From: Patescibacteria group bacterium
GTDB lineage: Bacteria; Patescibacteriota; Microgenomatia; UBA1400; PJMF01
Length of the DNA stretch: 64,000 nucleotides
Assembly: GCA_016861085.1 (NCBI GenBank)
Contig: BOKR01000001.1
Location: 825,696-889,695 of the forward strand
Reading direction: 5' to 3'
Part shown: positions 1 to 64,000 of the stretch, piece after piece
Position numbering within the stretch: the first letter of the stretch is position 1
How the letters are laid out: every line of letters begins with the position of its first letter
Notes under the pieces: generated by a model
The model's database searches: none
What the model saw: the letters and a program-made list of their open reading frames with translations, nothing else
What the model was told of the DNA's origin: nothing
Translations under genes and position numbers: made by a program

Positions 1-1423
1 CACAGATGAATATGGTCTTGATTGGATTTTAGTCCAGGTAACTCCCACAACAACGATTCTGGGTACGATTAATGAAAACACAAGAGTAACTGCAGTACTC
101 ATTGCATTCTTTGTTGGCCTCTCAATAATTCTGGCCTTAATACTTTCGAGATATATTACTAAACCTTTAATTGAGCTTTCAAAAACTGCCATCGATTTTT
201 CAAGAGGAAATTTCAAAAAAAGAGCTAAAGTTAGCCATAAGGACGAAATTGGTGAACTTGCCTACAATTTTAACTACATGGCTCAACTATTAGAAAAAAA
301 TATTGAATCACTGGAAGAAAAAGAAGCATCTGCTAAAAACGAAAAAGAAAAAGTCGAAGCAATTCTCCATAGTATCAGTGATGGGATTATAGTGGTGAAC
401 GTTGATTTAAAAATTCTTCTAGTAAATGATGCAGCTGAAAAAATGACTGGATTCTCTGAACCAAAAATCGTTGGAATGAAATTTGATGAATATTTTAAGT
501 TCTACAAACATCCAACATCGCAAAAAGGGACGATTGATTACATCCTAAAAGCCATATCTTCTGGTAAAGTTCAATATATAAAAAATCACGGAGTCCTTAC
601 TACCAAATCTGGCAGATCTATTCCAATTAACGGATCAACTTCACCGCTCACAGATGAATCTGGATCTGTCACTGGCTGTGTGTTCGTTTTCAACGACATT
701 ACTGAGGAGTTAGAAATAGAACAGGTTAAGAATGACATTATTTCTATTGTTTCTCATCAACTCAGAACACCATTAACTTCTTTAAGGTGGTTGAGTGAAT
801 TACTCATCTCAACAAAATTTGGTAAATTGAATGCAAAACAGAACATCATGATCAAAGACATCAATCACGAAAGTATTTCACTTATCAACCTTGTCAGCAC
901 ATTCCTCGAAACGTCTAACTTTGAACTAGGAATTTTTGAACCAGAAATTGAAGAGATCAACATTCACGAACTGGTCCATGAAGTTCAAGGTCAAATTAAG
1001 TTTGAAGTTCAAGATAAAAAACTAGCAATAAAAAAGAATATTGATAAAAAGTTGACAAAGTATGAGACTGACAAAAATATGCTAAAAACTATTCTGTCTA
1101 ATCTAATGTTCAATGCAGTGAGATATTCAAATCCTAAGGGGAAAATTACTATTTCCATCCAAAAGGAGAAGGACGGATTATATCTAAGCGTTACTGATAC
1201 CGGAGTGGGAATACCAAAAGACCAACAAGAAAACGTGTTTCAAAAGTTGTTTAGAGCCCGCAATGCTCCAACAAAATCTCCAAGTGGTATGGGCCTTGGG
1301 TTATACCTAACCAAGTTGATTGTTGATCACATGGACGGAAAGATTTGGTTTGAATCTCAAGAGGAGAAAGGCACAACCTTTTATGTACAGCTGCCGGCAA
1401 AAATAACCAAGGAAATGGTATAA
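1..1423 (+). CDS. Sensor histidine kinase (TM-HAMP-PAS-HisKA-HATPase), 5' end truncated by window edge
   Basis: The frame is open from position 2, upstream of the listed Met, and encodes a TM helix plus a HAMP-like segment (ILALILSRYITKPLIELSKTA...DEIGELAYNFNYM). A PAS domain follows. H-box HQLRTPLTSL. N, G1 and G2 boxes (NLMFNAVRYS, DTGVGI, GMGLGL). Confidence 0.8.
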   Translation, partial: TDEYGLDWILVQVTPTTTILGTINENTRVTAVLIAFFVGLSIILALILSRYITKPLIELSKTAIDFSRGNFKKRAKVSHKDEIGELAYNFNYMAQLLEKNIESLEEKEASAKNEKEKVEAILHSISDGIIVVNVDLKILLVNDAAEKMTGFSEPKIVGMKFDEYFKFYKHPTSQKGTIDYILKAISSGKVQYIKNHGVLTTKSGRSIPINGSTSPLTDESGSVTGCVFVFNDITEELEIEQVKNDIISIVSHQLRTPLTSLRWLSELLISTKFGKLNAKQNIMIKDINHESISLINLVSTFLETSNFELGIFEPEIEEINIHELVHEVQGQIKFEVQDKKLAIKKNIDKKLTKYETDKNMLKTILSNLMFNAVRYSNPKGKITISIQKEKDGLYLSVTDTGVGIPKDQQENVFQKLFRARNAPTKSPSGMGLGLYLTKLIVDHMDGKIWFESQEEKGTTFYVQLPAKITKEMV

Positions 1424-1445
1424 TTCTTTTCGTATGTTTTTTAGT

Positions 1446-1533
1446 GGAGGGATCGCATAGTGGCCTAGTGCAACAGTTTACTAAACTGTCGTTTCACAAG
1501 AAACCGAGGGTTCGAATCCCTCTCCCTCCGCCA
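1446..1533 (+). tRNA. Type II (long variable arm) tRNA, Ser-like; anticodon loop TTACTAA reads as ACU (unusual A34); CCA encoded
   Basis: Manual fold: acceptor GGAGGGA/TCCCTCC, T-arm GAGGG-TTCGAAT-CCCTC, anticodon stem ACAGT/ACTGT, long variable arm, 3' GCCA. Confidence 0.75.
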
Positions 1534-1699
1534 AACACCCTTGGTTGCTCCAAGACCCATCACCCATGCTCAAATGGGTTGATGTATCTTCGTTAATTTT
1601 CCATAAAAAGCATGAGGATCGCAAAAGAGGCCTGTAAGCTAGAAAATTGCCCAAAAACGTTCATAAGGAAAAGTTGTTGGTTCTAAGGTTTTGGAATTA

Positions 1700-2371
1700 T
1701 TACTCTATTGTTTCGATTGAATAAATATCGAGAACAGCCCAATTACCAATTTCAATGCACTTTTTGGCAATACATTGCTGATTAGAATAGACAAAATCAC
1801 CCGAAACTAATACGGGCTTACCTATTAAGGATTCAAGTTCTCTTGGACTCGTGCCTATCATCACTTCGATATTTCTGTTCACTTCAGTTCGGCAGTTAGT
1901 AGTTCCAGACATTTGATCGCAAATATACACAGAATTTTTATCCCCTTTTGAGTCATACACAAGACTATACTTATCATTCCTCTTTGTAATAACGTAAGTT
2001 GCTTCTGGATCATCAAATGGAAAGAAATTTGGTGGCTGTTCGTGTGTAAGTGACCAACCAATATAACCAATAAAACAAATCATGCATATAGAGATAGTTA
2101 TCATTAAACCGTGATAAATTTTCTGACTTATTTTTCTGGTTGAAAAAAGAGTTGTGTTTTTATGTAAAATTTTGACCACTTTTAGTAACACATGGATTGT
2201 TGCTCCTAAGGCAACGAGTAACAAAATAGTTAAAGGGAGAGGCCAAATTGGTTGCCATGAAGAAAATCCCCAAGTTAACCTAGAAAGTATTAAAAAACCA
2301 ATAAAAAAAGTAATAACAATAGCACCGATCAGTAAAAGCAAAAAACTTAAGAAATTGAGAAATCTAGTCAT
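1700..2371 (-). CDS. Hypothetical membrane protein (N-terminal TM helices)
   Basis: Long ORF with hydrophobic N-terminus. No recognisable motif. Confidence 0.4.
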   Translation of the reverse strand: MTRFLNFLSFLLLLIGAIVITFFIGFLILSRLTWGFSSWQPIWPLPLTILLLVALGATIHVLLKVVKILHKNTTLFSTRKISQKIYHGLMITISICMICFIGYIGWSLTHEQPPNFFPFDDPEATYVITKRNDKYSLVYDSKGDKNSVYICDQMSGTTNCRTEVNRNIEVMIGTSPRELESLIGKPVLVSGDFVYSNQQCIAKKCIEIGNWAVLDIYSIETIE

Positions 2372-2395
2372 AACTTATTTGCATTTCTATTTTTC

Positions 2396-3034
2396 TTAAT
2401 CTTCATATTTGAAACTGAAGGTAGATAAAATTTGTTGAGTAATATTTTTGTTTTCTTCATTTGGAGGTGTAGTTGAAACAGAAAAAAGCTTATCATCCTT
2501 CAAGATGATTGTAATGTAACGAGTCTTTGGTCCAGTAATGAATCCCTCAACACCTTTGTAACCGTTTATACTTACTTCTTTGACGGTAGTTGGATCCATT
2601 TCAGTTTTGGCTCGTTCGAGATCTGCCTCAGTTGCATCTTTGTAATTCTCATATAAGCCATATAGTTGGTATTCAGGATTTTGCTCTGAGCCTTTGGTTA
2701 AGAAAAAGCCTGCAGTACGAATATTTCCAGCGTTGTCTGCTATTTCTTTGCGATATACCAAACCTGCTGGATATTGAAAACTTAATCCAATTTCTTCAAT
2801 GGTTTCTTGTTGAAGATTTTGTTGATTGGCAATTAATCTGGTGAAACTTTTTCCATCTGGTGTTCTGCACTGTTCAGGATAACTTTCAAGAATTGGATAA
2901 CCTGCTTGAGCACATTCTTCAAAAGAATTTATTTGTTCAACTGTGCTTTTTTGTTGGTACTTCCAAACTCCTAAACCAACTAACAAAAGAACTATGAAAA
3001 AAACCACTAGCTTCCTATTTGGGGACATTATCAT
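2396..3034 (-). CDS. Hypothetical secreted/membrane-anchored protein
   Basis: N-terminal signal/anchor (KLVVFFIVLLLVGLGVW). No known motif. Confidence 0.4.
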   Translation of the reverse strand: MIMSPNRKLVVFFIVLLLVGLGVWKYQQKSTVEQINSFEECAQAGYPILESYPEQCRTPDGKSFTRLIANQQNLQQETIEEIGLSFQYPAGLVYRKEIADNAGNIRTAGFFLTKGSEQNPEYQLYGLYENYKDATEADLERAKTEMDPTTVKEVSINGYKGVEGFITGPKTRYITIILKDDKLFSVSTTPPNEENKNITQQILSTFSFKYED

Positions 3035-3050
3035 GATTCTATTGTAGCAA

Positions 3051-4358
3051 TTAACTAATGAGCTGTAACTGCCGATCTCTTAATTCAAATTTTGATTTAA
3101 TCCCACCCAATATTTTCAATCTCTCTTCAGGAGTTCCGTACTGAAGAACATGAAGTAAATACTCTCGAATGATGTCTGTTTGCGAGCTAGATACCTTATC
3201 AGTATTATCAGCTCCAGTATTATGCTGTGTTAGTTCAAACCTTGGCGTAAATTTATCTATCACAGTAGCTTTTAGATGCTGAAGTCGTTTGACCTCAGTC
3301 TCAAATTCTGCCATCAAATATTTTGTGTTGAGCTTGATTGCAGGCAGATGACCAATCAGTTGTTTAATCAACTCTTCTTCTGTAATGTATGGTTCTTTGC
3401 AATCATATTTTTTGATGCGATTACAGTGATAGTAAATGTGAGTATTCACTTGGTTTGCTTTTGTTCTTCGATACTTAATCTCAGCTGTCACGCTTCCACC
3501 GCATGATCCGCACTTACAAATCTTTTTGAATGGAAATAGTTGCTTGTTCCATTGCTTGGGAGCGACTTGTAGCTGAATCTGCACCTTTTCAAATAATGTC
3601 TTGCTAATCAGAGGTTTATGCGTTCCCTTGTACCATTTGTCACCATATTGAAATTCACCATAATAGAATGGATTCTGCAAAGCTACATAGACTTTACTCA
3701 GTGGCATCCGACAGCCACTTTTAGTTCGAAAATCAATGTCGTCAAGCCACTTTTTAACCATTCTGCCTGAGTAACCTTGGTACGCAACTTTTTCAAATAT
3801 TTCTTTGATGATCGGTGCTCGCTGTGGGTCTTGTTCAACTGTTGAGATGCGGTTAGCTTTCAACACATTGGTGTAACCAATTGGAGCAAGTCCTGGTCTG
3901 ATGCCAAACTCACATTTATTTCTTAATCCTCGTTTTACATTCACTCCTCGATTATCATTCTCTAGCTTTGCCTGACTACATAAAATCATGAGGAGGAATT
4001 TTTCGTTAGGATTGTTGGTGAATGATTGCGAATAGGTTTTGATTTGGATGAGCTTTCCTTGATCCATTAAATCAACTATTCTTCCTAGATCTCCAGCATT
4101 ACGACTCAGACGGTCGGGTGCCCAAGTCAAAATGGCGTTGAATTTTCCTTCGTATAGTTTACTGAGCAGAATGTTGAACTCTGGTCGCTGTCCAGACTCT
4201 TTGGCTGAGTGACTTTCAGTAATTGTTTCAACCACATTTATTTTTTCTCGCTTGGCAATTTTGAGCATTTCACTAATTTGCCCATCAATACTCATCGCTT
4301 GGCGTTCATCAGATTCACTCGATTTTCTGGCATATAGACAGTAGCGAATATCAGTCAT
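3051..4358 (-). CDS. Large serine recombinase (integrase/resolvase family)
   Basis: N-terminal resolvase catalytic region YARKSSESDERQ...DGQ and DRLSRN motif. C-terminal recombinase and Cys-rich zinc ribbon (CKCGSCGG...CN). Located 1.5 kb from a tRNA. Confidence 0.85.
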   Translation of the reverse strand: MTDIRYCLYARKSSESDERQAMSIDGQISEMLKIAKREKINVVETITESHSAKESGQRPEFNILLSKLYEGKFNAILTWAPDRLSRNAGDLGRIVDLMDQGKLIQIKTYSQSFTNNPNEKFLLMILCSQAKLENDNRGVNVKRGLRNKCEFGIRPGLAPIGYTNVLKANRISTVEQDPQRAPIIKEIFEKVAYQGYSGRMVKKWLDDIDFRTKSGCRMPLSKVYVALQNPFYYGEFQYGDKWYKGTHKPLISKTLFEKVQIQLQVAPKQWNKQLFPFKKICKCGSCGGSVTAEIKYRRTKANQVNTHIYYHCNRIKKYDCKEPYITEEELIKQLIGHLPAIKLNTKYLMAEFETEVKRLQHLKATVIDKFTPRFELTQHNTGADNTDKVSSSQTDIIREYLLHVLQYGTPEERLKILGGIKSKFELRDRQLQLIS

Positions 4359-4593
4359 TGTTTTCTCCTTTCTCGTTAAATAATTGGTGTAGTCTTTTTA
4401 CCGCCCAGCTAAGTTCATCAATGTATTTGTCTTGTCCAGTTTTTTCGTAAAACCTGACGGCAAATATGCATTGATCGAGAATCTTGATGGCTTTTTGAAG
4501 TTTGTCGTCTGGTATTTGATCTTTCATCAAGGACACAAGGTACCGCGATTTTCTGGTAAGTCTAGCTGTGGAATCGAGGTTGTTTGACATCAT
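4351..4593 (-). CDS. Hypothetical small protein (80 aa)
   Basis: ORF overlapping the recombinase start by 8 nt. Its 5' region is duplicated about 195 bp upstream. Confidence 0.35.
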   Translation of the reverse strand: MMSNNLDSTARLTRKSRYLVSLMKDQIPDDKLQKAIKILDQCIFAVRFYEKTGQDKYIDELSWAVKRLHQLFNEKGENND

Positions 4594-4798
4594 TTGCCGA
4601 CCTCATTTTTAAGTCGTTTGCTGTGCTGGAAAAATTTATCAATGTATCGCTTATCTCCAGTGATGAGATAGTGATAAAAGTAGTATTCACACCGTTTAAT
4701 GAGTTTGAGCAGTTTGGTCTTGTCCATACAGCGACAAGGTACCGCGAAGAATTGGAAAGTCTAGCCAGGGAAATGTGAAGATTGGGATAATGCCTCAA
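4562..4798 (-). pseudogene. Degenerate partial duplicate of the 4351-4593 gene (shares 5' segment ...ARL(T/S)xxSRYLV and an internal GTCTTGTCCA block)
   Basis: A roughly 35 bp direct repeat ACAAGGTACCGCGA...TGGnAAGTCTAGC at about 4545 and about 4738. The second copy lacks the rest of the gene. Confidence 0.35.
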
Positions 4799-5888
4799 AT
4801 AGCTGAATGAGTTGATCTATACTCACTTCCTTTAAATCCCACTTTGCCACAATGCCATAACCTGTACCAGTTGGTAGGTGTTTAGTTTCAATCCCGAGCA
4901 CCTCTTGAATAGCAGTAGTTACTTGCCCTAATCTATCTGGGTTATTGCACCAGAAGTCTAGAGTTTTTCCAGCTATGCCACCATTCACGCCAATCGTTAC
5001 AGTCAGTGCATTTTTCTCTTGGTCAGAGTAGGTGAAGTAAAAGTTAATGTTTTTGGGAGTTTTTCGACTCGATAATCCCTGAATGGATATGCCCCTTGCG
5101 GATATGTCAGTACTCAGTTGCATGATACTTTGCACAATCGGTTGCACTGGCTGTTCAAAGGCTTGGATAAATTCTTCGTCAGAAATAACCGTCGAACTCA
5201 CTCGCTTGCTACCCACATCTTTTTTGACTTGAGCACCATAGATCTTAGGGATCAGGATTTCAAAGCTATCATGTTGGTAATACTCCAACTCCACACCGTA
5301 GATATCGAACTTGCTGTTTTGGTTCATGTAGACGATTAAATCTTTGAGCCTGTCTTCCATGCTGTCCATCAGCACTACGAACTTGAAGTTGCCTTCATCT
5401 AGGTTAAGCTTCATTTGCTCTAGTACAGTCTGTAATCGCTCATCATCAATGCCAAAGAAGGTTTTAATCTTTTCAGTCGCTGACATACCAAATTTCTTTT
5501 GTACATGACCGTTGAGCTGGAGGAGGAAGTCATCAAAGTCGTTGAGGCTTTTCCAAAGTGATGCACCGTAATCTAATACCTGAGCAACCACCGTTCGTTT
5601 GTCGGGATTTTTATACAACTTGGTTTCTACCAAATAGAGCTGACCATCGCCATCAATGCCAACTGCATCGATTGGTCCACTCGTTGTCCCAAACTCCCGA
5701 GCCAAAATCAGTAAGCGAATATCATCTTTAATGTCATACAAAGGAATGCTTTCTGGGTTATCGTAGATGTAAGCTTGCAATTTGTTCTCTAAACCGAAGC
5801 TAATCTTATCTAATTTAGTGGCGTTTCTCCCGTTTTGGGACACAATTATTGGCATATTCCTGACTAAATGATAAGCCAGAGTTAGCAT
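4761..5888 (-). CDS. PD-(D/E)xK nuclease-like hypothetical protein
   Basis: N-terminal region IDAVGIDGDGQLYLVETKLYK fits D...(D/E)xK restriction-endonuclease-like motif spacing. The C-terminal 250 aa are unassigned. Confidence 0.35.
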   Translation of the reverse strand: MLTLAYHLVRNMPIIVSQNGRNATKLDKISFGLENKLQAYIYDNPESIPLYDIKDDIRLLILAREFGTTSGPIDAVGIDGDGQLYLVETKLYKNPDKRTVVAQVLDYGASLWKSLNDFDDFLLQLNGHVQKKFGMSATEKIKTFFGIDDERLQTVLEQMKLNLDEGNFKFVVLMDSMEDRLKDLIVYMNQNSKFDIYGVELEYYQHDSFEILIPKIYGAQVKKDVGSKRVSSTVISDEEFIQAFEQPVQPIVQSIMQLSTDISARGISIQGLSSRKTPKNINFYFTYSDQEKNALTVTIGVNGGIAGKTLDFWCNNPDRLGQVTTAIQEVLGIETKHLPTGTGYGIVAKWDLKEVSIDQLIQLFEALSQSSHFPG

Positions 5889-5967
5889 AAAAGCAAGCTC
5901 AATACCAGAGGAAATTGCTAACTCTCACTAAGTGGAGTGAAACGCCTTTTCACTAAACAATTAGGGC

Positions 5968-6180
5968 ATGAGAAAAAATGCCAAACTGCCCAAAGTGCTT
6001 GGCAAAAAAGTTCAGCAAGCTCGGAAGAAAACTGGTTTATCACAGGAAGCAGTTGCTTTTAAAGTAGGTGTCAGTCGTGCCTACATGGGTTACATAGAGC
6101 AAGGACGTAACGTCCCCTCGCTGGAAGTGCTCCAGAAAATTGCTAAGGTACTGAAGGTGAAGCTTAGCGACCTCGTTTAG
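5968..6180 (+). CDS. XRE-family HTH transcriptional regulator
   Basis: HTH_3 signature (GLSQEAVAFKVGVSRAYMGYIEQGRNVPSLEVLQKIAKVL). Confidence 0.8.
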   Translation: MRKNAKLPKVLGKKVQQARKKTGLSQEAVAFKVGVSRAYMGYIEQGRNVPSLEVLQKIAKVLKVKLSDLV

Positions 6181-7753
6181 TAGTAAAACCATGAGGATCA
6201 TTCTTAAGTGTTCGTAAATTCATTTTTTGAGGAAAAGAGCCACGCTCCCACTGATTACTATTTTTAACTATCACAACCTTGGGCTGATGAGGGTCATACG
6301 GAGTACTCTGTTCATGCACCAACCTCTGTACCTGCATTACCAACATGGTATAAGCATCAACTAGGTCGTCATGTTTTTCCCTCCCAAAGCCTGTTAACTG
6401 GTTAAGTAATGTCTCTACACCAACTCTTGGAAAGTGGATCTGTCCCTGCTGATGCCACATGACTGTAAGTGAAAGCCGTTCCCTTTTACTCATGCCTTTG
6501 ACACTGAATGGTGACACGATAATTGTGCCTCTGCTTTGAAGTTCCTGAGAAAAGATCCTCTGAAAGCCAGTGTCTTCTACATATATGAATGGGCGGGGAT
6601 TTTGCTGGAGGCCAATACTCTCTAAAGTGCTACAGATCTCATGAAACGTCATTCGCTTATTAATGAGATACGGCAGAATGAAAATGTGAAATACATCATT
6701 TACCTTATACACGTCAGCCTGTGCAATTGCAGTAAAGTCTGCCGTGTCTTCTTGCGAGATTGCAAGATCAGCCGCCACTAGCCGATACTGAAAATATGGC
6801 TTCCAAGCTGGGTTGACCTCGTCATAAAAATGAATGTTTTCAAAGGTGTAGTAGAGGTCGTAGTCCGCCACAATTCTAAGCTCATATTCTCTAAGCCAAA
6901 TTATTTCGTCGGCAATCAGTGCCTTCAGCCTGTACACGTCGTCAAGCGTTGGAAACTTTTCAGGCCACTGGATTTTTTTATCCTCAGTAACGAGTGGTAC
7001 GAACAGAGCCTTACCCAGTATCTTTCCTTCGTTAATGTCTGTCTTTAATTTGCTCAGCAAGCCATTGGGATGGAGATAATTACCAACCATCACAATTTGA
7101 GTACCAAGATCACCAAGCGGAGCAATTTCACTACTATACAACTCTTGAGTGCGCCTGCGACCTTCTTCTGTCTTAACCGACTGACTGTCCTCAATGTCGT
7201 CACAAATAATGAGATCTGGTCGATGTTGTTTGTACCGCAAACCACGAATGCTTTGGTCTATAGAGATAGCCACAATCATTGCTCCCTGCTTGGGTAGTTC
7301 AATGGCTTGGGCATTCCACAAATTATCCACTTCCTTGAAAGGTCCGAGATCTTCCTTAAGCAGTTGGTTAGTTGTCAGCTCACTTTTAATGTTTTTTAGA
7401 TGCGTCCGAGCTAAGTCTGCTGTTTGACTCACGATCACAATGAGCTTTTTTTCAGGTTTGCCAAACAAGGCATACAGCGGATAAATAGTAGTCATAATCG
7501 TACTTTTACCAGACCCACGAAACATGATGGCAATAAGCAGTTGTAATTCTCGCTGAGATGTCAGATTGAACAGATCGTAATGAAACTGTGCAAAGTTGTG
7601 CGTAAAGTAGTGCGAGAAGTATATAGACGCAAACCACAAAGAGCTTTGTTTAGCTAAACTGACTCTGACATTTTTGTCAGCGATGATCGATTGAATTTCT
7701 TCTGGTTTCAGTTTAAGGTTGGCCGTCATCATGCTCCTTTCTATTCGGGTCAA
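6164..7753 (-). CDS. Phage terminase large subunit (ATPase + RNaseH-like nuclease)
   Basis: Walker A FRGSGKST, Walker B DLIICDDIED, and C-terminal nuclease acidic motifs (AADLAISQEDTADF, YVEDTGFQ, HDDLVDAYTM). Confidence 0.75.
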   Translation of the reverse strand: MTRIERSMMTANLKLKPEEIQSIIADKNVRVSLAKQSSLWFASIYFSHYFTHNFAQFHYDLFNLTSQRELQLLIAIMFRGSGKSTIMTTIYPLYALFGKPEKKLIVIVSQTADLARTHLKNIKSELTTNQLLKEDLGPFKEVDNLWNAQAIELPKQGAMIVAISIDQSIRGLRYKQHRPDLIICDDIEDSQSVKTEEGRRRTQELYSSEIAPLGDLGTQIVMVGNYLHPNGLLSKLKTDINEGKILGKALFVPLVTEDKKIQWPEKFPTLDDVYRLKALIADEIIWLREYELRIVADYDLYYTFENIHFYDEVNPAWKPYFQYRLVAADLAISQEDTADFTAIAQADVYKVNDVFHIFILPYLINKRMTFHEICSTLESIGLQQNPRPFIYVEDTGFQRIFSQELQSRGTIIVSPFSVKGMSKRERLSLTVMWHQQGQIHFPRVGVETLLNQLTGFGREKHDDLVDAYTMLVMQVQRLVHEQSTPYDPHQPKVVIVKNSNQWERGSFPQKMNLRTLKNDPHGFTTKRGR

Positions 7754-8141
7754 TTAAAAGTGATGCATGCTCCAGAGCTTTTTTGATCAATGCTTCCTGC
7801 TCTGAAGTGAGTACCTCATCCTGCACCTTGGTAGTGATCTCCAGTTTAGTACTGTAGGCAGAGTGTCTGTGGTTCAACCAGTAAAAAATTGCGGAGATAT
7901 TACGATCTTTAATAGCAGATAAAAGCTGAGATTCAGTGAGATCATTAATTAGTGCAACTCCCTCCGCTAAGGCTTTATCAGCTTGCTTGGCATACTCTGG
8001 GCTTTCATCCCTCCAGCGGTAGTAGGTCGAACGAGCTATGCCTAACTTTTCACAGCACACCTGTACTACTGGTGTCTTTTGGAGTTGTTCCAGCATGAGC
8101 TGACGGTTAATAGCCGTGCGGTCTTGTAGGTCTTTATTCAT
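7713..8141 (-). CDS. Terminase small subunit-like HTH protein
   Basis: HTH (CEKLGIARSTYYRWRDESPEY) typical of phage TerS/HTH_23. It sits immediately upstream of and overlaps TerL. Confidence 0.5.
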   Translation of the reverse strand: MNKDLQDRTAINRQLMLEQLQKTPVVQVCCEKLGIARSTYYRWRDESPEYAKQADKALAEGVALINDLTESQLLSAIKDRNISAIFYWLNHRHSAYSTKLEITTKVQDEVLTSEQEALIKKALEHASLLIDPNRKEHDDGQP

Positions 8142-8883
8142 GGGACTCCTTTCTTACCGTAGCTTTTTGCCCGGTTAAACGCTCCCATCGGTCAACTGCA
8201 ACTTGGCAGTATTCGGGCATGAGCTCGATGCCGATGCATTTGCGAAGTGTCTGTTGACTGGCTAACAAGGTCGTGCCACTGCCCAAGAATGGGTCGTAGA
8301 CTGTGTCGCCAACCTCAGTACTGTTGAGGATGAGTCGCCGAATGAGGGTGACTGGTTTTTGGGTGGCATGCCATTTACTTTTCTGTGGCTTGGGAGCAAA
8401 CAACACTGATTTGTCTTTGGCTTTGTGGAATTTATGAGTGCCATACCAGCCATAAAGGCAAAGTTCATGCATGGGTAAGTAATCTAGCCTACCGATAACT
8501 GGCTGAGATTTGACCCAGACCAACATCTGCGACACCTTAAACCCAGATTGCAACATGCCCTGTCGCAGAGCAAAGACCATCTTATCTGAGTTCCAGATAT
8601 AAGCCGAGTTTTTCTTGGCTAAAAATGGCTTGATTGCCTCTAGCCAGTCTTGTGTGAATTTGGCATACTCCTGATCAGATTGCAGGTGATCATTAGCAAG
8701 TGACTTGTGCTTGGTTGGATTAAGTGACGAATCAGCAATTGCGATGCCATATGGAGGATCAACTTGAAGGGATGCGATAGTGGTATCGCCAATCACTTTT
8801 TTGACAAACTCCTTGTCGGTACTACTTCCACAGGCGAGGACATGCTCGCCGAGTTGTAAAATCATGCCTGGTCTTATTTGCAT
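8134..8883 (-). CDS. DNA methyltransferase (N6-adenine/N4-cytosine, beta class), orphan
   Basis: Motif IV DPPYG followed by motif I DPFLGSGTT. No adjacent restriction gene. Confidence 0.8.
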   Translation of the reverse strand: MQIRPGMILQLGEHVLACGSSTDKEFVKKVIGDTTIASLQVDPPYGIAIADSSLNPTKHKSLANDHLQSDQEYAKFTQDWLEAIKPFLAKKNSAYIWNSDKMVFALRQGMLQSGFKVSQMLVWVKSQPVIGRLDYLPMHELCLYGWYGTHKFHKAKDKSVLFAPKPQKSKWHATQKPVTLIRRLILNSTEVGDTVYDPFLGSGTTLLASQQTLRKCIGIELMPEYCQVAVDRWERLTGQKATVRKESHE

Positions 8884-10172
8884 AAAATTGGTTCCTTTCC
8901 GGTTAATTTTGTATAGCGGTCAATAATGACATCGCAGAAGACTGGATCGAGCTCGCAAAGGTAGGCTCGGCGTCTCAGTTGTTCGCAAGCTACAAGTAGC
9001 GAGCCACTCCCACCAAAAGTGTCGAGCACGAGGTCTCCTGGCTTTGTGCATCGCCTGAGTGCTTTTTCATGTAGTGACGGTAATTTCTCGGTAGGATGCA
9101 AGTAATCTTGCCCAGCCTTACGTTTGACCAACCAAATTTCCATTAGGTCTAGAATGTCATCATGCAACCTATTGCCAGTGCCCACTTCTTTGTTTAAAAT
9201 CTCATTGAGATTGAGTAACTTGGGGTTACGGTATGGTTTGCCACGGACACCATAGATAACCGGTTCATAGCACTTGTTGAACGAGTTTCCGCTCGTGGGT
9301 GAAAAATTATTTTTAATCCACAGGCATACTCGCTCATGCTTGATGCCTAGTTCCATGTAGAGCGTTTGCAGCAACCAAATCCAGTTCTGATCCATGTAGT
9401 AGAAGTAGTGAGCATCTGGCTTACTCACTGCAATCGCATTACTAATTGCATCGTGGAGGAATTGGCGGTACTCTTCAGGTGATTTGGAATCGTTAGTTTT
9501 GGTCGCTCCATATTTGCCCTGAGTGCTGACTCCTTTGTCATAGTCTAGGCTAATGTTAAATGGGCTATCCGTATAGGTCATGTCAATTCGCTCGTTTTTC
9601 ACCAGTCGCTGAATGTCAGCAAGCGAAGTGGCATCACCGCAAAGTAGCCTGTGTGGGCCCAATTGATACAGGTCACCTAGTTTGGATCTAGGTTCAGCGT
9701 GTAGGATGACAGCCTGCTCAACATCAAAGTCATCGTCTTGAATTTCTAGAGCCTCATCCCAGATTGCTGACAGATCTGAGTCATCAAAACCTGTTTCAAG
9801 CAGTACATCGAGCTCGAAATTGCGAAGAAGTTCCACATCAAATTCACCAACGTTTTTGTTTAAGCGAAGATTTAATTTCTGCTCGGCTTCTAGTGGTAAA
9901 TAAACACTAACTGTTGGAGCAGTTTTGTAACCAAGCTTTCTCATGAGTTTCAGCCTCTGATGACCTCCGACCAGTACAAACTCTCTACCTGGGTAGGTAT
10001 TAATCACAAGTGGCTCAACCACTCCGTAGATCTCTAAGCTTTTGGTCAAATCTGCCTCTGCCTTTTGTGACAAAAATCTTGGATTATATTTTGCCTCTTT
10101 GATTTTTTCGATCGACACTTCAGTGATTTGAAGTTCCTTTACCTTGTACGATTGCTGTATGCTTTTGGGCAT
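8874..10172 (-). CDS. ParB-like nuclease domain fused to DNA methyltransferase
   Basis: N-terminal ParB/Srx motif (VLVGGHQRLKLMRKLG). The MTase motifs are TDSPFN (IV-like) and DTFGGSGS (I). Confidence 0.75.
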   Translation of the reverse strand: MPKSIQQSYKVKELQITEVSIEKIKEAKYNPRFLSQKAEADLTKSLEIYGVVEPLVINTYPGREFVLVGGHQRLKLMRKLGYKTAPTVSVYLPLEAEQKLNLRLNKNVGEFDVELLRNFELDVLLETGFDDSDLSAIWDEALEIQDDDFDVEQAVILHAEPRSKLGDLYQLGPHRLLCGDATSLADIQRLVKNERIDMTYTDSPFNISLDYDKGVSTQGKYGATKTNDSKSPEEYRQFLHDAISNAIAVSKPDAHYFYYMDQNWIWLLQTLYMELGIKHERVCLWIKNNFSPTSGNSFNKCYEPVIYGVRGKPYRNPKLLNLNEILNKEVGTGNRLHDDILDLMEIWLVKRKAGQDYLHPTEKLPSLHEKALRRCTKPGDLVLDTFGGSGSLLVACEQLRRRAYLCELDPVFCDVIIDRYTKLTGKEPILCK

Positions 10173-10364
10173 ATCGCTCCTTTCATTTGCGGAAAAATTG
10201 ATAAAAAAAAAGACGCATCCCTGAATACAATTCAGTTGCCTAAAAAAAGCAACGAAATAATATCCAAAAATGCGTCATTTAACGTGTCCGCACACGACTC
10301 TCACGAGTAAGCTTACTTTAAATCATCTCAAACGGAAATGCAATAGGAAAAATGACAAATTAGA

Positions 10365-10480
10365 TTGATATATCAATGTATATAGACGCATATACGTGCA
10401 TATAAAAGCATGTACGTTTACATATTCTAAATTCAGCTTGAACAACAAAATGAAATTCTGCTATCATTACTTTGATAGCA
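10365..10480. promoter_or_regulatory. Candidate operator/promoter region for C gene: 12 bp palindrome TTGATATATCAA, 3x10 bp tandem repeats (GCATATACGT GCATATAAAA GCATGTACGT), and inverted repeat TGCTATCA-N6-TGATAGCA abutting the start codon
   Basis: Read directly from sequence at 10365-10376, 10388-10417 and 10459-10480. Confidence 0.45.
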
Positions 10481-10496
10481 TTTGAGTGTTATAAAA

Positions 10497-10709
10497 ATGA
10501 GTAAAACCCAGTCAATCCTAGCCCAGAAAATCAAAAGTCATCGAAAAGCCAATGATATGACTCAGGAATCTCTTGCAAAAGAGGCGAACATTCCGTACAC
10601 AACTCTGACTAAAATAGAATCTGGCGTTATTAGAAACCCAACCATTGATACTGTTATGAAAATAGCAGAAGCTTTAAATACCACTTTGGATGAATTAACT
10701 AAGGAATAA
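10497..10709 (+). CDS. Controller (C) protein-like XRE HTH regulator of the R-M operon
   Basis: 70 aa HTH_3 protein (MTQESLAKEANIPYTTLTKIESG). The stop is 2 nt before the mod ATG. The tool's TTG start at 10482 was replaced by the ATG at 10497. Confidence 0.6.
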   Translation: MSKTQSILAQKIKSHRKANDMTQESLAKEANIPYTTLTKIESGVIRNPTIDTVMKIAEALNTTLDELTKE

Positions 10710-10711
10710 GT

Positions 10712-12571
10712 ATGGCAAAAAAAGATTATACAAACTGGGATAGAAAAGAACTGATTAAAGAAATTGAGCAACTTCGTAAACGTAAGAAATATGGGCTTGT
10801 TTGGGAAGATAAGCCAGAGGATGTGGTTGAGCAGTGCAAAACTGAATTACCAGTTTTAGAAGAAGTGAAAGACAAGGAAATAATTACCGATTCAAACAAA
10901 CCAGTAAATTTATTGATTGAGGGTGATAACTACCATGCTCTCTCTGTTTTAAACTACACGCATAATTCAAAAATTGACGTTATTTATATTGATCCCCCAT
11001 ATAACACTGGTGCTAAAGATTGGAAATACAACAATGACTATGTTGACGGTGAAGATCCTTACCGACATACAAAATGGATCTCATTTATGTATCATCGCCT
11101 TTCAATTGCTAAAAATTTATTAAACAAAGACGGAATTATTTGTGTAACTATCGATGATTATGAAATGCCTAGACTATGGTTAATTATGGAAGAGGTTTTT
11201 GGTGAAATAAATTTCTTAGGAGCTGTAGCAATAAGAATTAATCCTGGGGGGAGAAAGTCGAAAAGAAAGATTGCTGCACAACACGAATATGCTTTATTCT
11301 TTTCTAGAAGCTCTGGTACAAGCATAGCAAAGATTTTTAAAGATATTAATGATAAGTCTCACTCTTATAAACAAGATGAAGATGGAGAGTATTACGAAGA
11401 AAGAAATTTAAGAAAAGATGGAGCTGATAGTTTAGCAAAAGAAGGCTCTTCTCGATATTACAGCATATATTATGATCCCCAATCAGGAAGACTAAGTACT
11501 CAAGAAAAGCTTAAGATAGAAATACTTCCCATAGACACAAATGGACAAAAAAGAATTTGGAGAAGATCAAAAGATGTAATAGATGAAATGAGCAATAAAA
11601 AGGAAATATTTGTAAAAGAAACTAAAAGTGGATTGCAAGTATACTTTAAATTTAGAGGTGGATTGAAAGGTGAAACACCTAAAAGTTTCTGGGATAATGT
11701 AAAGTATTCTGCTAGTGAGCATGGCACTCAAATGTTGAACAATATTCTCGGGACAAGAGAAGCGTTCAACTTTCCAAAATCTCCGTATGCGGTTTCTGAC
11801 TGCATTAAAATTGCTAGTTCAAAGAAAAATGCTACTATCTTAGATTTTTTTGCAGGATCAGGTACAACTGGTCAAGCCGTCTTAGAGCTAAATAAGCAAG
11901 ATGGTGGATCTAGAAAATTTATTCTATGTACAAACAATGAAAACAATATCGCTGAAGAAATTACTCACACAAGGGTTAATAATGTGATTAATGGTTATAA
12001 ATATACAGGAATAGAAAAAACAGTATTAGCTGATGTAAAAATAACTGAAAAGAATATTTATGAGTTAGATGAGATATTGGAAAGATTTGAGTTAATTAAG
12101 ACAGATAAGCTCAATAAATATGAAAAAATTGAATTAAAAATTGAAGAGAATACTATTCGTTTATACGGTATAACTAAACACTCTGGATTTAAAGATGGAT
12201 TAGGCGGAAATCTAAAATACTATAAAACGTCATTTGTACCAGCTGATCCCACAGATAAGAACAAAACAATTTTGACCAGTAAAATATCAGAAATGCTCTG
12301 TATAAAAGAAGATACTTTTGAAAGTGTAAAAAATACACCAAACTACAAGATTTATCGAAACAATAAAAAATACATGGGTATTATTTTTAATCACGATTCA
12401 ATTGAAGACTTTAAAACGGAGATTAAGGAATTTGACAAAAAAATAAATATTTACATCTTTTCCTTGGGAGACGACACATTTGATGAAGAATTCAAAGATG
12501 TAAGTGGAATTGCAAAAATTTTACCAATTCCTGAAGCTGTACTCAGAGTATATAGAAGAATTTTTAAATAA
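10712..12571 (+). CDS. mod: Type III restriction-modification methyltransferase (Mod), N6-adenine
   Basis: DPPYNTG (motif IV) near the N-terminus and FFAGSGTTGQAV (motif I) in the C-terminal third, i.e. beta-class order. 619 aa. Followed by res. Confidence 0.85.
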   Translation: MAKKDYTNWDRKELIKEIEQLRKRKKYGLVWEDKPEDVVEQCKTELPVLEEVKDKEIITDSNKPVNLLIEGDNYHALSVLNYTHNSKIDVIYIDPPYNTGAKDWKYNNDYVDGEDPYRHTKWISFMYHRLSIAKNLLNKDGIICVTIDDYEMPRLWLIMEEVFGEINFLGAVAIRINPGGRKSKRKIAAQHEYALFFSRSSGTSIAKIFKDINDKSHSYKQDEDGEYYEERNLRKDGADSLAKEGSSRYYSIYYDPQSGRLSTQEKLKIEILPIDTNGQKRIWRRSKDVIDEMSNKKEIFVKETKSGLQVYFKFRGGLKGETPKSFWDNVKYSASEHGTQMLNNILGTREAFNFPKSPYAVSDCIKIASSKKNATILDFFAGSGTTGQAVLELNKQDGGSRKFILCTNNENNIAEEITHTRVNNVINGYKYTGIEKTVLADVKITEKNIYELDEILERFELIKTDKLNKYEKIELKIEENTIRLYGITKHSGFKDGLGGNLKYYKTSFVPADPTDKNKTILTSKISEMLCIKEDTFESVKNTPNYKIYRNNKKYMGIIFNHDSIEDFKTEIKEFDKKINIYIFSLGDDTFDEEFKDVSGIAKILPIPEAVLRVYRRIFK

Positions 12572-12584
12572 TAGGAAAAATATT

Positions 12585-14798
12585 ATGTTAATTAAAGACT
12601 ATCAAGATAATGCTGTCAAAAAACTACTTTCGAGATCAAAGGAGTTGTTGGCTCAAGGTGGAGAAAAAAGATTAATTTTCAAAGCTCCTACCGGTTCTGG
12701 AAAAACCATAATGACCGCAGAGTTTATCAAGCAACTGATAAATGACAACGAAGTCAATCTTCCACTCTCATTCATTTGGACTGCACCAAGAAAATTACAT
12801 ACCCAAAGTAAGGAAAAGATCGAAAAGTACTTTGAAGATACAAGAGTTTTGGAATGTTCAAATTTTGAAGATCTTCTTGATAAACAGATAGCTGAAAATG
12901 AAATGCTTTTCTTGAACTGGGAAAGTATAAATAAAAAGGATAAGAACACAATTGTCAAAGAAAACGAGAAGGAGTTTTATCTAGGAAAAATTGTTGAGAA
13001 TACTAAAGAAGAAGGTAGGGAGATAATTCTCATTATTGATGAAAGCCATCATCATGCCACGAGTGATATATCACAAGAGTTAATCTCAGATATTTCTCCA
13101 AGACTCACGATAGAAGTATCTGCAACTCCTGTTATTCAAAACCCAGACGAAATAGTTTCTGTTCCTTTGGATGAAGTAAAGCTAGAGGGAATGATCAAAA
13201 AATCCGTGACTTTAAATCCAGACTTTAAGAACATCCTTTCAGGGGACAGTTTGACTACTACTCTTTCTGATGGTACTGATTCAATGGTTTTGGAAGAAGC
13301 AATTAAAAAAAGGGTTGAGATTTTAGAGGCATATCAAAAAGAAGGAATTGACGTTAATCCACTACTGCTAATTCAGTTGCCAGATAGGAAGACTCAGCAA
13401 GAAGATGAGATCAAGGCGGAGATTATAAAAATCTTAAAAGATAAATATGGTATTACAACCGAAAACGGAAAACTAGCAGTCTACTTATCAGAAGAAAAAG
13501 AGAATTTAGAAAACATTGCAAAAAACAATAACGAGACAGAGGTTTTAATTTTTAAACAAGCAATCGCTTTAGGTTGGGATTGCCCTCGTGCACAAATATT
13601 AGTGCTCTTCCGAGATTGGAAAAGCTTGACTTTCTCTGTTCAAACTGTCGGGCGTATTATGCGTATGCCACAACCTGAAGTAGGTCACTATCAAACAGAG
13701 ATACTTAACCATGGCTTTGTATACACCAACCTCTCCAACATTGAAATTAAAGAAGACATGGCTAAAAGCTATGTAACAATTTATACAAGTAAGAGGATAG
13801 ATAACTATCAATCGATAAAACTAGAGTCAGTTTATAGAGTACGACAAAGAGAAAAGACTCGGTTGAATCCAAAGTTTATAAGAATATTTTTAGATGAGTC
13901 TGAAAAATATGATTTAGCTAATAAAATTGAGATCGAGAACCAGAGACTAGAAATTTCACTCATATCTGATTATCAAGCAACTGGTGTTGATAAGTTGGCA
14001 AGTGAAGAGATTTCAGGAGAAACTAAAATAGATGCTACTAACGAATTAGACTTACAAAAACTATTTGATTACTTTGCTCGTAATAACTTGTCTCCTTTTT
14101 ATCCAGAAGACAGATCAATTGGTAGAGTTAAGGAAGCAATTTACTACTTCTTTAAAACAAAATTAAATATCGACTACTCAGAAGAGTTTTCTAAAATTAT
14201 CAATATTGTACTGAGCCCCAAAAATATTCAGCACTTTATAAACGTTTTGGATAGCACAAAGACTGAGTACATTTCAGAAACTTCAAAAAAAGCAAATGAG
14301 CTACAGAAATTAAAGGGATGGGATGTTCCAACTCAATTAAATTTTGGTGGCAACTTTGTAGAAATGAATGTAAACAAATCAGTTATGATTCCATTCTATT
14401 ATGATAATAAATGGAAGACTGAGGAAGTTTTCATAAAGCAGTTAGAGTTGTCCAATAATGTTTTGTGGTGGTTTAAAAACGGTGATAGAGATGCAACTTT
14501 CTTTGCCGTGCCATACACAGAAAATGGTGAGGAAAAACCATTCTATGTGGACTTTATCGTATGTTTGAAGAATGGAAAGATTGGTCTTTTGGATACAAAA
14601 AGCGGAAACACAATTAGGGATGCTAGAGAAAAGAGTGATGGCTTGCAGAGTTATATTAAGAAAAACCAAAACTTTTTTGGTGGAATAGTTGCTAATACAA
14701 ACAGCAGAGACTACACAGGCAGATGGATGTGTTTCACAGGTGTTGGCAATGAACTATCGCCAGACGATTTTTCAAATTGGGAATTATTAGATTTATGA
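12585..14798 (+). CDS. res: Type III restriction endonuclease (Res) helicase-nuclease subunit
   Basis: Helicase Walker A APTGSGKT and DEAH-box IDESHH. C-terminal PD-(D/E)xK-like YVDFIVCLKNGKIGLLDTKSG. Start moved to the ATG at 12585, which has an AGGAAAAA RBS 5 nt upstream. Confidence 0.85.
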   Translation: MLIKDYQDNAVKKLLSRSKELLAQGGEKRLIFKAPTGSGKTIMTAEFIKQLINDNEVNLPLSFIWTAPRKLHTQSKEKIEKYFEDTRVLECSNFEDLLDKQIAENEMLFLNWESINKKDKNTIVKENEKEFYLGKIVENTKEEGREIILIIDESHHHATSDISQELISDISPRLTIEVSATPVIQNPDEIVSVPLDEVKLEGMIKKSVTLNPDFKNILSGDSLTTTLSDGTDSMVLEEAIKKRVEILEAYQKEGIDVNPLLLIQLPDRKTQQEDEIKAEIIKILKDKYGITTENGKLAVYLSEEKENLENIAKNNNETEVLIFKQAIALGWDCPRAQILVLFRDWKSLTFSVQTVGRIMRMPQPEVGHYQTEILNHGFVYTNLSNIEIKEDMAKSYVTIYTSKRIDNYQSIKLESVYRVRQREKTRLNPKFIRIFLDESEKYDLANKIEIENQRLEISLISDYQATGVDKLASEEISGETKIDATNELDLQKLFDYFARNNLSPFYPEDRSIGRVKEAIYYFFKTKLNIDYSEEFSKIINIVLSPKNIQHFINVLDSTKTEYISETSKKANELQKLKGWDVPTQLNFGGNFVEMNVNKSVMIPFYYDNKWKTEEVFIKQLELSNNVLWWFKNGDRDATFFAVPYTENGEEKPFYVDFIVCLKNGKIGLLDTKSGNTIRDAREKSDGLQSYIKKNQNFFGGIVANTNSRDYTGRWMCFTGVGNELSPDDFSNWELLDL

Positions 14799-15775
14799 AG
14801 GCAGTTTATAAACAACTTATTGATAAGTCGTTAGCTGCTGCTCTTTCTGCCATTGAAATATATAACAAACCTGATTTTAAGTATCGTGATGAAATATTTG
14901 TAATTTTAATTATTAATAGCTGGGAACTTATACTTAAGTCAAAGATACTAAAAGATAATAGAAATAAGCTTAATAGTCTTTATGTATACGAACAAAATGG
15001 AAGAATAAAAAGGAATAGAACCGGAAATCCTTTTACGATAGAAATCGTAGGAGCAATAAGAAAAAATAACCTAGAACAAATTATCGTTGAAAATTTAGAA
15101 AAATTAATTGAACTTAGAGATACGTCTGTCCATTTTTATAATGCTGATTCAATCTCATATATTATATATAGCTTGGGTGCTGCAGCCCTCAAAAACTATT
15201 CAAAAATTGTAAATGAGTGGTTTGCTATTGATTTGGTCAAGGAATATAACTTTAATATTCTCCCGCTAGGTTTTGCTTACAATTTTCAAACATTCAACAA
15301 TATTTCATTTGAGCAACAACACGAATCAATTAAAAAAATTATCACATCAATTCAAAATTACCAAAGCAGAAACCAAACCGAGTCAAATGGATACTATTTA
15401 ATTTGCGAAATCCAAACAAAGTTAACCTCTGCCAAAAAAATATCAACTGCTGATACCGTAACTGTTAAAATTGATAATAGCGATCCAAATGCACAAGTTG
15501 CTGTTATTAAAAAGCAAAAGACTACAGACATTTATCCTTATAGTTGGTCGGAAATAAGAGATTACTTAAGAAGCAATCTAAAAGATTTCAATCAAAATAA
15601 ACTAAATAGTATTATTAAATCTGAAAAAATAAAAGAAAATATCAAATATTCAGCTTATAACTTCAAAAGCAAACGTGATGAAGACGAGTTTAAACAAACT
15701 GGAGTGGTAAAATCTGGCACCCCCAGCTTATACAACGATGAGTGTCGCCAGTACATACTGAGCAAGCTTAAATAA
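14795..15775 (+). CDS. Abi_2 (AbiD/AbiF)-like HEPN-motif protein, putative abortive-infection partner of the R-M operon
   Basis: The start overlaps the res stop (ATGA). N-terminus IYNKPDFKYRDEIF resembles the Abi_2 YNxxDxxxR region. R-x4-H motif (ELRDTSVH). Confidence 0.3.
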   Translation: MKAVYKQLIDKSLAAALSAIEIYNKPDFKYRDEIFVILIINSWELILKSKILKDNRNKLNSLYVYEQNGRIKRNRTGNPFTIEIVGAIRKNNLEQIIVENLEKLIELRDTSVHFYNADSISYIIYSLGAAALKNYSKIVNEWFAIDLVKEYNFNILPLGFAYNFQTFNNISFEQQHESIKKIITSIQNYQSRNQTESNGYYLICEIQTKLTSAKKISTADTVTVKIDNSDPNAQVAVIKKQKTTDIYPYSWSEIRDYLRSNLKDFNQNKLNSIIKSEKIKENIKYSAYNFKSKRDEDEFKQTGVVKSGTPSLYNDECRQYILSKLK

Positions 15776-17180
15776 GCTTCCTCCAAATTTCCACCATCGC
15801 CCAAGTATCCAGTTTGCAGTAGGTTAGTAAGTTTTGTCTAATTTGTTCCTTTTCTTCCGCAGTTATAGCTCCATAAACCATCTCATGCCAAGCCAACATT
15901 GCTTTGGTTCCCTCACCAATTTCTAGTTCTTTGTAGCTCAGCTCTGGACATAAGACAGGCAAGACTTTTTTGATTGAAGCACTGCCATGAAAGCGGTGGT
16001 CAACATATAAGCCATTTTTGAACACATCCATCAAGTCATAGACTCGTTCATTGATGCTTTGCAGTTGCGGAGCTAAATCAGGGCATAAAACAGCTAACTC
16101 ATCATTCCTGCCACACTCAAAGCCTTTGTTCCAGACAATCACTGATCCAGTGTCGCCAATGACATTGCGCAGCTCTGTCGCAAGATGTTTGGCAGGATCA
16201 CCAGTTTCAGTTGCCAGACATTCATAATGCTCGAACTCATCACTCTCAGGATTTCTAGCAACGTGGATGGAAAACTGTGTTACTGCCTGCTGATACGGCT
16301 TGTAGCCATCGTACATGGGTAAGGCTTCGCCATAAGTTTCATAGTCTAAGAAGTAGATGGGATATTCCAGCCTACTTAATTCTTCTGCAATGGCATCGTG
16401 ATCAATGATTGGTTGGTTTTGTCTGGCAGATTGAATTTGCAGTCTTTGCTTATAGTTACTGGTGAAAGTATTAGGAATGTCCTTGACCAACTCCACTCCC
16501 ATATTCAGGAGTTCACGGTATTGTTTCTTGCTGGCTCTGCCTAGCTCATAAATTGAGCCATCAGGTAGATTGGGGAAGCAGTGGTCAGGATAGATACAGG
16601 TACCAGGATTAAAACAATGCTCATCGCTGGGTTCTTGCACGAGTCGCATCACTCCCCATGCCTCAGATCTCAATTGATACACCTCATCTTCTTTTTTGGC
16701 GATGTGGTCAGTCATGTCTTCCACGATAAAGAGTTCATTGATATCAATCTCACCTGCTCGTTGATAGTCACTGTTGACTCGCACTAAATAGACTTTGTTG
16801 ATAGGCAGTGTGGCTTTACCCACTAAATACTGGAACGTCACATCATATTTATGCTCAGTGTGAATGGTTGTGCTACTTTTGATTTCATACAGGTCATAGG
16901 TGTTGTTCACAGTGTCATGAACCAACGCATCAATACGGGACTCGTAGTTGCCATCGGTCAGAGTAGCTTCAAAGGTGAGTGTGGTGCCAGCAGGATACTG
17001 TGTGGCAACTTTCAGCTGCAGAAATTCTTTCGCTAACTTTTCAACGCTATACCCTTGCTTCATCGTGTGTTGGTCGTACAGGGATGGTGGTTTTGGTGGA
17101 GTATCGCTATGAACTGATAACCACATGTGCAGTGGAGATTCTAGGTAGCTTAAGAAGAGTGATTTGGTCAGTTTCATCAA
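15768..17180 (-). CDS. DUF2779-family protein (N-terminal RecB/Cas4-like PD-(D/E)xK nuclease with Cys cluster, C-terminal DUF2779)
   Basis: N-terminus KSLFLSYLESPLHMWL. YDLYEIKSST (ExK). Cys cluster CFNPGTCIYPDHC. C-terminal YFLDYETYG...SIKKVLPVL...MLAWHEM. Confidence 0.5.
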   Translation of the reverse strand: MMKLTKSLFLSYLESPLHMWLSVHSDTPPKPPSLYDQHTMKQGYSVEKLAKEFLQLKVATQYPAGTTLTFEATLTDGNYESRIDALVHDTVNNTYDLYEIKSSTTIHTEHKYDVTFQYLVGKATLPINKVYLVRVNSDYQRAGEIDINELFIVEDMTDHIAKKEDEVYQLRSEAWGVMRLVQEPSDEHCFNPGTCIYPDHCFPNLPDGSIYELGRASKKQYRELLNMGVELVKDIPNTFTSNYKQRLQIQSARQNQPIIDHDAIAEELSRLEYPIYFLDYETYGEALPMYDGYKPYQQAVTQFSIHVARNPESDEFEHYECLATETGDPAKHLATELRNVIGDTGSVIVWNKGFECGRNDELAVLCPDLAPQLQSINERVYDLMDVFKNGLYVDHRFHGSASIKKVLPVLCPELSYKELEIGEGTKAMLAWHEMVYGAITAEEKEQIRQNLLTYCKLDTWAMVEIWRKLI

Positions 17181-17249
17181 GTGAATTATATAGGTAAAGC
17201 AGGCAAAAGCGAATATACTATTGCTAAGTGATAGTTAGCGAAAGGAGTT

Positions 17250-18872
17250 ATGTCGTTTCAATATTTGCAACCTCAACAACATTACGAAGATCGCTATGAC
17301 GTTGGCACGATCAAAGAGTGCTTAAGAGTTTTAGACATGGTTAATGGTATTGGTGAAAAAATGAAACTTGAGCCAAAGCTTCAAAGCTATCCAGAGTCAG
17401 AGCAAGATCGGAACATGGGGTTATTCAGGGGCAGGATGCTCTTTTTCATTCAGGCTCAAAGACATAAACACAGGGCATCAACGATTGCTGAGTGGATGGA
17501 GTCTGATCGCCTTAAACAGGATAAGCAAGACAACACGCCAGCTCCTAAAGCTAACTGTCCTGAGTGTGGAGGTGCTATGACTGATGATGGCTCTCACCAC
17601 TTAATTGATTGGGATGACGATAAACCCATGAGGGTGCTATTCACCTTCAACTGTCCAAAATGCAAAAAGCGACAAGGTGTGTATGACGATGGCGAGATCT
17701 ATGTTTCCAAATCTGACTTCTGTCCTGACTGCAAACAAAAGCTAGAGAGGAAAAGCAGTAAGAAGGATGAAGTCGTTACTACACGCTACAACTGTAAAAG
17801 CTGTGGCTACTCAAATAAAGAGACTTGGGATTTGAAGAAAAGCGATGAAGAACATAAGAAATGGCGAGAAGAACATTCAAAAAAAGAGATGGAAGATAAG
17901 CAACTGTTGGAGAAGTATCGAGCCGAATTTTGTCTATCTAATGAAAAAGGCAAAGAATATGCTGAAACCCTCGAAGCTCTGGAAGTTGCTCAGGAAGTAA
18001 AAGAAGAAGTTTTGGCTGAAATGGATACACCAGCTCATGAAAAGCTGTTATCAGTAAATAAAATCGCAATCACTGACTTAGAGGCTTTAGTGAATAAAGC
18101 ACTGGAAGAAAGTGGTTTCACTCGCCTGTCTATTGGTGAACCAGACATCGATCGTCATGTGTTAGTGCCCTTCACTGTTCAAGAAACTAAACTCAAACGA
18201 CGAGATCGGGAAAGTGTTGCTGATTTGTATGAATTGCTGAAAACTGCTCTAAATGATACCAACTGGCGAGCACCGAAAGATTTGATTACTTACCGCTTGG
18301 GATTTCTCAGCGGCAAGCTCAAAGGCTATGAATCAGAAGATGACCTGCTTAAACTCTTTGGCAAAGAAGAGCCAAAGAAACCCAAGTCAAAGCTTGATCC
18401 AGAGTTTAGAGCTAAGTATGAGCACCACAACCTCGTACAACTAGCCAGAATGGACGCTGAATACATTGCGACCAAACGTATTAGGACTCGCAGACTGAAA
18501 GATGAACCAGACGGTTTCTTCCTCAATGATGGTGGCAGAGGTTACACCTGTGGAATTTGCAGAAGATCACAAAATGGTGAAGACATTTGGTGGCGACCAG
18601 ATGGTTTGCGATGCCGAGACTGCTGGAGAAATATCCAAGAAGGTGTCATCCCTGTTCTTGATCTAGATAAAGAGTGGTGGGAGGAAGAACACTTTGATAA
18701 GTATGACGTTGAAAAAAGAGGTGTGAAGCCATCATCGATCAAAAAATTGAGACGAGAAGGTGTTTTAACTGGAAGAGATTTGAAAGATGCGAATGGAAAC
18801 AAGTACTTGACGGTTTTTTTGGTGAGTGAGAATCAGAAATTTATTAAGGACTACCCCAGAAAAGAGAGATAG
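17250..18872 (+). CDS. Hypothetical multi-zinc-ribbon protein
   Basis: At least five CxxC pairs (CPECGG, CPKCKK, CPDCKQ, CKSCGY, CGICRR...CRDCW) separated by charged coiled-coil-like segments. Confidence 0.4.
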   Translation: MSFQYLQPQQHYEDRYDVGTIKECLRVLDMVNGIGEKMKLEPKLQSYPESEQDRNMGLFRGRMLFFIQAQRHKHRASTIAEWMESDRLKQDKQDNTPAPKANCPECGGAMTDDGSHHLIDWDDDKPMRVLFTFNCPKCKKRQGVYDDGEIYVSKSDFCPDCKQKLERKSSKKDEVVTTRYNCKSCGYSNKETWDLKKSDEEHKKWREEHSKKEMEDKQLLEKYRAEFCLSNEKGKEYAETLEALEVAQEVKEEVLAEMDTPAHEKLLSVNKIAITDLEALVNKALEESGFTRLSIGEPDIDRHVLVPFTVQETKLKRRDRESVADLYELLKTALNDTNWRAPKDLITYRLGFLSGKLKGYESEDDLLKLFGKEEPKKPKSKLDPEFRAKYEHHNLVQLARMDAEYIATKRIRTRRLKDEPDGFFLNDGGRGYTCGICRRSQNGEDIWWRPDGLRCRDCWRNIQEGVIPVLDLDKEWWEEEHFDKYDVEKRGVKPSSIKKLRREGVLTGRDLKDANGNKYLTVFLVSENQKFIKDYPRKER

Positions 18873-18902
18873 ATTGATCCATATATAACTCGCTCTTTAC
18901 TT

Positions 18903-18921
18903 TTTACGCTTTGTGCGTAAA
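18903..18921. promoter_or_regulatory. Perfect 7-5-7 palindrome TTTACGC-tttgt-GCGTAAA, candidate LexA/SOS operator 10 bp upstream of the lexA ATG
   Basis: Read directly from sequence. Confidence 0.45.
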
Positions 18922-18930
18922 ATAGTGCGT

Positions 18931-19551
18931 ATGAATAAGAATCTGACTTCTAAACAGAAGCAAGTTTTGGCTACGATCATCGATTTGACTCAAAAATTAG
19001 GTACTGAACCTACGTTGGAGCAAGTGAGACATCAGCTCGGTTATAGCAGTACAAGTTCTGTTCAGCGACATACTGATGTGTTGAAAGAAATTGGTTATTT
19101 GAGTCAGGGTCGTGGCTTGTCTCTACCATCAGCCGATAATTTTGTTCAGATTCCATTGGTTGGTAACGTTGCCTGCGGAACTCCATTACTCGCTTTGGAA
19201 AACACAGAAGCTTATATTCCTTTTGACTCATCCTCGCTCAAAGGAAGTGCTGAGGACTATTTTTTTCTGCGAGCGGTTGGTGACAGTATGAACAATGCCA
19301 ACGTGAATGGAAAAAACATTGATGATGGTGATTATGTGCTGATCAAAAAACAGGACTATCCTTCATTCGGTCAAAGAGTCGTTGCCCTGATTGGTGAAAA
19401 CGCTACCATTAAGAAACTAAAGCAAGGTGATGGTCATATCATCTTAGAACCTGAATCAACGAATCCAAATAATAAACCAATATATGTTTTTGAAGACTTC
19501 TCGGTGCAAGGAATCGTGCAAGATGTTCTTAAAAGAGAAAGAACAAAATGA
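18931..19551 (+). CDS. lexA: LexA-family repressor (wHTH + S24 peptidase)
   Basis: N-terminal LexA DNA-binding domain. S24 catalytic Ser in AVGDSM and Lys in ATIKKLK. The alternative GTG start at 18913 would cut into the palindrome. Confidence 0.85.
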   Translation: MNKNLTSKQKQVLATIIDLTQKLGTEPTLEQVRHQLGYSSTSSVQRHTDVLKEIGYLSQGRGLSLPSADNFVQIPLVGNVACGTPLLALENTEAYIPFDSSSLKGSAEDYFFLRAVGDSMNNANVNGKNIDDGDYVLIKKQDYPSFGQRVVALIGENATIKKLKQGDGHIILEPESTNPNNKPIYVFEDFSVQGIVQDVLKRERTK

Positions 19552-20534
19552 GCACCTACACACTTGATGACTTTATTGTTTCGCCATCTATAACTAACTC
19601 AGATCTCCTCTCTTACGCCAATTCGCATGTAAACTTACCCTCTGACCGTGCCAAAGAGCATAGAGATCAAGCCAATATCCTTCGAGAAAAACTAGAAAAA
19701 TATATTGATGAACATCCCGATTACAATTTAGTTAAAATGCTTCACTCAGGGAGTGTTGCAAAAGGTACTGCACTTAGACAAGTGAACGATATTGATGTAG
19801 CTGTTTATGTTAGAGCTGCTGAAGCACCTGAAACTGGTTCTGGGCTCACGCTCTGGTTACTAGATCGTCTTCAAGAGGTGTATCCCAACTTTGATAATGA
19901 TCAATTCCAACCTCAGGATCACTGCATTACGATTAATTATCGAAGTGGCTTAAGTGTGGATGTAGTACCAGTACTTTACGAAGGGGACGCGGACAATAAA
20001 GGTTACCTTATTACCAAATCTGGTGAGAAGGTACTGACTAGTATTTCACGCCATCTTGATTTTATACGCAAACGTAAGGGCTTACATCCAAATCACTACG
20101 TTCAGTTGATCAGGTTTATTAAGTGGTGGGTCAGGAGACAAAAGGACTTGAATCAAGATTACAAGTTCAAATCAATGATGGTTGAGCTTATTTGTGCACA
20201 CTTAGTTGATAAAGGTCTTGAGCCTTCCAACTATATTGAAGCTCTTCAATCTTTTTATGCTTACATCGTAAGAACTGGATTAAAAGAGCCAATATATTTT
20301 GGAGACTATTACAATCCAAAGTCTATAACACTAACTGATCTCCCTATCCAGATTTATGACCCCGTAAATCCAGAAAATAACATTGCACACAAATATACGG
20401 AGTTAAATCGACAGTTAATTGTTAGCTCAGCAGTAACAGCTCTTAACGCTATAACAACTGCTGCTAATAGTACCACTCAAGCAGAGGCTGTCAGCATGTG
20501 GCAAAAGGTTTTTGGTCCAACATTTAGGAAATAA
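19548..20534 (+). CDS. cGAS/DncV-like nucleotidyltransferase (CD-NTase) of CBASS
   Basis: GSVAKGTALRQVNDIDVAV (GS...GTA...DhD) plus third Asp in SVDVVPV. 328 aa. The start overlaps the lexA stop (ATGA). Confidence 0.75.
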   Translation: MSTYTLDDFIVSPSITNSDLLSYANSHVNLPSDRAKEHRDQANILREKLEKYIDEHPDYNLVKMLHSGSVAKGTALRQVNDIDVAVYVRAAEAPETGSGLTLWLLDRLQEVYPNFDNDQFQPQDHCITINYRSGLSVDVVPVLYEGDADNKGYLITKSGEKVLTSISRHLDFIRKRKGLHPNHYVQLIRFIKWWVRRQKDLNQDYKFKSMMVELICAHLVDKGLEPSNYIEALQSFYAYIVRTGLKEPIYFGDYYNPKSITLTDLPIQIYDPVNPENNIAHKYTELNRQLIVSSAVTALNAITTAANSTTQAEAVSMWQKVFGPTFRK

Positions 20535-20537
20535 GGT

Positions 20538-21050
20538 ATGTCATACAGTCAAACGTTAACCAATACATCTACATTTACACTCTCTGATGCTAAGTATTTA
20601 GCTTCTCGCATTGCTACGGATCTCACCCAAATGAGATTGCTGTATGGTAAGCCTACTGAGCAGCGTGTCCAAGATTATGCGATTGAGGCAGCTATGTTGC
20701 TAAAGTTTGGCCTTCTTAGCTCAGTGAAGTACGGCTTCCAACTAAACGGAAACTGGATATACGCCATTAATTATTCTGTAAATTATTTAGGACAACTGCA
20801 AACAACAAACGATGATCCTGGAGACATTCCCTCTGCCGAAGGTGTGGCTAACGCCACCTGGCACTCATTTTTAACGACACGTCATAACTCAGACCTAAGT
20901 CAAACCGAGCTCGATTCTATTAATAGTCAGTTACCAATTTCTCGGAATAATGGGGATGAGCCTGGTTCTAACCATGGCACTTGGGTGACTGAAAAAACAT
21001 ATTCAAAAAATGGTGTCGCAATGACGCGTAGTTATTTTAGGAGTTCATAA
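20538..21050 (+). CDS. HORMA-like protein (CBASS Cap7-like)
   Basis: 170 aa. Position between CD-NTase and AAA+ ATPase. N-terminal segment LSDAKYLASRIATDLTQMRLLYGKP resembles the HORMA N-terminal SAExV...ILYQRGIYP pattern. Confidence 0.4.
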   Translation: MSYSQTLTNTSTFTLSDAKYLASRIATDLTQMRLLYGKPTEQRVQDYAIEAAMLLKFGLLSSVKYGFQLNGNWIYAINYSVNYLGQLQTTNDDPGDIPSAEGVANATWHSFLTTRHNSDLSQTELDSINSQLPISRNNGDEPGSNHGTWVTEKTYSKNGVAMTRSYFRSS

Positions 21051-21964
21051 TGTCTGATCAGATTTTTGAAATTGTTAGAACCTATCCTGACCCTGTTGCT
21101 CAAAAACAATATGACAATCTTGTAGGTATAGATCATATAAAAAATAGGCTCAAAATTGAGGCAGCTGTTATTTTAAATCCAGCAGGGATTACAACTTGGA
21201 GTGAATCTTTTTATAAAAAAGAAGTGGAACTGGTAAAGGTTTTAAAACAGAGACCCCCGCTATTTATTTTTGCAGGGGATGTGGGTACTGGTAAAACAGC
21301 TCTTGCAGAATCATTTGCTAATGAAATAGCTAACACTGAAAAGGTTAATATAACTCTATTTAAACTCAGCCTTAGTGCAAGAGGATCAGGCATTGTTGGT
21401 GAAATTACCAAACTAATTAGTGAATCATTTGATCAATTAAGAAAAGAGGCTCAATCTCTAAGTGGTTCAAAATCAACTTTGATCTTTTTTATTGACGAGG
21501 CAGATGCTTTGGCACAGTCAAGAGAGGCATCTCAAATGCATCATGAAGACAAAGCTGGCGTAAACGCATTGATTAGAGGTATAGATTCAATCAAGGATTT
21601 GCCAATCCCAGTACTGGTTATCATGTGTACTAATCGTCATAGCTCTATTGATCCTGCTATTAGACGTCGTAGTGCCGTCACCTTCGAATTTTCAAGACCT
21701 TCTCAGGAACAGTGTTTTTCCTTATTCAAAAGCTATTTAACTGAACTAAGCATTACAGATGAAGAGATAAAAGAAGCAGTGAGTATGTGTATCCCATATG
21801 ATGGTTTGAGCTATGGATACACTTATTCTGATTTAACACAGAAAGTTCTTCCTTCTCTGCTTCTCAATTCATACCCTGATAATCCTGTTACTTTTGAGAC
21901 TTTAACAGAAGTAATTAAAACAACGCCACCAACAACGCCATTTAATGAATATCAAGGAAGCTAA
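21050..21964 (+). CDS. TRIP13/Pch2-like AAA+ ATPase (CBASS Cap6-like)
   Basis: Walker A GDVGTGKTALAE, Walker B IFFIDEADAL, and sensor/arginine region CTNRHSSIDPAIRRR. 304 aa. Start overlaps the previous stop. Confidence 0.65.
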   Translation: MSDQIFEIVRTYPDPVAQKQYDNLVGIDHIKNRLKIEAAVILNPAGITTWSESFYKKEVELVKVLKQRPPLFIFAGDVGTGKTALAESFANEIANTEKVNITLFKLSLSARGSGIVGEITKLISESFDQLRKEAQSLSGSKSTLIFFIDEADALAQSREASQMHHEDKAGVNALIRGIDSIKDLPIPVLVIMCTNRHSSIDPAIRRRSAVTFEFSRPSQEQCFSLFKSYLTELSITDEEIKEAVSMCIPYDGLSYGYTYSDLTQKVLPSLLLNSYPDNPVTFETLTEVIKTTPPTTPFNEYQGS

Positions 21965-21967
21965 AAT

Positions 21968-22690
21968 ATGAACAAAATTGATTTGTCTGAATTATTTGAG
22001 TCCCTACAAAAAACACTATTAAGTGAGTTAGAGGTTAGTAGTTCTATTACGCACCCAACAACACATGGCGATGATGCTGAACTTAACTGGACAAATGTTC
22101 TCAAGAGTTTGCCAAGTCGATATAAAGTAAACCGTGGGTTTGTTGTAGACAGCCATGGGAATCTGAGTGAGCAAATTGATGCAATCATTTATGATAATTA
22201 TTACTCGCCGCTAATTTTTAATAGAGAATCAACTATTTATGTACCGGCTGAAAGTGTTTATGCAGTCCTAGAAATTAAACCTGAGTTATCTAAGGACACC
22301 TTGGAATATGCTGGTAAGAAAGCCAAATCAGTTCGAGATCTACAAAGAACTAGCATGGCAGTTCGTCAAATTGATGGCTCATATAAAAGTAGAGAGTTAC
22401 CTACTATATTGTCTGGACTTCTGACAGCCAAATCCAGTTGGTCTCCAGCATTTGGAGATAGTTTTAATGGTGCTTTAACTACCCTGACTGACTCCTCAAG
22501 GATTGATCTAGGTATTGCTTTGCAAGATGGCTCTTTTAATTTTTCACAGCAAGAAGATGGTGCTTTCTTGGTGAATACAAGTCCTAAAGAAACAGCACTA
22601 ATTAGCTTCTTTATAAATTTAACCAAAAGACTTCAAATGCTTGGAAATGCTCCAGGTATTGATTTGGACACCTATTTTAAATGTTACTAA
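21968..22690 (+). CDS. nucC: NucC-like PD-(D/E)xK endonuclease effector
   Basis: 240 aa (NucC is about 241 aa). D71 (SEQIDAIIYD) and E102-x-K104 (VLEIKPE) match restriction-endonuclease-fold spacing. Last gene of the operon. Confidence 0.55.
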   Translation: MNKIDLSELFESLQKTLLSELEVSSSITHPTTHGDDAELNWTNVLKSLPSRYKVNRGFVVDSHGNLSEQIDAIIYDNYYSPLIFNRESTIYVPAESVYAVLEIKPELSKDTLEYAGKKAKSVRDLQRTSMAVRQIDGSYKSRELPTILSGLLTAKSSWSPAFGDSFNGALTTLTDSSRIDLGIALQDGSFNFSQQEDGAFLVNTSPKETALISFFINLTKRLQMLGNAPGIDLDTYFKCY

Positions 22691-22716
22691 CTTAATTAGT
22701 TTGTACAAATAAAACT

Positions 22717-23475
22717 ATGAGTAATAGTGATATTTCAAATTTTGATCACAGAGTTGATGGTACTGATTCAAACTCCATCCCATCAGCTCAAGTGTCGTTT
22801 AGAGGCAAGACATTATCTTTTTCCAAACCAAGCATTACGGCAATGTTTTTAGACTACTCCTATGTCATGTGGTTTACAAGCCAAAATAGCTACATAGAGC
22901 ATAAATTTCTAAAAGAAGCTGATCAAAATGATATTTCGATTCAAGCGGGTCTAGATGAATTTCAGTTATTTCATATTTTAGAGCAAAAAATGGCCTGCAT
23001 TATTTTTGCATATACTGCGCTTGAAGCTTTTGCAAATAGCCAAATACCTGATGATTATGTCTATATAAACAACCGTTCAGACAAAAAATGCTTCGAGCAG
23101 TATTCAAAAAGTCAAATAGAGAGATTTATTAGTCTAGACACTAAGCTCGGAGACATCCTGCCTGAAATCTTGGATTTGGCTAGTCCCAAAGGCACAAGTA
23201 CCTGGGAGAAATATCTAAGTCTAAAGAAATTACGAGATGAAATCATTCATTGCAAATCAGCTCCGACAACCCAAGAAACTAACCAAATTTTCAAAGATCT
23301 TTTTAGCGAAACAGTGATAAATCCTTGTTTAGAGGCAAAAGATATTATCGGTTATTTTTTAAATTCACTCAAGCCAGATAATCAACCCATGTGGTTTAAG
23401 GAATTTTATAAAGTTGAGCGTGAAACACCAAAAAGCTTTTTTGATTGGGCAGATTCACCTGCTGCAGATAAATAG
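22717..23475 (+). CDS. Hypothetical protein with HEPN-like Rx4H motif (possible RNase/abortive-infection effector)
   Basis: KKLRDEIIHCKS contains R-x4-H. 27 nt downstream of nucC on the same strand. Confidence 0.3.
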   Translation: MSNSDISNFDHRVDGTDSNSIPSAQVSFRGKTLSFSKPSITAMFLDYSYVMWFTSQNSYIEHKFLKEADQNDISIQAGLDEFQLFHILEQKMACIIFAYTALEAFANSQIPDDYVYINNRSDKKCFEQYSKSQIERFISLDTKLGDILPEILDLASPKGTSTWEKYLSLKKLRDEIIHCKSAPTTQETNQIFKDLFSETVINPCLEAKDIIGYFLNSLKPDNQPMWFKEFYKVERETPKSFFDWADSPAADK

Positions 23476-23586
23476 GTCAAATTAGATCATTATTAAAACA
23501 AGACACACCCTTTTTATAGTGTCCCATTTGTCCCGTTTTTGCTAAAATTACCCTGGAAGCCCAATTCTGGAATGGGACAGTTATAA

Positions 23587-23620
23587 CGACGCACGGGTTC
23601 CAGACCCGGGTGCTCCGCAT
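23587..23620 (+). repeat. Copy 1 of a 34 bp direct repeat (GACGyACnGGTTCCAGACCC...TGCTCCGC) resembling a tRNA-Ser T-arm/acceptor 3' end; forms hairpin CGGG-TTCCAGA-CCCG
   Basis: About 30/34 identity to the copy at 24485-24518. Similar to the 3' ends of the tRNA-Ser genes in this window (GGGTTCGAAtCCC...CTCCGCCA). Confidence 0.45.
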
Positions 23621-23676
23621 CCTAGGATTCGAACTACAGTGACGACAACTTATATAATACCGAATTTGAAAGTACT

Positions 23677-24123
23677 ATGAAAATTGCAGTAACATTTTCC
23701 ACTCTGTCTGGGAATACAGCTTTAGTAGCCAACGATCTTATTGAGTATCTAGAAAATAAGGGTCACGAGACAAAACTATTTGATGCCATGAATGTGGATG
23801 CCGACCAACTAAAAGAGTATGAATTAGTTTTCTTTGGTAGTTCTACTTACGGAGACGGAGAGTTAAATCCTATCACTGAAATATTTCTCTCTACCGCAGA
23901 TCAGAAAAATCATAACTGCAACAATACCCACTTTGCTTTTTTTTCATTAGGTGACTCCAGTTATCCTATTTTTTCATCAAGTGGTACATTAAGCAGTGAG
24001 AGAATTGCTAAAATGCATGGAAATATTATTGAACCTATTCTTCAGATTGATGGCTATCCAAACCAAGATACATTCCAAAAATGTAAGCAATGGGCCGAAA
24101 CTATACTCGATCAAATGAAGTAG
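23677..24123 (+). CDS. Flavodoxin
   Basis: MKIAVTFSTLSGNT...FFGSSTYGDGEL flavodoxin signature. Confidence 0.8.
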   Translation: MKIAVTFSTLSGNTALVANDLIEYLENKGHETKLFDAMNVDADQLKEYELVFFGSSTYGDGELNPITEIFLSTADQKNHNCNNTHFAFFSLGDSSYPIFSSSGTLSSERIAKMHGNIIEPILQIDGYPNQDTFQKCKQWAETILDQMK

Positions 24124-24144
24124 GGTTTGTGGTAGAATACAACC

Positions 24145-24474
24145 ATGGCAGATACAATATACAATCTAAAAATATCACCTCATACACTAAAAAAGATAGT
24201 TGAATATCAAAGTGGCTCTATCGTAAGTAGAGAACTTATTAAAACCACAAAAACTACCATTACTGCCTTTGCATTTGCTCAAGGCCAAGGTTTGAGCGAG
24301 CACACAACCCCTTTCACTGCTTTTGCACAAATTCTAGAGGGAGAAGCCAGTATCTCAGTTGATGGAAAAAAGCATGAAGTTAAAGAAGGTGAGGTACTTA
24401 TTTTACCAGCAGATACACCTCATGCACTGCAAGCAGTAAAAGAATTCAAGATGTTGCTCACTATGGCTAGATAA
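24145..24474 (+). CDS. Cupin-domain protein
   Basis: Cupin motifs (ILEGEASISVDGKKHEVKEGEVLILPADTPHAL). Confidence 0.65.
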   Translation: MADTIYNLKISPHTLKKIVEYQSGSIVSRELIKTTKTTITAFAFAQGQGLSEHTTPFTAFAQILEGEASISVDGKKHEVKEGEVLILPADTPHALQAVKEFKMLLTMAR

Positions 24475-24484
24475 ATTGAGTATA

Positions 24485-24518
24485 GGACGTACTGGTTCCA
24501 GACCCACATGCTCCGCCA
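24485..24518 (+). repeat. Copy 2 of the 34 bp tRNA-3'-end-like direct repeat, ends CTCCGCCA
   Basis: See copy 1. Confidence 0.45.
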
Positions 24519-24551
24519 TTGCACAAAATGCTGATCAATTATCTGTAAGTC

Positions 24552-25631
24552 CTAAAATCCCATTTTTTCTAGCTCACTCAAGTAGCCAATAAGGTTGGGA
24601 TGTTGAACATCAATACTGCTTCTATCAATTAATGGCCTCTGACTTACTCTTGGGTCTGCTTCTCTTTTATTAAATTCTTGCTTCCACTCATTCAATATCT
24701 GCGGAAATCTATTTTTTAGTATTGATAAAAACCTGATCATCATTGGAAGATAAATTTTGTCTTTTTCGGTTTTTTGTTTTGAATATTCAAGATCGGAATT
24801 GTTTGCACTCCAATCTATTCTTGGCCAATTTCTTACACTTAAGGCTGTCCTGAGATCAATAATCATGTCACCCAAACTATAAGAATTATTTCCTCTAAGG
24901 TGAAAATCTAATACACTGAATCCTTCTTTTTGGTCATATAAAAAATTTGACGGCTTGGGATCAATAATCAGTCCTCGATTATAAAGATCTATTGCTGTTT
25001 CTATAAGTTGAACGATATGTTTGTCAGAATACTCTGGTGCTTGATCAGGTAAAAACTTCGTAACATCAGTTCCTGGAAGTAAATCCATAATTACCACACC
25101 ATCCTCAAAAGAGTAAGCAATCAGCTGAGCTACATGCTCTATTCCCTTTGCCCTTAACAATGGCTTAATTTCAAAATTTTCTTGCGTTATTGACTTGGAA
25201 AATTTTGCAGCATAAAACTTCCCATCAACTTCAATTTTAAATGCTGAGCCGTTGCTACCAGAATTCAAGAAACCTGGAATTTGGTTATAGTCGGATTGAC
25301 TCATTTTTGTTTTGAGTTCGTGAATTACAGGTTTAAAAGTTGTGTTGTATTTTATTATATTTTGTTCTCTAAATTCAATTTCCCCTCTCTTTTCTCTTCG
25401 AAGAAAATGTATGTAAGATTCTCTATTTTTTTCAATAATCTCAACCAATTCAGCTGGTAAGTCTGAAGGTAGATTATTTAAATCAGTTATCTTAGCAAGC
25501 TCGGTTGAATATTTAAGCAGACTTCTCTGTAAATTAGAAAATTCTTCAACACCTCTATCTGCATAAGCTTCTGCTTGTGCTTGTAATCTTTGTTCAGACT
25601 TAGGTAAAAGACCTTGTTCATTAGAAATCAT
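24552..25631 (-). CDS. Atypical protein kinase-like protein
   Basis: Gly-rich loop GSNGSAFK, beta3 Lys YAAKF, catalytic loop IIDPKPSNF (cf. HRDLKPSN), DFH (cf. DFG). Confidence 0.5.
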   Translation of the reverse strand: MISNEQGLLPKSEQRLQAQAEAYADRGVEEFSNLQRSLLKYSTELAKITDLNNLPSDLPAELVEIIEKNRESYIHFLRREKRGEIEFREQNIIKYNTTFKPVIHELKTKMSQSDYNQIPGFLNSGSNGSAFKIEVDGKFYAAKFSKSITQENFEIKPLLRAKGIEHVAQLIAYSFEDGVVIMDLLPGTDVTKFLPDQAPEYSDKHIVQLIETAIDLYNRGLIIDPKPSNFLYDQKEGFSVLDFHLRGNNSYSLGDMIIDLRTALSVRNWPRIDWSANNSDLEYSKQKTEKDKIYLPMMIRFLSILKNRFPQILNEWKQEFNKREADPRVSQRPLIDRSSIDVQHPNLIGYLSELEKMGF

Positions 25632-25740
25632 AGATAATCCTTAAGTATTAAAAATACTATACTATTTAATGTTTCAAGTTTCACCCCAGTTTTTATTGAT
25701 GTCAGTCCAACCACTTTCTTTCTAGATTTTATGCGATACA

Positions 25741-26022
25741 ATGCGAATTAGTAGTAAAAGTATAGGAATTATTATGAAAAAAATAATAGAAGCTACCGAG
25801 GAAACTCAAGCAAGTAAACCAAAAAGTAACCTAGAGAAAGCGCAAATAGAACTAGCAAACCTTTTGCTGCACTCAGAAGGAATTGTTCATCCCGCTGAGA
25901 TCAATTTTGTAGAAGATTTGCCTAAAGTCCTTACAAAGTACAGAGCTGAATTATTCCTACGTAAGCATAATATTAATGAAGATACTATTGCGGACATTAT
26001 GAATAGAGCATATGGAAGTTAA
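25741..26022 (+). CDS. Hypothetical small protein
   Basis: ORF only. Confidence 0.3.
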   Translation: MRISSKSIGIIMKKIIEATEETQASKPKSNLEKAQIELANLLLHSEGIVHPAEINFVEDLPKVLTKYRAELFLRKHNINEDTIADIMNRAYGS

Positions 26023-26057
26023 ATAATCAGGGTCATCCATTCAACACAACCATACCC

Positions 26058-27128
26058 TTATTCATCCAAATAAAACTCAGCACTTCTTTTCATAGCCTGA
26101 GAAAATGCGGAACCTGAGATATTGTGGCCACCGGTATTGTATTCAAATAACTGGTGAGGAATTGTAGTTTCATCTAAAACTTTCATTAACTCTCTGCTGT
26201 ACTCAACAGCAACTACATTGTCATCAACTGCATGATGCAACTGGACTGCTCCATTCAGTCCGTCTAAATAGTTTGTTGCTGGAACTTGCTGCCAAAACCA
26301 AGACTGTGGATCAAATTGGCCATACAGGGCGAAAAGCTGATCTCGCTTTTTTCTTCTTTCAGTATTTTCTCCCGGTGGTTGGTAACTGTTATCATCAATC
26401 CCTAATTCACCAAAGTCCTCATAGGTATACATAGCACCAGCCCAAATAACTACCTTTGGAATCGTTTGCTGTACTGCCATAGCTCGTAGCACTACGTTGC
26501 CCGCCATAGAATGACCCCATAAACCAATTCTATTTGGATTCACAGAATCAAAGTTTTGCAGTGCAGCATAAGCATTCAAAACATCAACAACATAATCGCT
26601 GGAGTAATACGCACCATTTGCTTCTCCCTGAGATGAACCATGGCCTCTTAAATCAATTTTAAATACAACAATGCCTTGCTTTGCAAGGTAATCAACATAT
26701 GAACTATAGTTTTCTAAAGTTCTGTACGAACTTGGCGGAATGTACCCATGTACAAATACTACCGCTGGAAATCCTCCTTCAGGAATTGAGCCTTTAGGCA
26801 CTGTCAGTAACCCGTTGATTTTTAAACCATCTGAACTGTAGTTTGTAAGGTATCCAGTATAACTTGTAGTCTCAGTAGCTTGTTGCAACATACCAAGATT
26901 ACTTGTGTATGTTCTACTACGAAGATACGGTATAGTGAGTTCTTGAAATTCAAACGGCGTTGCTGTCGAAACAGACTCAAAGACAGTCTTTGTAGTAGAT
27001 GTAGCTTTAGGCTCTTCAACTTTTCTGTTTATAACAAAAAAATAAACGGCGGATACAATTAAAAAAAAGCACGTAATCGCTATATACTTTCGCTGCATAT
27101 CAGCCAGTATAACAAAAGTAAGACACAA
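26058..27128 (-). CDS. Membrane-anchored alpha/beta hydrolase (dienelactone hydrolase/S9 peptidase-like)
   Basis: N-terminal TM. Nucleophile elbow GLWGHSMAGN. Confidence 0.65.
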   Translation of the reverse strand: MCLTFVILADMQRKYIAITCFFLIVSAVYFFVINRKVEEPKATSTTKTVFESVSTATPFEFQELTIPYLRSRTYTSNLGMLQQATETTSYTGYLTNYSSDGLKINGLLTVPKGSIPEGGFPAVVFVHGYIPPSSYRTLENYSSYVDYLAKQGIVVFKIDLRGHGSSQGEANGAYYSSDYVVDVLNAYAALQNFDSVNPNRIGLWGHSMAGNVVLRAMAVQQTIPKVVIWAGAMYTYEDFGELGIDDNSYQPPGENTERRKKRDQLFALYGQFDPQSWFWQQVPATNYLDGLNGAVQLHHAVDDNVVAVEYSRELMKVLDETTIPHQLFEYNTGGHNISGSAFSQAMKRSAEFYLDE

Positions 27129-27152
27129 AATCCCCGCCCTTTCGGGCGGGGA
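27125..27152 (-). terminator. Rho-independent terminator after the major pilin gene
   Basis: CCCCGCCC-tttc-GGGCGGGG followed on the minus strand by AUUUUGUG. Confidence 0.6.
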
Positions 27153-27197
27153 CTCATTTCAAACTAAGCTCAGTCTCAAACTAGAGCCAGAAGACTC

Positions 27198-27665
27198 TTA
27201 ACGAATAATCTGGATTGGACCTTGATCTGCATTTGGAGCACTGATTGTAATACGGCTATCTGTTGCACTTTGTGAAGCAACATATCCAGTGTCCCAAGTG
27301 CCATCACAATCTGCCTCTTGAATTGGAGCGCCTGCATTTAATTCAGGATCCTGTGGCAATGCTGCCATGTACTCTGTAACCAAAGCATTACAAAAAGCTG
27401 CACCCACTCCTGTTGAGCTGATTGCTGTTGCTGTTGTACCAATGTTTAGGGTGGTGATAACACCTCTGTTATCTGCGGAATATTGGTGGATTGCGTTCAA
27501 AACGGCATTCACGTCACTTGCTCTCTTGGTATCATTTGCTTGTGAAAACTGTCTTGCTGGGTTAATGGCAATCAAAACGATTGCAAGCAACACAGCCAAG
27601 ATACCAATCACAACCAAAAGCTCAATCAAAGTAAAACCTTTTTTATGTTGGGCAGTTGTAAGCAT
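27198..27665 (-). CDS. Type IV pilin (major pilin candidate)
   Basis: Prepilin leader MLTTAQHKKG|FTLIELLVVIGILAVL. Strong terminator downstream. Confidence 0.85.
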   Translation of the reverse strand: MLTTAQHKKGFTLIELLVVIGILAVLLAIVLIAINPARQFSQANDTKRASDVNAVLNAIHQYSADNRGVITTLNIGTTATAISSTGVGAAFCNALVTEYMAALPQDPELNAGAPIQEADCDGTWDTGYVASQSATDSRITISAPNADQGPIQIIR

Positions 27666-27747
27666 AAAAATGTATCTCCTTTACAATACTATATATTTTA
27701 ATAATACTGAATTCTTTACCCCACTGTCAAGCGCTGTAATAAGTTTG

Positions 27748-28425
27748 CTACATCGTTACAAGTAAAACGATCAAAACAGTAATTAAAATAGCAAAAATTG
27801 CAATCATCGCGATCAATTTTCCACTCAATTTAACAGACAAAAAAGGTTGTGGCGCTGATAGTTTTTCCTCAACTATTTCTGGAGCAATAAAACTGTACTC
27901 TGCTAACAATTCGTAATTTGAAATTGCCTTAAGCGCCATCTCTTTTGTAAATGGTGTCTTAGCAAGGTCATCAGTTCCTAAAATGAAAAGTGGAGAAGCA
28001 CTCACCACTACAAATCCAAATTTTTCTAAAACTGCTATGAGAGGATTTAAAAACTCGCGATTTATAACCACCAAATACGCACCTTCTTTAATTGGGAAAC
28101 TTTTTGTAATCACATCTGTAAATGGAACTAATTCAAGAAATGATTGTACTAATGGATCACTTTCCGACTCTGGCATTTTATGTATTGTTGTATGAAAAAA
28201 TACTGATTTATCTAGAATTAGCTCAACCTGCCCTGCTGGGATTTTTATTTGTTCCATCCATGAAGACATCACCCGCTCCAAAGCTTGCTGACTGATCATT
28301 TCTAAATCTTTCACAATTTCTGAAGTTAAAGACAATTCAACTCCATCATCACTTGCCTTTGAAAAAAAAGTCAAACTACTTCTTGTGACTAAAAAACATG
28401 CTTGAGGATTTACTTTCTGAGCCAT
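27748..28425 (-). CDS. Hypothetical pilus-cluster protein with C-terminal TM anchor
   Basis: Position within the pilus operon. C-terminal hydrophobic helix. Confidence 0.35.
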   Translation of the reverse strand: MAQKVNPQACFLVTRSSLTFFSKASDDGVELSLTSEIVKDLEMISQQALERVMSSWMEQIKIPAGQVELILDKSVFFHTTIHKMPESESDPLVQSFLELVPFTDVITKSFPIKEGAYLVVINREFLNPLIAVLEKFGFVVVSASPLFILGTDDLAKTPFTKEMALKAISNYELLAEYSFIAPEIVEEKLSAPQPFLSVKLSGKLIAMIAIFAILITVLIVLLVTM

Positions 28426-28824
28426 TTAAAAGAGTTCCTTCCAAGATGTAACTGTCATAATGCCGTTTTGATCACTTACTTGCACTTCTACTTGGCGAAC
28501 AGAGTTTCCCACTTCACCAGTGACAGTTACAATTCTAGGACTTGTTCCACTTACTACAATTCTGGCAGTTCCATCATCTATAGTCAACTCTTCTTGTGTA
28601 TAGGTAGGGTCGCGAATCAATCGCATCAGTGCATTTTCAGCTCCAGATTCGGCAACATGAAGTGCCCGCTGACCCTGTAAAAATGTCCTACTAGACTGTG
28701 AAGTAATCGTCGTTAGGCTGATACTGGTGACAATAACTACCATAGCAATAGCAGAAAAGATGAGCACTGTCACCAACGCCATGCCACTCTGTTGTGTGTT
28801 ATATGATTTCATATTTTTTTCCAA
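28426..28824 (-). CDS. PilX-like minor pilin/pilus assembly protein
   Basis: N-terminus QSGMALVTVLIFSAIAMVV typical of PilX_N. Confidence 0.55.
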   Translation of the reverse strand: MEKNMKSYNTQQSGMALVTVLIFSAIAMVVIVTSISLTTITSQSSRTFLQGQRALHVAESGAENALMRLIRDPTYTQEELTIDDGTARIVVSGTSPRIVTVTGEVGNSVRQVEVQVSDQNGIMTVTSWKELF

Positions 28825-28827
28825 AGT

Positions 28828-29328
28828 TCATCTCATTCCAAACGTGTATGTTAGGTCTCTGATTTCAGGACTAAATGAACCTACCGGATTACTCTCAAGC
28901 TGTATGTGCACTCTAATACTCGCAACTCCATCTTGATTTCCTAGTTTTTGAAATGAAAGTTGAGTAACTACTATTTCTGGACTGGTAAGCGGCTGAGGAG
29001 TATCTCCATCTAGTGACAACATAATTTTTCCATTACTGAGAGTATAGATAATTTCACCCTCTGCAACAGATAACACCAATGTTGCAGCCGTTTCCCCATT
29101 TGTTGCCGGAGTAGTCAAAGTTGTTGCTCTGCTAATATCATATTGCATTCGAGTATAAACATAATGGCTATCTTGTTCGATTCGAGCAGTTTGTGAAGCC
29201 TCATTTTGCACCTCAAGTGTAGATACAAATAGTCCAGAAAGGATTACTAAAAATCCCATAAAAATCCCCATGTAAATCAACAATTCAATCAAAGTAAATC
29301 CTGGTAAATTTTTTGCTCTTTTTTTCAT
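28828..29328 (-). CDS. Prepilin-type minor pilin
   Basis: MKKRAKNLPG|FTLIELLIYMGIF cleavage/methylation motif. Confidence 0.8.
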   Translation of the reverse strand: MKKRAKNLPGFTLIELLIYMGIFMGFLVILSGLFVSTLEVQNEASQTARIEQDSHYVYTRMQYDISRATTLTTPATNGETAATLVLSVAEGEIIYTLSNGKIMLSLDGDTPQPLTSPEIVVTQLSFQKLGNQDGVASIRVHIQLESNPVGSFSPEIRDLTYTFGMR

Positions 29329-29333
29329 AATAA

Positions 29334-31334
29334 CTACGGTGAATAATTCACCGTCACTTCTTCCAAAATCGGCGTTACATCAACATTCGTTGTTTCAAGA
29401 AATGCCTTATACCGAAAACATTGTGCAGGATTTCTATACCCAGTACCTTGAGTCATAAACGGCAATGCTTGAATACCGTCAAAATATGTATTTGCAGTTC
29501 CATCTGGCCCTACAAAAGTGAAACTAACTCCAGCGCATGAACCATTAACTGCCGGCGCACCCGCAACTTGAAATTCTACCGTTGTCTCAGCATTTTCATC
29601 TGCTGTATAAAAAATTCTATTAAATGCAGTTGTAGCACCTGCATCAAAAGTCGCCGATTCATACGTGCCCATTGGGCTGTACGCACCCCCAGGACCACCT
29701 TCAATAATTTTTAATTCACTATCCGATTGTCCAGTGGTAATAAAAGCATATGCGTCACCGTTGTCTTGCACAATTGCAGCCACGTCTCTAATCCCTCCAA
29801 GGTTACCCAAAAAGCCACAGACGGTTGGCGCAGTTTCTGTCACAATTGACCACACCTGATATTCATTTCCACCAGATCCAACCACTAATGCTCTGTACCC
29901 ATCTAACACTGTTGCAACCGCGCTCGGATTCATGTCACCAGTGTTACCTGAAGAAATTACACTCAAACTATTTTTGGTTGGATCAGAAGCATCAATAATA
30001 AAAAATTCACTTTGACTTGCTGATTGGGCTGTCACTAAATATACCCGTTCCCCAGATTCTGAAACAAACAGTGATTTTCCCGCTAACCCATTCACTGAAA
30101 AACTTTTTGGTGTGCCTGGAGATGAAGGATTACTCACATCTACGATCTGTAGCTGTGCGCTTGTTGAATCTGTTGAAATATATGCAAAATTACCCACAAC
30201 CTGGATCTTGGTACCTAAACCAGCTAAGCCGACTGTTCCAAGCTGTGTCCTGCTCCCAGTTGGCGAGCTGGCATCAAAAATTCTTAGATCACTTCCTTGC
30301 GTGAGATATCCAACTCCATCCTTTACAAAAATGCTTTGTCCATTAACTGACCCCGATGCATTAAACTCACCAACTTCAGACATATTGCTCAAATCAACGA
30401 TCACTACTTCTTGTCCAGGTCTGGGAGTAGTTAAATATGCATATCCCGGAACACCAAACACCGCATTAGCCTTAATCTGTGGCTGAGAAGCAAAAAGACC
30501 TGCGAGTGTTGGTACTGGTGGATACGCATTACTAACACGAACATATGATAACGGGTTACCAGATGCGTTCTGGCCAGTGGTCGTAAACACCTCAGAACGG
30601 CTCGAAGCGCTATTGTAGAACGCCATAACACCAGTAGCATCGGCCTGACCAGATAGGTCAAACTCAGAAAAATCAGGATTAGGACTACACCAATCACCTC
30701 TTCCAGAACCAAGCGGACTTAATCGAATGTAGCCATTATCGGGGTCCTCACCGGTTGGATTAGCGACAATAAGCGTATTATCGATACTATACCCAGTCTG
30801 TTCAAAGTCTGTTACTGTCGTATGCGTAAACGTTAAATTATCCAAATATCGAGTCACATATAGTGACGAACTAATACTACTCACCAATGGAGTAGTCCAA
30901 CTTACTGTAATATCAATTTTTTTTGTTGACGGATCAACTGTTCCGCCAGATGCGACAATATCCCCCTGAGAGTTTCTTTGCACATCACTAATTGTTAACT
31001 GCCGAGTAAACCCATTGACTACTTCAGAACCAACCGCCAGCGTCCAAGTAGTTCCAGTAACTGGATCAATTACCGGGTGCCACACTCCGTTTTGAGCAAA
31101 TTCTGCCCAATCTTGCTCTCGGACTACTCTGACTGCTTCAACAGTTTCTTGCAGCAAGGCTGCCGCAAGTACCCGTTGCTTTTGTTGCGGCTTTCCGTCT
31201 CTGGTTGCAACAAAACCAGCAAATAAAATAGAAATCAAAAATCCAAATAAACCGATTGCCAACAACAACTCCACCAACGAGTACCCCCCCTGCAACTTTT
31301 TGCGACTGCTAATTAATTGCCGTAATGACACCAT
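29334..31334 (-). CDS. Giant prepilin-type protein (666 aa), putative tip/adhesin pilin
   Basis: N-terminal GYSLVELLLAIGLFGF prepilin motif, then a long Thr/Ser/Gly-rich beta-rich domain. Confidence 0.7.
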   Translation of the reverse strand: MVSLRQLISSRKKLQGGYSLVELLLAIGLFGFLISILFAGFVATRDGKPQQKQRVLAAALLQETVEAVRVVREQDWAEFAQNGVWHPVIDPVTGTTWTLAVGSEVVNGFTRQLTISDVQRNSQGDIVASGGTVDPSTKKIDITVSWTTPLVSSISSSLYVTRYLDNLTFTHTTVTDFEQTGYSIDNTLIVANPTGEDPDNGYIRLSPLGSGRGDWCSPNPDFSEFDLSGQADATGVMAFYNSASSRSEVFTTTGQNASGNPLSYVRVSNAYPPVPTLAGLFASQPQIKANAVFGVPGYAYLTTPRPGQEVVIVDLSNMSEVGEFNASGSVNGQSIFVKDGVGYLTQGSDLRIFDASSPTGSRTQLGTVGLAGLGTKIQVVGNFAYISTDSTSAQLQIVDVSNPSSPGTPKSFSVNGLAGKSLFVSESGERVYLVTAQSASQSEFFIIDASDPTKNSLSVISSGNTGDMNPSAVATVLDGYRALVVGSGGNEYQVWSIVTETAPTVCGFLGNLGGIRDVAAIVQDNGDAYAFITTGQSDSELKIIEGGPGGAYSPMGTYESATFDAGATTAFNRIFYTADENAETTVEFQVAGAPAVNGSCAGVSFTFVGPDGTANTYFDGIQALPFMTQGTGYRNPAQCFRYKAFLETTNVDVTPILEEVTVNYSP

Positions 31335-31797
31335 ATTGGTTTAATTCCAAAATAATTGTCTCTCCAGATTGTGTATTTCGAAGCGTTAGTGTGTCTTGTC
31401 CATTAATAAAATTAAGTATTTCACCACTGCCTGAGTCAAAAACAATTTGCTGATTTGCGAACGTCGTTTCCAAAGTTATTGGATCTTCGATAGCTACAGC
31501 AAAATTGTCTGTAATTTGTGAGTCATAAACAGTACCGCGAAATAATGTGTACTGTTGCCCGGAAATATGAAGACCAAAATCTTGAATTGATCCTGAAACG
31601 CTTGCATCTCCTGCCATAGCTCGCAGCTGCTGATTTTTTAATTCAGCAATCAGTACCTCTGAGAGCGAACTAAGTGTGGCCTTTGGAATGAGATTCAACA
31701 TCAAGATAGATGCTATAGAAAAGAGCACCACAATAATTCCCATCGCCAATAGAAGCTCAATTAAGGTAAAACCAAAATGTTTAGTATGTGTTCGCAT
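31309..31797 (-). CDS. Prepilin-type pseudopilin (FimT/GspH-like)
   Basis: MRTHTKHFG|FTLIELLLAMGII. Confidence 0.8.
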   Translation of the reverse strand: MRTHTKHFGFTLIELLLAMGIIVVLFSIASILMLNLIPKATLSSLSEVLIAELKNQQLRAMAGDASVSGSIQDFGLHISGQQYTLFRGTVYDSQITDNFAVAIEDPITLETTFANQQIVFDSGSGEILNFINGQDTLTLRNTQSGETIILELNQYGVITAIN

Positions 31798-31800
31798 GGA

Positions 31801-32868
31801 TCATCGTGCCCCCACATTTGAAATCAAACCGTAGATAGGACCAATAATTGCCATCATCATCGCACCAACAGAAAGACCCACAAACACCAACATAATTGGT
31901 TCTAGTAACGCTGTAGCTGCACGAAGGTTTTTAGTCACTTCGTAGTCAAGCATTTCAGTAATTTCTTTCATAGATTCATCAAGTGAACCAGTGCGTTCAC
32001 CGACTTCAATTAGCTTCGTAACAATGCTAGGCACTAATTTGTTTTGACTCACCAACCCTTCTGAAAATCGCTTTCCAGTTGAGACCTGTTTTCTGGCACC
32101 TTCTATGAGCTTTTGCAGGTCACGTTTCACAATCACGTCTTCTGCTAACTCAAGCGCAGTGATAATTGGCAGACCAGACCCGAGTAACAGTGCCATACTA
32201 CGAGAGAATCTGGTCATGTCAATCTGCCGTATTAAGCCAGATATATATGGAAAAGAAAAAATAATGTTGGCAACAACATTTTTCTTATACCGGTAAAAAA
32301 GTAGAAATCCAGAAATAGAAAACACGACTGCTCCTACAACCAACACCGTGTTATCAAGTAGAAAGTTTGATGCAGCAATCAATATTCTTGTTGCCACTGG
32401 GAGCTCGGTAGTAAGGCGAGAAAAAACCTGAGAGATTCTAGGCATCACAAACACCAACATCATGATCATCACACCAAGGAAAATAACCAACACAAAAACA
32501 GGGTACATCAGTGCCGATTTCACTTTGTCCGAAAACTCAATTTCTCGCTGGATTCCCTCACGAACATCACGAAGAGCTACCTCTAATGTTCCAGCTTCTT
32601 CTGCAGCCTTAATCAAATTAATCGTGACCTTATTAAAAGCATTTGGATACTTGGCTAAAGTCTCATGGATACGAGTTCCTGCTTTTAGATCGGCTCGCAT
32701 AGTTTCTAACACTTTTTTGAGGTTGCCTTTTGAGTCTTCAAGCAAAGAATCAACGGTCTCTAAAATTGGAATACCAGCCTTAAGCATGGTACTCAAATTA
32801 CCGACAAGCTGCATCTTATCTTTTTCAGAAATCCGAGTGGAAAATTGTTTTGCTTTTAGCTCTGTCAT
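31801..32868 (-). CDS. pilC: Type IV pilus platform protein PilC (T2SS F domains)
   Basis: Two T2SSF-like repeats with three TM segments. Upstream is pilB. Confidence 0.9.
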   Translation of the reverse strand: MTELKAKQFSTRISEKDKMQLVGNLSTMLKAGIPILETVDSLLEDSKGNLKKVLETMRADLKAGTRIHETLAKYPNAFNKVTINLIKAAEEAGTLEVALRDVREGIQREIEFSDKVKSALMYPVFVLVIFLGVMIMMLVFVMPRISQVFSRLTTELPVATRILIAASNFLLDNTVLVVGAVVFSISGFLLFYRYKKNVVANIIFSFPYISGLIRQIDMTRFSRSMALLLGSGLPIITALELAEDVIVKRDLQKLIEGARKQVSTGKRFSEGLVSQNKLVPSIVTKLIEVGERTGSLDESMKEITEMLDYEVTKNLRAATALLEPIMLVFVGLSVGAMMMAIIGPIYGLISNVGAR

Positions 32869-34547
32869 CCTGATTCAACCTTTGTAGCGCGTAACACTTC
32901 TTCCATTGTCGTTAAACCTTTTGAAACTTTTTCTAGACCATCTGCAAGCATTGTGGTCATGCCCTCTTTTTTAGCAGCAGCTAAAATAATGTCGGCATCT
33001 TGTTTTTGAGAAACTAACTTTCTGATCTCCTTGGTAATTTCAAACACTTCAAAAATACCAATTCTTCCCCTATATCCACTAAAATGACAATGTGGGCAAC
33101 CTTTTCCTTGATAGAATTGAACTTCTTTCTTGTCTCCCAATGATTCACTAATATCTTCAGATGACAAATTTTTTAATAGCTCATCTTTGCTCACTGAATA
33201 TGCATACCTACAGTCAGTACAGATTTTACGCACCAAGCGTTGCCCCACAACAACATTTACTGTGGAAGCAACTAAAAATGGTTCAACTTTCATATCAATC
33301 AAACGCGGAATTGCTGAGGCTGCATCATTTGTATGCAGCGTTGAAAACACAAGGTGCCCTGTTAAAGCCGCATTCACCGCAATTCCTGCTGTCTCATTAT
33401 CACGAATTTCACCAACAAAAATATAATCTGGGTCCTGACGCAAAATGGACCGCAATCCATTGGCAAACGTCAAGTTTGTTTTCATGTTCACCTGAACTTG
33501 ATTTGCACCCTCAACTTTATACTCAACTGGATCTTCCACCGTTGTAATATTTCTGTCTCTACTGTTAATTACTTTGATAATGGCATAAATAGAAGTTGTT
33601 TTCCCTGAACCAGTTGGCCCTGTAGAGAGGATCATGCCGTTAGGCTTATTAAACGCTCTAGTTAACTTGTCTAAGTCTTTTTCATTCATTCCCAAATCTG
33701 TTAAAGAATATGATCGAGATTTAGAAGAAAGCAACCGCATCACGATTTTCTCACCATCTACAATTGGCAAAATAGAAACACGCAAGTTGAGATTTTCTTC
33801 CTTGAGAGCCATCTGCATTTTACCGTCCTGGGCATTGAGATGCTCATCAGTACGTAAGTTAGAAAGCACTTTAATTCTAGTGACAATTCTGTCATGTAAC
33901 TGAAGAGGAAAACTAAGCGTGTCGTACAAAATACCGTCAACTCTAAACCTGACTAGCGATTCACCTTCTTTTGGTTCAATATGAATGTCTGAAGCTTTTT
34001 CTTCATAGGCAGATGAAATTAATAAATTCACAATTTTTTCGATAGGGGGGTCAGTAGTTTCAGTGGTTTGAGCTTTGGAACCCAAACCCTCATGCAGTAG
34101 TCTTTCAAATTTCTTTTGTAAATCCTGGCGGTACATGACCACTACATTTTTAATATCTTGGAGAGTGGCATAGTACACAGTAACTGGAAGACCAGTTTTT
34201 TTGGAGACTACTTTGACTATATTTTTATTACTCACGTCGGCTAAAGCAACTTTGACTTCTTTTTCAGTTCTCTCAAACGCAACAGCCTGCTGTTTTTGAG
34301 CGACATGCTCTGGAATTATGTTAATAACATCGGTAGGAATACTTAATTTAGTCAAAACTATGAATGGAGTCTTGAAAGCAGTCGATTCAATCAAACCAAT
34401 GTCTTCATCACTCATCAGTTCTTGCTTCACTATAGCGTCGCGAAGTGAAATTTTGTTCTCTGTAGCATAGGCTCTTGCAGTTTTAATTTGGGCAGCTGTG
34501 AGTTTACCTGCTTGAGTCAATAATTTTTCAATTTGGGCATCATCTAG
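32865..34547 (-). CDS. pilB: Type IV pilus assembly ATPase PilB
   Basis: T2SSE_N domain. Walker A GPTGSGKTT. C-terminal tetracysteine CPHCHFSG. Start moved to MLDDAQIEKLL, since the tool's longer N-terminus is hydrophobic nonsense. Confidence 0.9.
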   Translation of the reverse strand, partial: LDDAQIEKLLTQAGKLTAAQIKTARAYATENKISLRDAIVKQELMSDEDIGLIESTAFKTPFIVLTKLSIPTDVINIIPEHVAQKQQAVAFERTEKEVKVALADVSNKNIVKVVSKKTGLPVTVYYATLQDIKNVVVMYRQDLQKKFERLLHEGLGSKAQTTETTDPPIEKIVNLLISSAYEEKASDIHIEPKEGESLVRFRVDGILYDTLSFPLQLHDRIVTRIKVLSNLRTDEHLNAQDGKMQMALKEENLNLRVSILPIVDGEKIVMRLLSSKSRSYSLTDLGMNEKDLDKLTRAFNKPNGMILSTGPTGSGKTTSIYAIIKVINSRDRNITTVEDPVEYKVEGANQVQVNMKTNLTFANGLRSILRQDPDYIFVGEIRDNETAGIAVNAALTGHLVFSTLHTNDAASAIPRLIDMKVEPFLVASTVNVVVGQRLVRKICTDCRYAYSVSKDELLKNLSSEDISESLGDKKEVQFYQGKGCPHCHFSGYRGRIGIFEVFEITKEIRKLVSQKQDADIILAAAKKEGMTTMLADGLEKVSKGLTTMEEVLRATKVESG

Positions 34548-34850
34548 CATAAAACTAGCATACCATGTTATTATTATGAAAGTAATAAGTGAGTCGAAGA
34601 AAACTGCCCATGCCAAAGAAAAAATCTTCAAGTAAAAAAGTTGTAACTAAAAGATCAAGTTCAAGGAAGTCCACTGCAATGAACATGAGCGCTTCCCAAC
34701 CCAGTAGCAAAGGTTACCTCGTTGCAGAACAAGAAGCATTCCATAGAGATCACCCAAATGCAGAAATGCTGATTAAAATCTTCTTAATTGCATTTATTAT
34801 TCTAGTAATCCTCTACTTCAAAAAATACTCTTACATGTATTAGTGGTAGG

Positions 34851-35420
34851 CTATTCTCTTTTGTCGAACCATGCATCTAACTCGGTGACTAGATTGTGTA
34901 GCTGTCCAATCTTTGAATCATCGACGATTGATCCATCTTCTTTAAATGCTGCCCAAATTGCAGGAATATTAACTTCATCATGCAATCCAATTAGTCGTAG
35001 TTCAGAAACAATTTGTCGCAAATGCTCTACAGCTCGCATTCCACCAGATGCCGCACCATAGCTTACAAAAGAAACTGGCTTTCCTTTCATCAATCCTGAG
35101 TACCAATAATCAAGCGCATTTTTAAGAACTCCAGGAACGCTGTGATTGTACTCACCGGTGATAATGATAAACCCGTCAGCAGCTGCAACTTTTTCGAGCC
35201 ATTTCTTACCAAGTTCACCAGCATAAGAACCTTGTGAAGCAAGTGGTGGCATTGGCTCATCAAAAAATGGTAACTGCCAATCGCGTAAGTCAACCAGTTC
35301 AAATGTTGTGTGTTTTGTCTTTGGTAGATTTTGCATCAACCACTTTGCTACACCTTCACTAGCTCTATTTTGTCGTACTGTTCCAACAATTACTAAAATA
35401 TTTTTGTTTGCTTTTGGCAT
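34851..35420 (-). CDS. NAD(P)H-dependent FMN reductase (flavodoxin-like)
   Basis: ILVIVGTVRQNRASEGVAKW...FIIITGEYNHSVPGVLKNALD. Confidence 0.7.
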   Translation of the reverse strand: MPKANKNILVIVGTVRQNRASEGVAKWLMQNLPKTKHTTFELVDLRDWQLPFFDEPMPPLASQGSYAGELGKKWLEKVAAADGFIIITGEYNHSVPGVLKNALDYWYSGLMKGKPVSFVSYGAASGGMRAVEHLRQIVSELRLIGLHDEVNIPAIWAAFKEDGSIVDDSKIGQLHNLVTELDAWFDKRE

Positions 35421-35551
35421 TGGTATTTCTTTCTTATAAATATATTTTTACTTTACTTTTTACGTTGAGTGAATATAATAACGCATACAAACTTTAATAC
35501 AAGTACATACTAATTTGTTATATACATACAAAAAGTATACTATCAAAATAT

Positions 35552-35875
35552 ATGAGAAAACAACACGACCAAAAAGAATGCCAAGTTGTCAAAGCCCTGG
35601 CAATTATTGGGGGAAAATGGAAATTACCGCTTATCAAAAGACTCACTACTGGCACTAAACGGTACAATGAATTGTTTAGAGAGCTAGAAGGTGTGACTCA
35701 ACGAATGCTCACTAAACAACTTCGTGAACTTGAAACTGACAAGATTGTTGCCAGAAAAGTCTATCCAGAAATTCCACCAAAAGTTGAATATTCACTTACT
35801 CATGCAGGAAAAGAGCTGCACACTGTTATTTTAGAGTTGGAAAAATGGGGTAAGAAACACACAACCCACCGATAA
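35552..35875 (+). CDS. HxlR-family transcriptional regulator
   Basis: CxVxxALAIIGGKWKLPLI...YSLTHAGKEL. Divergent from the FMN reductase gene. Confidence 0.75.
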   Translation: MRKQHDQKECQVVKALAIIGGKWKLPLIKRLTTGTKRYNELFRELEGVTQRMLTKQLRELETDKIVARKVYPEIPPKVEYSLTHAGKELHTVILELEKWGKKHTTHR

Positions 35876-35923
35876 CACTCTAGCTCTCTAGACTCGAGTT
35901 ACAATTCGTGAGATATTTAATCT

Positions 35924-37135
35924 GTGAAAAGAATTTTGCAGTTGTTTGTTGCATGGCGACTCCTTTTGTTTGTTCCGGTATTTTTAGCAACTTTATTTTT
36001 GCCATTTCGCGAAAACTCTCTGTATACAACGCTCTGGCAATACACGGGAAAATATCCTATTGTTGAGCATGAGCTTGTATACCCCTGGTCAAACTTTGAT
36101 GGCGTGCATTATGTTGCCATTGCTTCTCGCTGGTATGTAGACGAAGGCCGATTTTTACCATTTTTTCCAGTTTTAGTTGGAGTTGTCGCAGCACCGCTTT
36201 CTTTGATCTGGCCAATTGTGCCGTACGGACCAGGAACTTTTTGGGCAGGGATACTGGTAAGTACTCTGGCTACAATGCTAGCGCTTTATTTTACCGCCAA
36301 ACTCTTACATCTAGATTACAAAACAAAAACAGTTGCATTGTCATTGTTCTTATTGCTGGCCTCACCAGTGGCTTTCTTTTTGGCTTGTATCTATTCGGAA
36401 GGACTATTTTTGCTTTTAAGTGTGTTAACCCTGTATTGCGCCCGAAAGCAAAGGTGGTTCATGGCTTCTGTATTGGCCATGGTTTTGAGTGTAACCAGAT
36501 TATCTGGAATTTTGATAATTCTGCCGCTGTTGTGGGAGTATTACGAGTTAGAAATTAAACCTAGCAAAAAGCTTGCTTGGAAAAACATTACAAAATTAGC
36601 CTGGTTTGCAATAATCCCTGTCTTGTTATTGATTTACGGCTGGTTTAACTACGTCAAATGGGGCGATTTTTTGTACTTTGTCAACGCACATGGGCTACTT
36701 GGCAATAGTAGAGAGGTTTCTGGATTAGTATTTCCATTGGTAACGATATATAGATACCTGAGGATTTTCACGACAGTTTCTGTGAATCAGTACGAATTTT
36801 GGATTGCATTGCTAGAGTTTGGAACATTGATTTATGCTGTTTGGAGCCTATTTTTAGCATGGAAAACAAAAATAAGGCCTAGTTATATGCTTTTTTCAGT
36901 GGCTATGCTGGCTTTACCACTTTTTTCTGGAACTTTGTCCGGATTACCCCGATATATTTTGCCGATTTTTCCGTTTTTCTTGGCACAGGCATTGTGGTTT
37001 GAAAAAGTAAGGGAAACTTGGCGGGGAAAAAAAACTGCTCCTGGGACCACTTTATTGATATTCTTTGTGGTTGTTTCTATCCTCTTACAGGCATTATTAC
37101 TGGCCCTGTTTGCGAGGGGGTATTATATCTCCTAA
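35924..37135 (+). CDS. Polytopic membrane protein, GT-C/PIG-V-like glycosyltransferase candidate
   Basis: At least 10 TM helices. NFDGVHYVAIASRWY...FLPFFPV resembles the PIG-V/DUF2029 signature. Confidence 0.4.
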   Translation: MKRILQLFVAWRLLLFVPVFLATLFLPFRENSLYTTLWQYTGKYPIVEHELVYPWSNFDGVHYVAIASRWYVDEGRFLPFFPVLVGVVAAPLSLIWPIVPYGPGTFWAGILVSTLATMLALYFTAKLLHLDYKTKTVALSLFLLLASPVAFFLACIYSEGLFLLLSVLTLYCARKQRWFMASVLAMVLSVTRLSGILIILPLLWEYYELEIKPSKKLAWKNITKLAWFAIIPVLLLIYGWFNYVKWGDFLYFVNAHGLLGNSREVSGLVFPLVTIYRYLRIFTTVSVNQYEFWIALLEFGTLIYAVWSLFLAWKTKIRPSYMLFSVAMLALPLFSGTLSGLPRYILPIFPFFLAQALWFEKVRETWRGKKTAPGTTLLIFFVVVSILLQALLLALFARGYYIS

Positions 37136-37162
37136 ATCTTGTATTCTCGCCTGGTATTAGGT

Positions 37163-37191
37163 ACTTTTATTCTTGACAAAACGTACGTTAT
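37163..37191 (+). promoter_or_regulatory. Consensus sigma70 promoter (TTGACA-17-TATAAT) driving a roughly 245 nt leader
   Basis: TTGACA at 37163-37168. Exactly 17 nt spacer. TATAAT at 37186-37191. Confidence 0.6.
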
Positions 37192-37437
37192 AGGATATAA
37201 TGTTGGTGTGTGTACTTGATCTTGTACCATCACAAATTGCTTGTGAATTGTCACAACTTTAAGTACCACAAGCTCCTTAACAACTGAATATTTTTGTAAG
37301 AATTAACAGGGTGCTTATAGTGCTGATTTTAACTATCAGTAGTACAAGCGCCCTGTTCCGAATGAACGGAGAAGGGCTCGAAAACATTTTATCCCATTTC
37401 AATGGCCAGCTTTAAAACTGGCAAATATAGGTGACCC

Positions 37438-38475
37438 ATGTTTCGCAAAAACCCTTTCTATCGTTCGTTTTTTGTATTGTTTCTGATTATTGCCGTGGTT
37501 TCCACGGCGTGCGGCGTTACACCCTCGGGGACGACAACGTCTCCGGGTACAGCCGCCCCAATTGTCTCCCCGACCGTCGGCCCACAACCCTCTCCCCATC
37601 CTGAACCGTGGGAATCCGATCAAAACGCCTTTATGGCCGAAATTGACTGGAACATTCTCGCTATGGCTGTGGTTCTCCCGTACGCAAACTTTACGCCAGA
37701 CAATGGCGATTGCGCCGATTTTTGGGAGCACCAGGTTTTGAGACACCTGCCGGGAGGAGAGGCTGATAGTATCCATACATTAGAGGAACTCAACAAGTTC
37801 CTCACTGCCGTTGAAACCGGCGATCCTGGTTTGACTCTCGTTAAAGTGGCTCTTCGATCAGGGGGTGGCATTGCTGCTCTCTACCGTTGGGCTGGCCGGC
37901 AGTGGCTGTTCTTCACCGGATCCGGACTGCTCCCCACAGCATACCGGCCGCTGTCGCAAGACGCGGTCAAAAATGCAATTCGGGGTGTGCAGACCTACAA
38001 AACGGCTCCTCGGGGGGTGAATACCTCCCTAGCAAATTCGGCCCGCTGTTTCCGTGAAGCTCAACCCAAAACGGTAGAAGTGACCGTCGAAGAAACCGTA
38101 CAACTGCCCGTCTCGAAGTTTACCGGCACATATGATTTTGGGGTGTCGCCGACCCCTGTGGTAGGCGTTGACGCAACTCAACCGGTCTTAACCCCGGTGC
38201 CCGTGGGATCTTATGGGCTAGTCATTGCTATTGAAGGAACGCCTCCCGCTGTGGATGTTGCCAATTATGTGTACGATCCCTCACACGCCGCTTACGTGTG
38301 GTCTCCCCAAGGAGGGGGTGGCCTCACTCCTCAGCAGCTTGCTGAGGTCGTTTTGCTTGGTGGCGGCACCATTGTCGTCGTTGGTATAATAGTAGTGACC
38401 GCGGAGCTATGGCTCCCGGTCGTGGTTATAGGTGCGCCAGCGGCAGGGGCTTTGGTCCCTGCTTTCGCGCCGTAG
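37438..38475 (+). CDS. High-GC (about 60-66%) lipoprotein gene, probable horizontal acquisition
   Basis: Signal peptide with lipobox-like VSTAC. Hydrophobic C-terminal tail. GC3-rich codons, unlike flanking genes (about 33% GC). Confidence 0.65.
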   Translation: MFRKNPFYRSFFVLFLIIAVVSTACGVTPSGTTTSPGTAAPIVSPTVGPQPSPHPEPWESDQNAFMAEIDWNILAMAVVLPYANFTPDNGDCADFWEHQVLRHLPGGEADSIHTLEELNKFLTAVETGDPGLTLVKVALRSGGGIAALYRWAGRQWLFFTGSGLLPTAYRPLSQDAVKNAIRGVQTYKTAPRGVNTSLANSARCFREAQPKTVEVTVEETVQLPVSKFTGTYDFGVSPTPVVGVDATQPVLTPVPVGSYGLVIAIEGTPPAVDVANYVYDPSHAAYVWSPQGGGGLTPQQLAEVVLLGGGTIVVVGIIVVTAELWLPVVVIGAPAAGALVPAFAP

Positions 38476-38516
38476 AAGTTGGTTTCTTACAATTAAATGT
38501 CAGTTAACAAGGAGAA

Positions 38517-38543
38517 GGCCCGTCGTAAAGACGGGCCTTTTCT
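38517..38543. terminator. Bidirectional rho-independent terminator
   Basis: GGCCCGTC-gtaaa-GACGGGCC followed by TTTTCTG. Lies between convergent genes. Confidence 0.75.
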
Positions 38544-38581
38544 GTATGTAAAGTAATCTAAGTTATTGCTCTTTAAAGGAT

Positions 38582-39700
38582 CTATAAGAAACTTTCTCCA
38601 GTTACAGCCTCTGCCAATATAGGAGATTTGGTTCCAAACTCTGTCTTTATTTTCTTAAAAGCCTCCCCAAGCCCCAACTCACCTAACTTGCTTTCCATTG
38701 ACTTCCATAAAGGAGTTAGCATAAACAATGCTCGCTCCTTTGGTACAGCCACTAGCAGTGTTTCAACAAGATAACTGAAGATACCTGAAAGCCAAACAAC
38801 TGAGCGTTCATCAAGCGCATTCATACCACTTCTTTCGGAATTTTCTAAAATATTACGTAAAGCAACTACTAATTCATACCCCATTAATTCAGCCAATAAA
38901 CCATTATTTGGTATATCAAAAAACTTGTTCTGACTGTGTGGTATTCGCAATATTGTAGATAAGCTACTCAAAGAATGCTCACCAGAAAATAATGAAGCGA
39001 CGTTAAGAGATTTCAACAGGGTATCCTTTACTAACTCAACCTGCTGAAGATCGTCCTCTTCCACCGCACGGATCCAAAAACCGTACGCTAATCTCACTGC
39101 ATCCAATTTTCTTGAATAGATATCATATGCCTCTGGTTGTAAATTATTTGGCACAAAAGAAGTCGGTGCACCTGTGTTAAAAACATCTCCGACAGTTTGC
39201 AAGTTTACCCGTTGATAAAAAGCGCTTGCATCAGATTGTAATGCTTCCATGTTTTGCTGAAGCTCTTTGAGTTTTGATTGAATAATCCTTATTGGAACTT
39301 TCGGTAATAATGCAGCTGTTTCCATAACTGTCATCCAAACAACTACACCTTCATCAGGGATTTGAGAGCTTGATTCATACTCCCGTGTTGTTAATAAAAT
39401 CGGATATCGATAAAAAGTTGGAAGATCTCCTTTGCTCTCAAGCAATTGAAACTTGTAACCCGTTTCACTACTTTGAGGCAAATTTTCTTGGGCAACTGCA
39501 ACAGACTCGTGTTCCCCATATCCTATCTGTGCCCCCACAACTGGCAACTCACCTGCTTCAGTTTCTGAAACTGTTGTAAGATCCCACTTTTTCGGATGAG
39601 CTGGTTTACTCAACGAACTAACTCCAATCGATTCAAAGATAATGGGCGTGTTATCAATTTCTTGTGGCAAATCAGCTGCTTCTTTGTTTGTTATAGTCAT
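38582..39700 (-). CDS. Hypothetical protein
   Basis: ORF only. Confidence 0.35.
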   Translation of the reverse strand: MTITNKEAADLPQEIDNTPIIFESIGVSSLSKPAHPKKWDLTTVSETEAGELPVVGAQIGYGEHESVAVAQENLPQSSETGYKFQLLESKGDLPTFYRYPILLTTREYESSSQIPDEGVVVWMTVMETAALLPKVPIRIIQSKLKELQQNMEALQSDASAFYQRVNLQTVGDVFNTGAPTSFVPNNLQPEAYDIYSRKLDAVRLAYGFWIRAVEEDDLQQVELVKDTLLKSLNVASLFSGEHSLSSLSTILRIPHSQNKFFDIPNNGLLAELMGYELVVALRNILENSERSGMNALDERSVVWLSGIFSYLVETLLVAVPKERALFMLTPLWKSMESKLGELGLGEAFKKIKTEFGTKSPILAEAVTGESFL

Positions 39701-39787
39701 ATCAGTTCTTCTATTTTAAACTTTCTTAGTAGAGAAAGCAAAAACATATCAATTTACAGCTACTCCCCAAAAAGCTAGAATGAAATC

Positions 39788-40405
39788 ATGCCAAAATTGG
39801 ATTCCCCACAACCATACCATGAAGAACCACAATCTCCAGATGATCTTGCAAAACTAGCCTTACCACTCAATGGTGAATTGCCCAACCAATATACTGCCAT
39901 AAGATTTTGGGACCATCTGATTGAACAACACCTAGATATTTCAAAAACTTGGCAATATCACTCAAACCAAGAAGATATTGATGCGTTGATAGCAGAGCAT
40001 ACCTATGAAGACAAAAGCTCTAAGCAATTTTCTGTGGCTGCTGTTACTGGTGTATTAACAGCTATAGCAGAAGGATTACAACCAGAACAAATAATCACTC
40101 GAATCGAAGGAAATTCAACAGCCACATTCAAATTTAACGGTCAAACGTGGATCTTTCATTTGACCGTTGAACCAAGTATTTATATATCTACCACTAGAGA
40201 TAGCCTTAAGGGCACGATGCGCAAAGGATTCACATCTATAAATCCAAGTGATGCCTTAAAAAAATTCTATGCAGACTCGGCTCAAATCTTTTTGAATAAC
40301 TCGCCATTTCCAGCTGACTACTCAGATGGAGAAGATCCATATAAGGATTATCAAGATTCCGATTACGGTTACGACACAGAAGACGATTTTGGTTGGGATC
40401 AATAA
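39788..40405 (+). CDS. Hypothetical acidic protein
   Basis: ORF. Asp/Glu/Tyr-rich C-terminus. Confidence 0.35.
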   Translation: MPKLDSPQPYHEEPQSPDDLAKLALPLNGELPNQYTAIRFWDHLIEQHLDISKTWQYHSNQEDIDALIAEHTYEDKSSKQFSVAAVTGVLTAIAEGLQPEQIITRIEGNSTATFKFNGQTWIFHLTVEPSIYISTTRDSLKGTMRKGFTSINPSDALKKFYADSAQIFLNNSPFPADYSDGEDPYKDYQDSDYGYDTEDDFGWDQ

Positions 40406-40894
40406 TCATTTATTCGACCACCCAACCTCACTATACTGTACCCCGTCTCTAATACTTTCAAGCGCAACTCTTATATATTCAATGACATTCTCTGGCAGAC
40501 TATCAAATTCAAACCAAGAAAGCTCATCGCATTTTCCCGGCTCACAATTTACAATCTCACCGCTCCATTCACGGACTATAAAAAAAATGTCAACACGCTC
40601 CGAGCCGTCTGTATCAGACTTTCTGTGCATTATATGTGCTACCTCCACCTTAGCAGGATCAACCACCACCCCAGCTTCCTCTTTTGCTTCACGAATAAGT
40701 GCATCCGTAAATGTTTCCCCCTCGTCAACGTGACCTGCTACCAAACTATACATCCCGTCTTTATACCCGGTGTTAAATCTGCGTAATAGCAAAACTTGAC
40801 CCGCATCATTAACCAAAACTAAGTATGAGGCCGGAATATTCATGTGCCGCTGTAATGAGTTTTCGCTCCAAGTCATGTTTCCTGAAATTTCCAA
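40406..40894 (-). CDS. NUDIX hydrolase
   Basis: Nudix box GHVDEGETFTDALIREAKEEAGV. Confidence 0.8.
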   Translation of the reverse strand: MEISGNMTWSENSLQRHMNIPASYLVLVNDAGQVLLLRRFNTGYKDGMYSLVAGHVDEGETFTDALIREAKEEAGVVVDPAKVEVAHIMHRKSDTDGSERVDIFFIVREWSGEIVNCEPGKCDELSWFEFDSLPENVIEYIRVALESIRDGVQYSEVGWSNK

Positions 40895-40901
40895 AAAAGA
40901 A

Positions 40902-41231
40902 TTACTTTTTCTTTTTTAAATCAGCTTCTACCATTTTTTTAACATCTAATTTGTCTAACCCCAAACCTTTAAATCCAAAATAGACAATCGCTGCGATCAC
41001 CGCAAAGTCAATGAAAATCGAAAGAAAATTGCCCCAACGAATTTCAGCAGATCCAATCCACACACTATAACTACTTAAGTTTCCGGCTTTGCCAAGAATA
41101 ATCCCCAAAACTGGGTTAATGATATCTTCAACCAATGAGGCTACCAACTTAGAAATCGCGCCACCAAGTATGAAACCAGTAGCAAGTCCAACGATACCTT
41201 GCGTACGAACAAATAATAAAAAGTCTTTCAT
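40902..41231 (-). CDS. mscL: Large-conductance mechanosensitive channel MscL
   Basis: FVRTQGIVGLATGFILGGAISKLVASLVEDIINPVLG. Confidence 0.9.
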   Translation of the reverse strand: MKDFLLFVRTQGIVGLATGFILGGAISKLVASLVEDIINPVLGIILGKAGNLSSYSVWIGSAEIRWGNFLSIFIDFAVIAAIVYFGFKGLGLDKLDVKKMVEADLKKKK

Positions 41232-41274
41232 ATCATGTAGTATATCGTAATAAATGATAAAATCTAATTAAACC

Positions 41275-42594
41275 ATGTTAAAAGTATTGCGCGAATCAAG
41301 ACAACCCAAACCAGACCAAGCTCAACATGACACAGCAAAATATGCTTCTGAACTGCTTAATTCTCAAGAAGTTCTTCAAATGGCCCAGAGGCTAGATGCA
41401 AATATTCATTACATTAACGGTACAATTCCAAATGGAAAAACAGATGAAAACTCATTCAAAACAACATTCAAAGAAAAATTACACCTCTTTTTAGACAAGA
41501 AAAAACCAGAAAATTTCTTACCAGCTTTCCTAGAAAAAATGGACTCCAAAGCTTCAGATATAACAAGAGCTGAAGGTTTGAGACTAGATGCCAGCAATAA
41601 TCTGCTCATTGATAAACAGGCAGAGGTAAATCATATCATCAGCATTCTGATAGAAGCACAAAGACAGAATCTTACAAAGCGGGGTGTTGATCCTAAAGCT
41701 ATTGAAGTCGAGATAAATCATATCAAAGATGTGGTTGCTCTCACTAAAAATGTTTTTCCAAAATTACCTGTCCTCCATTTAGCCGCTGCAGTTCATGACT
41801 CATATAAACATGTGGCCAAAAACTACAATGAACTCGGTTTACATGAATTGGCTAGCACAGCATTTGGCGGAGTTCTTGTAGAAACTGTCCTTAAAAAATT
41901 TGGATCTGAGCTTGGATTAGATAACAATGCTATTGCTTTAATCAAAAAACTTGTTGAGAGAGCCATCTTTACTCATGGTACACAAGAGTACCCCAGAAAT
42001 AACACCTTGTACGATCAAAAACACCCACAAATTGGAGCACTTCATGGCTCTGATATGCATGTAAGGCCAAAAAGAAATTCATATGATGAAACACGTAATC
42101 CTTCAAGAACCGTCGCACTTACAATACTTGGTTTAAACTATCTTGATGCACTCACAGGTACTGACCCCAATTCCTTAATTAAGTATAACCTGGCGAGTTC
42201 ACACCAAAAAATCACTGCAAGTGCTTCTCTTGAAGACTACTTTATCATGAGCCTTTTCAATTCTTTTGAATCTAACATAACTATGAGATCGGGGAGAGAA
42301 CTTTTAAAATTAGAAAATCAAGCACTTGATAAAGTTATCGCGAGAAATAACAAAGTAAAGGAAATGATATTGCTTGTACTGAGCCGTAAAAAGTTCAAGT
42401 TGCGAACTAAATTCAGACTGAGTAGAAAAGAAATTGGTGATATTGACAATAAACATTCAGAACTATTAAGAAGTTTTCGGCAACTACAAGACACTAATGA
42501 ACATGATTCATTTTACGAACGAAGCCATTTCAACAGCCTCATTGAGGAATTTGTAACTTACATTACAAACGTAGTTACTTCCCCCCAAAAATAA
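41275..42594 (+). CDS. HD-domain-like hypothetical protein
   Basis: LHLAAAVHDSYKH resembles the HD LLHDIGK motif. Confidence 0.35.
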   Translation: MLKVLRESRQPKPDQAQHDTAKYASELLNSQEVLQMAQRLDANIHYINGTIPNGKTDENSFKTTFKEKLHLFLDKKKPENFLPAFLEKMDSKASDITRAEGLRLDASNNLLIDKQAEVNHIISILIEAQRQNLTKRGVDPKAIEVEINHIKDVVALTKNVFPKLPVLHLAAAVHDSYKHVAKNYNELGLHELASTAFGGVLVETVLKKFGSELGLDNNAIALIKKLVERAIFTHGTQEYPRNNTLYDQKHPQIGALHGSDMHVRPKRNSYDETRNPSRTVALTILGLNYLDALTGTDPNSLIKYNLASSHQKITASASLEDYFIMSLFNSFESNITMRSGRELLKLENQALDKVIARNNKVKEMILLVLSRKKFKLRTKFRLSRKEIGDIDNKHSELLRSFRQLQDTNEHDSFYERSHFNSLIEEFVTYITNVVTSPQK

Positions 42595-43855
42595 TCACAA
42601 ACATTCCTTGAGCACTTCGTACACAAGCATCGTTAAAATCAATACTCAGCTGTGCTTCCCGATGCCCCATTGTTGATGAATCAAAACACCACTCAATCAA
42701 AGCTGTTCCGGTTTGTGCTATAAAATTCTCACCTGTGGTCATATTTCTGCAATGTTGATATGCCAAATTTTCCGCAATTGTGTTTCCTGGATACTGTCTT
42801 ATTGAATCAGGTAAATTATCTTTGTCAGCAAAGTCATTTTTAAATCCCTCATGGTTATCGAGTGTCCCAAAAGCTACTAAGTCCTGTATCCTTTTTTCGG
42901 CATACGTACACAACTCTCCATTTACATTTAAATTATGCACACCGTGTGCTTGCCGGTAGCTATTAAGTGCAGTAAATACTTCCTCATTAGAAATTGGTGG
43001 AAAATTTGACTTTGAAGGCCCGTTGTTTTGTGACGACGAATTCTGGGAAGAAATGGTTTGAGATAAACTACTTGCTGGTTTTTTTGCAAACTCTGTACCC
43101 AAAATTTGGACTGTTACACCAAGTGTTTCGTTATATTTGGTTTTAATTACTTTTGTGGCAATTCCCACCTGCTGAAAGTCATCATCAAACAAAGCTTTTA
43201 CCTGGGCCTCACTGGACAGCCACGCGTCTATAACTCCGTCCTCTAGTAACGGCCCAACAACCATGTTGTGACTGACATGCTCATAGTTGTATTTTTGCTG
43301 TTCTAACGCGGTTTTTAATTCATCAACAAATGGTTTATCTTGAATTTCAAATTCATATTTTTCAGCTTCTGCGAGCAATTCTGCTGCAGCTGAAGCCAAT
43401 TTCTCACTATACCCAAACGGTTCTTTTTCTCTGGCGTCTCGCTCACTATTAAGTTTTTCAAAAATAAGCTGAGGATCTAAACTTGGCTCCTCATCTTTGA
43501 GCCCCACTGGAATGTAGTCAAAATTGATTTCTTCTTTATCAATAACTCCCAAAGAATCCAAGGCATTGAGAATTTCTTCTGGCAACTTAACTCTCGTTGT
43601 CTTCAAAAAATACGGCAATAGTTGCATATTAATGCCTAAGAAAAAACAGATGACGACAATTCTTGTGAAGTACTCATTTGAGAGTAGTTTATTTCTCTGA
43701 ATAACGTGGTGAACATCTCCTAGAAAATCTACAAATGAATGTTTAATTTTTTTAAAGGAGTGTAATGGTTTCTTTATCGAATGAACAATTTTTGAGACAA
43801 CAGAAGTATGTCTCCTAAAACTAATTTTTTTCATCAAATGCTCCAGATTTTTCAA
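42575..43855 (-). CDS. Membrane-anchored hypothetical protein with C-terminal CAP/SCP-like domain
   Basis: N-terminal TM. C-terminal segment (ALNSYRQAHG...AENLAYQ) weakly resembles the CAP domain. Confidence 0.3.
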   Translation of the reverse strand: MKNLEHLMKKISFRRHTSVVSKIVHSIKKPLHSFKKIKHSFVDFLGDVHHVIQRNKLLSNEYFTRIVVICFFLGINMQLLPYFLKTTRVKLPEEILNALDSLGVIDKEEINFDYIPVGLKDEEPSLDPQLIFEKLNSERDAREKEPFGYSEKLASAAAELLAEAEKYEFEIQDKPFVDELKTALEQQKYNYEHVSHNMVVGPLLEDGVIDAWLSSEAQVKALFDDDFQQVGIATKVIKTKYNETLGVTVQILGTEFAKKPASSLSQTISSQNSSSQNNGPSKSNFPPISNEEVFTALNSYRQAHGVHNLNVNGELCTYAEKRIQDLVAFGTLDNHEGFKNDFADKDNLPDSIRQYPGNTIAENLAYQHCRNMTTGENFIAQTGTALIEWCFDSSTMGHREAQLSIDFNDACVRSAQGMFVIIFGGK

Positions 43856-44408
43856 GCAGAGGGACCACTACTTCCATCGGGAGTCCGTGACTAAAACTAC
43901 TTAGCGATCCCGCAATTGCACGAATCATATTGATTCCTTCTGGATATGCTGGACAAAAACCAGCAGACCAAGTCAAAACTGGATTTTGCGCAACATATTT
44001 TTCAATTTCAGCTTCACTCAGGTCCCTAAAAATAAATGTCGTTTCTGAAGTGGTAGAAAACTCAATTTTATTTCTTAGATCTAGGTATGCACAGCCAGAA
44101 TAGCAGGTACCTTGTTTTCCAGATTGTTCTTTGAGCATTTGTTTTGCTTCTTCAAGAGTGTGAGGCTTTTCGTATGCTTTTCCATTCACAAAAGTGAATG
44201 TGTCTCCGGAAATAACTATTGCCTCTGGGTGTTGTTGTGAAATTTTTTGGGCTTTTGCCAGAGCAATTAAGCGAGCGCGTTCTTTATCAGTTGTCGCTGT
44301 AACTGCTTTTTCATCTATATCACTAGGAATCACTTCAAATGGAATCTTTAGTGCTTCCATCAAAATTCTTCTTTGTTTTGATCCACTAGCTAAAATAATT
44401 TTTTGCAT
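43821..44408 (-). CDS. maf: Maf-like nucleoside triphosphate pyrophosphatase
   Basis: MQKIILASGSKQRRILMEALKIPFEVIPSDIDE. Confidence 0.85.
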   Translation of the reverse strand: MQKIILASGSKQRRILMEALKIPFEVIPSDIDEKAVTATTDKERARLIALAKAQKISQQHPEAIVISGDTFTFVNGKAYEKPHTLEEAKQMLKEQSGKQGTCYSGCAYLDLRNKIEFSTTSETTFIFRDLSEAEIEKYVAQNPVLTWSAGFCPAYPEGINMIRAIAGSLSSFSHGLPMEVVVPLLEKSGAFDEKN

Positions 44409-44451
44409 AAGCATTTTTGTATATAACTTTTACTATAAAATAGTCAAAACT

Positions 44452-44480
44452 TTGAGATTTTGTCCTCATGAGCGTATAAT
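44452..44480 (+). promoter_or_regulatory. sigma70-type promoter (TTGAGA-17-TATAAT) for pflB, with strong SD AGAGGGAGG before the ATG
   Basis: Read directly from sequence. Confidence 0.55.
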
Positions 44481-44542
44481 CTATCTTACTATATAAATTC
44501 GTACTCAGGTGCAAGTATTTCTAACAATTAGAGGGAGGCGCC

Positions 44543-46771
44543 ATGAACAATCCAGTACCATTCAAAGAAAATCTTTGGCAAGAAGAAATTAATGTTAGAG
44601 ACTTTTTGTATTCTAACATTACTCGATATGATGGGGATGCTTCATTTTTATCACAGCCAACTTCCGTCACAAAAAAGTTATGGAATAAATGCAAAAAACT
44701 GTTAGCTCAAGAAAGAGAAAACGGTGGAATATTAGACATTGACGTCAAAACCATTTCATCGATTACTAGCCATAAACCAGGGTACATAGACAAAACATTA
44801 GAAAAAATAGTTGGAGTACAAACTGATAAGCCCCTCAAACGATCAATTAAACCTTTTGGTGGTTGGCGTGTCGTTGACAAAGCGTGTGAAGAAAATGGCT
44901 ATACACTTGATCCAAAAGTCGTCGAAATTTTCTCAAAATATCGAAAATCACATAACGACGGTGTATTTGACGCATACACTGATGAAATGAGAAAGTTACG
45001 TGGATCAGGACTCATTACGGGACTACCAGATAACTATGCTCGAGGTCGTATTATTGGTGACTATCGTAGACTTGCACTGTACGGTCTTGACCGACTCATT
45101 GAAGCAAAAGAAGCTGACAAAAAAAATCTCGACAGCGATATGACAAATGATCTCATTCAACTGAGAGAAGAAGTCAGTGAACAGATCAGAGCATTAGGAA
45201 TGGTTGGTGAAATGGCCAAAAGTTACGGAATCGATGTTTCCAAACCTGCTCAAACTGCACAGGAAGCCATTCAATATACCTATCTTGCATACTTAGCAGC
45301 TGTGAAAGAACAAGATGGTGCCGCAATGAGTTTAGGTAATGTCAGTAGTTTTTTTGATGTATATATTGAACGCGATTTACAAGCTGGAGTTTTGACGGAG
45401 GCTCAGGCCCAAGAGTTAGTAGACCATTTTGTGATGAAGCTTAGATTAGTTCGTCATTTGCGCATGGATGAATATAACCAGCTGTTTGCCGGCGACCCAA
45501 CTTGGGTAACCGAAGTAATCGGCGGGGTATTCAAAGATGGCACACATAAAGTCACTAAAACGAGCTTTAGATTCTTGCAAACGTTGTATAACTTGGGTCC
45601 AGCACCAGAACCAAATCTCACAATTTTGTGGCACGAAAATTTGCCAGAGGGTTTCAAGCAATTTGCGGCACAAGTTTCTATCGATACTTCTTCACTGCAA
45701 TATGAAAATGATGAATTAATGAGCCACTCTGGCGACTGTGATGATTACTGTATTGCTTGCTGTGTTTCCATGATGGAAACCGGAAAAGAAATGCAGTTTT
45801 TTGGCGCCCGCTGTAATTTGGCCAAAACATTGTTGCTCGCAATTAATGAAGGACGGGACGAATTTACTAATACAGAAATTATTCCTGATATTGAGCCACT
45901 ACCTGAAGGTGAACTTGATTATGTAGAAGTTGAGCGTAGATTTAATAAGGCAATGAGTTACATTGCCAAAGCATATGTGAATACCATGAATGTGATTCAC
46001 TACATGCATGACAAATATTATTATGAACGCGCTCAGCTAGCCTTCATGGATACGCATATTAATAGAAACATGGCATTCGGAGCTGCGGGACTGAGTGTAG
46101 CCGCAGACTCACTCTCCGCAATTAAATATGCCAAAGTAACTGCTGTTAGAAATGATCAAGGACTAGCTACTGAGTTCAAAATCACTGGAGATTTCCCAAT
46201 GTATGGCAATGATGATGACAGAGTTGACGATATTGCCAAAACTTTGGTCCATGATTTTAATCAAGAATTAGCAAAACATCACATCTACCGTGACGCTACA
46301 CCAACACTTTCTGTGTTAACCATTACTTCAAATGTAGTGTATGGCAAAAAAACTGGTGCCACTCCAGATGGCAGAAAAGCTCATGAAGCATTTGCTCCAG
46401 GTGCAAACCCAATGCATGGCCGCGACAAATCTGGGGCAGTCGCCTCACTGAATTCTGTCGCTAAAATCGACTATAATGATGCTCGTGATGGTGTCTCAAA
46501 TACTTTTTCTATCGTACCCAAATCACTCGGGAGCAAGAAAAAAGATCAAGTTGGAAATCTATCCAACATGCTTGATGGCTACTTTGCCAAACACGCACAC
46601 CATTTGAATGTAAATGTATTAAATAAAGATACGCTGCTTGATGCAGTCGCTCACCCCGAAAAGTATCCGCAACTAACAATTAGGGTTTCAGGGTATGCAG
46701 TTAACTTTATTCGCCTGAGCAGAGAACAACAGCAAGAAGTGATCGCAAGAACGTTTCATGAAACAATGTAA
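44543..46771 (+). CDS. pflB: Formate C-acetyltransferase (pyruvate formate-lyase)
   Basis: Glycyl-radical motif RVSGYAV near the C-terminus. 742 aa. Confidence 0.95.
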
Positions 46772-47502
46772 TGCTTAAAGTCCACTCTATTGAAACTTTT
46801 GGGACACATGATGGTCCAGGTATTCGCCTAGTAATTTTTACTCAAGGCTGTCCGTTTCGTTGTGCGTACTGTCACAATCCTGATTCACAAACATGGAATA
46901 ACCCAAAAGCTATAGAGCTTACCGCTGAAGATATCATTGAAAGACTCCAAAAAGAAAAACCGTACTTCAAAAATGGTGGGGGTGTGACTTTTTCTGGTGG
47001 TGAACCAACACTGCAAACAAAAGAGCTTTTACCAATCTGTCAACAAATCAAACAAGCTGGATTTCATATCACTCTTGATACCTGTGGTGGCATATTTACT
47101 GAGGAAACTCAACAACTCTATGACCTTTGTGACCTTGTCATGCTTGATGTAAAACATATCAACCGCGATTGGCATGTTAAGTTAACCAAACATTCAAATG
47201 ATACTGTCTTAAAGAATGCACACTATAGGGAGCAAACTGGCAAAGAATTGTGGTTGAGATACGTTCTTGTCCCCGGCTGGACTGACCAAGATGAATATTT
47301 AAAAGAATGGGCCCAATACTTTTCTGATTTTAAGTCAATCACAAAGGCACAAATCTTGCCGTATCATCTTTTGGGTGTTCATAAATACGCTGAACTTGGG
47401 TTAGACTATATTCTAGATGGTGTTCGTGCAGCTACTGAGTCTGACGCCCAAAGAGCAAAAAAAATCTTTGAAAAACACCTAAAAGCTGTTGAAATCGCAT
47501 AA
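46771..47502 (+). CDS. pflA: Pyruvate formate-lyase activating enzyme (radical SAM)
   Basis: GCPFRCAYCHNPD CxxxCxxC cluster. Confidence 0.95.
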   Translation: MLKVHSIETFGTHDGPGIRLVIFTQGCPFRCAYCHNPDSQTWNNPKAIELTAEDIIERLQKEKPYFKNGGGVTFSGGEPTLQTKELLPICQQIKQAGFHITLDTCGGIFTEETQQLYDLCDLVMLDVKHINRDWHVKLTKHSNDTVLKNAHYREQTGKELWLRYVLVPGWTDQDEYLKEWAQYFSDFKSITKAQILPYHLLGVHKYAELGLDYILDGVRAATESDAQRAKKIFEKHLKAVEIA

Positions 47503-47505
47503 TAA

Positions 47506-49647
47506 TTGAAAGGAAGAATGTCATACGAGGCATTATTTTATCCGAAGTCTATTGCCATTATTGGAGCTTCTAGAAACATTAAAACGGTAGGTAATGATGT
47601 TATAAAAAACCTCGTTACTCAAGGCTATACCGGTAATTTGTTTCCAGTTAATCCAAAAGCCGATATCTTGTATGGCAAAAAAGTTTACCCAACCGTTCAA
47701 GAAATTCCTGAGCGTATAGATCTGGCAATCATTGCAATTCCAGCCCAATTTGTGCCAGACGCACTCGTCCAAGCAAATGAGAAAGGAGCAACTGCAGCAA
47801 TTGTAATTTCAGCTGGATTTAAAGAGGCCGGCAACGCTGATTTAGAGAATCAAGTTGCTCAAGTGTGCCAAGAACGAAATATAACTCTCATTGGTCCGAA
47901 TTGTTTAGGAATCATCAATCCCGAAATCAAAATGAATGCTTCATTTGCAGGCGTCATGCCTATAGAAGGATCTGTCGCATTTGTTTCACAAAGTGGAGCG
48001 CTATGCACAGCAGTCTTAGATTATGCACTAGATTTGCATGTTGGATTTTCAAAATTTATTAGTACCGGTAACAAAGCAGTTATAGATGAATTAGCGTTAT
48101 TGAAATACTTTGCTCAAGACGAAAAAACAAAAGTAATAGCTTTATATGTTGAGCAACTTGAAAATGCGCCAGAACTGATTTCTGCTGTAAAAGAACTGTC
48201 ACTGGGTGAGCATGCAAAACCAGTTGTCATTTTAAAATCTGGAACAACCCAAGAAGGATCAAGTGCTATTGCGTCTCACACTGGCTCTTTAGCTGGTGGG
48301 GATACTGCTTACGAGGCACTCTTTGCACAAGCAGGGGTTATTCGCGCTCATACCATCGGAGAGTTATTTGACTACGTCCAAGTTTTTTCAAAAAACAAAC
48401 TTGTGCCTGTCGAGAATATCACTATTGTAACCAATGCAGGTGGACCAGGAGTCTTAACTACCGATGCAGTTATTAATTCAGGTCTTCACTTAGCTAAGCT
48501 AGAGGAATCAACAATTCATAAACTACAAGAATTTCTCCCAAAAGCCGCCAATACCCATAACCCTATTGACGTTCTTGGTGATGCAGTTGGTGAAACCTAC
48601 CAAAAAACACTAGACATTTTAGTGCAAGATGCAAATACAGACGCAATTTTAGTGTTACTGACTCCCCAGTCAATGACAGAAATTAGAAAAACCGCGCATG
48701 CTGTGGTCCATTCACACTATTACGGGAACAAGCCAGTGCTTGCCAGTTTTATGGGACAAGAGACTGTTCATCCTGGTATGAAAATCATGCAAGAAGCTGG
48801 TGTTACTACAACCACATTTCCAGAAGCTGCTGCAAAAGCGTTGGGCGTTTTTTCTAAATTCCAAAAATATTCTGTGCGAGAAAAATCAGAAGTTTTGAAA
48901 TTTGATGATGTCGACAAGCAGAAAGTTGCAGATATCTTTGCGCAAGCTAAACAAAACGGGAAGACTTCCTTTCCAGAGGCAGAGGCTTTAGAAATTTTGC
49001 AAGCATATAAATTTCCAATGCTTAAGTCAAAACAGGCGAAAAGTGCAGCTGAAGCAGAAACAATTGCAAAAAATATAGTAGCAGAACTTGGTAGCGAAAC
49101 TACTTTTGCAATGAAAATCGTTTCACAAGACATTCTACATAAAAGTGATGTAGGTGGTGTAATGCTCAACGTTACAGCCAAAGAAATTAAAGAGAAATCA
49201 CAAGAACTCATGGCTCGTGTTGCCCGAAATGCTCCAAATGCAAAACTTGATGGCGTTCTTGTTATGCAAATGGCACCTAAAAATGGTGTTGAAGTTATCT
49301 TGGGTGTTTCGAAAGCTCCAGGTTTAGGGACTATGGTCATGGTTGGCCTTGGTGGTATTTATGTTGAAGTGTTGAAAGATGTTTCATTTGGCTATGTACC
49401 AATTACAAAAAATGATGCAAATAGAATGGTAACTTCACTCAAATCGGCAAAAATTTTCGAAGGAGTTCGTGGTGCAAAACCATCTGATATTGACATGCTG
49501 GTAGAAAGTATCGGTAGATTAGCGCAACTTGTTTTAGATTTCCCAGAAATCTCAGAATTAGATATCAATCCATTACTTGTATTACCTAAAGAAGAGGGCG
49601 TGCGAGTGCTTGATGCTAGAGTTTTGTTAGAGTCTCATGTTTCTTAA
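47506..49647 (+). CDS. Acetyl-CoA synthetase (ADP-forming), fused alpha-beta
   Basis: CoA-binding N-terminus (IAIIGASR...GPNCLG) plus succinyl-CoA-synthetase-like ligase and ATP-grasp domains. The likely start is the MSYEAL at 47518. Confidence 0.85.
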   Translation: MKGRMSYEALFYPKSIAIIGASRNIKTVGNDVIKNLVTQGYTGNLFPVNPKADILYGKKVYPTVQEIPERIDLAIIAIPAQFVPDALVQANEKGATAAIVISAGFKEAGNADLENQVAQVCQERNITLIGPNCLGIINPEIKMNASFAGVMPIEGSVAFVSQSGALCTAVLDYALDLHVGFSKFISTGNKAVIDELALLKYFAQDEKTKVIALYVEQLENAPELISAVKELSLGEHAKPVVILKSGTTQEGSSAIASHTGSLAGGDTAYEALFAQAGVIRAHTIGELFDYVQVFSKNKLVPVENITIVTNAGGPGVLTTDAVINSGLHLAKLEESTIHKLQEFLPKAANTHNPIDVLGDAVGETYQKTLDILVQDANTDAILVLLTPQSMTEIRKTAHAVVHSHYYGNKPVLASFMGQETVHPGMKIMQEAGVTTTTFPEAAAKALGVFSKFQKYSVREKSEVLKFDDVDKQKVADIFAQAKQNGKTSFPEAEALEILQAYKFPMLKSKQAKSAAEAETIAKNIVAELGSETTFAMKIVSQDILHKSDVGGVMLNVTAKEIKEKSQELMARVARNAPNAKLDGVLVMQMAPKNGVEVILGVSKAPGLGTMVMVGLGGIYVEVLKDVSFGYVPITKNDANRMVTSLKSAKIFEGVRGAKPSDIDMLVESIGRLAQLVLDFPEISELDINPLLVLPKEEGVRVLDARVLLESHVS

Positions 49648-50545
49648 GCTCTTCTTTCAACTCAGCAATCCTAATTTCCCTGTTGGCCATAATGTCATTT
49701 ACTTTGGTTAACTCTTGAATCTGCTCATGCATCTTCATTTCAGTCAGTTTTCTGTCAGTTATATCAGTTAAAATCATTGAAAACTCATTTTTTGTTGATG
49801 GAAAAAAATGAATTCGGAACCATTTTTGCTTTGTTTCATATAAAAATTCATCGGTAAAATCTTCTCCCTGTAAAGCAGCTCTTCCTCCCTTTTGGATTAG
49901 CTCTTTCAGCCTCTTCTCAGATTTATATGGCAATATGCTAAAACGTTTACCAATCAGCTCTTCTTTATTGAGTCCCACCAAATCTTCAAGCGCCTTATTT
50001 ACTAACAAAAATTCAAAATCTACAGGATTGCCTTGATCATCAACTATGATCCTTTGATATGAAAAAGCCTCAGACATCCTCTCAAATACTTGTTCAAGCT
50101 GTGATTGTATTTGAGTGGTTTGTTGTCGTAATCTTTCAAATTCTGATAAATCAACAATCTGAGTAAGTAAGTGCTTTGGAGTCAAATCAGGATTTCTTAC
50201 AAAAGAAACAGAAAGAATTACTGGTACTACTTTGCCAGTCTTACTAATATATCTTTTCTGTAATTGGTAATGCTCAAACTTACCTTTGAGCATGTCATTT
50301 ATATACTCAATGTCTCTTTGCAAATCTTCGGGATGAGTAATATCCTGAAATTTCTTTTTAAGAAGTTCCTCAACTGTATAGCCAACAATCTTTGCAAAAG
50401 AGTTATTTACTCGTAACCACTGACCCTCAAAAGAAACAAAGGCCATACCAATTGCTGAGTTTTCAAATGCATCTTCAAAACCATAGAGTACATTACCAGG
50501 TTGTTGCTTACTAGGAAATAGAAATCTTCTGAATATGTTCAACAT
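49616..50545 (-). CDS. Tandem PAS-domain protein (no output domain)
   Basis: Two PAS S-boxes. Confidence 0.65.
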   Translation of the reverse strand: MLNIFRRFLFPSKQQPGNVLYGFEDAFENSAIGMAFVSFEGQWLRVNNSFAKIVGYTVEELLKKKFQDITHPEDLQRDIEYINDMLKGKFEHYQLQKRYISKTGKVVPVILSVSFVRNPDLTPKHLLTQIVDLSEFERLRQQTTQIQSQLEQVFERMSEAFSYQRIIVDDQGNPVDFEFLLVNKALEDLVGLNKEELIGKRFSILPYKSEKRLKELIQKGGRAALQGEDFTDEFLYETKQKWFRIHFFPSTKNEFSMILTDITDRKLTEMKMHEQIQELTKVNDIMANREIRIAELKEELKKHETLTKL

Positions 50546-50618
50546 ATAACCATGTATGGATTAAAATAAAGCACACTTTAGTATGAGAACAAATACCATT
50601 TTTTGCAAGGAGTTAACC

Positions 50619-51932
50619 CTATGTTGAGGTGCTTACTGCTTTAACCGTTTCAAAAATACCTATTTGCTGCATTGATTCAAAAACTTCTTTGTATACGCTA
50701 AACAAATATTCCCAGTTATTCTGATAATTTTGTTTTAGGTTTGATTCAATTGCTACCAAAAATTTTTGAGGGTCTTCACCGGTAAATGGATTTCCTGCAG
50801 CAGGGCGGTGTAGCGAAGCTTCAACTTTATCGAGCATTTCCAAAAATGCTACTAACCGCAAATCTCTTTTCTCTCGAGCATCTATCTTCGAGGCCCTTAT
50901 AAACTCTTCCATCTTTTTTGGTGAATCTGCAAATGCACCTTGTACAAAATGATGCCGTAAGCCAACCTTGGCTCGTTCCCTGAAATGCTCATTCAGTCCA
51001 AGTGATTTGGTAAATAAAAACTTCTTTCCAAAAATAATGTGAGAATTTGTATAGAAATTACCTATTGGTTCAGTATCGGGCTTAAAACCTTGCTGTAACA
51101 AAAAAACCTTCTCCGCTCTGCTTAACACAAAGCACTTCTTTATTTCTTGTATTCTTTGAGTTTTTTCACGATCTGATTGCGTTGAATCAAGTACTTCTTG
51201 TATTGCAATTTCCCTTGCAATGATAAATGCTAATTCAATTGGTAGGGCTCGAACGTTTCCTTGTTTTAGTATCTCTTTAACTCTAGGAGAAAGTCCTTCC
51301 AAAACACTCTCATTTGTGCTATCTCTCCCGAAGATAATTCTTCGCAAAAACCTGACTGATTTTACTCCACTGATTTTAAAAATAATTCTTCTGATTTCTT
51401 TTGTGACTTCTGTAGAGCCATATACCTTCTTAGCGAAAAGTGTTTTAATACCAATTTCTTTTACACTTTTACCATGTTTCCCCTCTAAAATAAGATTGTT
51501 ATATATCCTTGGAACTACTGCAGCTGCATGTTTTGGGTTGTAATTAATTGGCCCAGCTTTACCAATGTCACTAATTACAATCATAAAAATGAGATCCTGT
51601 AGAAACTCTGTACTCTTTACTTCTTCTACTTCAAAGAGCTGTAGTATTTCATTTCTGTGTGAGATAACTGCCTTAATCATATTAAGCTCATAGTCCCAAT
51701 GATTTTGGAGTTGGTCAGAATTTAAAAGCCCTGGTTGATGCAAGACATCTATCTGATGAAAAATATCCTTTGGCAGACTTAGTGCCCACTGAGAAAATTC
51801 AGGTCCTAAAAGTTCTTCCAACTCCTTTGCGAATGTGAGTTGTATGTCAGAAAATTTTGAGGAGGTTTCTTCTTTTTTGTTTACGGTATCTCTATCTGAA
51901 CGGAAAAAACTTTCGATAACTGTGTTTATCAT
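50619..51932 (-). CDS. Hypothetical protein (degenerate HD-like motif VISDIGK)
   Basis: ORF. Weak HD-like motif. Confidence 0.3.
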   Translation of the reverse strand: MINTVIESFFRSDRDTVNKKEETSSKFSDIQLTFAKELEELLGPEFSQWALSLPKDIFHQIDVLHQPGLLNSDQLQNHWDYELNMIKAVISHRNEILQLFEVEEVKSTEFLQDLIFMIVISDIGKAGPINYNPKHAAAVVPRIYNNLILEGKHGKSVKEIGIKTLFAKKVYGSTEVTKEIRRIIFKISGVKSVRFLRRIIFGRDSTNESVLEGLSPRVKEILKQGNVRALPIELAFIIAREIAIQEVLDSTQSDREKTQRIQEIKKCFVLSRAEKVFLLQQGFKPDTEPIGNFYTNSHIIFGKKFLFTKSLGLNEHFRERAKVGLRHHFVQGAFADSPKKMEEFIRASKIDAREKRDLRLVAFLEMLDKVEASLHRPAAGNPFTGEDPQKFLVAIESNLKQNYQNNWEYLFSVYKEVFESMQQIGIFETVKAVSTST

Positions 51933-51966
51933 AATGTATAACTGTCATTGTAAGTATAAAACACGC

Positions 51967-53301
51967 TTAGTTAAAATAATATGCAAAGTACTTATCGAGC
52001 TGCTTTTTAGTATGCGGATCCATACCATTTGATAATGTTTGCAAAAATTGCTGTTTTAGCTGCTGAGCCAGCCTACTATAACCAGCATCGATTAAATGTT
52101 CAAGTGTTTGGCGCGCAAACAACATATTAATGGTACCCGAAGTCCCAGGATTATCAAAAAATGTACCACAACTAATCTGTGCCCCTAATGCAGAAGCCTT
52201 AGCAGCATAGAGAGATTTTTTGTTATTTTTCACTTCACCATGAAAATAAAAATATGTGTCAAAATTTTTGGCAAGTTCTTCTGACCAAAACCTACCTAGC
52301 TGTTTATCTAAAACTGAGTCAACCTGCCTATTTAATTCTGCGAGTGCATTTGAGAAACTCCGTTTCCAACCCCCATGCCAACCAGCGTCACAAGGACATT
52401 CTTTGTGCCAACGAGCCAAATCTCCATGTGGGCAACTCCATGCAGTTCGTTCTCTGAGTCGACCGTCCCTATAATCATTTTTATCCCAAACTTCTTGTAT
52501 CTGATTCAATCCGAGTACAGCCACGCCAATACTTGGCAAGCTACTAGAAACTAGGTGCTGCAAAAATTTATCAGCAAACTTTGCATGGTGACCAAAAGTC
52601 TCACCGTCTGTCCAACCTATGATAGGAACTGATTTAGGCAAGCGCAAAATTCTTGGCTTTACCACTTGGTCTGCAAATCGATCAGCATTCGATTTATCCT
52701 CAAATGCAAACTGCGATGAAAGTGGCCTATCAAATGGTAACAGTAAAATCTCTGCTCTACTTTTTAATTTAATTCTTACCGGAAAATTATCTATCTCACC
52801 CTTTACACCCCCAATTTGTTCTGGTGCACAAATCACTCCTTTGTAACCAACCCTAGCTAAAACTTCTAAGGTTTGAGTATCTAATGCTGTCTCTGGTGCC
52901 CAAAACCATTGAGGTGGAACACCTCCAGCGTCTTTTTTAAATGCTTCCCACCCTGCTTGCACTAATATTACTTTGTCGCGTTCTGGCAAATCTGGCAGCA
53001 ATGCATGTAAATATGGATCACCAACCCCCCTTGCCCGCATAGACTCTCTAAGAGCAACTGATTCTTTTGGGGCGATCCTTAACATATCTCTGCGAATTGT
53101 GGCATAAAAATCAAAAGATGCTTTTTCTAGCGTTCCACTTTGTAACTGAGGGATATAACATTCTCTAGCAATAACTGCGTTCCAGTCTGTATCACTGGTG
53201 CGCAGATGCTTTAAACGAATATGGCTGGCACTTCGAGATGGCTGATAGAAATGCTCACCAACAACTGAGAACCGTTCTGAGGTTCTAAGGTGCTTAATCA
53301 T
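51967..53301 (-). CDS. Glycoside hydrolase family 57 protein
   Basis: GH57 conserved region IV-like WTDGETFGHH and region V-like CPCDAGWHGGW. Confidence 0.6.
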   Translation of the reverse strand: MIKHLRTSERFSVVGEHFYQPSRSASHIRLKHLRTSDTDWNAVIARECYIPQLQSGTLEKASFDFYATIRRDMLRIAPKESVALRESMRARGVGDPYLHALLPDLPERDKVILVQAGWEAFKKDAGGVPPQWFWAPETALDTQTLEVLARVGYKGVICAPEQIGGVKGEIDNFPVRIKLKSRAEILLLPFDRPLSSQFAFEDKSNADRFADQVVKPRILRLPKSVPIIGWTDGETFGHHAKFADKFLQHLVSSSLPSIGVAVLGLNQIQEVWDKNDYRDGRLRERTAWSCPHGDLARWHKECPCDAGWHGGWKRSFSNALAELNRQVDSVLDKQLGRFWSEELAKNFDTYFYFHGEVKNNKKSLYAAKASALGAQISCGTFFDNPGTSGTINMLFARQTLEHLIDAGYSRLAQQLKQQFLQTLSNGMDPHTKKQLDKYFAYYFN

Positions 53302-53421
53302 ACAGATGATGTTATAGTTAGTTTGATGCTTTGTATATAACTAATAAGTTCCCATAGTTGGGATAATTTATTATTTAAGCCTGGACATGAAAAAATATAA
53401 AAAAAAGCGTATACTTAAAAT

Positions 53422-54003
53422 ATGACTCAGGAAATTGAAACACAAAAACTCCGCAGATACTTTTTTAAAACATTGGAGGCAAAATCTCTAAAAAAACGGC
53501 CACTTTCTACAAAAATAGCAGACAGACTTACAGGTTTTTCAAGTACTCCAAAATTTTTATTCTTAAATGCATTCATTTTTATTGTTTGGATTACGTTTAA
53601 TACAGGAATTATTCCTGGATTTACTCCGTTTGATCCGTACCCATTTGGATTTCTAACTATGGCCGTATCACTTGAAGCTATCTTCTTGTCAATTTTTGTA
53701 CTCGTTTCTCAAAATAGAGCTTCACAAACCGCTACACTTAGAGACGAACTAAACTTACGAGTCAACCTTATTGCTGAACAAGAAATTACCAAAATCTTAA
53801 AAATGCAGCTTGCACTTAATAAAAGATTGCGGGTCAATAAAGAAATTGATGAAGAACTCGAAAAAATGATTCAAGATATCAGTGCAAGTTCACTAGAGCA
53901 ATCAATTTTGGAACAACTAGAACGTGCCGATCAACCGCTTTTTGAATCAATCACAAAGAAGGAAATTCCTGAACTATTCAAACTTTCGGGGAAAAAGAAA
54001 TAA
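53422..54003 (+). CDS. DUF1003-like membrane protein
   Basis: Two TM helices with FDPYPFGFL...SLEAIFLSIFVLVSQNR and a C-terminal coiled coil. Confidence 0.5.
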   Translation: MTQEIETQKLRRYFFKTLEAKSLKKRPLSTKIADRLTGFSSTPKFLFLNAFIFIVWITFNTGIIPGFTPFDPYPFGFLTMAVSLEAIFLSIFVLVSQNRASQTATLRDELNLRVNLIAEQEITKILKMQLALNKRLRVNKEIDEELEKMIQDISASSLEQSILEQLERADQPLFESITKKEIPELFKLSGKKK

Positions 54004-54004
54004 T

Positions 54005-54262
54005 TCATCCTTTGACTAATTTTAGTTTTTGTTCTCTTGTAAGCTGTTTGATTTGATATTCGCGCTTTGAGGCTTGTGAACGGTCGATGTATTTTTCAAT
54101 GTATACCAGTTTGAACGGACCTTTTTTTCTGGTGTATTTTGCACCCAAATCAAATGTGTGTTTTTCTAATCTTTTATCGACATTATTACTGATGCCTGTA
54201 TAGAGTGTGCCGTCGTTACATTCAATAATGTAAACGTACCAAGGTTTCAATTCAGTGTTCAT
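54005..54262 (-). CDS. GIY-YIG nuclease-domain protein
   Basis: WYVYIIECNDGTLYTGISNNVDKRLEKH. The tool's longer N-terminus overlaps the tRNA and was trimmed to the ATG at 54262. Confidence 0.7.
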   Translation of the reverse strand: MNTELKPWYVYIIECNDGTLYTGISNNVDKRLEKHTFDLGAKYTRKKGPFKLVYIEKYIDRSQASKREYQIKQLTREQKLKLVKG

Positions 54263-54264
54263 TA

Positions 54265-54351
54265 TGGCGGAGAGCGAGGGATTCGAACCCACGGGACCAC
54301 GAAGGTCACGGTTTTCAAGACCGTTGCGATTGACCACTCTGCCAGCTCTCC
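54265..54351 (-). tRNA. tRNA-Ser (anticodon TGA), type II, CCA encoded
   Basis: Minus-strand fold: GGAGAGC acceptor, anticodon stem ACGGT/ACCGT with loop CTTGAAA, long variable arm, GTGGG-TTCGAAT-CCCTC T-arm, GCCA end. Confidence 0.8.
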
Positions 54352-54398
54352 TTAGGTCTAGTTAAGATAAGTATTATATCATTAACAAACTACTTTTT

Positions 54399-55031
54399 GT
54401 GCGTCCTTTTATAGTGTACACTGATACATGGATGCAGGAACAAAATCCCGAAACACCACGTCAAGAGCAACCTATAAACGAGGCACAGCAAAGGCAGGAA
54501 AATGATCCAAATGCTGAGCCCTATTTTCCAGACTATCAAAGGCCGGTTCAGGAGGAATTGGTCTATCAATGGCAAGCACCAAGTAGGCCATTCAAAAAAC
54601 ATAAACGACAATACTTCACTACAATTGCAACCATCGTCTTGCTGTTGTGTTTAATTTTATTTTTTGCAGGGCAATTTTTACCAATAGCAGTAGTAATTGC
54701 TGTTGCATTCCTTTCCTACATCATGGCTACGATTCCTCCCCAAACAATCACAAATTCTATTACCACTTTTGGTATCCGCAATGAGGAGGATTTATATTAT
54801 TGGGATGAAATGGGTAGGTTTTGGTTTGATAAAAAACATGACGAAGACGTTTTATATGTTGAAGTAGATCGATTTCCATTTCGGTTATCTCTTTTGATTG
54901 GCCAAGAACCAAAAGAAACATTAACTGAAATCCTGAGTGAAATTCTTATAAACCAACGACCACCACTTACCGAAACCGAACGATTTGCACAGTGGCTCCA
55001 AAAGAAAATTCCTCTAGACATTGATTCATAA
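54399..55031 (+). CDS. Hypothetical membrane protein
   Basis: ORF with two central TM helices. Confidence 0.4.
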   Translation: MRPFIVYTDTWMQEQNPETPRQEQPINEAQQRQENDPNAEPYFPDYQRPVQEELVYQWQAPSRPFKKHKRQYFTTIATIVLLLCLILFFAGQFLPIAVVIAVAFLSYIMATIPPQTITNSITTFGIRNEEDLYYWDEMGRFWFDKKHDEDVLYVEVDRFPFRLSLLIGQEPKETLTEILSEILINQRPPLTETERFAQWLQKKIPLDIDS

Positions 55032-55073
55032 TTCTCTTTTTTTTGGTATAATACCTGATATTGTTTCCAATAT

Positions 55074-55147
55074 GCACCCATAGCTCAGTTGGATAGAGCG
55101 TTTGTTTGCGGAACAAAAGGTCATGCGTTCGAATCGCATTGGGTGCA
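55074..55147 (+). tRNA. tRNA, anticodon GCG (Arg; unusual G34 isoacceptor), no encoded CCA
   Basis: GCACCCA acceptor, D-arm GCTC/GAGC, anticodon stem TTTGT/ACAAA with loop TTGCGGA, T-arm ATGCG-TTCGAAT-CGCAT. Confidence 0.7.
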
Positions 55148-55178
55148 CAATTGAATATTTTATCGTATACTACCAATC

Positions 55179-56000
55179 ATGTTAGCAGCACTCCTTATAT
55201 CACTACGAGAAGTTATTGAAGCAACACTTATTGTTGCAACAGTTGTAGGTATCTTAACTAAACTTAAACAAACGGCTCTTATTAAAACAGTTGGGATTGC
55301 AACAGCTTTAGCAATAGTTGTAAGTGTTGCATTATTGGGTTTGGGTAGTTATCTTGGACTACAATTACAGGAGTTGTACACCGGTGAAATTGAGGAACTC
55401 GTTGAAGGTGTACTCATGATGATCTCTGCCGCATTTGTTTCTTGGGCGGTATTTTTTTTACATCAAACATTTGGTCACAACAAAATTCAATTGATTGAAA
55501 AAATTAATCACACAGTGAATGCAGGAGAGAAAAATGCCATTTTTATTCTTGTTTTTACCTCAGTTTTAAGAGAAGGATTTGAAATTGTTTTGTTTCTTTC
55601 TACACTGTATCTTTCAACAGATCCTCAACAAATTTTTAGTGGTTTCTTCTTTGGATTGTTGCTAGGACTGGTGTTCTGTTACCTCGTTTTCAAAACCACA
55701 ATCAAGCTGCCCATCTATTATGCATTTAGAATTACTTCAATCTTGCTTGTGATATTCGCAGCAGGACTTTTTGCCCGAGGTGTTCATGAGTTTACTGAGT
55801 TAGGTGTCATCCCAGAATTTACACAAATAACGTTTGCGTTCCTCCCAGAAAAAACAACAACGATTGGAGCCTTTGTCAAAACAATCTTTGGCGTCACCAG
55901 AAAAATGGATTTACTACAACTTTCTGTCTACTCAGGGTACATAGCATTTATGAGTTGGTGGATTAAAACAAATCAAAAAAGCGAAGTTCCTAATAATTAA
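55179..56000 (+). CDS. FTR1/EfeU-family iron permease
   Basis: Two REXXE motifs (REVIE, REGFE) in TM helices. Confidence 0.6.
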   Translation: MLAALLISLREVIEATLIVATVVGILTKLKQTALIKTVGIATALAIVVSVALLGLGSYLGLQLQELYTGEIEELVEGVLMMISAAFVSWAVFFLHQTFGHNKIQLIEKINHTVNAGEKNAIFILVFTSVLREGFEIVLFLSTLYLSTDPQQIFSGFFFGLLLGLVFCYLVFKTTIKLPIYYAFRITSILLVIFAAGLFARGVHEFTELGVIPEFTQITFAFLPEKTTTIGAFVKTIFGVTRKMDLLQLSVYSGYIAFMSWWIKTNQKSEVPNN

Positions 56001-56047
56001 GCAACTTAGTTGCATTATAAAAAAAATACTATATAATCGTTGTTACT

Positions 56048-56806
56048 ATGACATTGATCTATATTCTCGCTGTAACATTTATTAGTAGTCTAATTTCGCT
56101 ACTTGGCTCATTTTTCTTAGCAAAGAAAAAAACTTGGCCAAAAAAATTCATATTACAACTCACTTCTTTTGCCTCAGGTGTATTATTAGCTACTTCGTTA
56201 CTTCATCTTGCACCAGAAGCGATTGAAAATTTGGACGGGCAAATTGTTTTTATTGTCATATTTTTGTCTATAGTTTTCTTTTTTGTTTTAGAACGTTTGA
56301 TTTTATGGCATCATCACCATGAAGATGATGAGTGTTGTGGACCACATCCAAGCGCATGGTTTGTTACTTTTGGGGACGGTGTTCATAATTTTTTAGATGG
56401 TGTTTTAATCGCTGGTACATTTTTAGTAGATCCAACTCTTGGACTCCTAACAGCTTTTGCTGTTTCAGCACATGAAATTCCACAAGAAATTGCCGATTTT
56501 TCAATTATGGTTGCCGGAGGTATGAGTAGAAAACAAGCTCTTCTGTTAAACCTAGCCTCAGCAATGTCAGCTGTTTTAGGAGCATTAGTAACTTACTTTT
56601 TTGCCTTTTCTTTGGAAGGAATCGTCCCATACATCATTGCCCTGAGTGTGGGTATGTTTTTATATATTGCTCTCTCAGACCTTATTCCCGAACTTCATAG
56701 ACATGACCTGAGAGACAATCGACAAAAATGGAACCAACTTATATTATTCTTTGTTGGTATTTGCATCATCGCATCACTAAGTTTATTTTTACCACATATT
56801 GAATAA
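56048..56806 (+). CDS. ZIP-family divalent metal transporter (ZupT-like)
   Basis: HNFLDGVLIAG...SAHEIPQEIADF ZIP signature. His-rich loop HHHHEDDECC. Confidence 0.85.
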   Translation: MTLIYILAVTFISSLISLLGSFFLAKKKTWPKKFILQLTSFASGVLLATSLLHLAPEAIENLDGQIVFIVIFLSIVFFFVLERLILWHHHHEDDECCGPHPSAWFVTFGDGVHNFLDGVLIAGTFLVDPTLGLLTAFAVSAHEIPQEIADFSIMVAGGMSRKQALLLNLASAMSAVLGALVTYFFAFSLEGIVPYIIALSVGMFLYIALSDLIPELHRHDLRDNRQKWNQLILFFVGICIIASLSLFLPHIE

Positions 56807-56812
56807 GATCAT

Positions 56813-57178
56813 ATGGCAAGAGTTGCAGTTTTACCTCAAAAGATTATTAGTCAATTGGAAAAAACACATCTGCTTACCGTTGGACAAATAATTGAGAAAC
56901 TTAAAAAGTCTGGAAATACATACAACAAAACCAGCATTTATAGAGCTTTAGAAAAATTAGAAATTGAAGGCAAGATTTGTAAAGAAAATTTCGGAGAATC
57001 AGAAGCTTTATACGAATTAAGAAAAAATCACCACGACCATGCAGTTTGCACAAATTGTGACAAAGTCGTTGCTGTGGAATGCCACGATCACACAAACAAA
57101 AAAATCCCAGGTTTTCAAGCTGACCACCACCACACAACTATTTATGGTTTATGTGACAGTTGTGTAAAAAAAAGTTAA
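56813..57178 (+). CDS. Fur-family metalloregulator (Zur/Fur)
   Basis: C-terminal HHDHAVCTNCDKV...ECHDH...CDSC metal sites. N-terminal wHTH. Confidence 0.8.
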   Translation: MARVAVLPQKIISQLEKTHLLTVGQIIEKLKKSGNTYNKTSIYRALEKLEIEGKICKENFGESEALYELRKNHHDHAVCTNCDKVVAVECHDHTNKKIPGFQADHHHTTIYGLCDSCVKKS

Positions 57179-57224
57179 TTTTCTCTGTATAATATGGTGG
57201 CTACCAATACGAGCCATGTTCATT

Positions 57225-57311
57225 GGAGGGATGCCGGAGCGGTTGAACGGCCAGCTCTCGAAAAGCTTGGGGAGTGAAAACTCCACGGGGGTTCGAAACC
57301 CCCTCCCTCCG
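57225..57311 (+). tRNA. tRNA-Ser (anticodon CGA), type II
   Basis: GGAGGGA acceptor, anticodon loop CTCGAAA, long variable arm, GGGGG-TTCGAAA-CCCCC T-arm. Confidence 0.75.
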
Positions 57312-57351
57312 CCCTGTTAATTAACCATAAGAAACATGCTACTATACTCCA

Positions 57352-57777
57352 ATGAAAAAGAGAGTGAATCTAAAAGAAGTGAGCCGAGTTATTGTTCCGT
57401 ACCCAAAAACCACGGATACATTCTTAGTTGGCAGGAGAAAAAATAGTGGTTTATGGGTTATTCTTGGCGGTGGAATCGACCCAGGTGAAACAAAAAAAGC
57501 TGCTGCACTCAGAGAATTATATGAAGAGTCAGGAAGGCAAGCAACAGAAATAACTTTTCTGTTTGAAGACGCTTTTGGCGATTGGCTTACCTACTATTAT
57601 CTGTGTACTGAAATTTCAAAACCTAAACGAAAACCTGATAAAGAACACACTAGAGTTGACTTTATCCCACTAAAAAAACTGAATAGGAAAAACATGGGAC
57701 AAAACCATTACGACATTCTGCAGCGGGTGTCAGAACAACTAGAACAAGAAAAACGCGAAAAAAAGAAAAAAAAGTAA
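57352..57777 (+). CDS. NUDIX hydrolase
   Basis: Nudix box GGGIDPGETKKAAALRELYEESG. Confidence 0.8.
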   Translation: MKKRVNLKEVSRVIVPYPKTTDTFLVGRRKNSGLWVILGGGIDPGETKKAAALRELYEESGRQATEITFLFEDAFGDWLTYYYLCTEISKPKRKPDKEHTRVDFIPLKKLNRKNMGQNHYDILQRVSEQLEQEKREKKKKK

Positions 57778-57780
57778 TTT

Positions 57781-58498
57781 TTACTTATTTGATTTAACTC
57801 GCTTGTACCGCTCAGTGTGTAGTTTTCCTTCATTTGTCTTGTGTTTCTCATTAGTAATATCGTCAAAAATTGCCCCCCAAACTTCTTTTGTTTCAGTTGA
57901 AAATTGTGAAGGGTAACATTTAGTTAAATAGTCGTTCCTGTGTGCTCTTGTTTGCTCTGACAAATGTATTTTCATTTTTTGTTTCTTTGTAGTCCATAAG
58001 TATAATTCCGGACGTTTCTTCAGGGCAGCTGATTTTGGCATATAGTGAGCTACATCTGCTGCTGCTCTCACATATTTTGCTACTTCACCAGCTCTATTGT
58101 GATCTGGATGATCAAAATAGTTCGTTATTTCTTTTGGATGAAATGAAAATAGGGCATCAGCACCGACCTCGCGAACAATTGGTAAGACAGCAGCTACTAA
58201 CTCCTGAAGTGGAACAAATGGTAAACCCAAGTCTGGAAAACGTAAAATAGTCAAACTGGCACCAAGAAATTGCATGGCAGCTTCTGCTTCTTGCTTTCTA
58301 ATCAATGCCATTTCTGTGGGTTTGGTTTGAAAACCTTTTGGAATTCCTAACTCACCTGCCGTTAAGAAAATAATATGGGGACTAATTCCTGCAGCAACAA
58401 AGACACTCTAGAACCCCAAAGAATAAAGCTTCATCATCGGGATGAGCCAAGATAAATACGGGTTTTTTCAGCTGATCTACAGCGTGTGTTTCTTTCAT
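57781..58498 (-). pseudogene. PIG-L/LmbE-family deacetylase interrupted by a single frameshift
   Basis: MKETHAVDQLKKPVFILAHPDDEALFFGV is in one frame up to a TAG. The following segment HIIFLTAGELG...MALIRKQEAEAAMQFLGA continues at an offset of 1 nt. The break is at about 58395-58405, near a CCCC run. Confidence 0.6.
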
Positions 58499-58588
58499 GT
58501 TCTTGATTATATCATGTGCTGACTTGCACTTATCATCTTAATTTGATTGTGTTGACAATCTTTTTTATGATTGTTAGCATAGTAGTAT

Positions 58589-59203
58589 ATGACAAAAAAG
58601 TTATTTTCTTCTCTAACAGTATTTGTTGTGGCTACAGCCCTGTTCCTGACCGTGACTTCAGACGGATCTGTAGGTGGCATGGTCTATGCTGTTAATGGTC
58701 TTGATAAAGCAAACGCTAGAGCTGAGGAACGAATGATGAAAACTAGACAAAGAATGGCTAGCCCCAGTGCTGGATTGCAACGTTCCTGTGAGTCTCGAGA
58801 AGACACAATAGTAAGTAGGATGAGCCAACTCGTTCGTCTTTCAGAAAATATGTTGTCAGTCTTTGATAAGCACTTAGCTAGGGTTCAAAACTACTACCTG
58901 ACTGTAGTTGTTCCCGCTGGCAGTACTGTTGCTAATTATGATGACTTAGTAGCAGATACTGCAGCAAAGAAAGCCGTTGTTCAAACAGCCCTTGCCAATG
59001 CGCAAGCTGATGTCGATGATTTTTCTTGTACGACAGGTGACCCAATTGCGCACCTTGCCACCTTCAGAACAGATATGCAAACCGTAAAAACAGCTCTCAA
59101 AGAATATCGCAGCTCTATTAAAAACTTAATAGTTGCGGTACGTACAGCTGCTGAAGCTCTTGAAACACCTACCCCAACCCCAACAGCCACACCAACACTG
59201 TAA
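58589..59203 (+). CDS. Hypothetical secreted protein
   Basis: N-terminal signal peptide. C-terminal TPTPTPTATPTL. Confidence 0.45.
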   Translation: MTKKLFSSLTVFVVATALFLTVTSDGSVGGMVYAVNGLDKANARAEERMMKTRQRMASPSAGLQRSCESREDTIVSRMSQLVRLSENMLSVFDKHLARVQNYYLTVVVPAGSTVANYDDLVADTAAKKAVVQTALANAQADVDDFSCTTGDPIAHLATFRTDMQTVKTALKEYRSSIKNLIVAVRTAAEALETPTPTPTATPTL

Positions 59204-59230
59204 TATTACTAGATAAAATTAAGGAACAGT

Positions 59231-59500
59231 ATGCCAAAAAAAATGAAACAAACACAAACAATGGAATCCAAGAGCTACTTCTGGATACTTGCAATACTAC
59301 TCGTTCTTGCAGGCCTTTTCTTTTACAAATCAAAAAAACTCAAAGATAAAGGAACTGAGTATATGGTAAAAGAAACACCAATCATGGATTCTAATGGTCT
59401 CGAAAGAGAGAGTATGCAGCTTGACGGCACTGATGTTGATGCTCAACTAGATGCTCAACTAGACCTACTACAAAACGACGCTGCAGAAATGAAACAATAG
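59231..59500 (+). CDS. Hypothetical small membrane protein
   Basis: One TM helix. Confidence 0.35.
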   Translation: MPKKMKQTQTMESKSYFWILAILLVLAGLFFYKSKKLKDKGTEYMVKETPIMDSNGLERESMQLDGTDVDAQLDAQLDLLQNDAAEMKQ

Positions 59501-59525
59501 CCTGTTCAATTCTGAAGTCAACTTT

Positions 59526-60812
59526 CTACCGGTGTGTAAAAAGAATGACATTTGGTAATGCTCTTCCAGGACCGACCTTATATCCTCCAAACCATAAGGC
59601 AGTAGAACCTCCATCGTCTAAATTGAGTGCATTCTCCATACCCATTGCTCGCATAACACGTGCTGACTCTGCAACAGTGGCTGAATGAACAACGCCGATG
59701 TATACAATGCTACCTCTATTGGCCACAAAACTTCTATTCCCTTTGCTTCCCTTCTTTGGGTCATCATCACCACCAAACACTACGTTTCCGTCTGCCACGA
59801 GTAATGGGTAATTTGAGAGCATACCATCTATGCCTGTATCCCTTCCCCATCCAGAGACTGCTCCAATAAACCGTACTGAGCCAGGACTAAAAATAACACC
59901 CGGATTATTACTGTACACATTGTTATCTGAATTAAAGTAAACTTTATCCTTATTCATAGCTAACAAATCAAATGTGTTTGTTTTGCCTGCACAAGATGGA
60001 TAACTTGCTGGACAAAAATATGAGCCATTGATACCTGCGTAGGCTCCGTTTCTGCCAACGTACTCTGCAAGTGGCAAAACCGGACAATCGTTGAAACAAT
60101 CTGAGCCAGAAGCTGTATCAACTATCACACGGGTACTCCCTAAATCTCCAGCCACAATTGAAACGGTAAATGCTCCAGCATCACTACTAACGACTTGCCG
60201 TGCATATCCGTTTGAAGGGGGGTCATTAGAAGCTGGAGCTGAAGCAGTTGTCGTCGTTCCGGTTGCTCCTGTAGTTGTACCTCCAGTTTGCGTCTGCTGT
60301 GCTGCCAATTTCGCTGCCTCAGCTTGGGCGGCTGCCAATAATTTTTGGGCCTGATCAGCCTCATATTCAGCAATTTTTTTTGTTACCTCTGTCATTGCTT
60401 CCACAACACCCTCATAATCTCTCTTAGAAGTGAGATCTAGTAAATTTGCAAATAATTTTCTCATTTCAGAAATTTGATTTTGTGGATAACTACCATTTTC
60501 AAAATCATCAATAGTTTCGTAAACAGTGAGCAAGTCTTGATAAGTCTCTTCAATCACTTCAATACGAGCCTGTAGCTCCATGTTTGTTTTATGTGGATCA
60601 GAGTTTTGTAAATCTTGTAACTCAGTCCTGACTTGTGCTAATACAGTCTCGGTTTCAGTCAGTAACTGTTCTTGCTGTCTTTGTTCTGTTTGAACTTTTT
60701 GAATTTCTTGCCATTGCCAATATGAGAGGCCCAATACTGCTAATAAAGCTACTGTCAAACCAATTACTGCTTTATGTGTTACGACATATTTAGAAAAGTT
60801 ATTTGCTTTCAT
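59526..60812 (-). CDS. Membrane-anchored phosphodiester glycosidase (DUF2233/NAGPA-like) domain protein
   Basis: N-terminal TM and coiled coil. C-terminal NLDDGGSTAL motif. Confidence 0.55.
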   Translation of the reverse strand: MKANNFSKYVVTHKAVIGLTVALLAVLGLSYWQWQEIQKVQTEQRQQEQLLTETETVLAQVRTELQDLQNSDPHKTNMELQARIEVIEETYQDLLTVYETIDDFENGSYPQNQISEMRKLFANLLDLTSKRDYEGVVEAMTEVTKKIAEYEADQAQKLLAAAQAEAAKLAAQQTQTGGTTTGATGTTTTASAPASNDPPSNGYARQVVSSDAGAFTVSIVAGDLGSTRVIVDTASGSDCFNDCPVLPLAEYVGRNGAYAGINGSYFCPASYPSCAGKTNTFDLLAMNKDKVYFNSDNNVYSNNPGVIFSPGSVRFIGAVSGWGRDTGIDGMLSNYPLLVADGNVVFGGDDDPKKGSKGNRSFVANRGSIVYIGVVHSATVAESARVMRAMGMENALNLDDGGSTALWFGGYKVGPGRALPNVILFTHR

Positions 60813-60828
60813 AAAGTCAGTTTAGTAG

Positions 60829-61524
60829 ATGTATCAGCAAAAATCTAGCATTAATTCTTTTGGACTTGCTGCTCATGCTATACTAGCTAAAATGAGAACA
60901 CCATTTATCATTGGCGTTGCAGGGGGTAGTGGTTCGGGTAAAACCACTCTTTCAAATGAGATCCGTAAATCTGTTCCAAAAAAATTCATAGAACATATCC
61001 CGCATGACGCGTATTATCGTGACCAAACCCATATACCAATGGAAAAACGATTTCATACCAATTACGATCATCCGGATTCTTTGGAAACAGACTTACTCAT
61101 CAAACACATAAAGCAATTAAAAAAGGGTAAATCAGTGCAAAGACCCACATATGATTTCACCAATCATAATCGTTCTAAAGAAACTGTCTTAATCGAACCC
61201 AAGCAGATCATCTTGATTGAAGGTATATTAATTTTTGCAGATGAACAACTTCGAAAGCAAATCAATATGAAGATTTTTGTTGATACGGATGGTGATTTGA
61301 GATTAGCAAGAAGATTGGTCAGAGACGTAGCCGAACGTGGCAGAACTTTTGAACAGGGAATAGAACAGTACTTATTGTTCACAAAACCGATGCATGAACA
61401 GTTCGTTGAACCTTCAAAGCGCTTTGCGGATATTATCATTCCCGAAGGAGGCTTTAATGCTGTTGCAACCCAGATGATTCAATCACAAATAACAGCTGTA
61501 TTAAAAAATGCAAAGAAAAAATAA
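60829..61524 (+). CDS. udk: Uridine kinase
   Basis: P-loop IIGVAGGSGSGKTT. Overall Udk architecture. Confidence 0.9.
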   Translation: MYQQKSSINSFGLAAHAILAKMRTPFIIGVAGGSGSGKTTLSNEIRKSVPKKFIEHIPHDAYYRDQTHIPMEKRFHTNYDHPDSLETDLLIKHIKQLKKGKSVQRPTYDFTNHNRSKETVLIEPKQIILIEGILIFADEQLRKQINMKIFVDTDGDLRLARRLVRDVAERGRTFEQGIEQYLLFTKPMHEQFVEPSKRFADIIIPEGGFNAVATQMIQSQITAVLKNAKKK

Positions 61525-61526
61525 TT

Positions 61527-62009
61527 ATGATTAGAACCTTGCTTTTAGATTTCTCCTATACCCTTTGTTTTCCAAAAACTAAAGAAACTATTGAGTCACT
61601 GAATGGTTTGTATAAACAAATCTTGCAAGACGATTCCACGGCACAGGCACTAGATAACTTCCTCATTAATCAAGAATTATTAGATTATTTACTAACATTG
61701 AGAACTCATTGCAGACTCTACGTCTTTACTTCTGGAACTATGCATACTGACCCTGTAATTTCACACATGCTTAAACCAGTGTTTGATGGATACATCACTA
61801 GCATCGAACTAAATATGCCAAAGGCATATCCAAATACGTATAAAGTTATTGCGAATAAATTAGATGTCACAACAAATGAAATACTATTTATTGATGATCA
61901 ACAAAAAAATGTTGTAGCTGCAATCACTGCTGGTGCGAATGCAATTCGATACACAAATAACACTGAAACTATACGACAAATAAAAAAGCTATTGGAAACC
62001 GTTTCGTAG
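61527..62009 (+). CDS. HAD-superfamily hydrolase-like protein
   Basis: C-terminal LFIDDQQKNV. Size fits. Confidence 0.5.
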   Translation: MIRTLLLDFSYTLCFPKTKETIESLNGLYKQILQDDSTAQALDNFLINQELLDYLLTLRTHCRLYVFTSGTMHTDPVISHMLKPVFDGYITSIELNMPKAYPNTYKVIANKLDVTTNEILFIDDQQKNVVAAITAGANAIRYTNNTETIRQIKKLLETVS

Positions 62010-62012
62010 CAG

Positions 62013-62921
62013 TCACCTTAGCACCCTACTCCAAAATCCCACCACACTACCATGCATAACAGCAATGTCTGATGTTATTTGCAACAGCGGTAAATATTTG
62101 TAGCCCGTTCCAACATACTTTTTATTTTTTTTGATTGCCCATATACAATAAAACAGGAACAAAACCAAAAATATTTTTATATTTAACACTAGAAAAAAAG
62201 TAAAAACAAAATACCTCATAAAAATTAAAAACACTTTTGGTCTAAGAATGCCTGCAAAAACATCACCACGAGCAAATCTAAAAATCATAGTATAAAATTC
62301 TTGTAAAGTTTTTCTTGGCTCCCAAAAAACCACTGCTTCTTGAGCAAATGAAATTTTTATCTTTTGCCTTTCAAGTCTTCTTGCAAGAGCGTAATCTTCA
62401 TTATCACTTAACTTTTCATCAAATCCACCTAGTTCTTGAAAGAGGTTTTTTTCAATTAACATTGAGCGAGTTGCTGGCAAAAAATTCTCAGGGTCTATTT
62501 TGTCGGTCATTACCAAAACATAAGGCACCACGGCTTTTTGAAAATCAGTTTCTGGTTTTGAATCGTAATAACCAGCCACTACTGGAGTCTTTGCAATTTG
62601 GTACTGTTTTATTATTTCCTTGAGCCAATTTTTTTCTAAAATGCAGCCAGCATCCGTAATCGCAATTAACTCACCTGTTGCTAACTGTACTGCATAGTTA
62701 CGACCAATACTTCTATTCCCCAACTTTTGTTTTACCTGTATTGCAAGCTTAGGATTTTTTTTTGAAAAGTCTCTAATCAAACGTACTGTGTCATCGGCAG
62801 AACCACCATCAACAATAATTACTTCATTAGGTTTTAGTGATTGTGCTGCAATACTTTGCAATAAATCAATTATTGTTCGCTGCTCATTGAGCACTGTACA
62901 TATTAATGAAATTTTCTTCAT
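62013..62921 (-). CDS. Family 2 glycosyltransferase
   Basis: ISLICTVLNEQRTI...VIIVDGGSADDT. DxD-like NEDYALA. C-terminal TM helices. Confidence 0.8.
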   Translation of the reverse strand: MKKISLICTVLNEQRTIIDLLQSIAAQSLKPNEVIIVDGGSADDTVRLIRDFSKKNPKLAIQVKQKLGNRSIGRNYAVQLATGELIAITDAGCILEKNWLKEIIKQYQIAKTPVVAGYYDSKPETDFQKAVVPYVLVMTDKIDPENFLPATRSMLIEKNLFQELGGFDEKLSDNEDYALARRLERQKIKISFAQEAVVFWEPRKTLQEFYTMIFRFARGDVFAGILRPKVFLIFMRYFVFTFFLVLNIKIFLVLFLFYCIWAIKKNKKYVGTGYKYLPLLQITSDIAVMHGSVVGFWSRVLR

Positions 62922-62936
62922 GAACTGTAGTATAAC

Positions 62937-63965
62937 TTACTTTTTTTTCCAAAGCTGCAAATACTGATCAACTACTTTATCCCATGTATTCATTAAGGCA
63001 AATTGCTTTGCTGCTTTTTTCATTTCCGGGAGCAGTTTTTGTGAAGTTAGCATATGTTCAAACTTTGCGATCATGCTCTCCACACTACCGGCAATTACCA
63101 TATATTTATTCCCTGGGTAGGTTTCTAAGTATTCTTTTTTTAAGGGATTAGAATAAAACGATAGAACTATTTTTTCCAAACACTGAGCTTCTAAAATTGA
63201 GAGGTAAGAACTGGCAAACACAAAATCAACTATAACAATGTGCTGACTGATATTCTTAACAAATCCAGTTACAATCCCAAATTGTTCACACTCTTTTTTT
63301 AAAAATCCATCTCCAACCCAAACCATTTCAAAAGCAATATTTTTGACCTGTAATTCTTTAAGAAAATCGATATACATCAAAACATCTGTATCATGCTCTA
63401 ATCGTCCAACAAAAACAAACTTCAATTTGGTTGATTTTTTTTCTGCTTTACTACTATTTGACTTGGTGAAGCGTTTAGGATTTATTCCACCATAGGTGAT
63501 AAATGTAGGCTTATCCCAGTAAAACTTTTGAATAAATGCTCCGACATGAATTGTTCCCTGAGCAAGTTTTGAAACCAAAAATCTATGAATTTTAGAATTA
63601 AGTGGAATTGGAAATTGGGTCTCCCATCCATGAAACGTTATAAACACCTTCTTTTTTATTTTTACATACAGTGGCAAAATCCACCAAAAAACATCATGCA
63701 CATGGATGATATCTGCTTGTAAAATACTCTCTTTTACCGAAATAATAGCTTGCCAAATATCATGCTTGTTTTGCGCATCTGCAGAAAGTCTAATAACCTT
63801 TACCCCATCATATTCAGTCTTTGATTTCAATTTGGCATCATGTTGTAGAGTAATAACGGTTACCTCATGACCCATCCGAGTCAAGATTGCAGATATTTCG
63901 CGCACATGGATTTCAACCCCACCCAAGTGAGGTAAATATAATCGTGATAAAAATACAACATTCAT
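62937..63965 (-). CDS. GT-B glycosyltransferase (family 4/1-like)
   Basis: GT-B architecture. N-terminal LSRLYLPHLGGVEIHVREISAIL. Confidence 0.65.
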   Translation of the reverse strand: MNVVFLSRLYLPHLGGVEIHVREISAILTRMGHEVTVITLQHDAKLKSKTEYDGVKVIRLSADAQNKHDIWQAIISVKESILQADIIHVHDVFWWILPLYVKIKKKVFITFHGWETQFPIPLNSKIHRFLVSKLAQGTIHVGAFIQKFYWDKPTFITYGGINPKRFTKSNSSKAEKKSTKLKFVFVGRLEHDTDVLMYIDFLKELQVKNIAFEMVWVGDGFLKKECEQFGIVTGFVKNISQHIVIVDFVFASSYLSILEAQCLEKIVLSFYSNPLKKEYLETYPGNKYMVIAGSVESMIAKFEHMLTSQKLLPEMKKAAKQFALMNTWDKVVDQYLQLWKKK

Positions 63966-64000
63966 TTTACTTTTCGGTTTGTAGCGTCACAGTTCTTGTA

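Follow-up and report, generated by a model that had tools for sequence, protein, structure and literature searches.

Organization of the locus

The window analyzed here spans 64,000 nucleotides of a Patescibacteria group bacterium contig. Within it, four co-directional genes on the + strand encode a 70 aa XRE-family HTH protein (10497..10709), a 619 aa Type III Mod (10712..12571), a 737 aa Type III Res (12585..14798), and a 326 aa HEPN protein (14795..15775). These genes are tightly packed, with intergenic distances of 2 nt (HTH-mod), 13 nt (mod-res), and -4 nt (res-HEPN). The TAA stop codon of the HTH gene is followed by gt and the mod ATG at 10712. The most likely start of res is the ATG at 12585, which lies 13 nt past the mod stop and has its own AGGA Shine-Dalgarno; an overlapping GTG at 12504 was considered and judged less likely. 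Each downstream gene has either its own Shine-Dalgarno or an overlap. A search of the + strand of the cassette revealed neither terminator-like sites nor a strong internal promoter, and all four genes appear close enough to form one transcription unit.

The GC content of the cassette is 0.32, compared with about 0.40-0.42 in its flanks, and the surrounding island bears a recombinase and a terminase. The cassette is an insertion within this mobile island. The same island contains a CBASS operon joined to a LexA-like repressor gene by a 4 nt overlap, which suggests that regulated defense is a theme of the island.

The Type III Mod and Res proteins

Mod is a beta-class N6-adenine methyltransferase. 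The DPPY motif (aa 94-97; 10991-11002) precedes FAGSG (aa 380-384; 11849-11863), the order expected of this class. Together with profile matches (PADLOC MTase_III, 6e-81; Pfam N6_N4_Mtase, 3.4e-30) and PDB matches (Mbo45V, 7e-50; H. pylori Mod, 3.9e-36; EcoP15I Mod, 2.2e-25), this arrangement bears out the beta-class Type III assignment made in the initial sequence-only reading. The target-recognition region of Mod (approximately 11193-11841) is swapped in the relative L006.

Res combines an N-terminal SF2 helicase (GSGKT, DESH, SAT, and QTVGR) with a C-terminal PD-(D/E)xK nuclease (D656...D670-T-K672), and these helicase motifs and nuclease residues are invariant in 19 homologues. Both domains had been predicted from the start, although motif II is DESH rather than the DEAH originally named. 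Profile matches were found to Pfam ResIII (2.7e-20) and, at only 1.1e-17, to PADLOC REase_III, while no significant PDB sequence match to any solved Res was obtained. Homologues of Res number >7692, several of which carry the name 'type III restriction enzyme' in their source records, and the mod-then-res order is common to homologous loci. This order, the beta-class Mod, and the domain architecture of Res are shared with EcoP15I and EcoP1I. In contrast, Res is ~230 aa shorter than its 970 aa EcoP15I counterpart.

A DUF3644 HEPN gene behind res

The fourth protein belongs to the DUF3644/EC042_2821 family. It matched DUF3644 (PF12358; 1.1e-46, 159.2 bits against a cut-off of 27.6) and the PADLOC candidate PDC-S19 (3.6e-69, 231.7 bits), which PADLOC handles as a single-gene candidate. 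Like PDC-S19, HEC-08, and the Ishtar protein, it carries an N-terminal DUF3644 HEPN domain with the conserved Rx4-6H motif, here RDTSVH (Rx4H; R108 and H113; 15116-15133), and both residues are invariant in 60 homologues. The AF2 model (pLDDT 80.8) gave its best PDB structural matches, all weak (E 0.16), to HepT/SO_3166 HEPN toxins. Unlike those of other family members, its C-terminal domain is short and mostly helical, with weak structural matches to SKI/Dachshund-homology domains, which we read as winged-helix-like.

This gene had been described as HEPN/Abi_2-like with an AbiD/F-like N-terminus. Its HEPN superfamily membership, its Rx4H motif, and the overlap of its start with the res stop (ATGA) were upheld, but the AbiD/F (Abi_2) likeness was not. 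A Pfam scan (E <= 0.01) returned DUF3644 and no match to Abi_2, a different HEPN family that is related to DUF3644 only at the level of the HEPN superfamily (Anantharaman 2013).

Across phyla, DUF3644 genes are found within R-M loci of Types I, IIG, and III and within BREX loci, and the overlapping EC042_2821 family has been listed as occurring in R-M operons (Anantharaman 2013). The present gene shares this habit of lying in or beside R-M and other defense operons; it differs in being attached to a Type III system, not to a Type I, BREX, or DISARM system. Such strong embedding, exemplified by a DUF3644 gene between hsdS and hsdR (L023), would agree with an integrated four-gene system in which Mod/Res holds the HEPN nuclease inactive until a phage anti-restriction factor frees it, as for PrrC with EcoprrI. 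Translational coupling of the DUF3644 gene to res through ATGA would also fit. We nevertheless regard this arrangement as improbable. In L014, a 90%-identical relative, exactly the DUF3644 ORF is replaced by an unrelated gene while mod-res is intact. None of the six other sampled lineages of this Res family has the ORF, and no DUF3644 gene lies behind the homologous Res in L206-L219. In addition, many of the 80 DUF3644 loci lack a neighboring R-M gene, and both HEC-08 and an Ishtar anti-plasmid protein, in which the DUF3644 HEPN domain occurs in other architectures, act as single genes.

Because the ORF is swapped in L014 and absent from other Res lineages, an obligate four-gene system is unsupported. 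Of the C-Mod-Res-Abi operon first proposed for this locus, the tight packing still fits a single transcription unit, but obligate cooperation of the four genes does not follow. Instead, the HEPN gene is most likely an independent hitch-hiker, which would have been acquired as a separate single-gene defense module directly behind res. By analogy with tested DUF3644-domain proteins of different architecture, its product most likely acts on RNA as an effector, and it would be expressed together with the R-M pair, adding a second layer of defense without depending on that pair.

Predicted promoter and putative operator

Upstream of the HTH gene, the best promoter-like site of the intergenic region is a predicted sigma-70-type promoter on the + strand (10438..10467), with a -35 element TTGAAC (10438-10443), an 18 nt spacer, and an extended -10 element TGcTATCAT (10459-10467). 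It matches the consensus at 9/12 positions and has the TG extension; the region holds no excess of such 9/12 matches (19 found vs 24 expected). The predicted promoter region is unchanged across six related loci. Transcription is predicted to start near 10474, so that the leader would be ~23 nt long and contain a weak Shine-Dalgarno (GAG/GGAG); in relatives, GGAG or GGAA precedes the HTH ATG by 9-10 nt.

The predicted -10 element and transcription start are both covered by a perfect inverted repeat, TGCTATCA-N6-TGATAGCA (10459..10480; arms 10459-10466 and 10473-10480), which we consider a putative operator. Its core is ATCA-N6-TGAT, and the centers of its half-sites are 10 bp apart. The repeat is invariant in the six relatives while its flanks vary. 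The exact repeat occurs once in the window, where 0.21 occurrences would be expected with 2 mismatches allowed, so that it is not compelling by chance expectation alone. The repeat had been thought to abut the ATG of a leaderless C gene. However, 16 nt separate its end from the HTH ATG and it overlaps the predicted extended -10, leaving a leaderless gene unsupported at this locus. The mRNA of this locus is probably leadered.

Further upstream lies a perfect 12 bp palindrome, TTGATATATCAA (10365..10376), formed by a back-to-back pair of TGATA/TATCA-like half-sites. Although present as originally described, it is perfect in this variant only; L006, L014, L016, and L017 have TTGATATTTCAA in its place, which makes the palindrome imperfect. 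Between it and the predicted -35 are imperfect AT-rich, ATATAnnnGC-like repeats (10380..10417). These had been called three tandem 10 bp repeats, and the 10 bp phasing is indeed seen, but the repeats are weak by TRF (period 20, 1.9 copies, 83% matches, score 55). The ATATA phasing is retained, with substitutions, in close relatives. The phased repeats may represent curved or UP-like DNA or may be bound by another factor.

The HTH protein and its subfamily

The HTH protein matched Pfam HTH_3 (1e-17) and several PADLOC models, including HTH_VI (2.7e-12), two Control_protein models covering nearly its full length (2.9e-10 and 4.4e-8), and capH (1.2e-9). A PDB profile search returned SinR (7e-10) ahead of C.BclI (6.9e-7), C.AhdI (1.9e-5), and C.Esp1396I (1.7e-3). 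In sequence, the protein resembles SinR and 434 Cro at least as closely as it does the solved C proteins.

Alignment of its relatives revealed a large subfamily (>500 relatives in metagenome contigs) defined by an invariant IPYTTLTKIE.GVI..P stretch, with the helix IPYTTLTKIE(S/I)GVIK. Subfamily genes lie 2-5 nt upstream of diverse operons. The gene directly downstream is R-M (Type I, II, or III) or otherwise restriction-related in about 24/66 cases, a count that is not independent since some of the loci are near-duplicates. About two thirds of the members head non-R-M operons (radical SAM, DsrE, SAM_HAT, and others). An affiliation with generic XRE repressors lacking any R-M association is therefore only half true of this protein, as its subfamily is enriched for R-M systems of all types and yet mostly heads other cargo. 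C-protein homologues likewise occur outside R-M loci, in mixed contexts (Sorokin et al. 2009).

The most enriched hexamer upstream of the subfamily is CTATCA, which was found at 45 of 64 non-redundant loci (5.2 expected) and at a fixed position in 36. It was absent from all 15 loci of XRE relatives without the TKIESGVIK helix, and from the region upstream of the divergent HTH of L209. CTATCA is also the half-site of the inverted repeat at 10459-10480. Most members, unlike this locus with its one perfect inverted repeat, have single CTATCA-type elements ~45 nt apart, one over a -10 box and the other 4 nt from the ATG. Given these unlike layouts, CTATCA could partly be a promoter element.

These data lead us to a tentative proposal, which we hold to be possible but doubtful. 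HTHs with the IPYTTLTKIE(S/I)GVIK helix would form a large undescribed class of operon leaders with their own operator, controlling Type I, II, and III R-M systems and other mobile cargo, and here co-controlling restriction and a HEPN abortive effector. CTATCA 4 nt from the start codon, with TG(A/T)TAGTATA over the upstream -10, may be the operator signature of this class. If such a class is real, C-protein-like control would extend to Type III systems.

Regulation of the cassette

The position of the HTH gene at the head of an R-M operon invites comparison with the C proteins of Type II systems (C.PvuII, C.AhdI, C.BclI, and C.Esp1396I), which are small XRE-type HTH proteins with a palindromic site within their own promoter region, as is putatively the case here. 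A classical C-protein switch would have the HTH first activate and then repress its own promoter via two operators, so that expression of the entire operon would rise in a timed manner in a new host. The near full-length Control_protein matches and the presence of C.BclI and C.AhdI among the PDB profile matches are in keeping with such a switch, as are additional, degenerate half-site-like elements, namely TGTTATAAA adjoining the ATG and TTGATATATCAA at 10365. Where CTATCA occupies -10..-5 in the wider subfamily, TACTAT is left at -12..-7, a placement that would fit the leaderless transcripts common for C genes (Sorokin 2009). Set against this are the single good inverted repeat, with no 35 bp double-box C-box layout seen by inspection upstream of the HTH gene, and its location over the -10 and start, a repressing position. 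SinR and generic XRE proteins outscore C proteins, and the distal palindrome is imperfect in relatives. Moreover, this HTH gene precedes a Type III mod and res and not a Type II REase gene. Since the regulator lies ahead of both genes, its activation would not provide the classical delay of R relative to M. A C-protein switch is thus an unlikely description of this locus.

A signal-responsive gatekeeper, in which the HTH silences the operon in the absence of infection or stress, either of which would remove it, as with regulators of the CapH/CapP or BrxR type in other defense systems, seems to us quite unlikely, slightly more so than the switch. The capH match, the LexA-like repressor-CBASS operon of the island, and the many unrelated cargo operons headed by the subfamily speak for it. 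However, the protein consists of a bare 70 aa HTH domain lacking any domain for sensing or cleavage, and its gene has no partner protease gene as a neighbor. Were the R-M system kept silent, host DNA would also be left unmethylated and vulnerable to the cell's own Res upon derepression.

We favor a reading, at a probability of roughly 0.55, in which a mobile XRE-mod-res module is inserted in the island, the HTH autorepresses the operon from one promoter, and the HEPN gene is an independent single-gene module behind res. A horizontally mobile module of regulator, mod, and res would have entered the recombinase/terminase island. The single promoter TTGAAC-18-TGcTATCAT would drive all four genes, and an HTH dimer bound to TGCTATCA-N6-TGATAGCA over the -10 and transcription start would repress the HTH's own operon. 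Upon entry into a naive cell containing no repressor, expression would be high, later settling to a low steady level. Self-protection would stem from a property of Type III systems, in which Res acts only in complex with Mod.

[quoted passage not shown] There too, the regulator comes first, before the genes for modification and restriction, and the system is not of Type II. The two cases differ in R-M type, and the Mycoplasma example has experimental support whereas ours is a prediction from sequence. For EcoP15I, a review describes control as post-transcriptional, through delayed res translation, and mentions no HTH gene or operator.

The cassette is a real but largely ordinary mobile defense cassette. 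As its individual parts are of known kinds, the gain is incremental. The initial description, in which a small XRE HTH gene with a palindromic putative operator precedes a Type III mod and res, was supported, and the only element not described in the reviews consulted is the placement of a regulator ahead of a Type III system. C proteins are reported in those reviews for Type II systems and in a single Type I case, and none for Type III. Expression control of Type III R-M systems is poorly understood, and a leader HTH that autoregulates mod-res, if true, would offer them a simple, widespread way to establish in new hosts. The locus provides a ready-made putative operator and protein pair. It also depicts how defense cassettes are put together: a regulator is joined to an R-M core whose specificity domains can be exchanged, and the position behind res takes interchangeable effectors.

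The HTH gene is missing in 3 of the 6 sampled lineages of this Res family, so regulation by the HTH is dispensable. Linkage of the HTH to R-M genes recurs in L206-L209, L011, L018, and L020, and HTH genes of ~55% identity head both SNF2-DUF4391-Mod-Res and Mod-Res operons. The HTH-mod-res arrangement, with a 2-4 nt HTH-mod junction, is also found in unrelated genomes (Chlorobi OLB4 and a Patescibacteria MAG).

Cassette layout and genomic setting

Four co-directional ORFs were found on the plus strand within window positions 10170-15800. A gene for a 70 aa HTH protein (10497-10709) is followed by a 619 aa mod (10712-12571) and a 737 aa res, whose best start is the ATG at 12585, 13 nt past the mod stop and served by its own AGGA ribosome-binding site. 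The ATG of the fourth gene (326 aa; 14795-15775) overlaps the res TGA as ATGA. ORF inspection thus confirmed the gene order and stop-codon overlap proposed in the sequence-only reading. The cassette has a GC content of 32%, compared to ~40-42% in its flanks, and sits between two minus-strand genes, one for a ParB-methyltransferase and one for a DUF2779 protein. The surrounding island also encodes a serine recombinase, a terminase-like gene, more methyltransferases, and a CBASS operon. Several metagenome contigs bear identical or near-identical cassettes; megablast searches of phage and plasmid collections with the cassette gave no match.

A tRNA-Ser (1446-1533) adjoins the serine-recombinase end of the island. 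At the opposite end, two 31 nt direct repeats resembling a tRNA T-arm (23588-23618 and 24486-24516) bracket a flavodoxin gene. When att sites were sought using the tRNA-Ser 3' end, these tRNA-like repeats at 23588 and 24486 did not match. Beside the ParB-methyltransferase start, where the intergenic region is strongly conserved and belongs to the backbone side, lies an inverted repeat (10208-10280) whose 32 nt arms pair imperfectly (72% complementarity) around a 9 nt loop.

The Type III restriction-modification core

The mod-res core is, as had been claimed, a Type III system, and an ordinary one. The 619 aa protein matched the PADLOC MTase_III model (6e-81) and is related to the solved proteins Mbo45V, an H. 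pylori Mod, and EcoP15I Mod; its motifs follow the expected order, with DPPY preceding FAGSG. The 737 aa Res contains the SF2 helicase motifs GSGKT, DESH (previously read as DEAH), SAT, and QTVGR, and its C-terminal nuclease motif, D...D-T-K, does not vary between homologues. No match was returned by phmmer for Res against PDB sequences. Its family is very large and highly conserved (>7692 homologues, many of them 72-78% identical across Patescibacteria, Chlorobi, and Flavobacterium), and several sources name its members Type III restriction enzymes.

Type III specificities usually diversify by changes to the target-recognition region (TRD) of Mod. Comparison with the homologous locus L006 implied such a specificity swap, as homology was lost only across the central mod TRD (11193-11841 vs 4402-5047 in L006), while the two cassettes are 84-92% identical elsewhere.

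A swappable slot behind res

The fourth gene had been described as Abi_2 (AbiD/AbiF)-like. Profile searches instead assigned its product to DUF3644 (1.1e-46) and to the PADLOC candidate defence system PDC-S19 (3.6e-69). The suggested HEPN Rx4H motif held up, with R108 and H113 invariant in 60 homologues. An AF2 model (pLDDT 80.8) weakly matched HepT/SO_3166 HEPN toxins as its best Foldseek hits in the PDB; phmmer against PDB sequences found no match. Across DUF3644 genes from 80 genomes of many phyla, co-directional neighbours were enriched for HsdS, HsdR, HsdM, Eco57I-type, and ResIII proteins.

DUF3644 was listed among new HEPN domain families, and the EC042_2821 family, which overlaps it, was noted in R-M operons (Anantharaman et al. 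2013). PDC systems were proposed on the basis of 'guilt by embedding', the host systems being Type I R-M, BREX, and DISARM. HEC-08, which carries a DUF3644 HEPN domain, provides anti-phage defence that requires the motif histidine, and two Ishtar proteins with N-terminal HEPN domains (DUF4145 or DUF3644) cause plasmid loss.

The position behind res is a swappable effector slot. In L014, a homologous locus with ~90% identical flanking DNA, a 199 aa gene of unrelated sequence takes the exact place of the DUF3644 ORF. The replacing segment is ~1 kb long and is bounded by the stop codons of res and DUF2779 (14795-15772 in the window vs 11299-12336 in L014). Other members of the Res family have different genes or nothing behind res. 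Slot genes of 199, 220, and 181 aa from relatives had no Pfam match, and only the 181 aa gene had a weak PADLOC match (PDC-S06). The proposed four-gene C-Mod-Res-Abi operon is borne out in that its genes are present and tightly packed, but the L014 replacement shows that DUF3644 is not a fixed part of it. The DUF3644 HEPN protein is probably an independent second-layer effector occupying this slot. It is possible that it instead depends on the R-M complex, as PrrC does, but the clean swap in L014 disfavours such dependence.

The DUF2779/UU173-like gene beyond the slot (15768-17180, minus strand) overlaps the 3' end of the DUF3644 gene by 8 nt. DUF2779 is also present in an unrelated lineage (L211, 7054-8562), where a HARE-HTH gene separates it from the preceding Mod-Res, and in the related locus L011, next to a ParB-methyltransferase. 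These elements may have DUF2779 as a recurrent partner.

The HTH leader gene

The 70 aa protein belongs to the XRE family (HTH_3, 1e-17). Among PADLOC models it matched Control_protein (2.9e-10), as well as HTH_VI and capH, and a PDB profile search ranked SinR above C.BclI, 434 Cro, and C.AhdI. Judged by its sequence, it is not specifically assignable to the R-M controller (C) protein family. Its relatives have in common an invariant IPYTTLTKIE(S/I)GVIK.P stretch.

Five contexts of homologues with ~55% identity were examined; in three, the HTH gene lies directly 5' of an SNF2-DUF4391-Mod-Res or Mod-Res operon. A metagenome scan recovered >519 relatives, and 83 loci (80 metagenome, 3 viral) were examined. 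The next gene almost always began within a few nt of the HTH gene. The first downstream proteins (66, including some near-duplicate loci) comprised N6_N4 methyltransferases (11), HsdM (5), ResIII/SNF2 helicases (3), Type II endonucleases (3), GmrSD (1), and an HsdR-like protein (1); the remainder include radical SAM, DsrE, SAM_HAT, and assorted enzymes. The leader is thus enriched at R-M operons of all types and not specific to them. The idea of a C-protein-like R-M regulator fits this enrichment, with SinR ranking ahead of the C proteins by sequence and many of the downstream genes lying outside R-M.

Approached from Res, the HTH-mod-res order, with the same 2-4 nt junction and Mod N-terminus, was found in Chlorobi bacterium OLB4 and a Patescibacteria MAG, while in three other lineages of the Res family no HTH gene accompanies mod-res. 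Viral contigs yielded a single locus of the Res family, even when scanned with a profile, so the frequency of the HTH in this family rests on six lineages obtained by exact-protein look-ups. Together, the recurrent R-M contexts and the HTH-less lineages indicate an optional leader gene. We rejected the alternative that it is an island-backbone gene, since HTH-mod-res recurs in unrelated genomic contexts and the low-GC insert includes the HTH gene.

Another gene for a 70 aa XRE protein (5968-6180, plus strand) converges on and overlaps the end of the terminase-like gene. The idea that it is a paralogue of the leader was rejected, its product being only 28% identical and without the signature helix. 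In L011 (5759-6947) and L012, a 98 aa HTH gene and a reverse-transcriptase gene (RVT_1) lie directly upstream of an HTH-SNF2-DUF4391-Mod-Res operon, forming a further regulator-led, defence-like module in a related island at the same hotspot.

A putative operator and a proposed mode of control

Upstream of the HTH gene is an inverted repeat, TGCTATCA-N6-TGATAGCA (10459-10480). On its own it is not beyond chance. Six close relatives carry it unchanged, whereas the DNA from the repeat to the ATG differs among them. Its half-site, CTATCA, was the most enriched hexamer upstream of the subfamily bearing the signature helix (45 of 64 non-redundant loci vs 5.2 expected), and begins exactly 10 nt before the ATG in 36 loci. 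A TG(A/T)TAGTATA element lies ~45 nt farther upstream in subfamily loci, over a -10-like box. CTATCA was missing from the upstream regions of 15 loci with XRE proteins devoid of the signature helix, and from that of the divergent HTH gene in L209. That site and protein vary together speaks for a cognate operator of the HTH.

The repeat had been said to abut the ATG of a leaderless C gene. Here it ends 16 nt upstream, with both arms adjacent, and its arms overlap the best promoter-like match (TTGAAC-18-TGcTATCAT). Relatives have GGAG or GGAA 9-10 nt before the ATG. These features make a short leadered mRNA, repressed by promoter occlusion, likelier than a leaderless transcript at this locus. 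Initiation of a leaderless transcript from TATAAA (10490-10495) was rejected, as the predicted start would land within the ORF. Leaderless transcripts have been reported for many C genes, and in the wider subfamily TACTAT at -12 to -7 would fit them. Of the other repeats described upstream, the 12 bp palindrome (10365-10376) is perfect in this variant only, and the tandem 10 bp repeats are present as phased but weak repeats.

Across the subfamily (L103-L185, e.g. L129, L018, and L206), the upstream layout begins with a -35-like TTGnnn, followed by a TG(A/T)TAGTATA(A)T box, ~55 nt ahead of the ATG, and then by ataCTATCA, which stops 4 nt short of the start codon. Some subgroups have a hairpin-like palindrome between the box and CTATCA. 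Candidate readings of the two-element layout are a looping operator, two promoters, or RNA structure.

The most likely mechanism is repression of the whole four-gene transcript by the HTH protein, which would bind the inverted repeat where it covers the -10 and the transcription start. We infer that expression would burst on arrival in a new cell and then settle at a low, steady level. As the HTH gene lies ahead of mod as well as res, it cannot produce the lag of R after M known from classical C proteins.

In the reviews of R-M control consulted, C proteins are known from Type II systems and from a single Type I case, with none mentioned for Type III. The R-M core, the HEPN family, and the association of the two are already known; new, as far as these reviews go, are the C-like leader regulator on Type III operons and the putative subfamily-wide operator signature.

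Elsewhere in the island (18913-22690), a complete type III CBASS operon encoding CD-NTase, HORMA, TRIP13, and NucC shares its first 4 nt with the gene for a LexA-like S24 repressor (TIGR00498, 4.8e-34). This overlap suggests possible coupling of the CBASS operon to DNA damage or RecA. For a 540 aa protein encoded at 17250-18872 (plus strand), Pfam, NCBIfam, and PADLOC gave no family match; the protein contains several CxxC zinc-ribbon-like pairs and is conserved beside the LexA-CBASS block in related contigs.

Follow-up and report, generated by a model that had tools for sequence, protein, structure and literature searches.

Variable anti-phage systems, among them a type III CBASS, follow a conserved lexA gene in Patescibacteria and may be under its control

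Introduction

Several described systems place defence genes next to a cleavable repressor or at an exchangeable position. In phage lambda, cI is co-transcribed with rexA and rexB, so that a self-cleaving S24 repressor shares its transcript with an abortive-infection system on a phage-derived element. SXT/R391 ICEs encode the SOS-cleavable repressor SetR and carry swappable anti-phage cargo in hotspot-5, and tycheposon-type tRNA-linked islands hold cargo segments bounded by partial tRNA 3′ fragments. The type III CBASS of E. coli MS115-1 consists of CdnC, HORMA, TRIP13 and NucC, in the gene order that the operon described here also has. CBASS and other immune operons can also be preceded by a gene for a repressor that is relieved by DNA damage, as is the case for CapH/CapP, CapW (WYL) and CapK/CapS (10.1101/2022.04.27.489752, PMC9122588, PMC11662680, PMC13373217); each of these is a two-protein or WYL module that is specific to its immune operon, moves along with it and detects ssDNA directly. 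Finally, fixed positions between conserved flanks that are filled by a different defence system from genome to genome are found in P2-like phages, in P4-like satellites and at chromosomal hotspots between core genes (PMC9122126, PMC10121019, PMC10250203).

Here we analyse a lexA gene and the genes that follow it in a 64-kb window, the whole stretch of patescibacterial DNA under study. The operon has the same four CBASS components as that of E. coli MS115-1; unlike the latter, it lacks a promoter region of its own, is fused through an ATGA overlap to the preceding lexA, is followed by a HEPN gene and resides in a Patescibacteria-type host. As with the Cap regulators, the repressor gene lies just upstream of the immune operon. 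Unlike theirs, it encodes a lone LexA-type S24 autopeptidase, presumably RecA-dependent, and is the first cistron of the operon and the constant partner of a variable immune system. The likeness to the lambda immunity region lies in the pairing of a self-cleaving S24 repressor gene with defence genes, which in the window would be co-transcribed. However, the DNA-binding domain is a LexA winged helix rather than a CI-type HTH. The effect of cleavage would also be opposite: loss of lambda CI, an activator of its own promoter, reduces rex expression, whereas at a LexA-type promoter under negative autoregulation cleavage would increase that of the cargo. In contrast to SXT/R391 elements, the window has no conjugation genes and the cargo lies directly in the repressor operon. 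What sets the locus apart from the P2, P4 and chromosomal hotspots is a slot that lies inside the operon of its repressor and is translationally coupled, a tRNA-like non-coding element as the right flank, and the lineage, Patescibacteria.

Results

Gene callers choose the ATG at 18931 as the start of lexA (18931-19551, + strand), the product of which combines a winged-HTH LexA DNA-binding domain with an S24 autopeptidase (Pfam LexA_DNA_bind, 8.8e-08; Peptidase_S24, 5.4e-21; near full length) and scores 117.9 bits against the NCBIfam TIGR00498 lexA equivalog (cut-off 110.95). The S24 Ser/Lys dyad (Ser119 and Lys161), proposed in the initial annotation, is invariant among 41 homologues compared, and so is Cys82-Gly83, which replaces Ala-Gly as the cleavage site; Cys-Gly is the cleavage site of UmuD. 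With all three features invariant, the protein carries the residues that autocleavage requires. Source names of the homologues are Parcubacteria, Pacebacteria or Patescibacteria, and one homologue sits on a contig of 994,748 bp. The 64-kb window contains no recA, uvrA, uvrB or second S24 gene.

The slot after lexA holds an intact type III CBASS, and the five gene identities given by the initial annotation, lexA included, were borne out by nearly full-length matches to Pfam, PADLOC and NCBIfam profiles. All four CBASS genes are on the + strand. The CD-NTase, the CBASS oligonucleotide cyclase (19548..20534), matches PADLOC Cyclase PDLC00808 (3.3e-120, near full length) and NCBIfam CBASS_cyclase_a (386 bits, cut-off 200), and its translation reads GS...DID and, further on, SVDVV. 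It is followed by a HORMA protein of bacterial family 1 (20538..21050; bacHORMA_1, 4.8e-42; PADLOC HORMA, 1.5e-49), a TRIP13/Pch2-like AAA+ ATPase with Walker A GTGKT and Walker B IDEAD (21050..21964; PADLOC TRIP13, 3.9e-114; AAA profile) and a NucC endonuclease effector (21968..22690; PADLOC NucC effector, 1.5e-84; DUF6602). The ATGA overlap noted earlier is present as aaaATGAgc, in which the CD-NTase ATG (19548-19550) overlaps the lexA stop TGA (19549-19551). The close same-strand spacing also stands, with the remaining junctions, from CD-NTase through HORMA, TRIP13 and NucC to HEPN, measuring +3, -1, +3 and +26 nt. The HEPN-fold gene that had been placed after nucC (22717..23475, + strand, 252 aa) begins 26 nt past it, belongs to a rare family with 25 homologues and, within the variable stretch, comes last. 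The locus encodes no metallopeptidase partner, in line with the earlier distinction from CapH/CapP.

By consensus scan, the sole promoter-like site with an operator lies upstream of lexA (TTTACT-16 nt-TAAAAT, 18896..18923, + strand, 9/12 matches), and lexA and the CD-NTase gene leave no space between them for another. With only 7 nt from the end of the -10 box to the lexA ATG, the mRNA may be leaderless or nearly so, and relatives keep the layout TTGCAT-N17-TAtAAT-N7-ATG upstream of lexA. The perfect palindrome reported earlier, TTTACGC-TTTGT-GCGTAAA (18903-18921), is a putative LexA operator that lies across the promoter spacer and -10 box and ends 9 nt before the ATG at 18931. Its arms are invariant upstream of lexA in nine clade members while the spacer varies, and the palindrome therefore exceeds chance; the arms are separated by N5 or N6 depending on the subclade, and in another subclade the second arm is positioned after the -10 box. 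The window contains no further exact TTTACGC-N5-GCGTAAA copy, and matches with three mismatches are at chance level (2 versus 2.58 expected). Across 1.0 Mb of related loci, exact TACGC-N5/6-GCGTA was found upstream of lexA only. Neither in the 64 kb nor in the 1 Mb of related loci does the palindrome, a candidate SOS box of the lineage, appear at another promoter. A Patescibacteria LexA motif was reportedly published by Sanchez-Osuna in 2017. The same consensus scan listed five terminator-like sites in all, which matches the 4.5 expected from shuffles. Two of them are inside the operon, at 21013 (the end of the HORMA gene) and 22441 (within nucC), and none falls at the lexA/CD-NTase junction or past the HEPN gene.

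We compared 64 distinct loci anchored on LexA alone (≥50% identity), a set that is free of bias towards defence genes because nothing else was used for retrieval. A same-strand ORF starts -30 to +10 nt from the lexA stop in 56/64 loci, an SD-like run lies inside the last 18 nt of lexA in 49 of the 64, and in most relatives the Shine-Dalgarno sequence is encoded in LexA's final codons (KKGG = AAGAAAGGAGG). At least six CBASS architectures occupy the slot, across 22 loci; among the arrangements are a 1TM effector with CD-NTase (L004, L007, L087) or with CD-NTase and E2 (L005), CD-NTase with Cap15 (L025) and CD-NTase with SAVED (L100, L067). Elsewhere the slot holds Thoeris (L003, L009, L096), AbiEii of AbiE (L088), Shedu, GmrSD, a KAP NTPase or TIR-SLATT. 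Every CD-NTase gene, from 22 distinct loci, lies 0-1.4 kb past lexA on the same strand, and 469 kb of upstream sequence from the clade contains none.

Homology between the window and its relatives breaks at 19534-19541 and returns at 23471-23619 (>25 loci), which places the left slot boundary in the last ~5 codons of lexA and the right one at a ~150-nt element. The contrast is sharpest with L003, where LexA is 96% and the element 98% identical to those of the window and the cargo is Thoeris instead of type III CBASS. Among relatives it is the backbone genes, rather than the cargo, that LexA identity follows; inside subclades, cargo and LexA identity go together, and cargos are thus often vertically inherited. 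Judged from these sequences, lexA with its promoter-operator is the constant part, and the type III CBASS is one of many interchangeable cargos.

The conserved element that closes the variable stretch on its distal side (23471..23619, + strand) is non-coding. It holds a TATATCAAA block and the direct repeats TGTCCCATT/TGTCCCGTT plus an inverted copy, and its 3′ part resembles a tRNA T-arm and acceptor end, like the 3′ end of tRNA-Ser. Homology with relatives stops sharply at 23619. An Rfam search of the element returned no match, and there was no tRNA or tmRNA call. A partial second copy of the 3′ part (84% over 31 nt, repeat family D7) lies at 24486..24516 (+ strand), after flavodoxin and cupin genes.

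To the left of lexA extends a conserved backbone. A tRNA-Ser (1446..1533, + strand) with a histidine kinase gene to its left is the probable left edge of an island. On the - strand follow a large serine recombinase with Resolvase, Recombinase and Zn_ribbon_recom domains (3051..4358), a homologue of the large terminase subunit (TerL, 6164..7753), an HTH_Tnp_1_2 protein like a small terminase subunit (7713..8141), an N6_N4 DNA methylase (8134..8883) and a protein joining ParB_N to an N6_N4 DNA methylase (8874..10172). Recombinase homologues occupy the same position in L005, L046, L047 and L073, and in L005 the recombinase likewise comes after a tRNA-Ser. The TerL assignment comes from homologues with 41-47% identity, which carry Terminase_6C, GpA_ATPase or Terminase_6N domains and are named phage terminase large subunit in their sources; profile matches of the L107 homologue are weak. 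Nearer to lexA lie a DUF2779 gene (15768..17180, - strand) and a gene for a 540-aa multi-zinc-ribbon protein (17250..18872, + strand), which are syntenic with lexA in the closest relatives. The latter is a conserved partner of lexA that precedes it in this clade and in most others follows the cargo, and its product had no match in Pfam, PADLOC, NCBIfam or PDB sequence searches. With a serine recombinase, terminase subunits and methylases adjoining a tRNA-Ser, the block from tRNA-Ser through recombinase, TerL, TerS-like protein, methylases, lexA and cargo to the element looks like a phage-derived integrative island, which may be mobile. A repeat search found no attL/attR direct repeat bounding it, and the genes recognised in the block include none for capsid or tail proteins.

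Discussion

We consider it reasonably probable that lexA heads an operon with, at its 3′ position, a cargo slot for anti-phage systems that are damage-induced through LexA. The anatomy of the locus points to co-transcription of lexA with CBASS and to SOS (RecA-dependent) induction. Transcription would start from the single promoter 5′ of lexA, where LexA bound to the palindrome over the spacer and -10 box would hold its own operon at a basal level. RecA filaments on single-stranded DNA, arising from DNA damage or phage replication, would trigger LexA self-cleavage at Cys82-Gly83 by way of Ser119 and Lys161 and thereby induce the whole operon, with the first cargo gene translationally coupled to lexA, here by the ATGA overlap. 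As in known type III CBASS, the cyclase would be held off by TRIP13 and activated by HORMA upon sensing of infection, and the resulting cyclic oligonucleotide would activate NucC, leading to DNA destruction. Cargo would be exchanged between the conserved flanks, the lexA 3′ end and the ~150-nt element. Since repression at an autoregulated lexA promoter always leaves some transcription, what the cargo gains may chiefly be a steady basal level of expression instead of induction. Counting against damage induction are an E. coli preprint in which expression of defence systems correlates negatively with that of recA, the lack of a recA gene in the window, the confinement of the palindrome to the lexA promoter and the change of its arm spacing between subclades.

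Possible, if doubtful, is that LexA serves, in the manner of CI or SetR, as the master repressor of an integrative island of phage origin, either a satellite or a cryptic prophage. Cleavage would then mainly set off excision and packaging by way of the leftward ParB-methylase, TerS, TerL and recombinase operon, and the defence genes would be island cargo in the immunity region, just as rexAB accompanies lambda cI. This reading agrees with the damage-induced operon on CBASS expression and differs on LexA's role and on the cell's own LexA. Because lexA lies inside the conserved recombinase/TerL/TerS-like/ParB-methylase block by a tRNA-Ser, LexA may indeed be island-borne and not the SOS master regulator. 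In the window lexA lies between the tRNA-Ser/large serine recombinase and the tRNA-like element. In at least 16 long loci the order recombinase, TerL, TerS, ParB-methylase, divergent lexA, cargo, 540-aa gene and element recurs, and in typical loci lexA is divergent from the ParB-methylase operon; every recovered LexA relative of the clade has the same kind of context, and two contigs of such loci are entered as viral in IMG/VR. However, the palindrome occurs once per locus, at lexA's promoter, and other island promoters have no second operator; in the window, 8.7 kb with a restriction-modification-like block, DUF2779 and the 540-aa gene separate lexA from the ParB-methylase operon. LexA also exceeds the NCBI equivalog cut-off for cellular LexA, structural phage genes and att direct repeats were not found, and the block sits on a chromosome-sized contig of a ~1-Mb genome.

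We think it unlikely that LexA is an ordinary chromosomal SOS repressor whose 3′ flank became a defence hotspot through recombination between conserved flanks, with cargos under regulation of their own and tight junctions reflecting genome compaction instead of selection for SOS control. Defence hotspots between core genes are a familiar finding (PMC9122126, PMC10121019, PMC10250203). GC is uniform over the region (0.373 versus 0.384), and within subclades cargo follows LexA identity. Patescibacteria genomes are compact and their genes tightly packed in general, so tight spacing alone is weak evidence. Yet the junctions fall within -30 to +10 nt in 56/64 loci, all on the same strand, and 22/22 CD-NTase cargos share the orientation of lexA, which a neutral hotspot would not enforce. 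Moreover, with the next gene's ribosome-binding site encoded in lexA's last codons, there is no space for an independent cargo promoter, unless within the lexA coding sequence.

The ATGA coupling and operator of this one genome could suggest a LexA-family regulator that serves the type III CBASS alone and moves with it, as CapH/CapP or CapW do with their operons; this is very improbable given that unrelated cargos follow the same lexA with the same promoter-operator, that the closest LexA (96% identity) precedes Thoeris and that LexA identity follows the backbone. The initial annotation is therefore upheld in its gene calls, overlap, palindrome and autocleavage residues; its view of LexA as a CBASS-specific regulator, recruited by the CBASS operon, is contradicted by the constant lexA and variable cargo of the 64 LexA-anchored loci.

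Returning to the lexA-headed operon with a damage-induced cargo slot, related genomes hold many defence systems after lexA, and damage-controlled expression of swappable immunity genes thus looks built into this lineage.

A lexA gene heads a predicted type III CBASS operon

The ORF map of the window places six genes on one strand between positions 18931 and 23475. Pfam, PADLOC and NCBIfam profile searches unambiguously identify the products of the first five as LexA, CD-NTase, HORMA, TRIP13 and NucC, in full agreement with the initial annotation. The lexA product combines the LexA_DNA_bind (PF01726) and Peptidase_S24 (PF00717) domains and scores 117.9 bits against the NCBIfam lexA equivalog TIGR00498, the cut-off of which is 110.95 bits. 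The CD-NTase matches the PADLOC Cyclase profile (3.3e-120) and NCBIfam CBASS_cyclase_a (386 bits; cut-off 200 bits), and its translation carries the active-site motif G[S/G]...[D/E]x[D/E] as GSVAKGTALRQVNDIDV, followed by SVDVV. The HORMA protein is recognised by bacHORMA_1 (4.8e-42), the TRIP13/Pch2 AAA+ ATPase by PADLOC TRIP13 (3.9e-114, residues 3–300 of 304) and the effector by PADLOC NucC effector (1.5e-84, residues 1–238 of 240). Judged from these sequence matches, the type III CBASS gene set is complete, with the cyclase, HORMA, TRIP13 and NucC all present; it is predicted to make cyclic oligonucleotides and to protect against phage. The last gene encodes a HEPN protein, with the four-helix fold and an Rx4-6H motif. 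The lexA stop codon and the CD-NTase start codon share the sequence ATGA, confirming the overlap that had been proposed. The same lexA start is used in two further assemblies of the window sequence, where genes were called independently.

Pfam recovers both domains claimed for LexA, the wHTH and the S24 peptidase, and the Ser/Lys dyad (Ser119 and Lys161) is, like Cys82-Gly83, invariant in 41 LexA sequences. Cys82-Gly83 provides a cleavage site of the Ala-Gly type; the cleavage site of UmuD is likewise Cys-Gly. More than 400 relatives share 60–93% identity with this LexA, and those with a named source are assigned to Parcubacteria, Pacebacteria or Patescibacteria. Neither a second S24 gene nor recA, uvrA or uvrB is found in the 64-kb window, and the related loci contain no recA, uvrA or uvrB motifs. 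The protein could be either the SOS repressor of the cell, lying within a locus rich in mobile elements, or a repressor encoded by an island.

The predicted lexA promoter carries a palindrome confined to this position in related loci

The palindrome reported upstream of lexA is indeed perfect: TTTACGC-TTTGT-GCGTAAA at 18903–18921, 9 nt before the ATG at 18931. A consensus scan locates a promoter-like TTTACT-16-TAAAAT at 18896–18923, which overlaps the palindrome and has a −10 box ending 7 nt before the ATG; the layout upstream of lexA across the clade is TTGCAT-N17-TAtAAT-N7-ATG. All nine of the most closely related distinct loci share the arms TTACGC/GCGTAA, around spacers that differ (tttgt, tttat, ttaat, ttgac). 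TACGC-N6-GCGTA is the form seen in other subclades, and in one subclade the second arm follows the −10 box. Throughout 1.0 Mb of related loci the exact TACGC-N5/6-GCGTA is confined to the position upstream of lexA, and no further copy of the palindrome that could act as an SOS box is present in the window or in this 1 Mb. Its restriction to the lexA promoter fits a putative autoregulatory operator; it has no bearing on a wider regulon.

A second conserved hairpin motif, TATCAACCCCnTTGACAACGrGGkTGTCACGGAGGG, lies between the ParB-methylase gene and lexA, ~120 nt upstream of the putative lexA operator (within 7788–8000 of related locus L100, 7805–8000 of L088 and 322–537 of L104). It may be a regulatory site of the leftward operon.

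Different defence systems occupy the slot after lexA

Related loci were collected with LexA as the sole probe, 4 from genomes, 80 from metagenomes and more via exact-protein look-ups; the counts are based on 64 distinct loci, each with a LexA of 50% identity or more and with no less than 150 nt of sequence following the gene. A same-strand ORF starts −30 to +10 nt from the lexA stop in 56 of these 64 loci, and in 49 a purine-rich Shine-Dalgarno-like run lies within the last 18 nt of lexA, typically in the KKGG codons, spelling AAGAAAGGAGG.

The closest relatives keep lexA together with the DUF2779 gene (15768–17180 in the window, minus strand) and the gene for a 540-aa zinc-ribbon protein (17250–18872, plus strand), but not CBASS. 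In locus L003, where LexA is 96% identical, lexA is immediately followed by the Thoeris arrangement ThsB-ThsA(Macro)-ThsB-NUDIX. L004 (LexA 80% identical) carries a 1TM effector and a CD-NTase with an AGS-C domain, and L005 (66%) a 1TM effector, a CD-NTase and an E2 protein. Other CBASS cargos pair the CD-NTase with Cap15, SAVED, HORMA plus TRIP13, or NucC, and the slot also hosts 2TM and 4TM effectors, AbiEii, Shedu, GmrSD, a KAP NTPase, TIR-SLATT and an SF2 helicase set, as well as several unannotated families (a 769–802-aa family, a 1255-aa protein and small triads of 64–155 aa). At least 12 different cargos show the lexA-headed arrangement. CD-NTase genes occur in 22 distinct loci, always on the same strand and 0–1.4 kb after lexA; the 469 kb of upstream sequence contain a single CD-NTase gene, in a locus whose LexA is only distantly related (42% identity) and falls outside the clade.

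Taken together, these comparisons support the earlier interpretation in part. The lexA-headed CBASS operon with its palindrome stands, but a LexA regulator dedicated to CBASS is rejected because Thoeris and other systems follow the same lexA backbone: what stays constant is lexA, and what varies is CBASS. Within subclades cargo identity tracks LexA identity, CD-NTases being 78–92% identical where LexA is 88–98% identical, so swaps happen occasionally rather than constantly. HEPN homologues terminate two other lexA-CBASS cargos of a different CBASS type, and HEPN identity follows that of LexA; from these comparisons the HEPN gene seems to be an older resident adjoining the conserved element described below, and not a part of CBASS.

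A small DUF2188 protein (79–80 aa) is encoded between lexA and the cargo in many loci, 2–3 nt past the lexA stop (L005 10621–10860; also L088, L092, L096 and L100). Elsewhere small unannotated genes for proteins of 64–155 aa (families F3, F5 and F13) take this position. DUF2188 and the other small genes that follow lexA may have belonged to the lexA operon from the start.

A conserved ~150-nt element closes the slot

When the window DNA is compared with all loci, homology ends at 19534–19541, about five codons before the lexA stop, and resumes at 23471–23619, beginning at the HEPN stop codon. Since homology breaks on both sides, the cargo and the last codons of lexA behave as a replaceable unit between conserved flanks. 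The distal flank is a non-coding element with about 40 copies, present in more than 25 loci (L003–L005, L010, L025, L042, L047, L087–L089, L092, L100 and others), at the far end of the cargo and always in the orientation of lexA, and in every locus homology stops sharply at its 3′ end. It contains a promoter-like TTAAAA-16-TATAGT, and TGTCyCATT occurs in it as two direct repeats and one inverted copy, which co-vary between lineages. Its 3′ part looks like that of a tRNA-Ser (T-arm, acceptor strand and terminal GCCA), one variant having GGGTTCGAATCCC; in a manual comparison with tRNA-Ser, 17 of 29 positions match.

The element does not correspond to a known RNA: Rfam yields no match at E up to 1, and ARAGORN calls no tRNA or tmRNA at default settings, with inconsistent calls only at relaxed thresholds. 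RNAalifold on a MAFFT alignment gives almost no consensus structure (−1.9 kcal); single-sequence folds share a hairpin formed by the direct repeat and the inverted copy, plus a 3′ hairpin. No direct repeat of the kind expected if the element were an attR for the tRNA-Ser gene links 1446–1700 and 23471–23640.

Another serine-recombinase gene runs into the 3′ end of the element in L003 and L088, arrays of the element surround one to three small genes in L010, L042 and L047, and the window itself contains a second, partial copy at 24486–24516, past the flavodoxin and cupin genes. The element might serve as an att site or mark a cassette boundary, or it might be a ~90-nt gene for a small RNA. A short ORF between partial element copies in L042 (14760–15047) begins like an IS200/RAYT-type Y1 transposase (…GEVYHLFNRGN…), which hints that the 3′ hairpin of the element might be mobilisable in the manner of REP sequences.

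The locus resembles a phage-derived integrative island

The left part of the window contains, in order, a PAS histidine kinase gene, a tRNA-Ser gene (1446–1533), two unknown genes, a large serine recombinase gene (3051–4358), another unknown gene, TerL (6164–7753), a TerS-like HTH_Tnp_1_2 gene, a methylase gene and a ParB-methylase gene. From the recombinase to the ParB-methylase all lie on the minus strand, and the stretch from tRNA-Ser to the ParB-methylase spans 1446–10172. Homologues of TerL carry Terminase_6C or GpA_ATPase domains and are named terminase by their sources; searched against PDB sequences, TerL itself has no match at E up to 1. It has more than 1100 relatives, many on chromosome-sized Patescibacteria contigs. 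At least 16 long loci share the order recombinase, TerL, TerS-like gene and ParB-methylase, then divergently lexA, cargo, 540-aa gene and element. The recombinase gene lies 1.5 kb from tRNA-Ser, and L005 likewise has tRNA-Ser and then the recombinase.

With a recombinase adjoining a tRNA gene and with packaging genes (TerL and TerS-like), the wider block looks, from its gene content, like a phage-derived integrative island. A simple prophage agrees less well with the locus: no attL/attR direct repeat was found, each locus has a single putative operator, and structural genes were not recognised, the ORFs at 1700–5888 having no Pfam or PDB sequence matches that would mark capsid or tail genes. 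An IMG/VR scan with the element retrieved two contigs, one an L089-type lexA locus and the other a 9.1-kb repeating unit lacking lexA. The latter (L107, UViG_3300020195_001307) has a period of 9117 bp and matches the DNA that precedes lexA in the chromosomal locus L005 at 92% identity. Each unit carries TerL, a TerS-like gene, two methylases, the element, a NUDIX protein, ribonucleotide reductase and a PfkB kinase, with neither lexA nor recombinase. L107 may represent a small circular element or have arisen as an artefact of assembly; the two contigs are suggestive as regards mobility of the island.

Several further features of the locus are conserved or unusual. According to ARAGORN the anticodon of the tRNA-Ser is ACT, which is unusual in bacterial tRNA-Ser, and the 190 nt that follow the gene are conserved with L005 (69% identity). 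The 540-aa protein, whose gene accompanies lexA more faithfully than any other, contains several CxxC zinc ribbons and matches no family; against PDB sequences neither it nor a 375-aa protein gives a significant match (best E 0.034 and 0.28, respectively). Its gene lies upstream of lexA in the clade of the window and after the cargo elsewhere; homologues occur in L005, L016, L021, L025, L042, L067, L088 and L100, and the L005 homologue reaches 696 aa through fusion to an additional C-terminal region. Between 10712 and 15775, preceded by a small XRE-type HTH gene, lie genes for an N6_N4 methylase (619 aa), a DEAD/ResIII/SWI2_SNF2 helicase (~740–760 aa) and a DUF3644 protein, a restriction-modification-like or defence-like trio. 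At the corresponding place in relatives there are MmeI-type or type I systems with SduA_C, making this a second variable site for defence genes, upstream of DUF2779.

Discussion

The sequence data show directly which genes are present, which residues LexA has and that both flanks are conserved. The best-supported reading of the locus is a mechanism of four steps, in which binding, co-transcription and induction are all inferred. A single promoter upstream of lexA would drive both lexA and the cargo, LexA would repress it through the palindrome, RecA-stimulated self-cleavage of LexA at Cys-Gly would induce it, and the first cargo gene would be translated in coupling with lexA. Autoregulated lexA promoters leak, so the main effect may be to ensure a low steady level of immune proteins, boosted when ssDNA accumulates. 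The recurrence of the arrangement with at least 12 cargos suggests selection for RecA/LexA control of abortive-infection systems.

We found no report in the literature of a CBASS or other defence operon headed by LexA. The classical precedent, in which an S24 repressor and an abortive-infection system share a transcript, is lambda cI-rexAB. The DNA-damage switches known for CBASS are CapH/CapP, CapW and CapK/CapS (bioRxiv 10.1101/2022.04.27.489752, PMC9122588, PMC11662680, PMC13373217). These are dedicated modules that accompany the immune operon, whereas here the gene of a repressor of the classical SOS type is the first cistron. The distinction from CapH/CapP drawn in the initial annotation holds: that system pairs an HTH repressor with a separate Zn-metallopeptidase, while the present locus has one S24 serine-peptidase gene and no metallopeptidase nearby. 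Chromosomes as well as P2 and P4 elements are known to carry defence hotspots between conserved flanks (PMC9122126, PMC10121019, PMC10250203). The locus combines a repressor-headed operon with a flanked defence slot in a new way, in a lineage whose defence is little studied, and the general finding of a LexA-headed swappable slot, a conserved island and a tRNA-like element is more interesting than the CBASS operon alone.

Tentatively, we entertain a broader and rather doubtful proposal: that Patescibacteria harbour a widespread family of small phage-derived islands in which a LexA-type self-cleaving repressor heads a plug-in abortive-infection operon, with CBASS, Thoeris, AbiE, Shedu and other systems exchanged between the last codons of lexA and the tRNA-like element, and that the element arrays might then represent a new cassette system with built-in SOS control.

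The arrangement touches on the question of how suicidal immune systems are controlled so as to be quiet yet ready, and it offers a testable case with a single promoter, a single operator and multiple natural cargo variants. The locus also reveals a conserved island, apparently derived from a phage, and an unclassified tRNA-like element, and the slot is a guide to new defence genes in bacteria of the candidate phyla radiation, in which defence is poorly charted.
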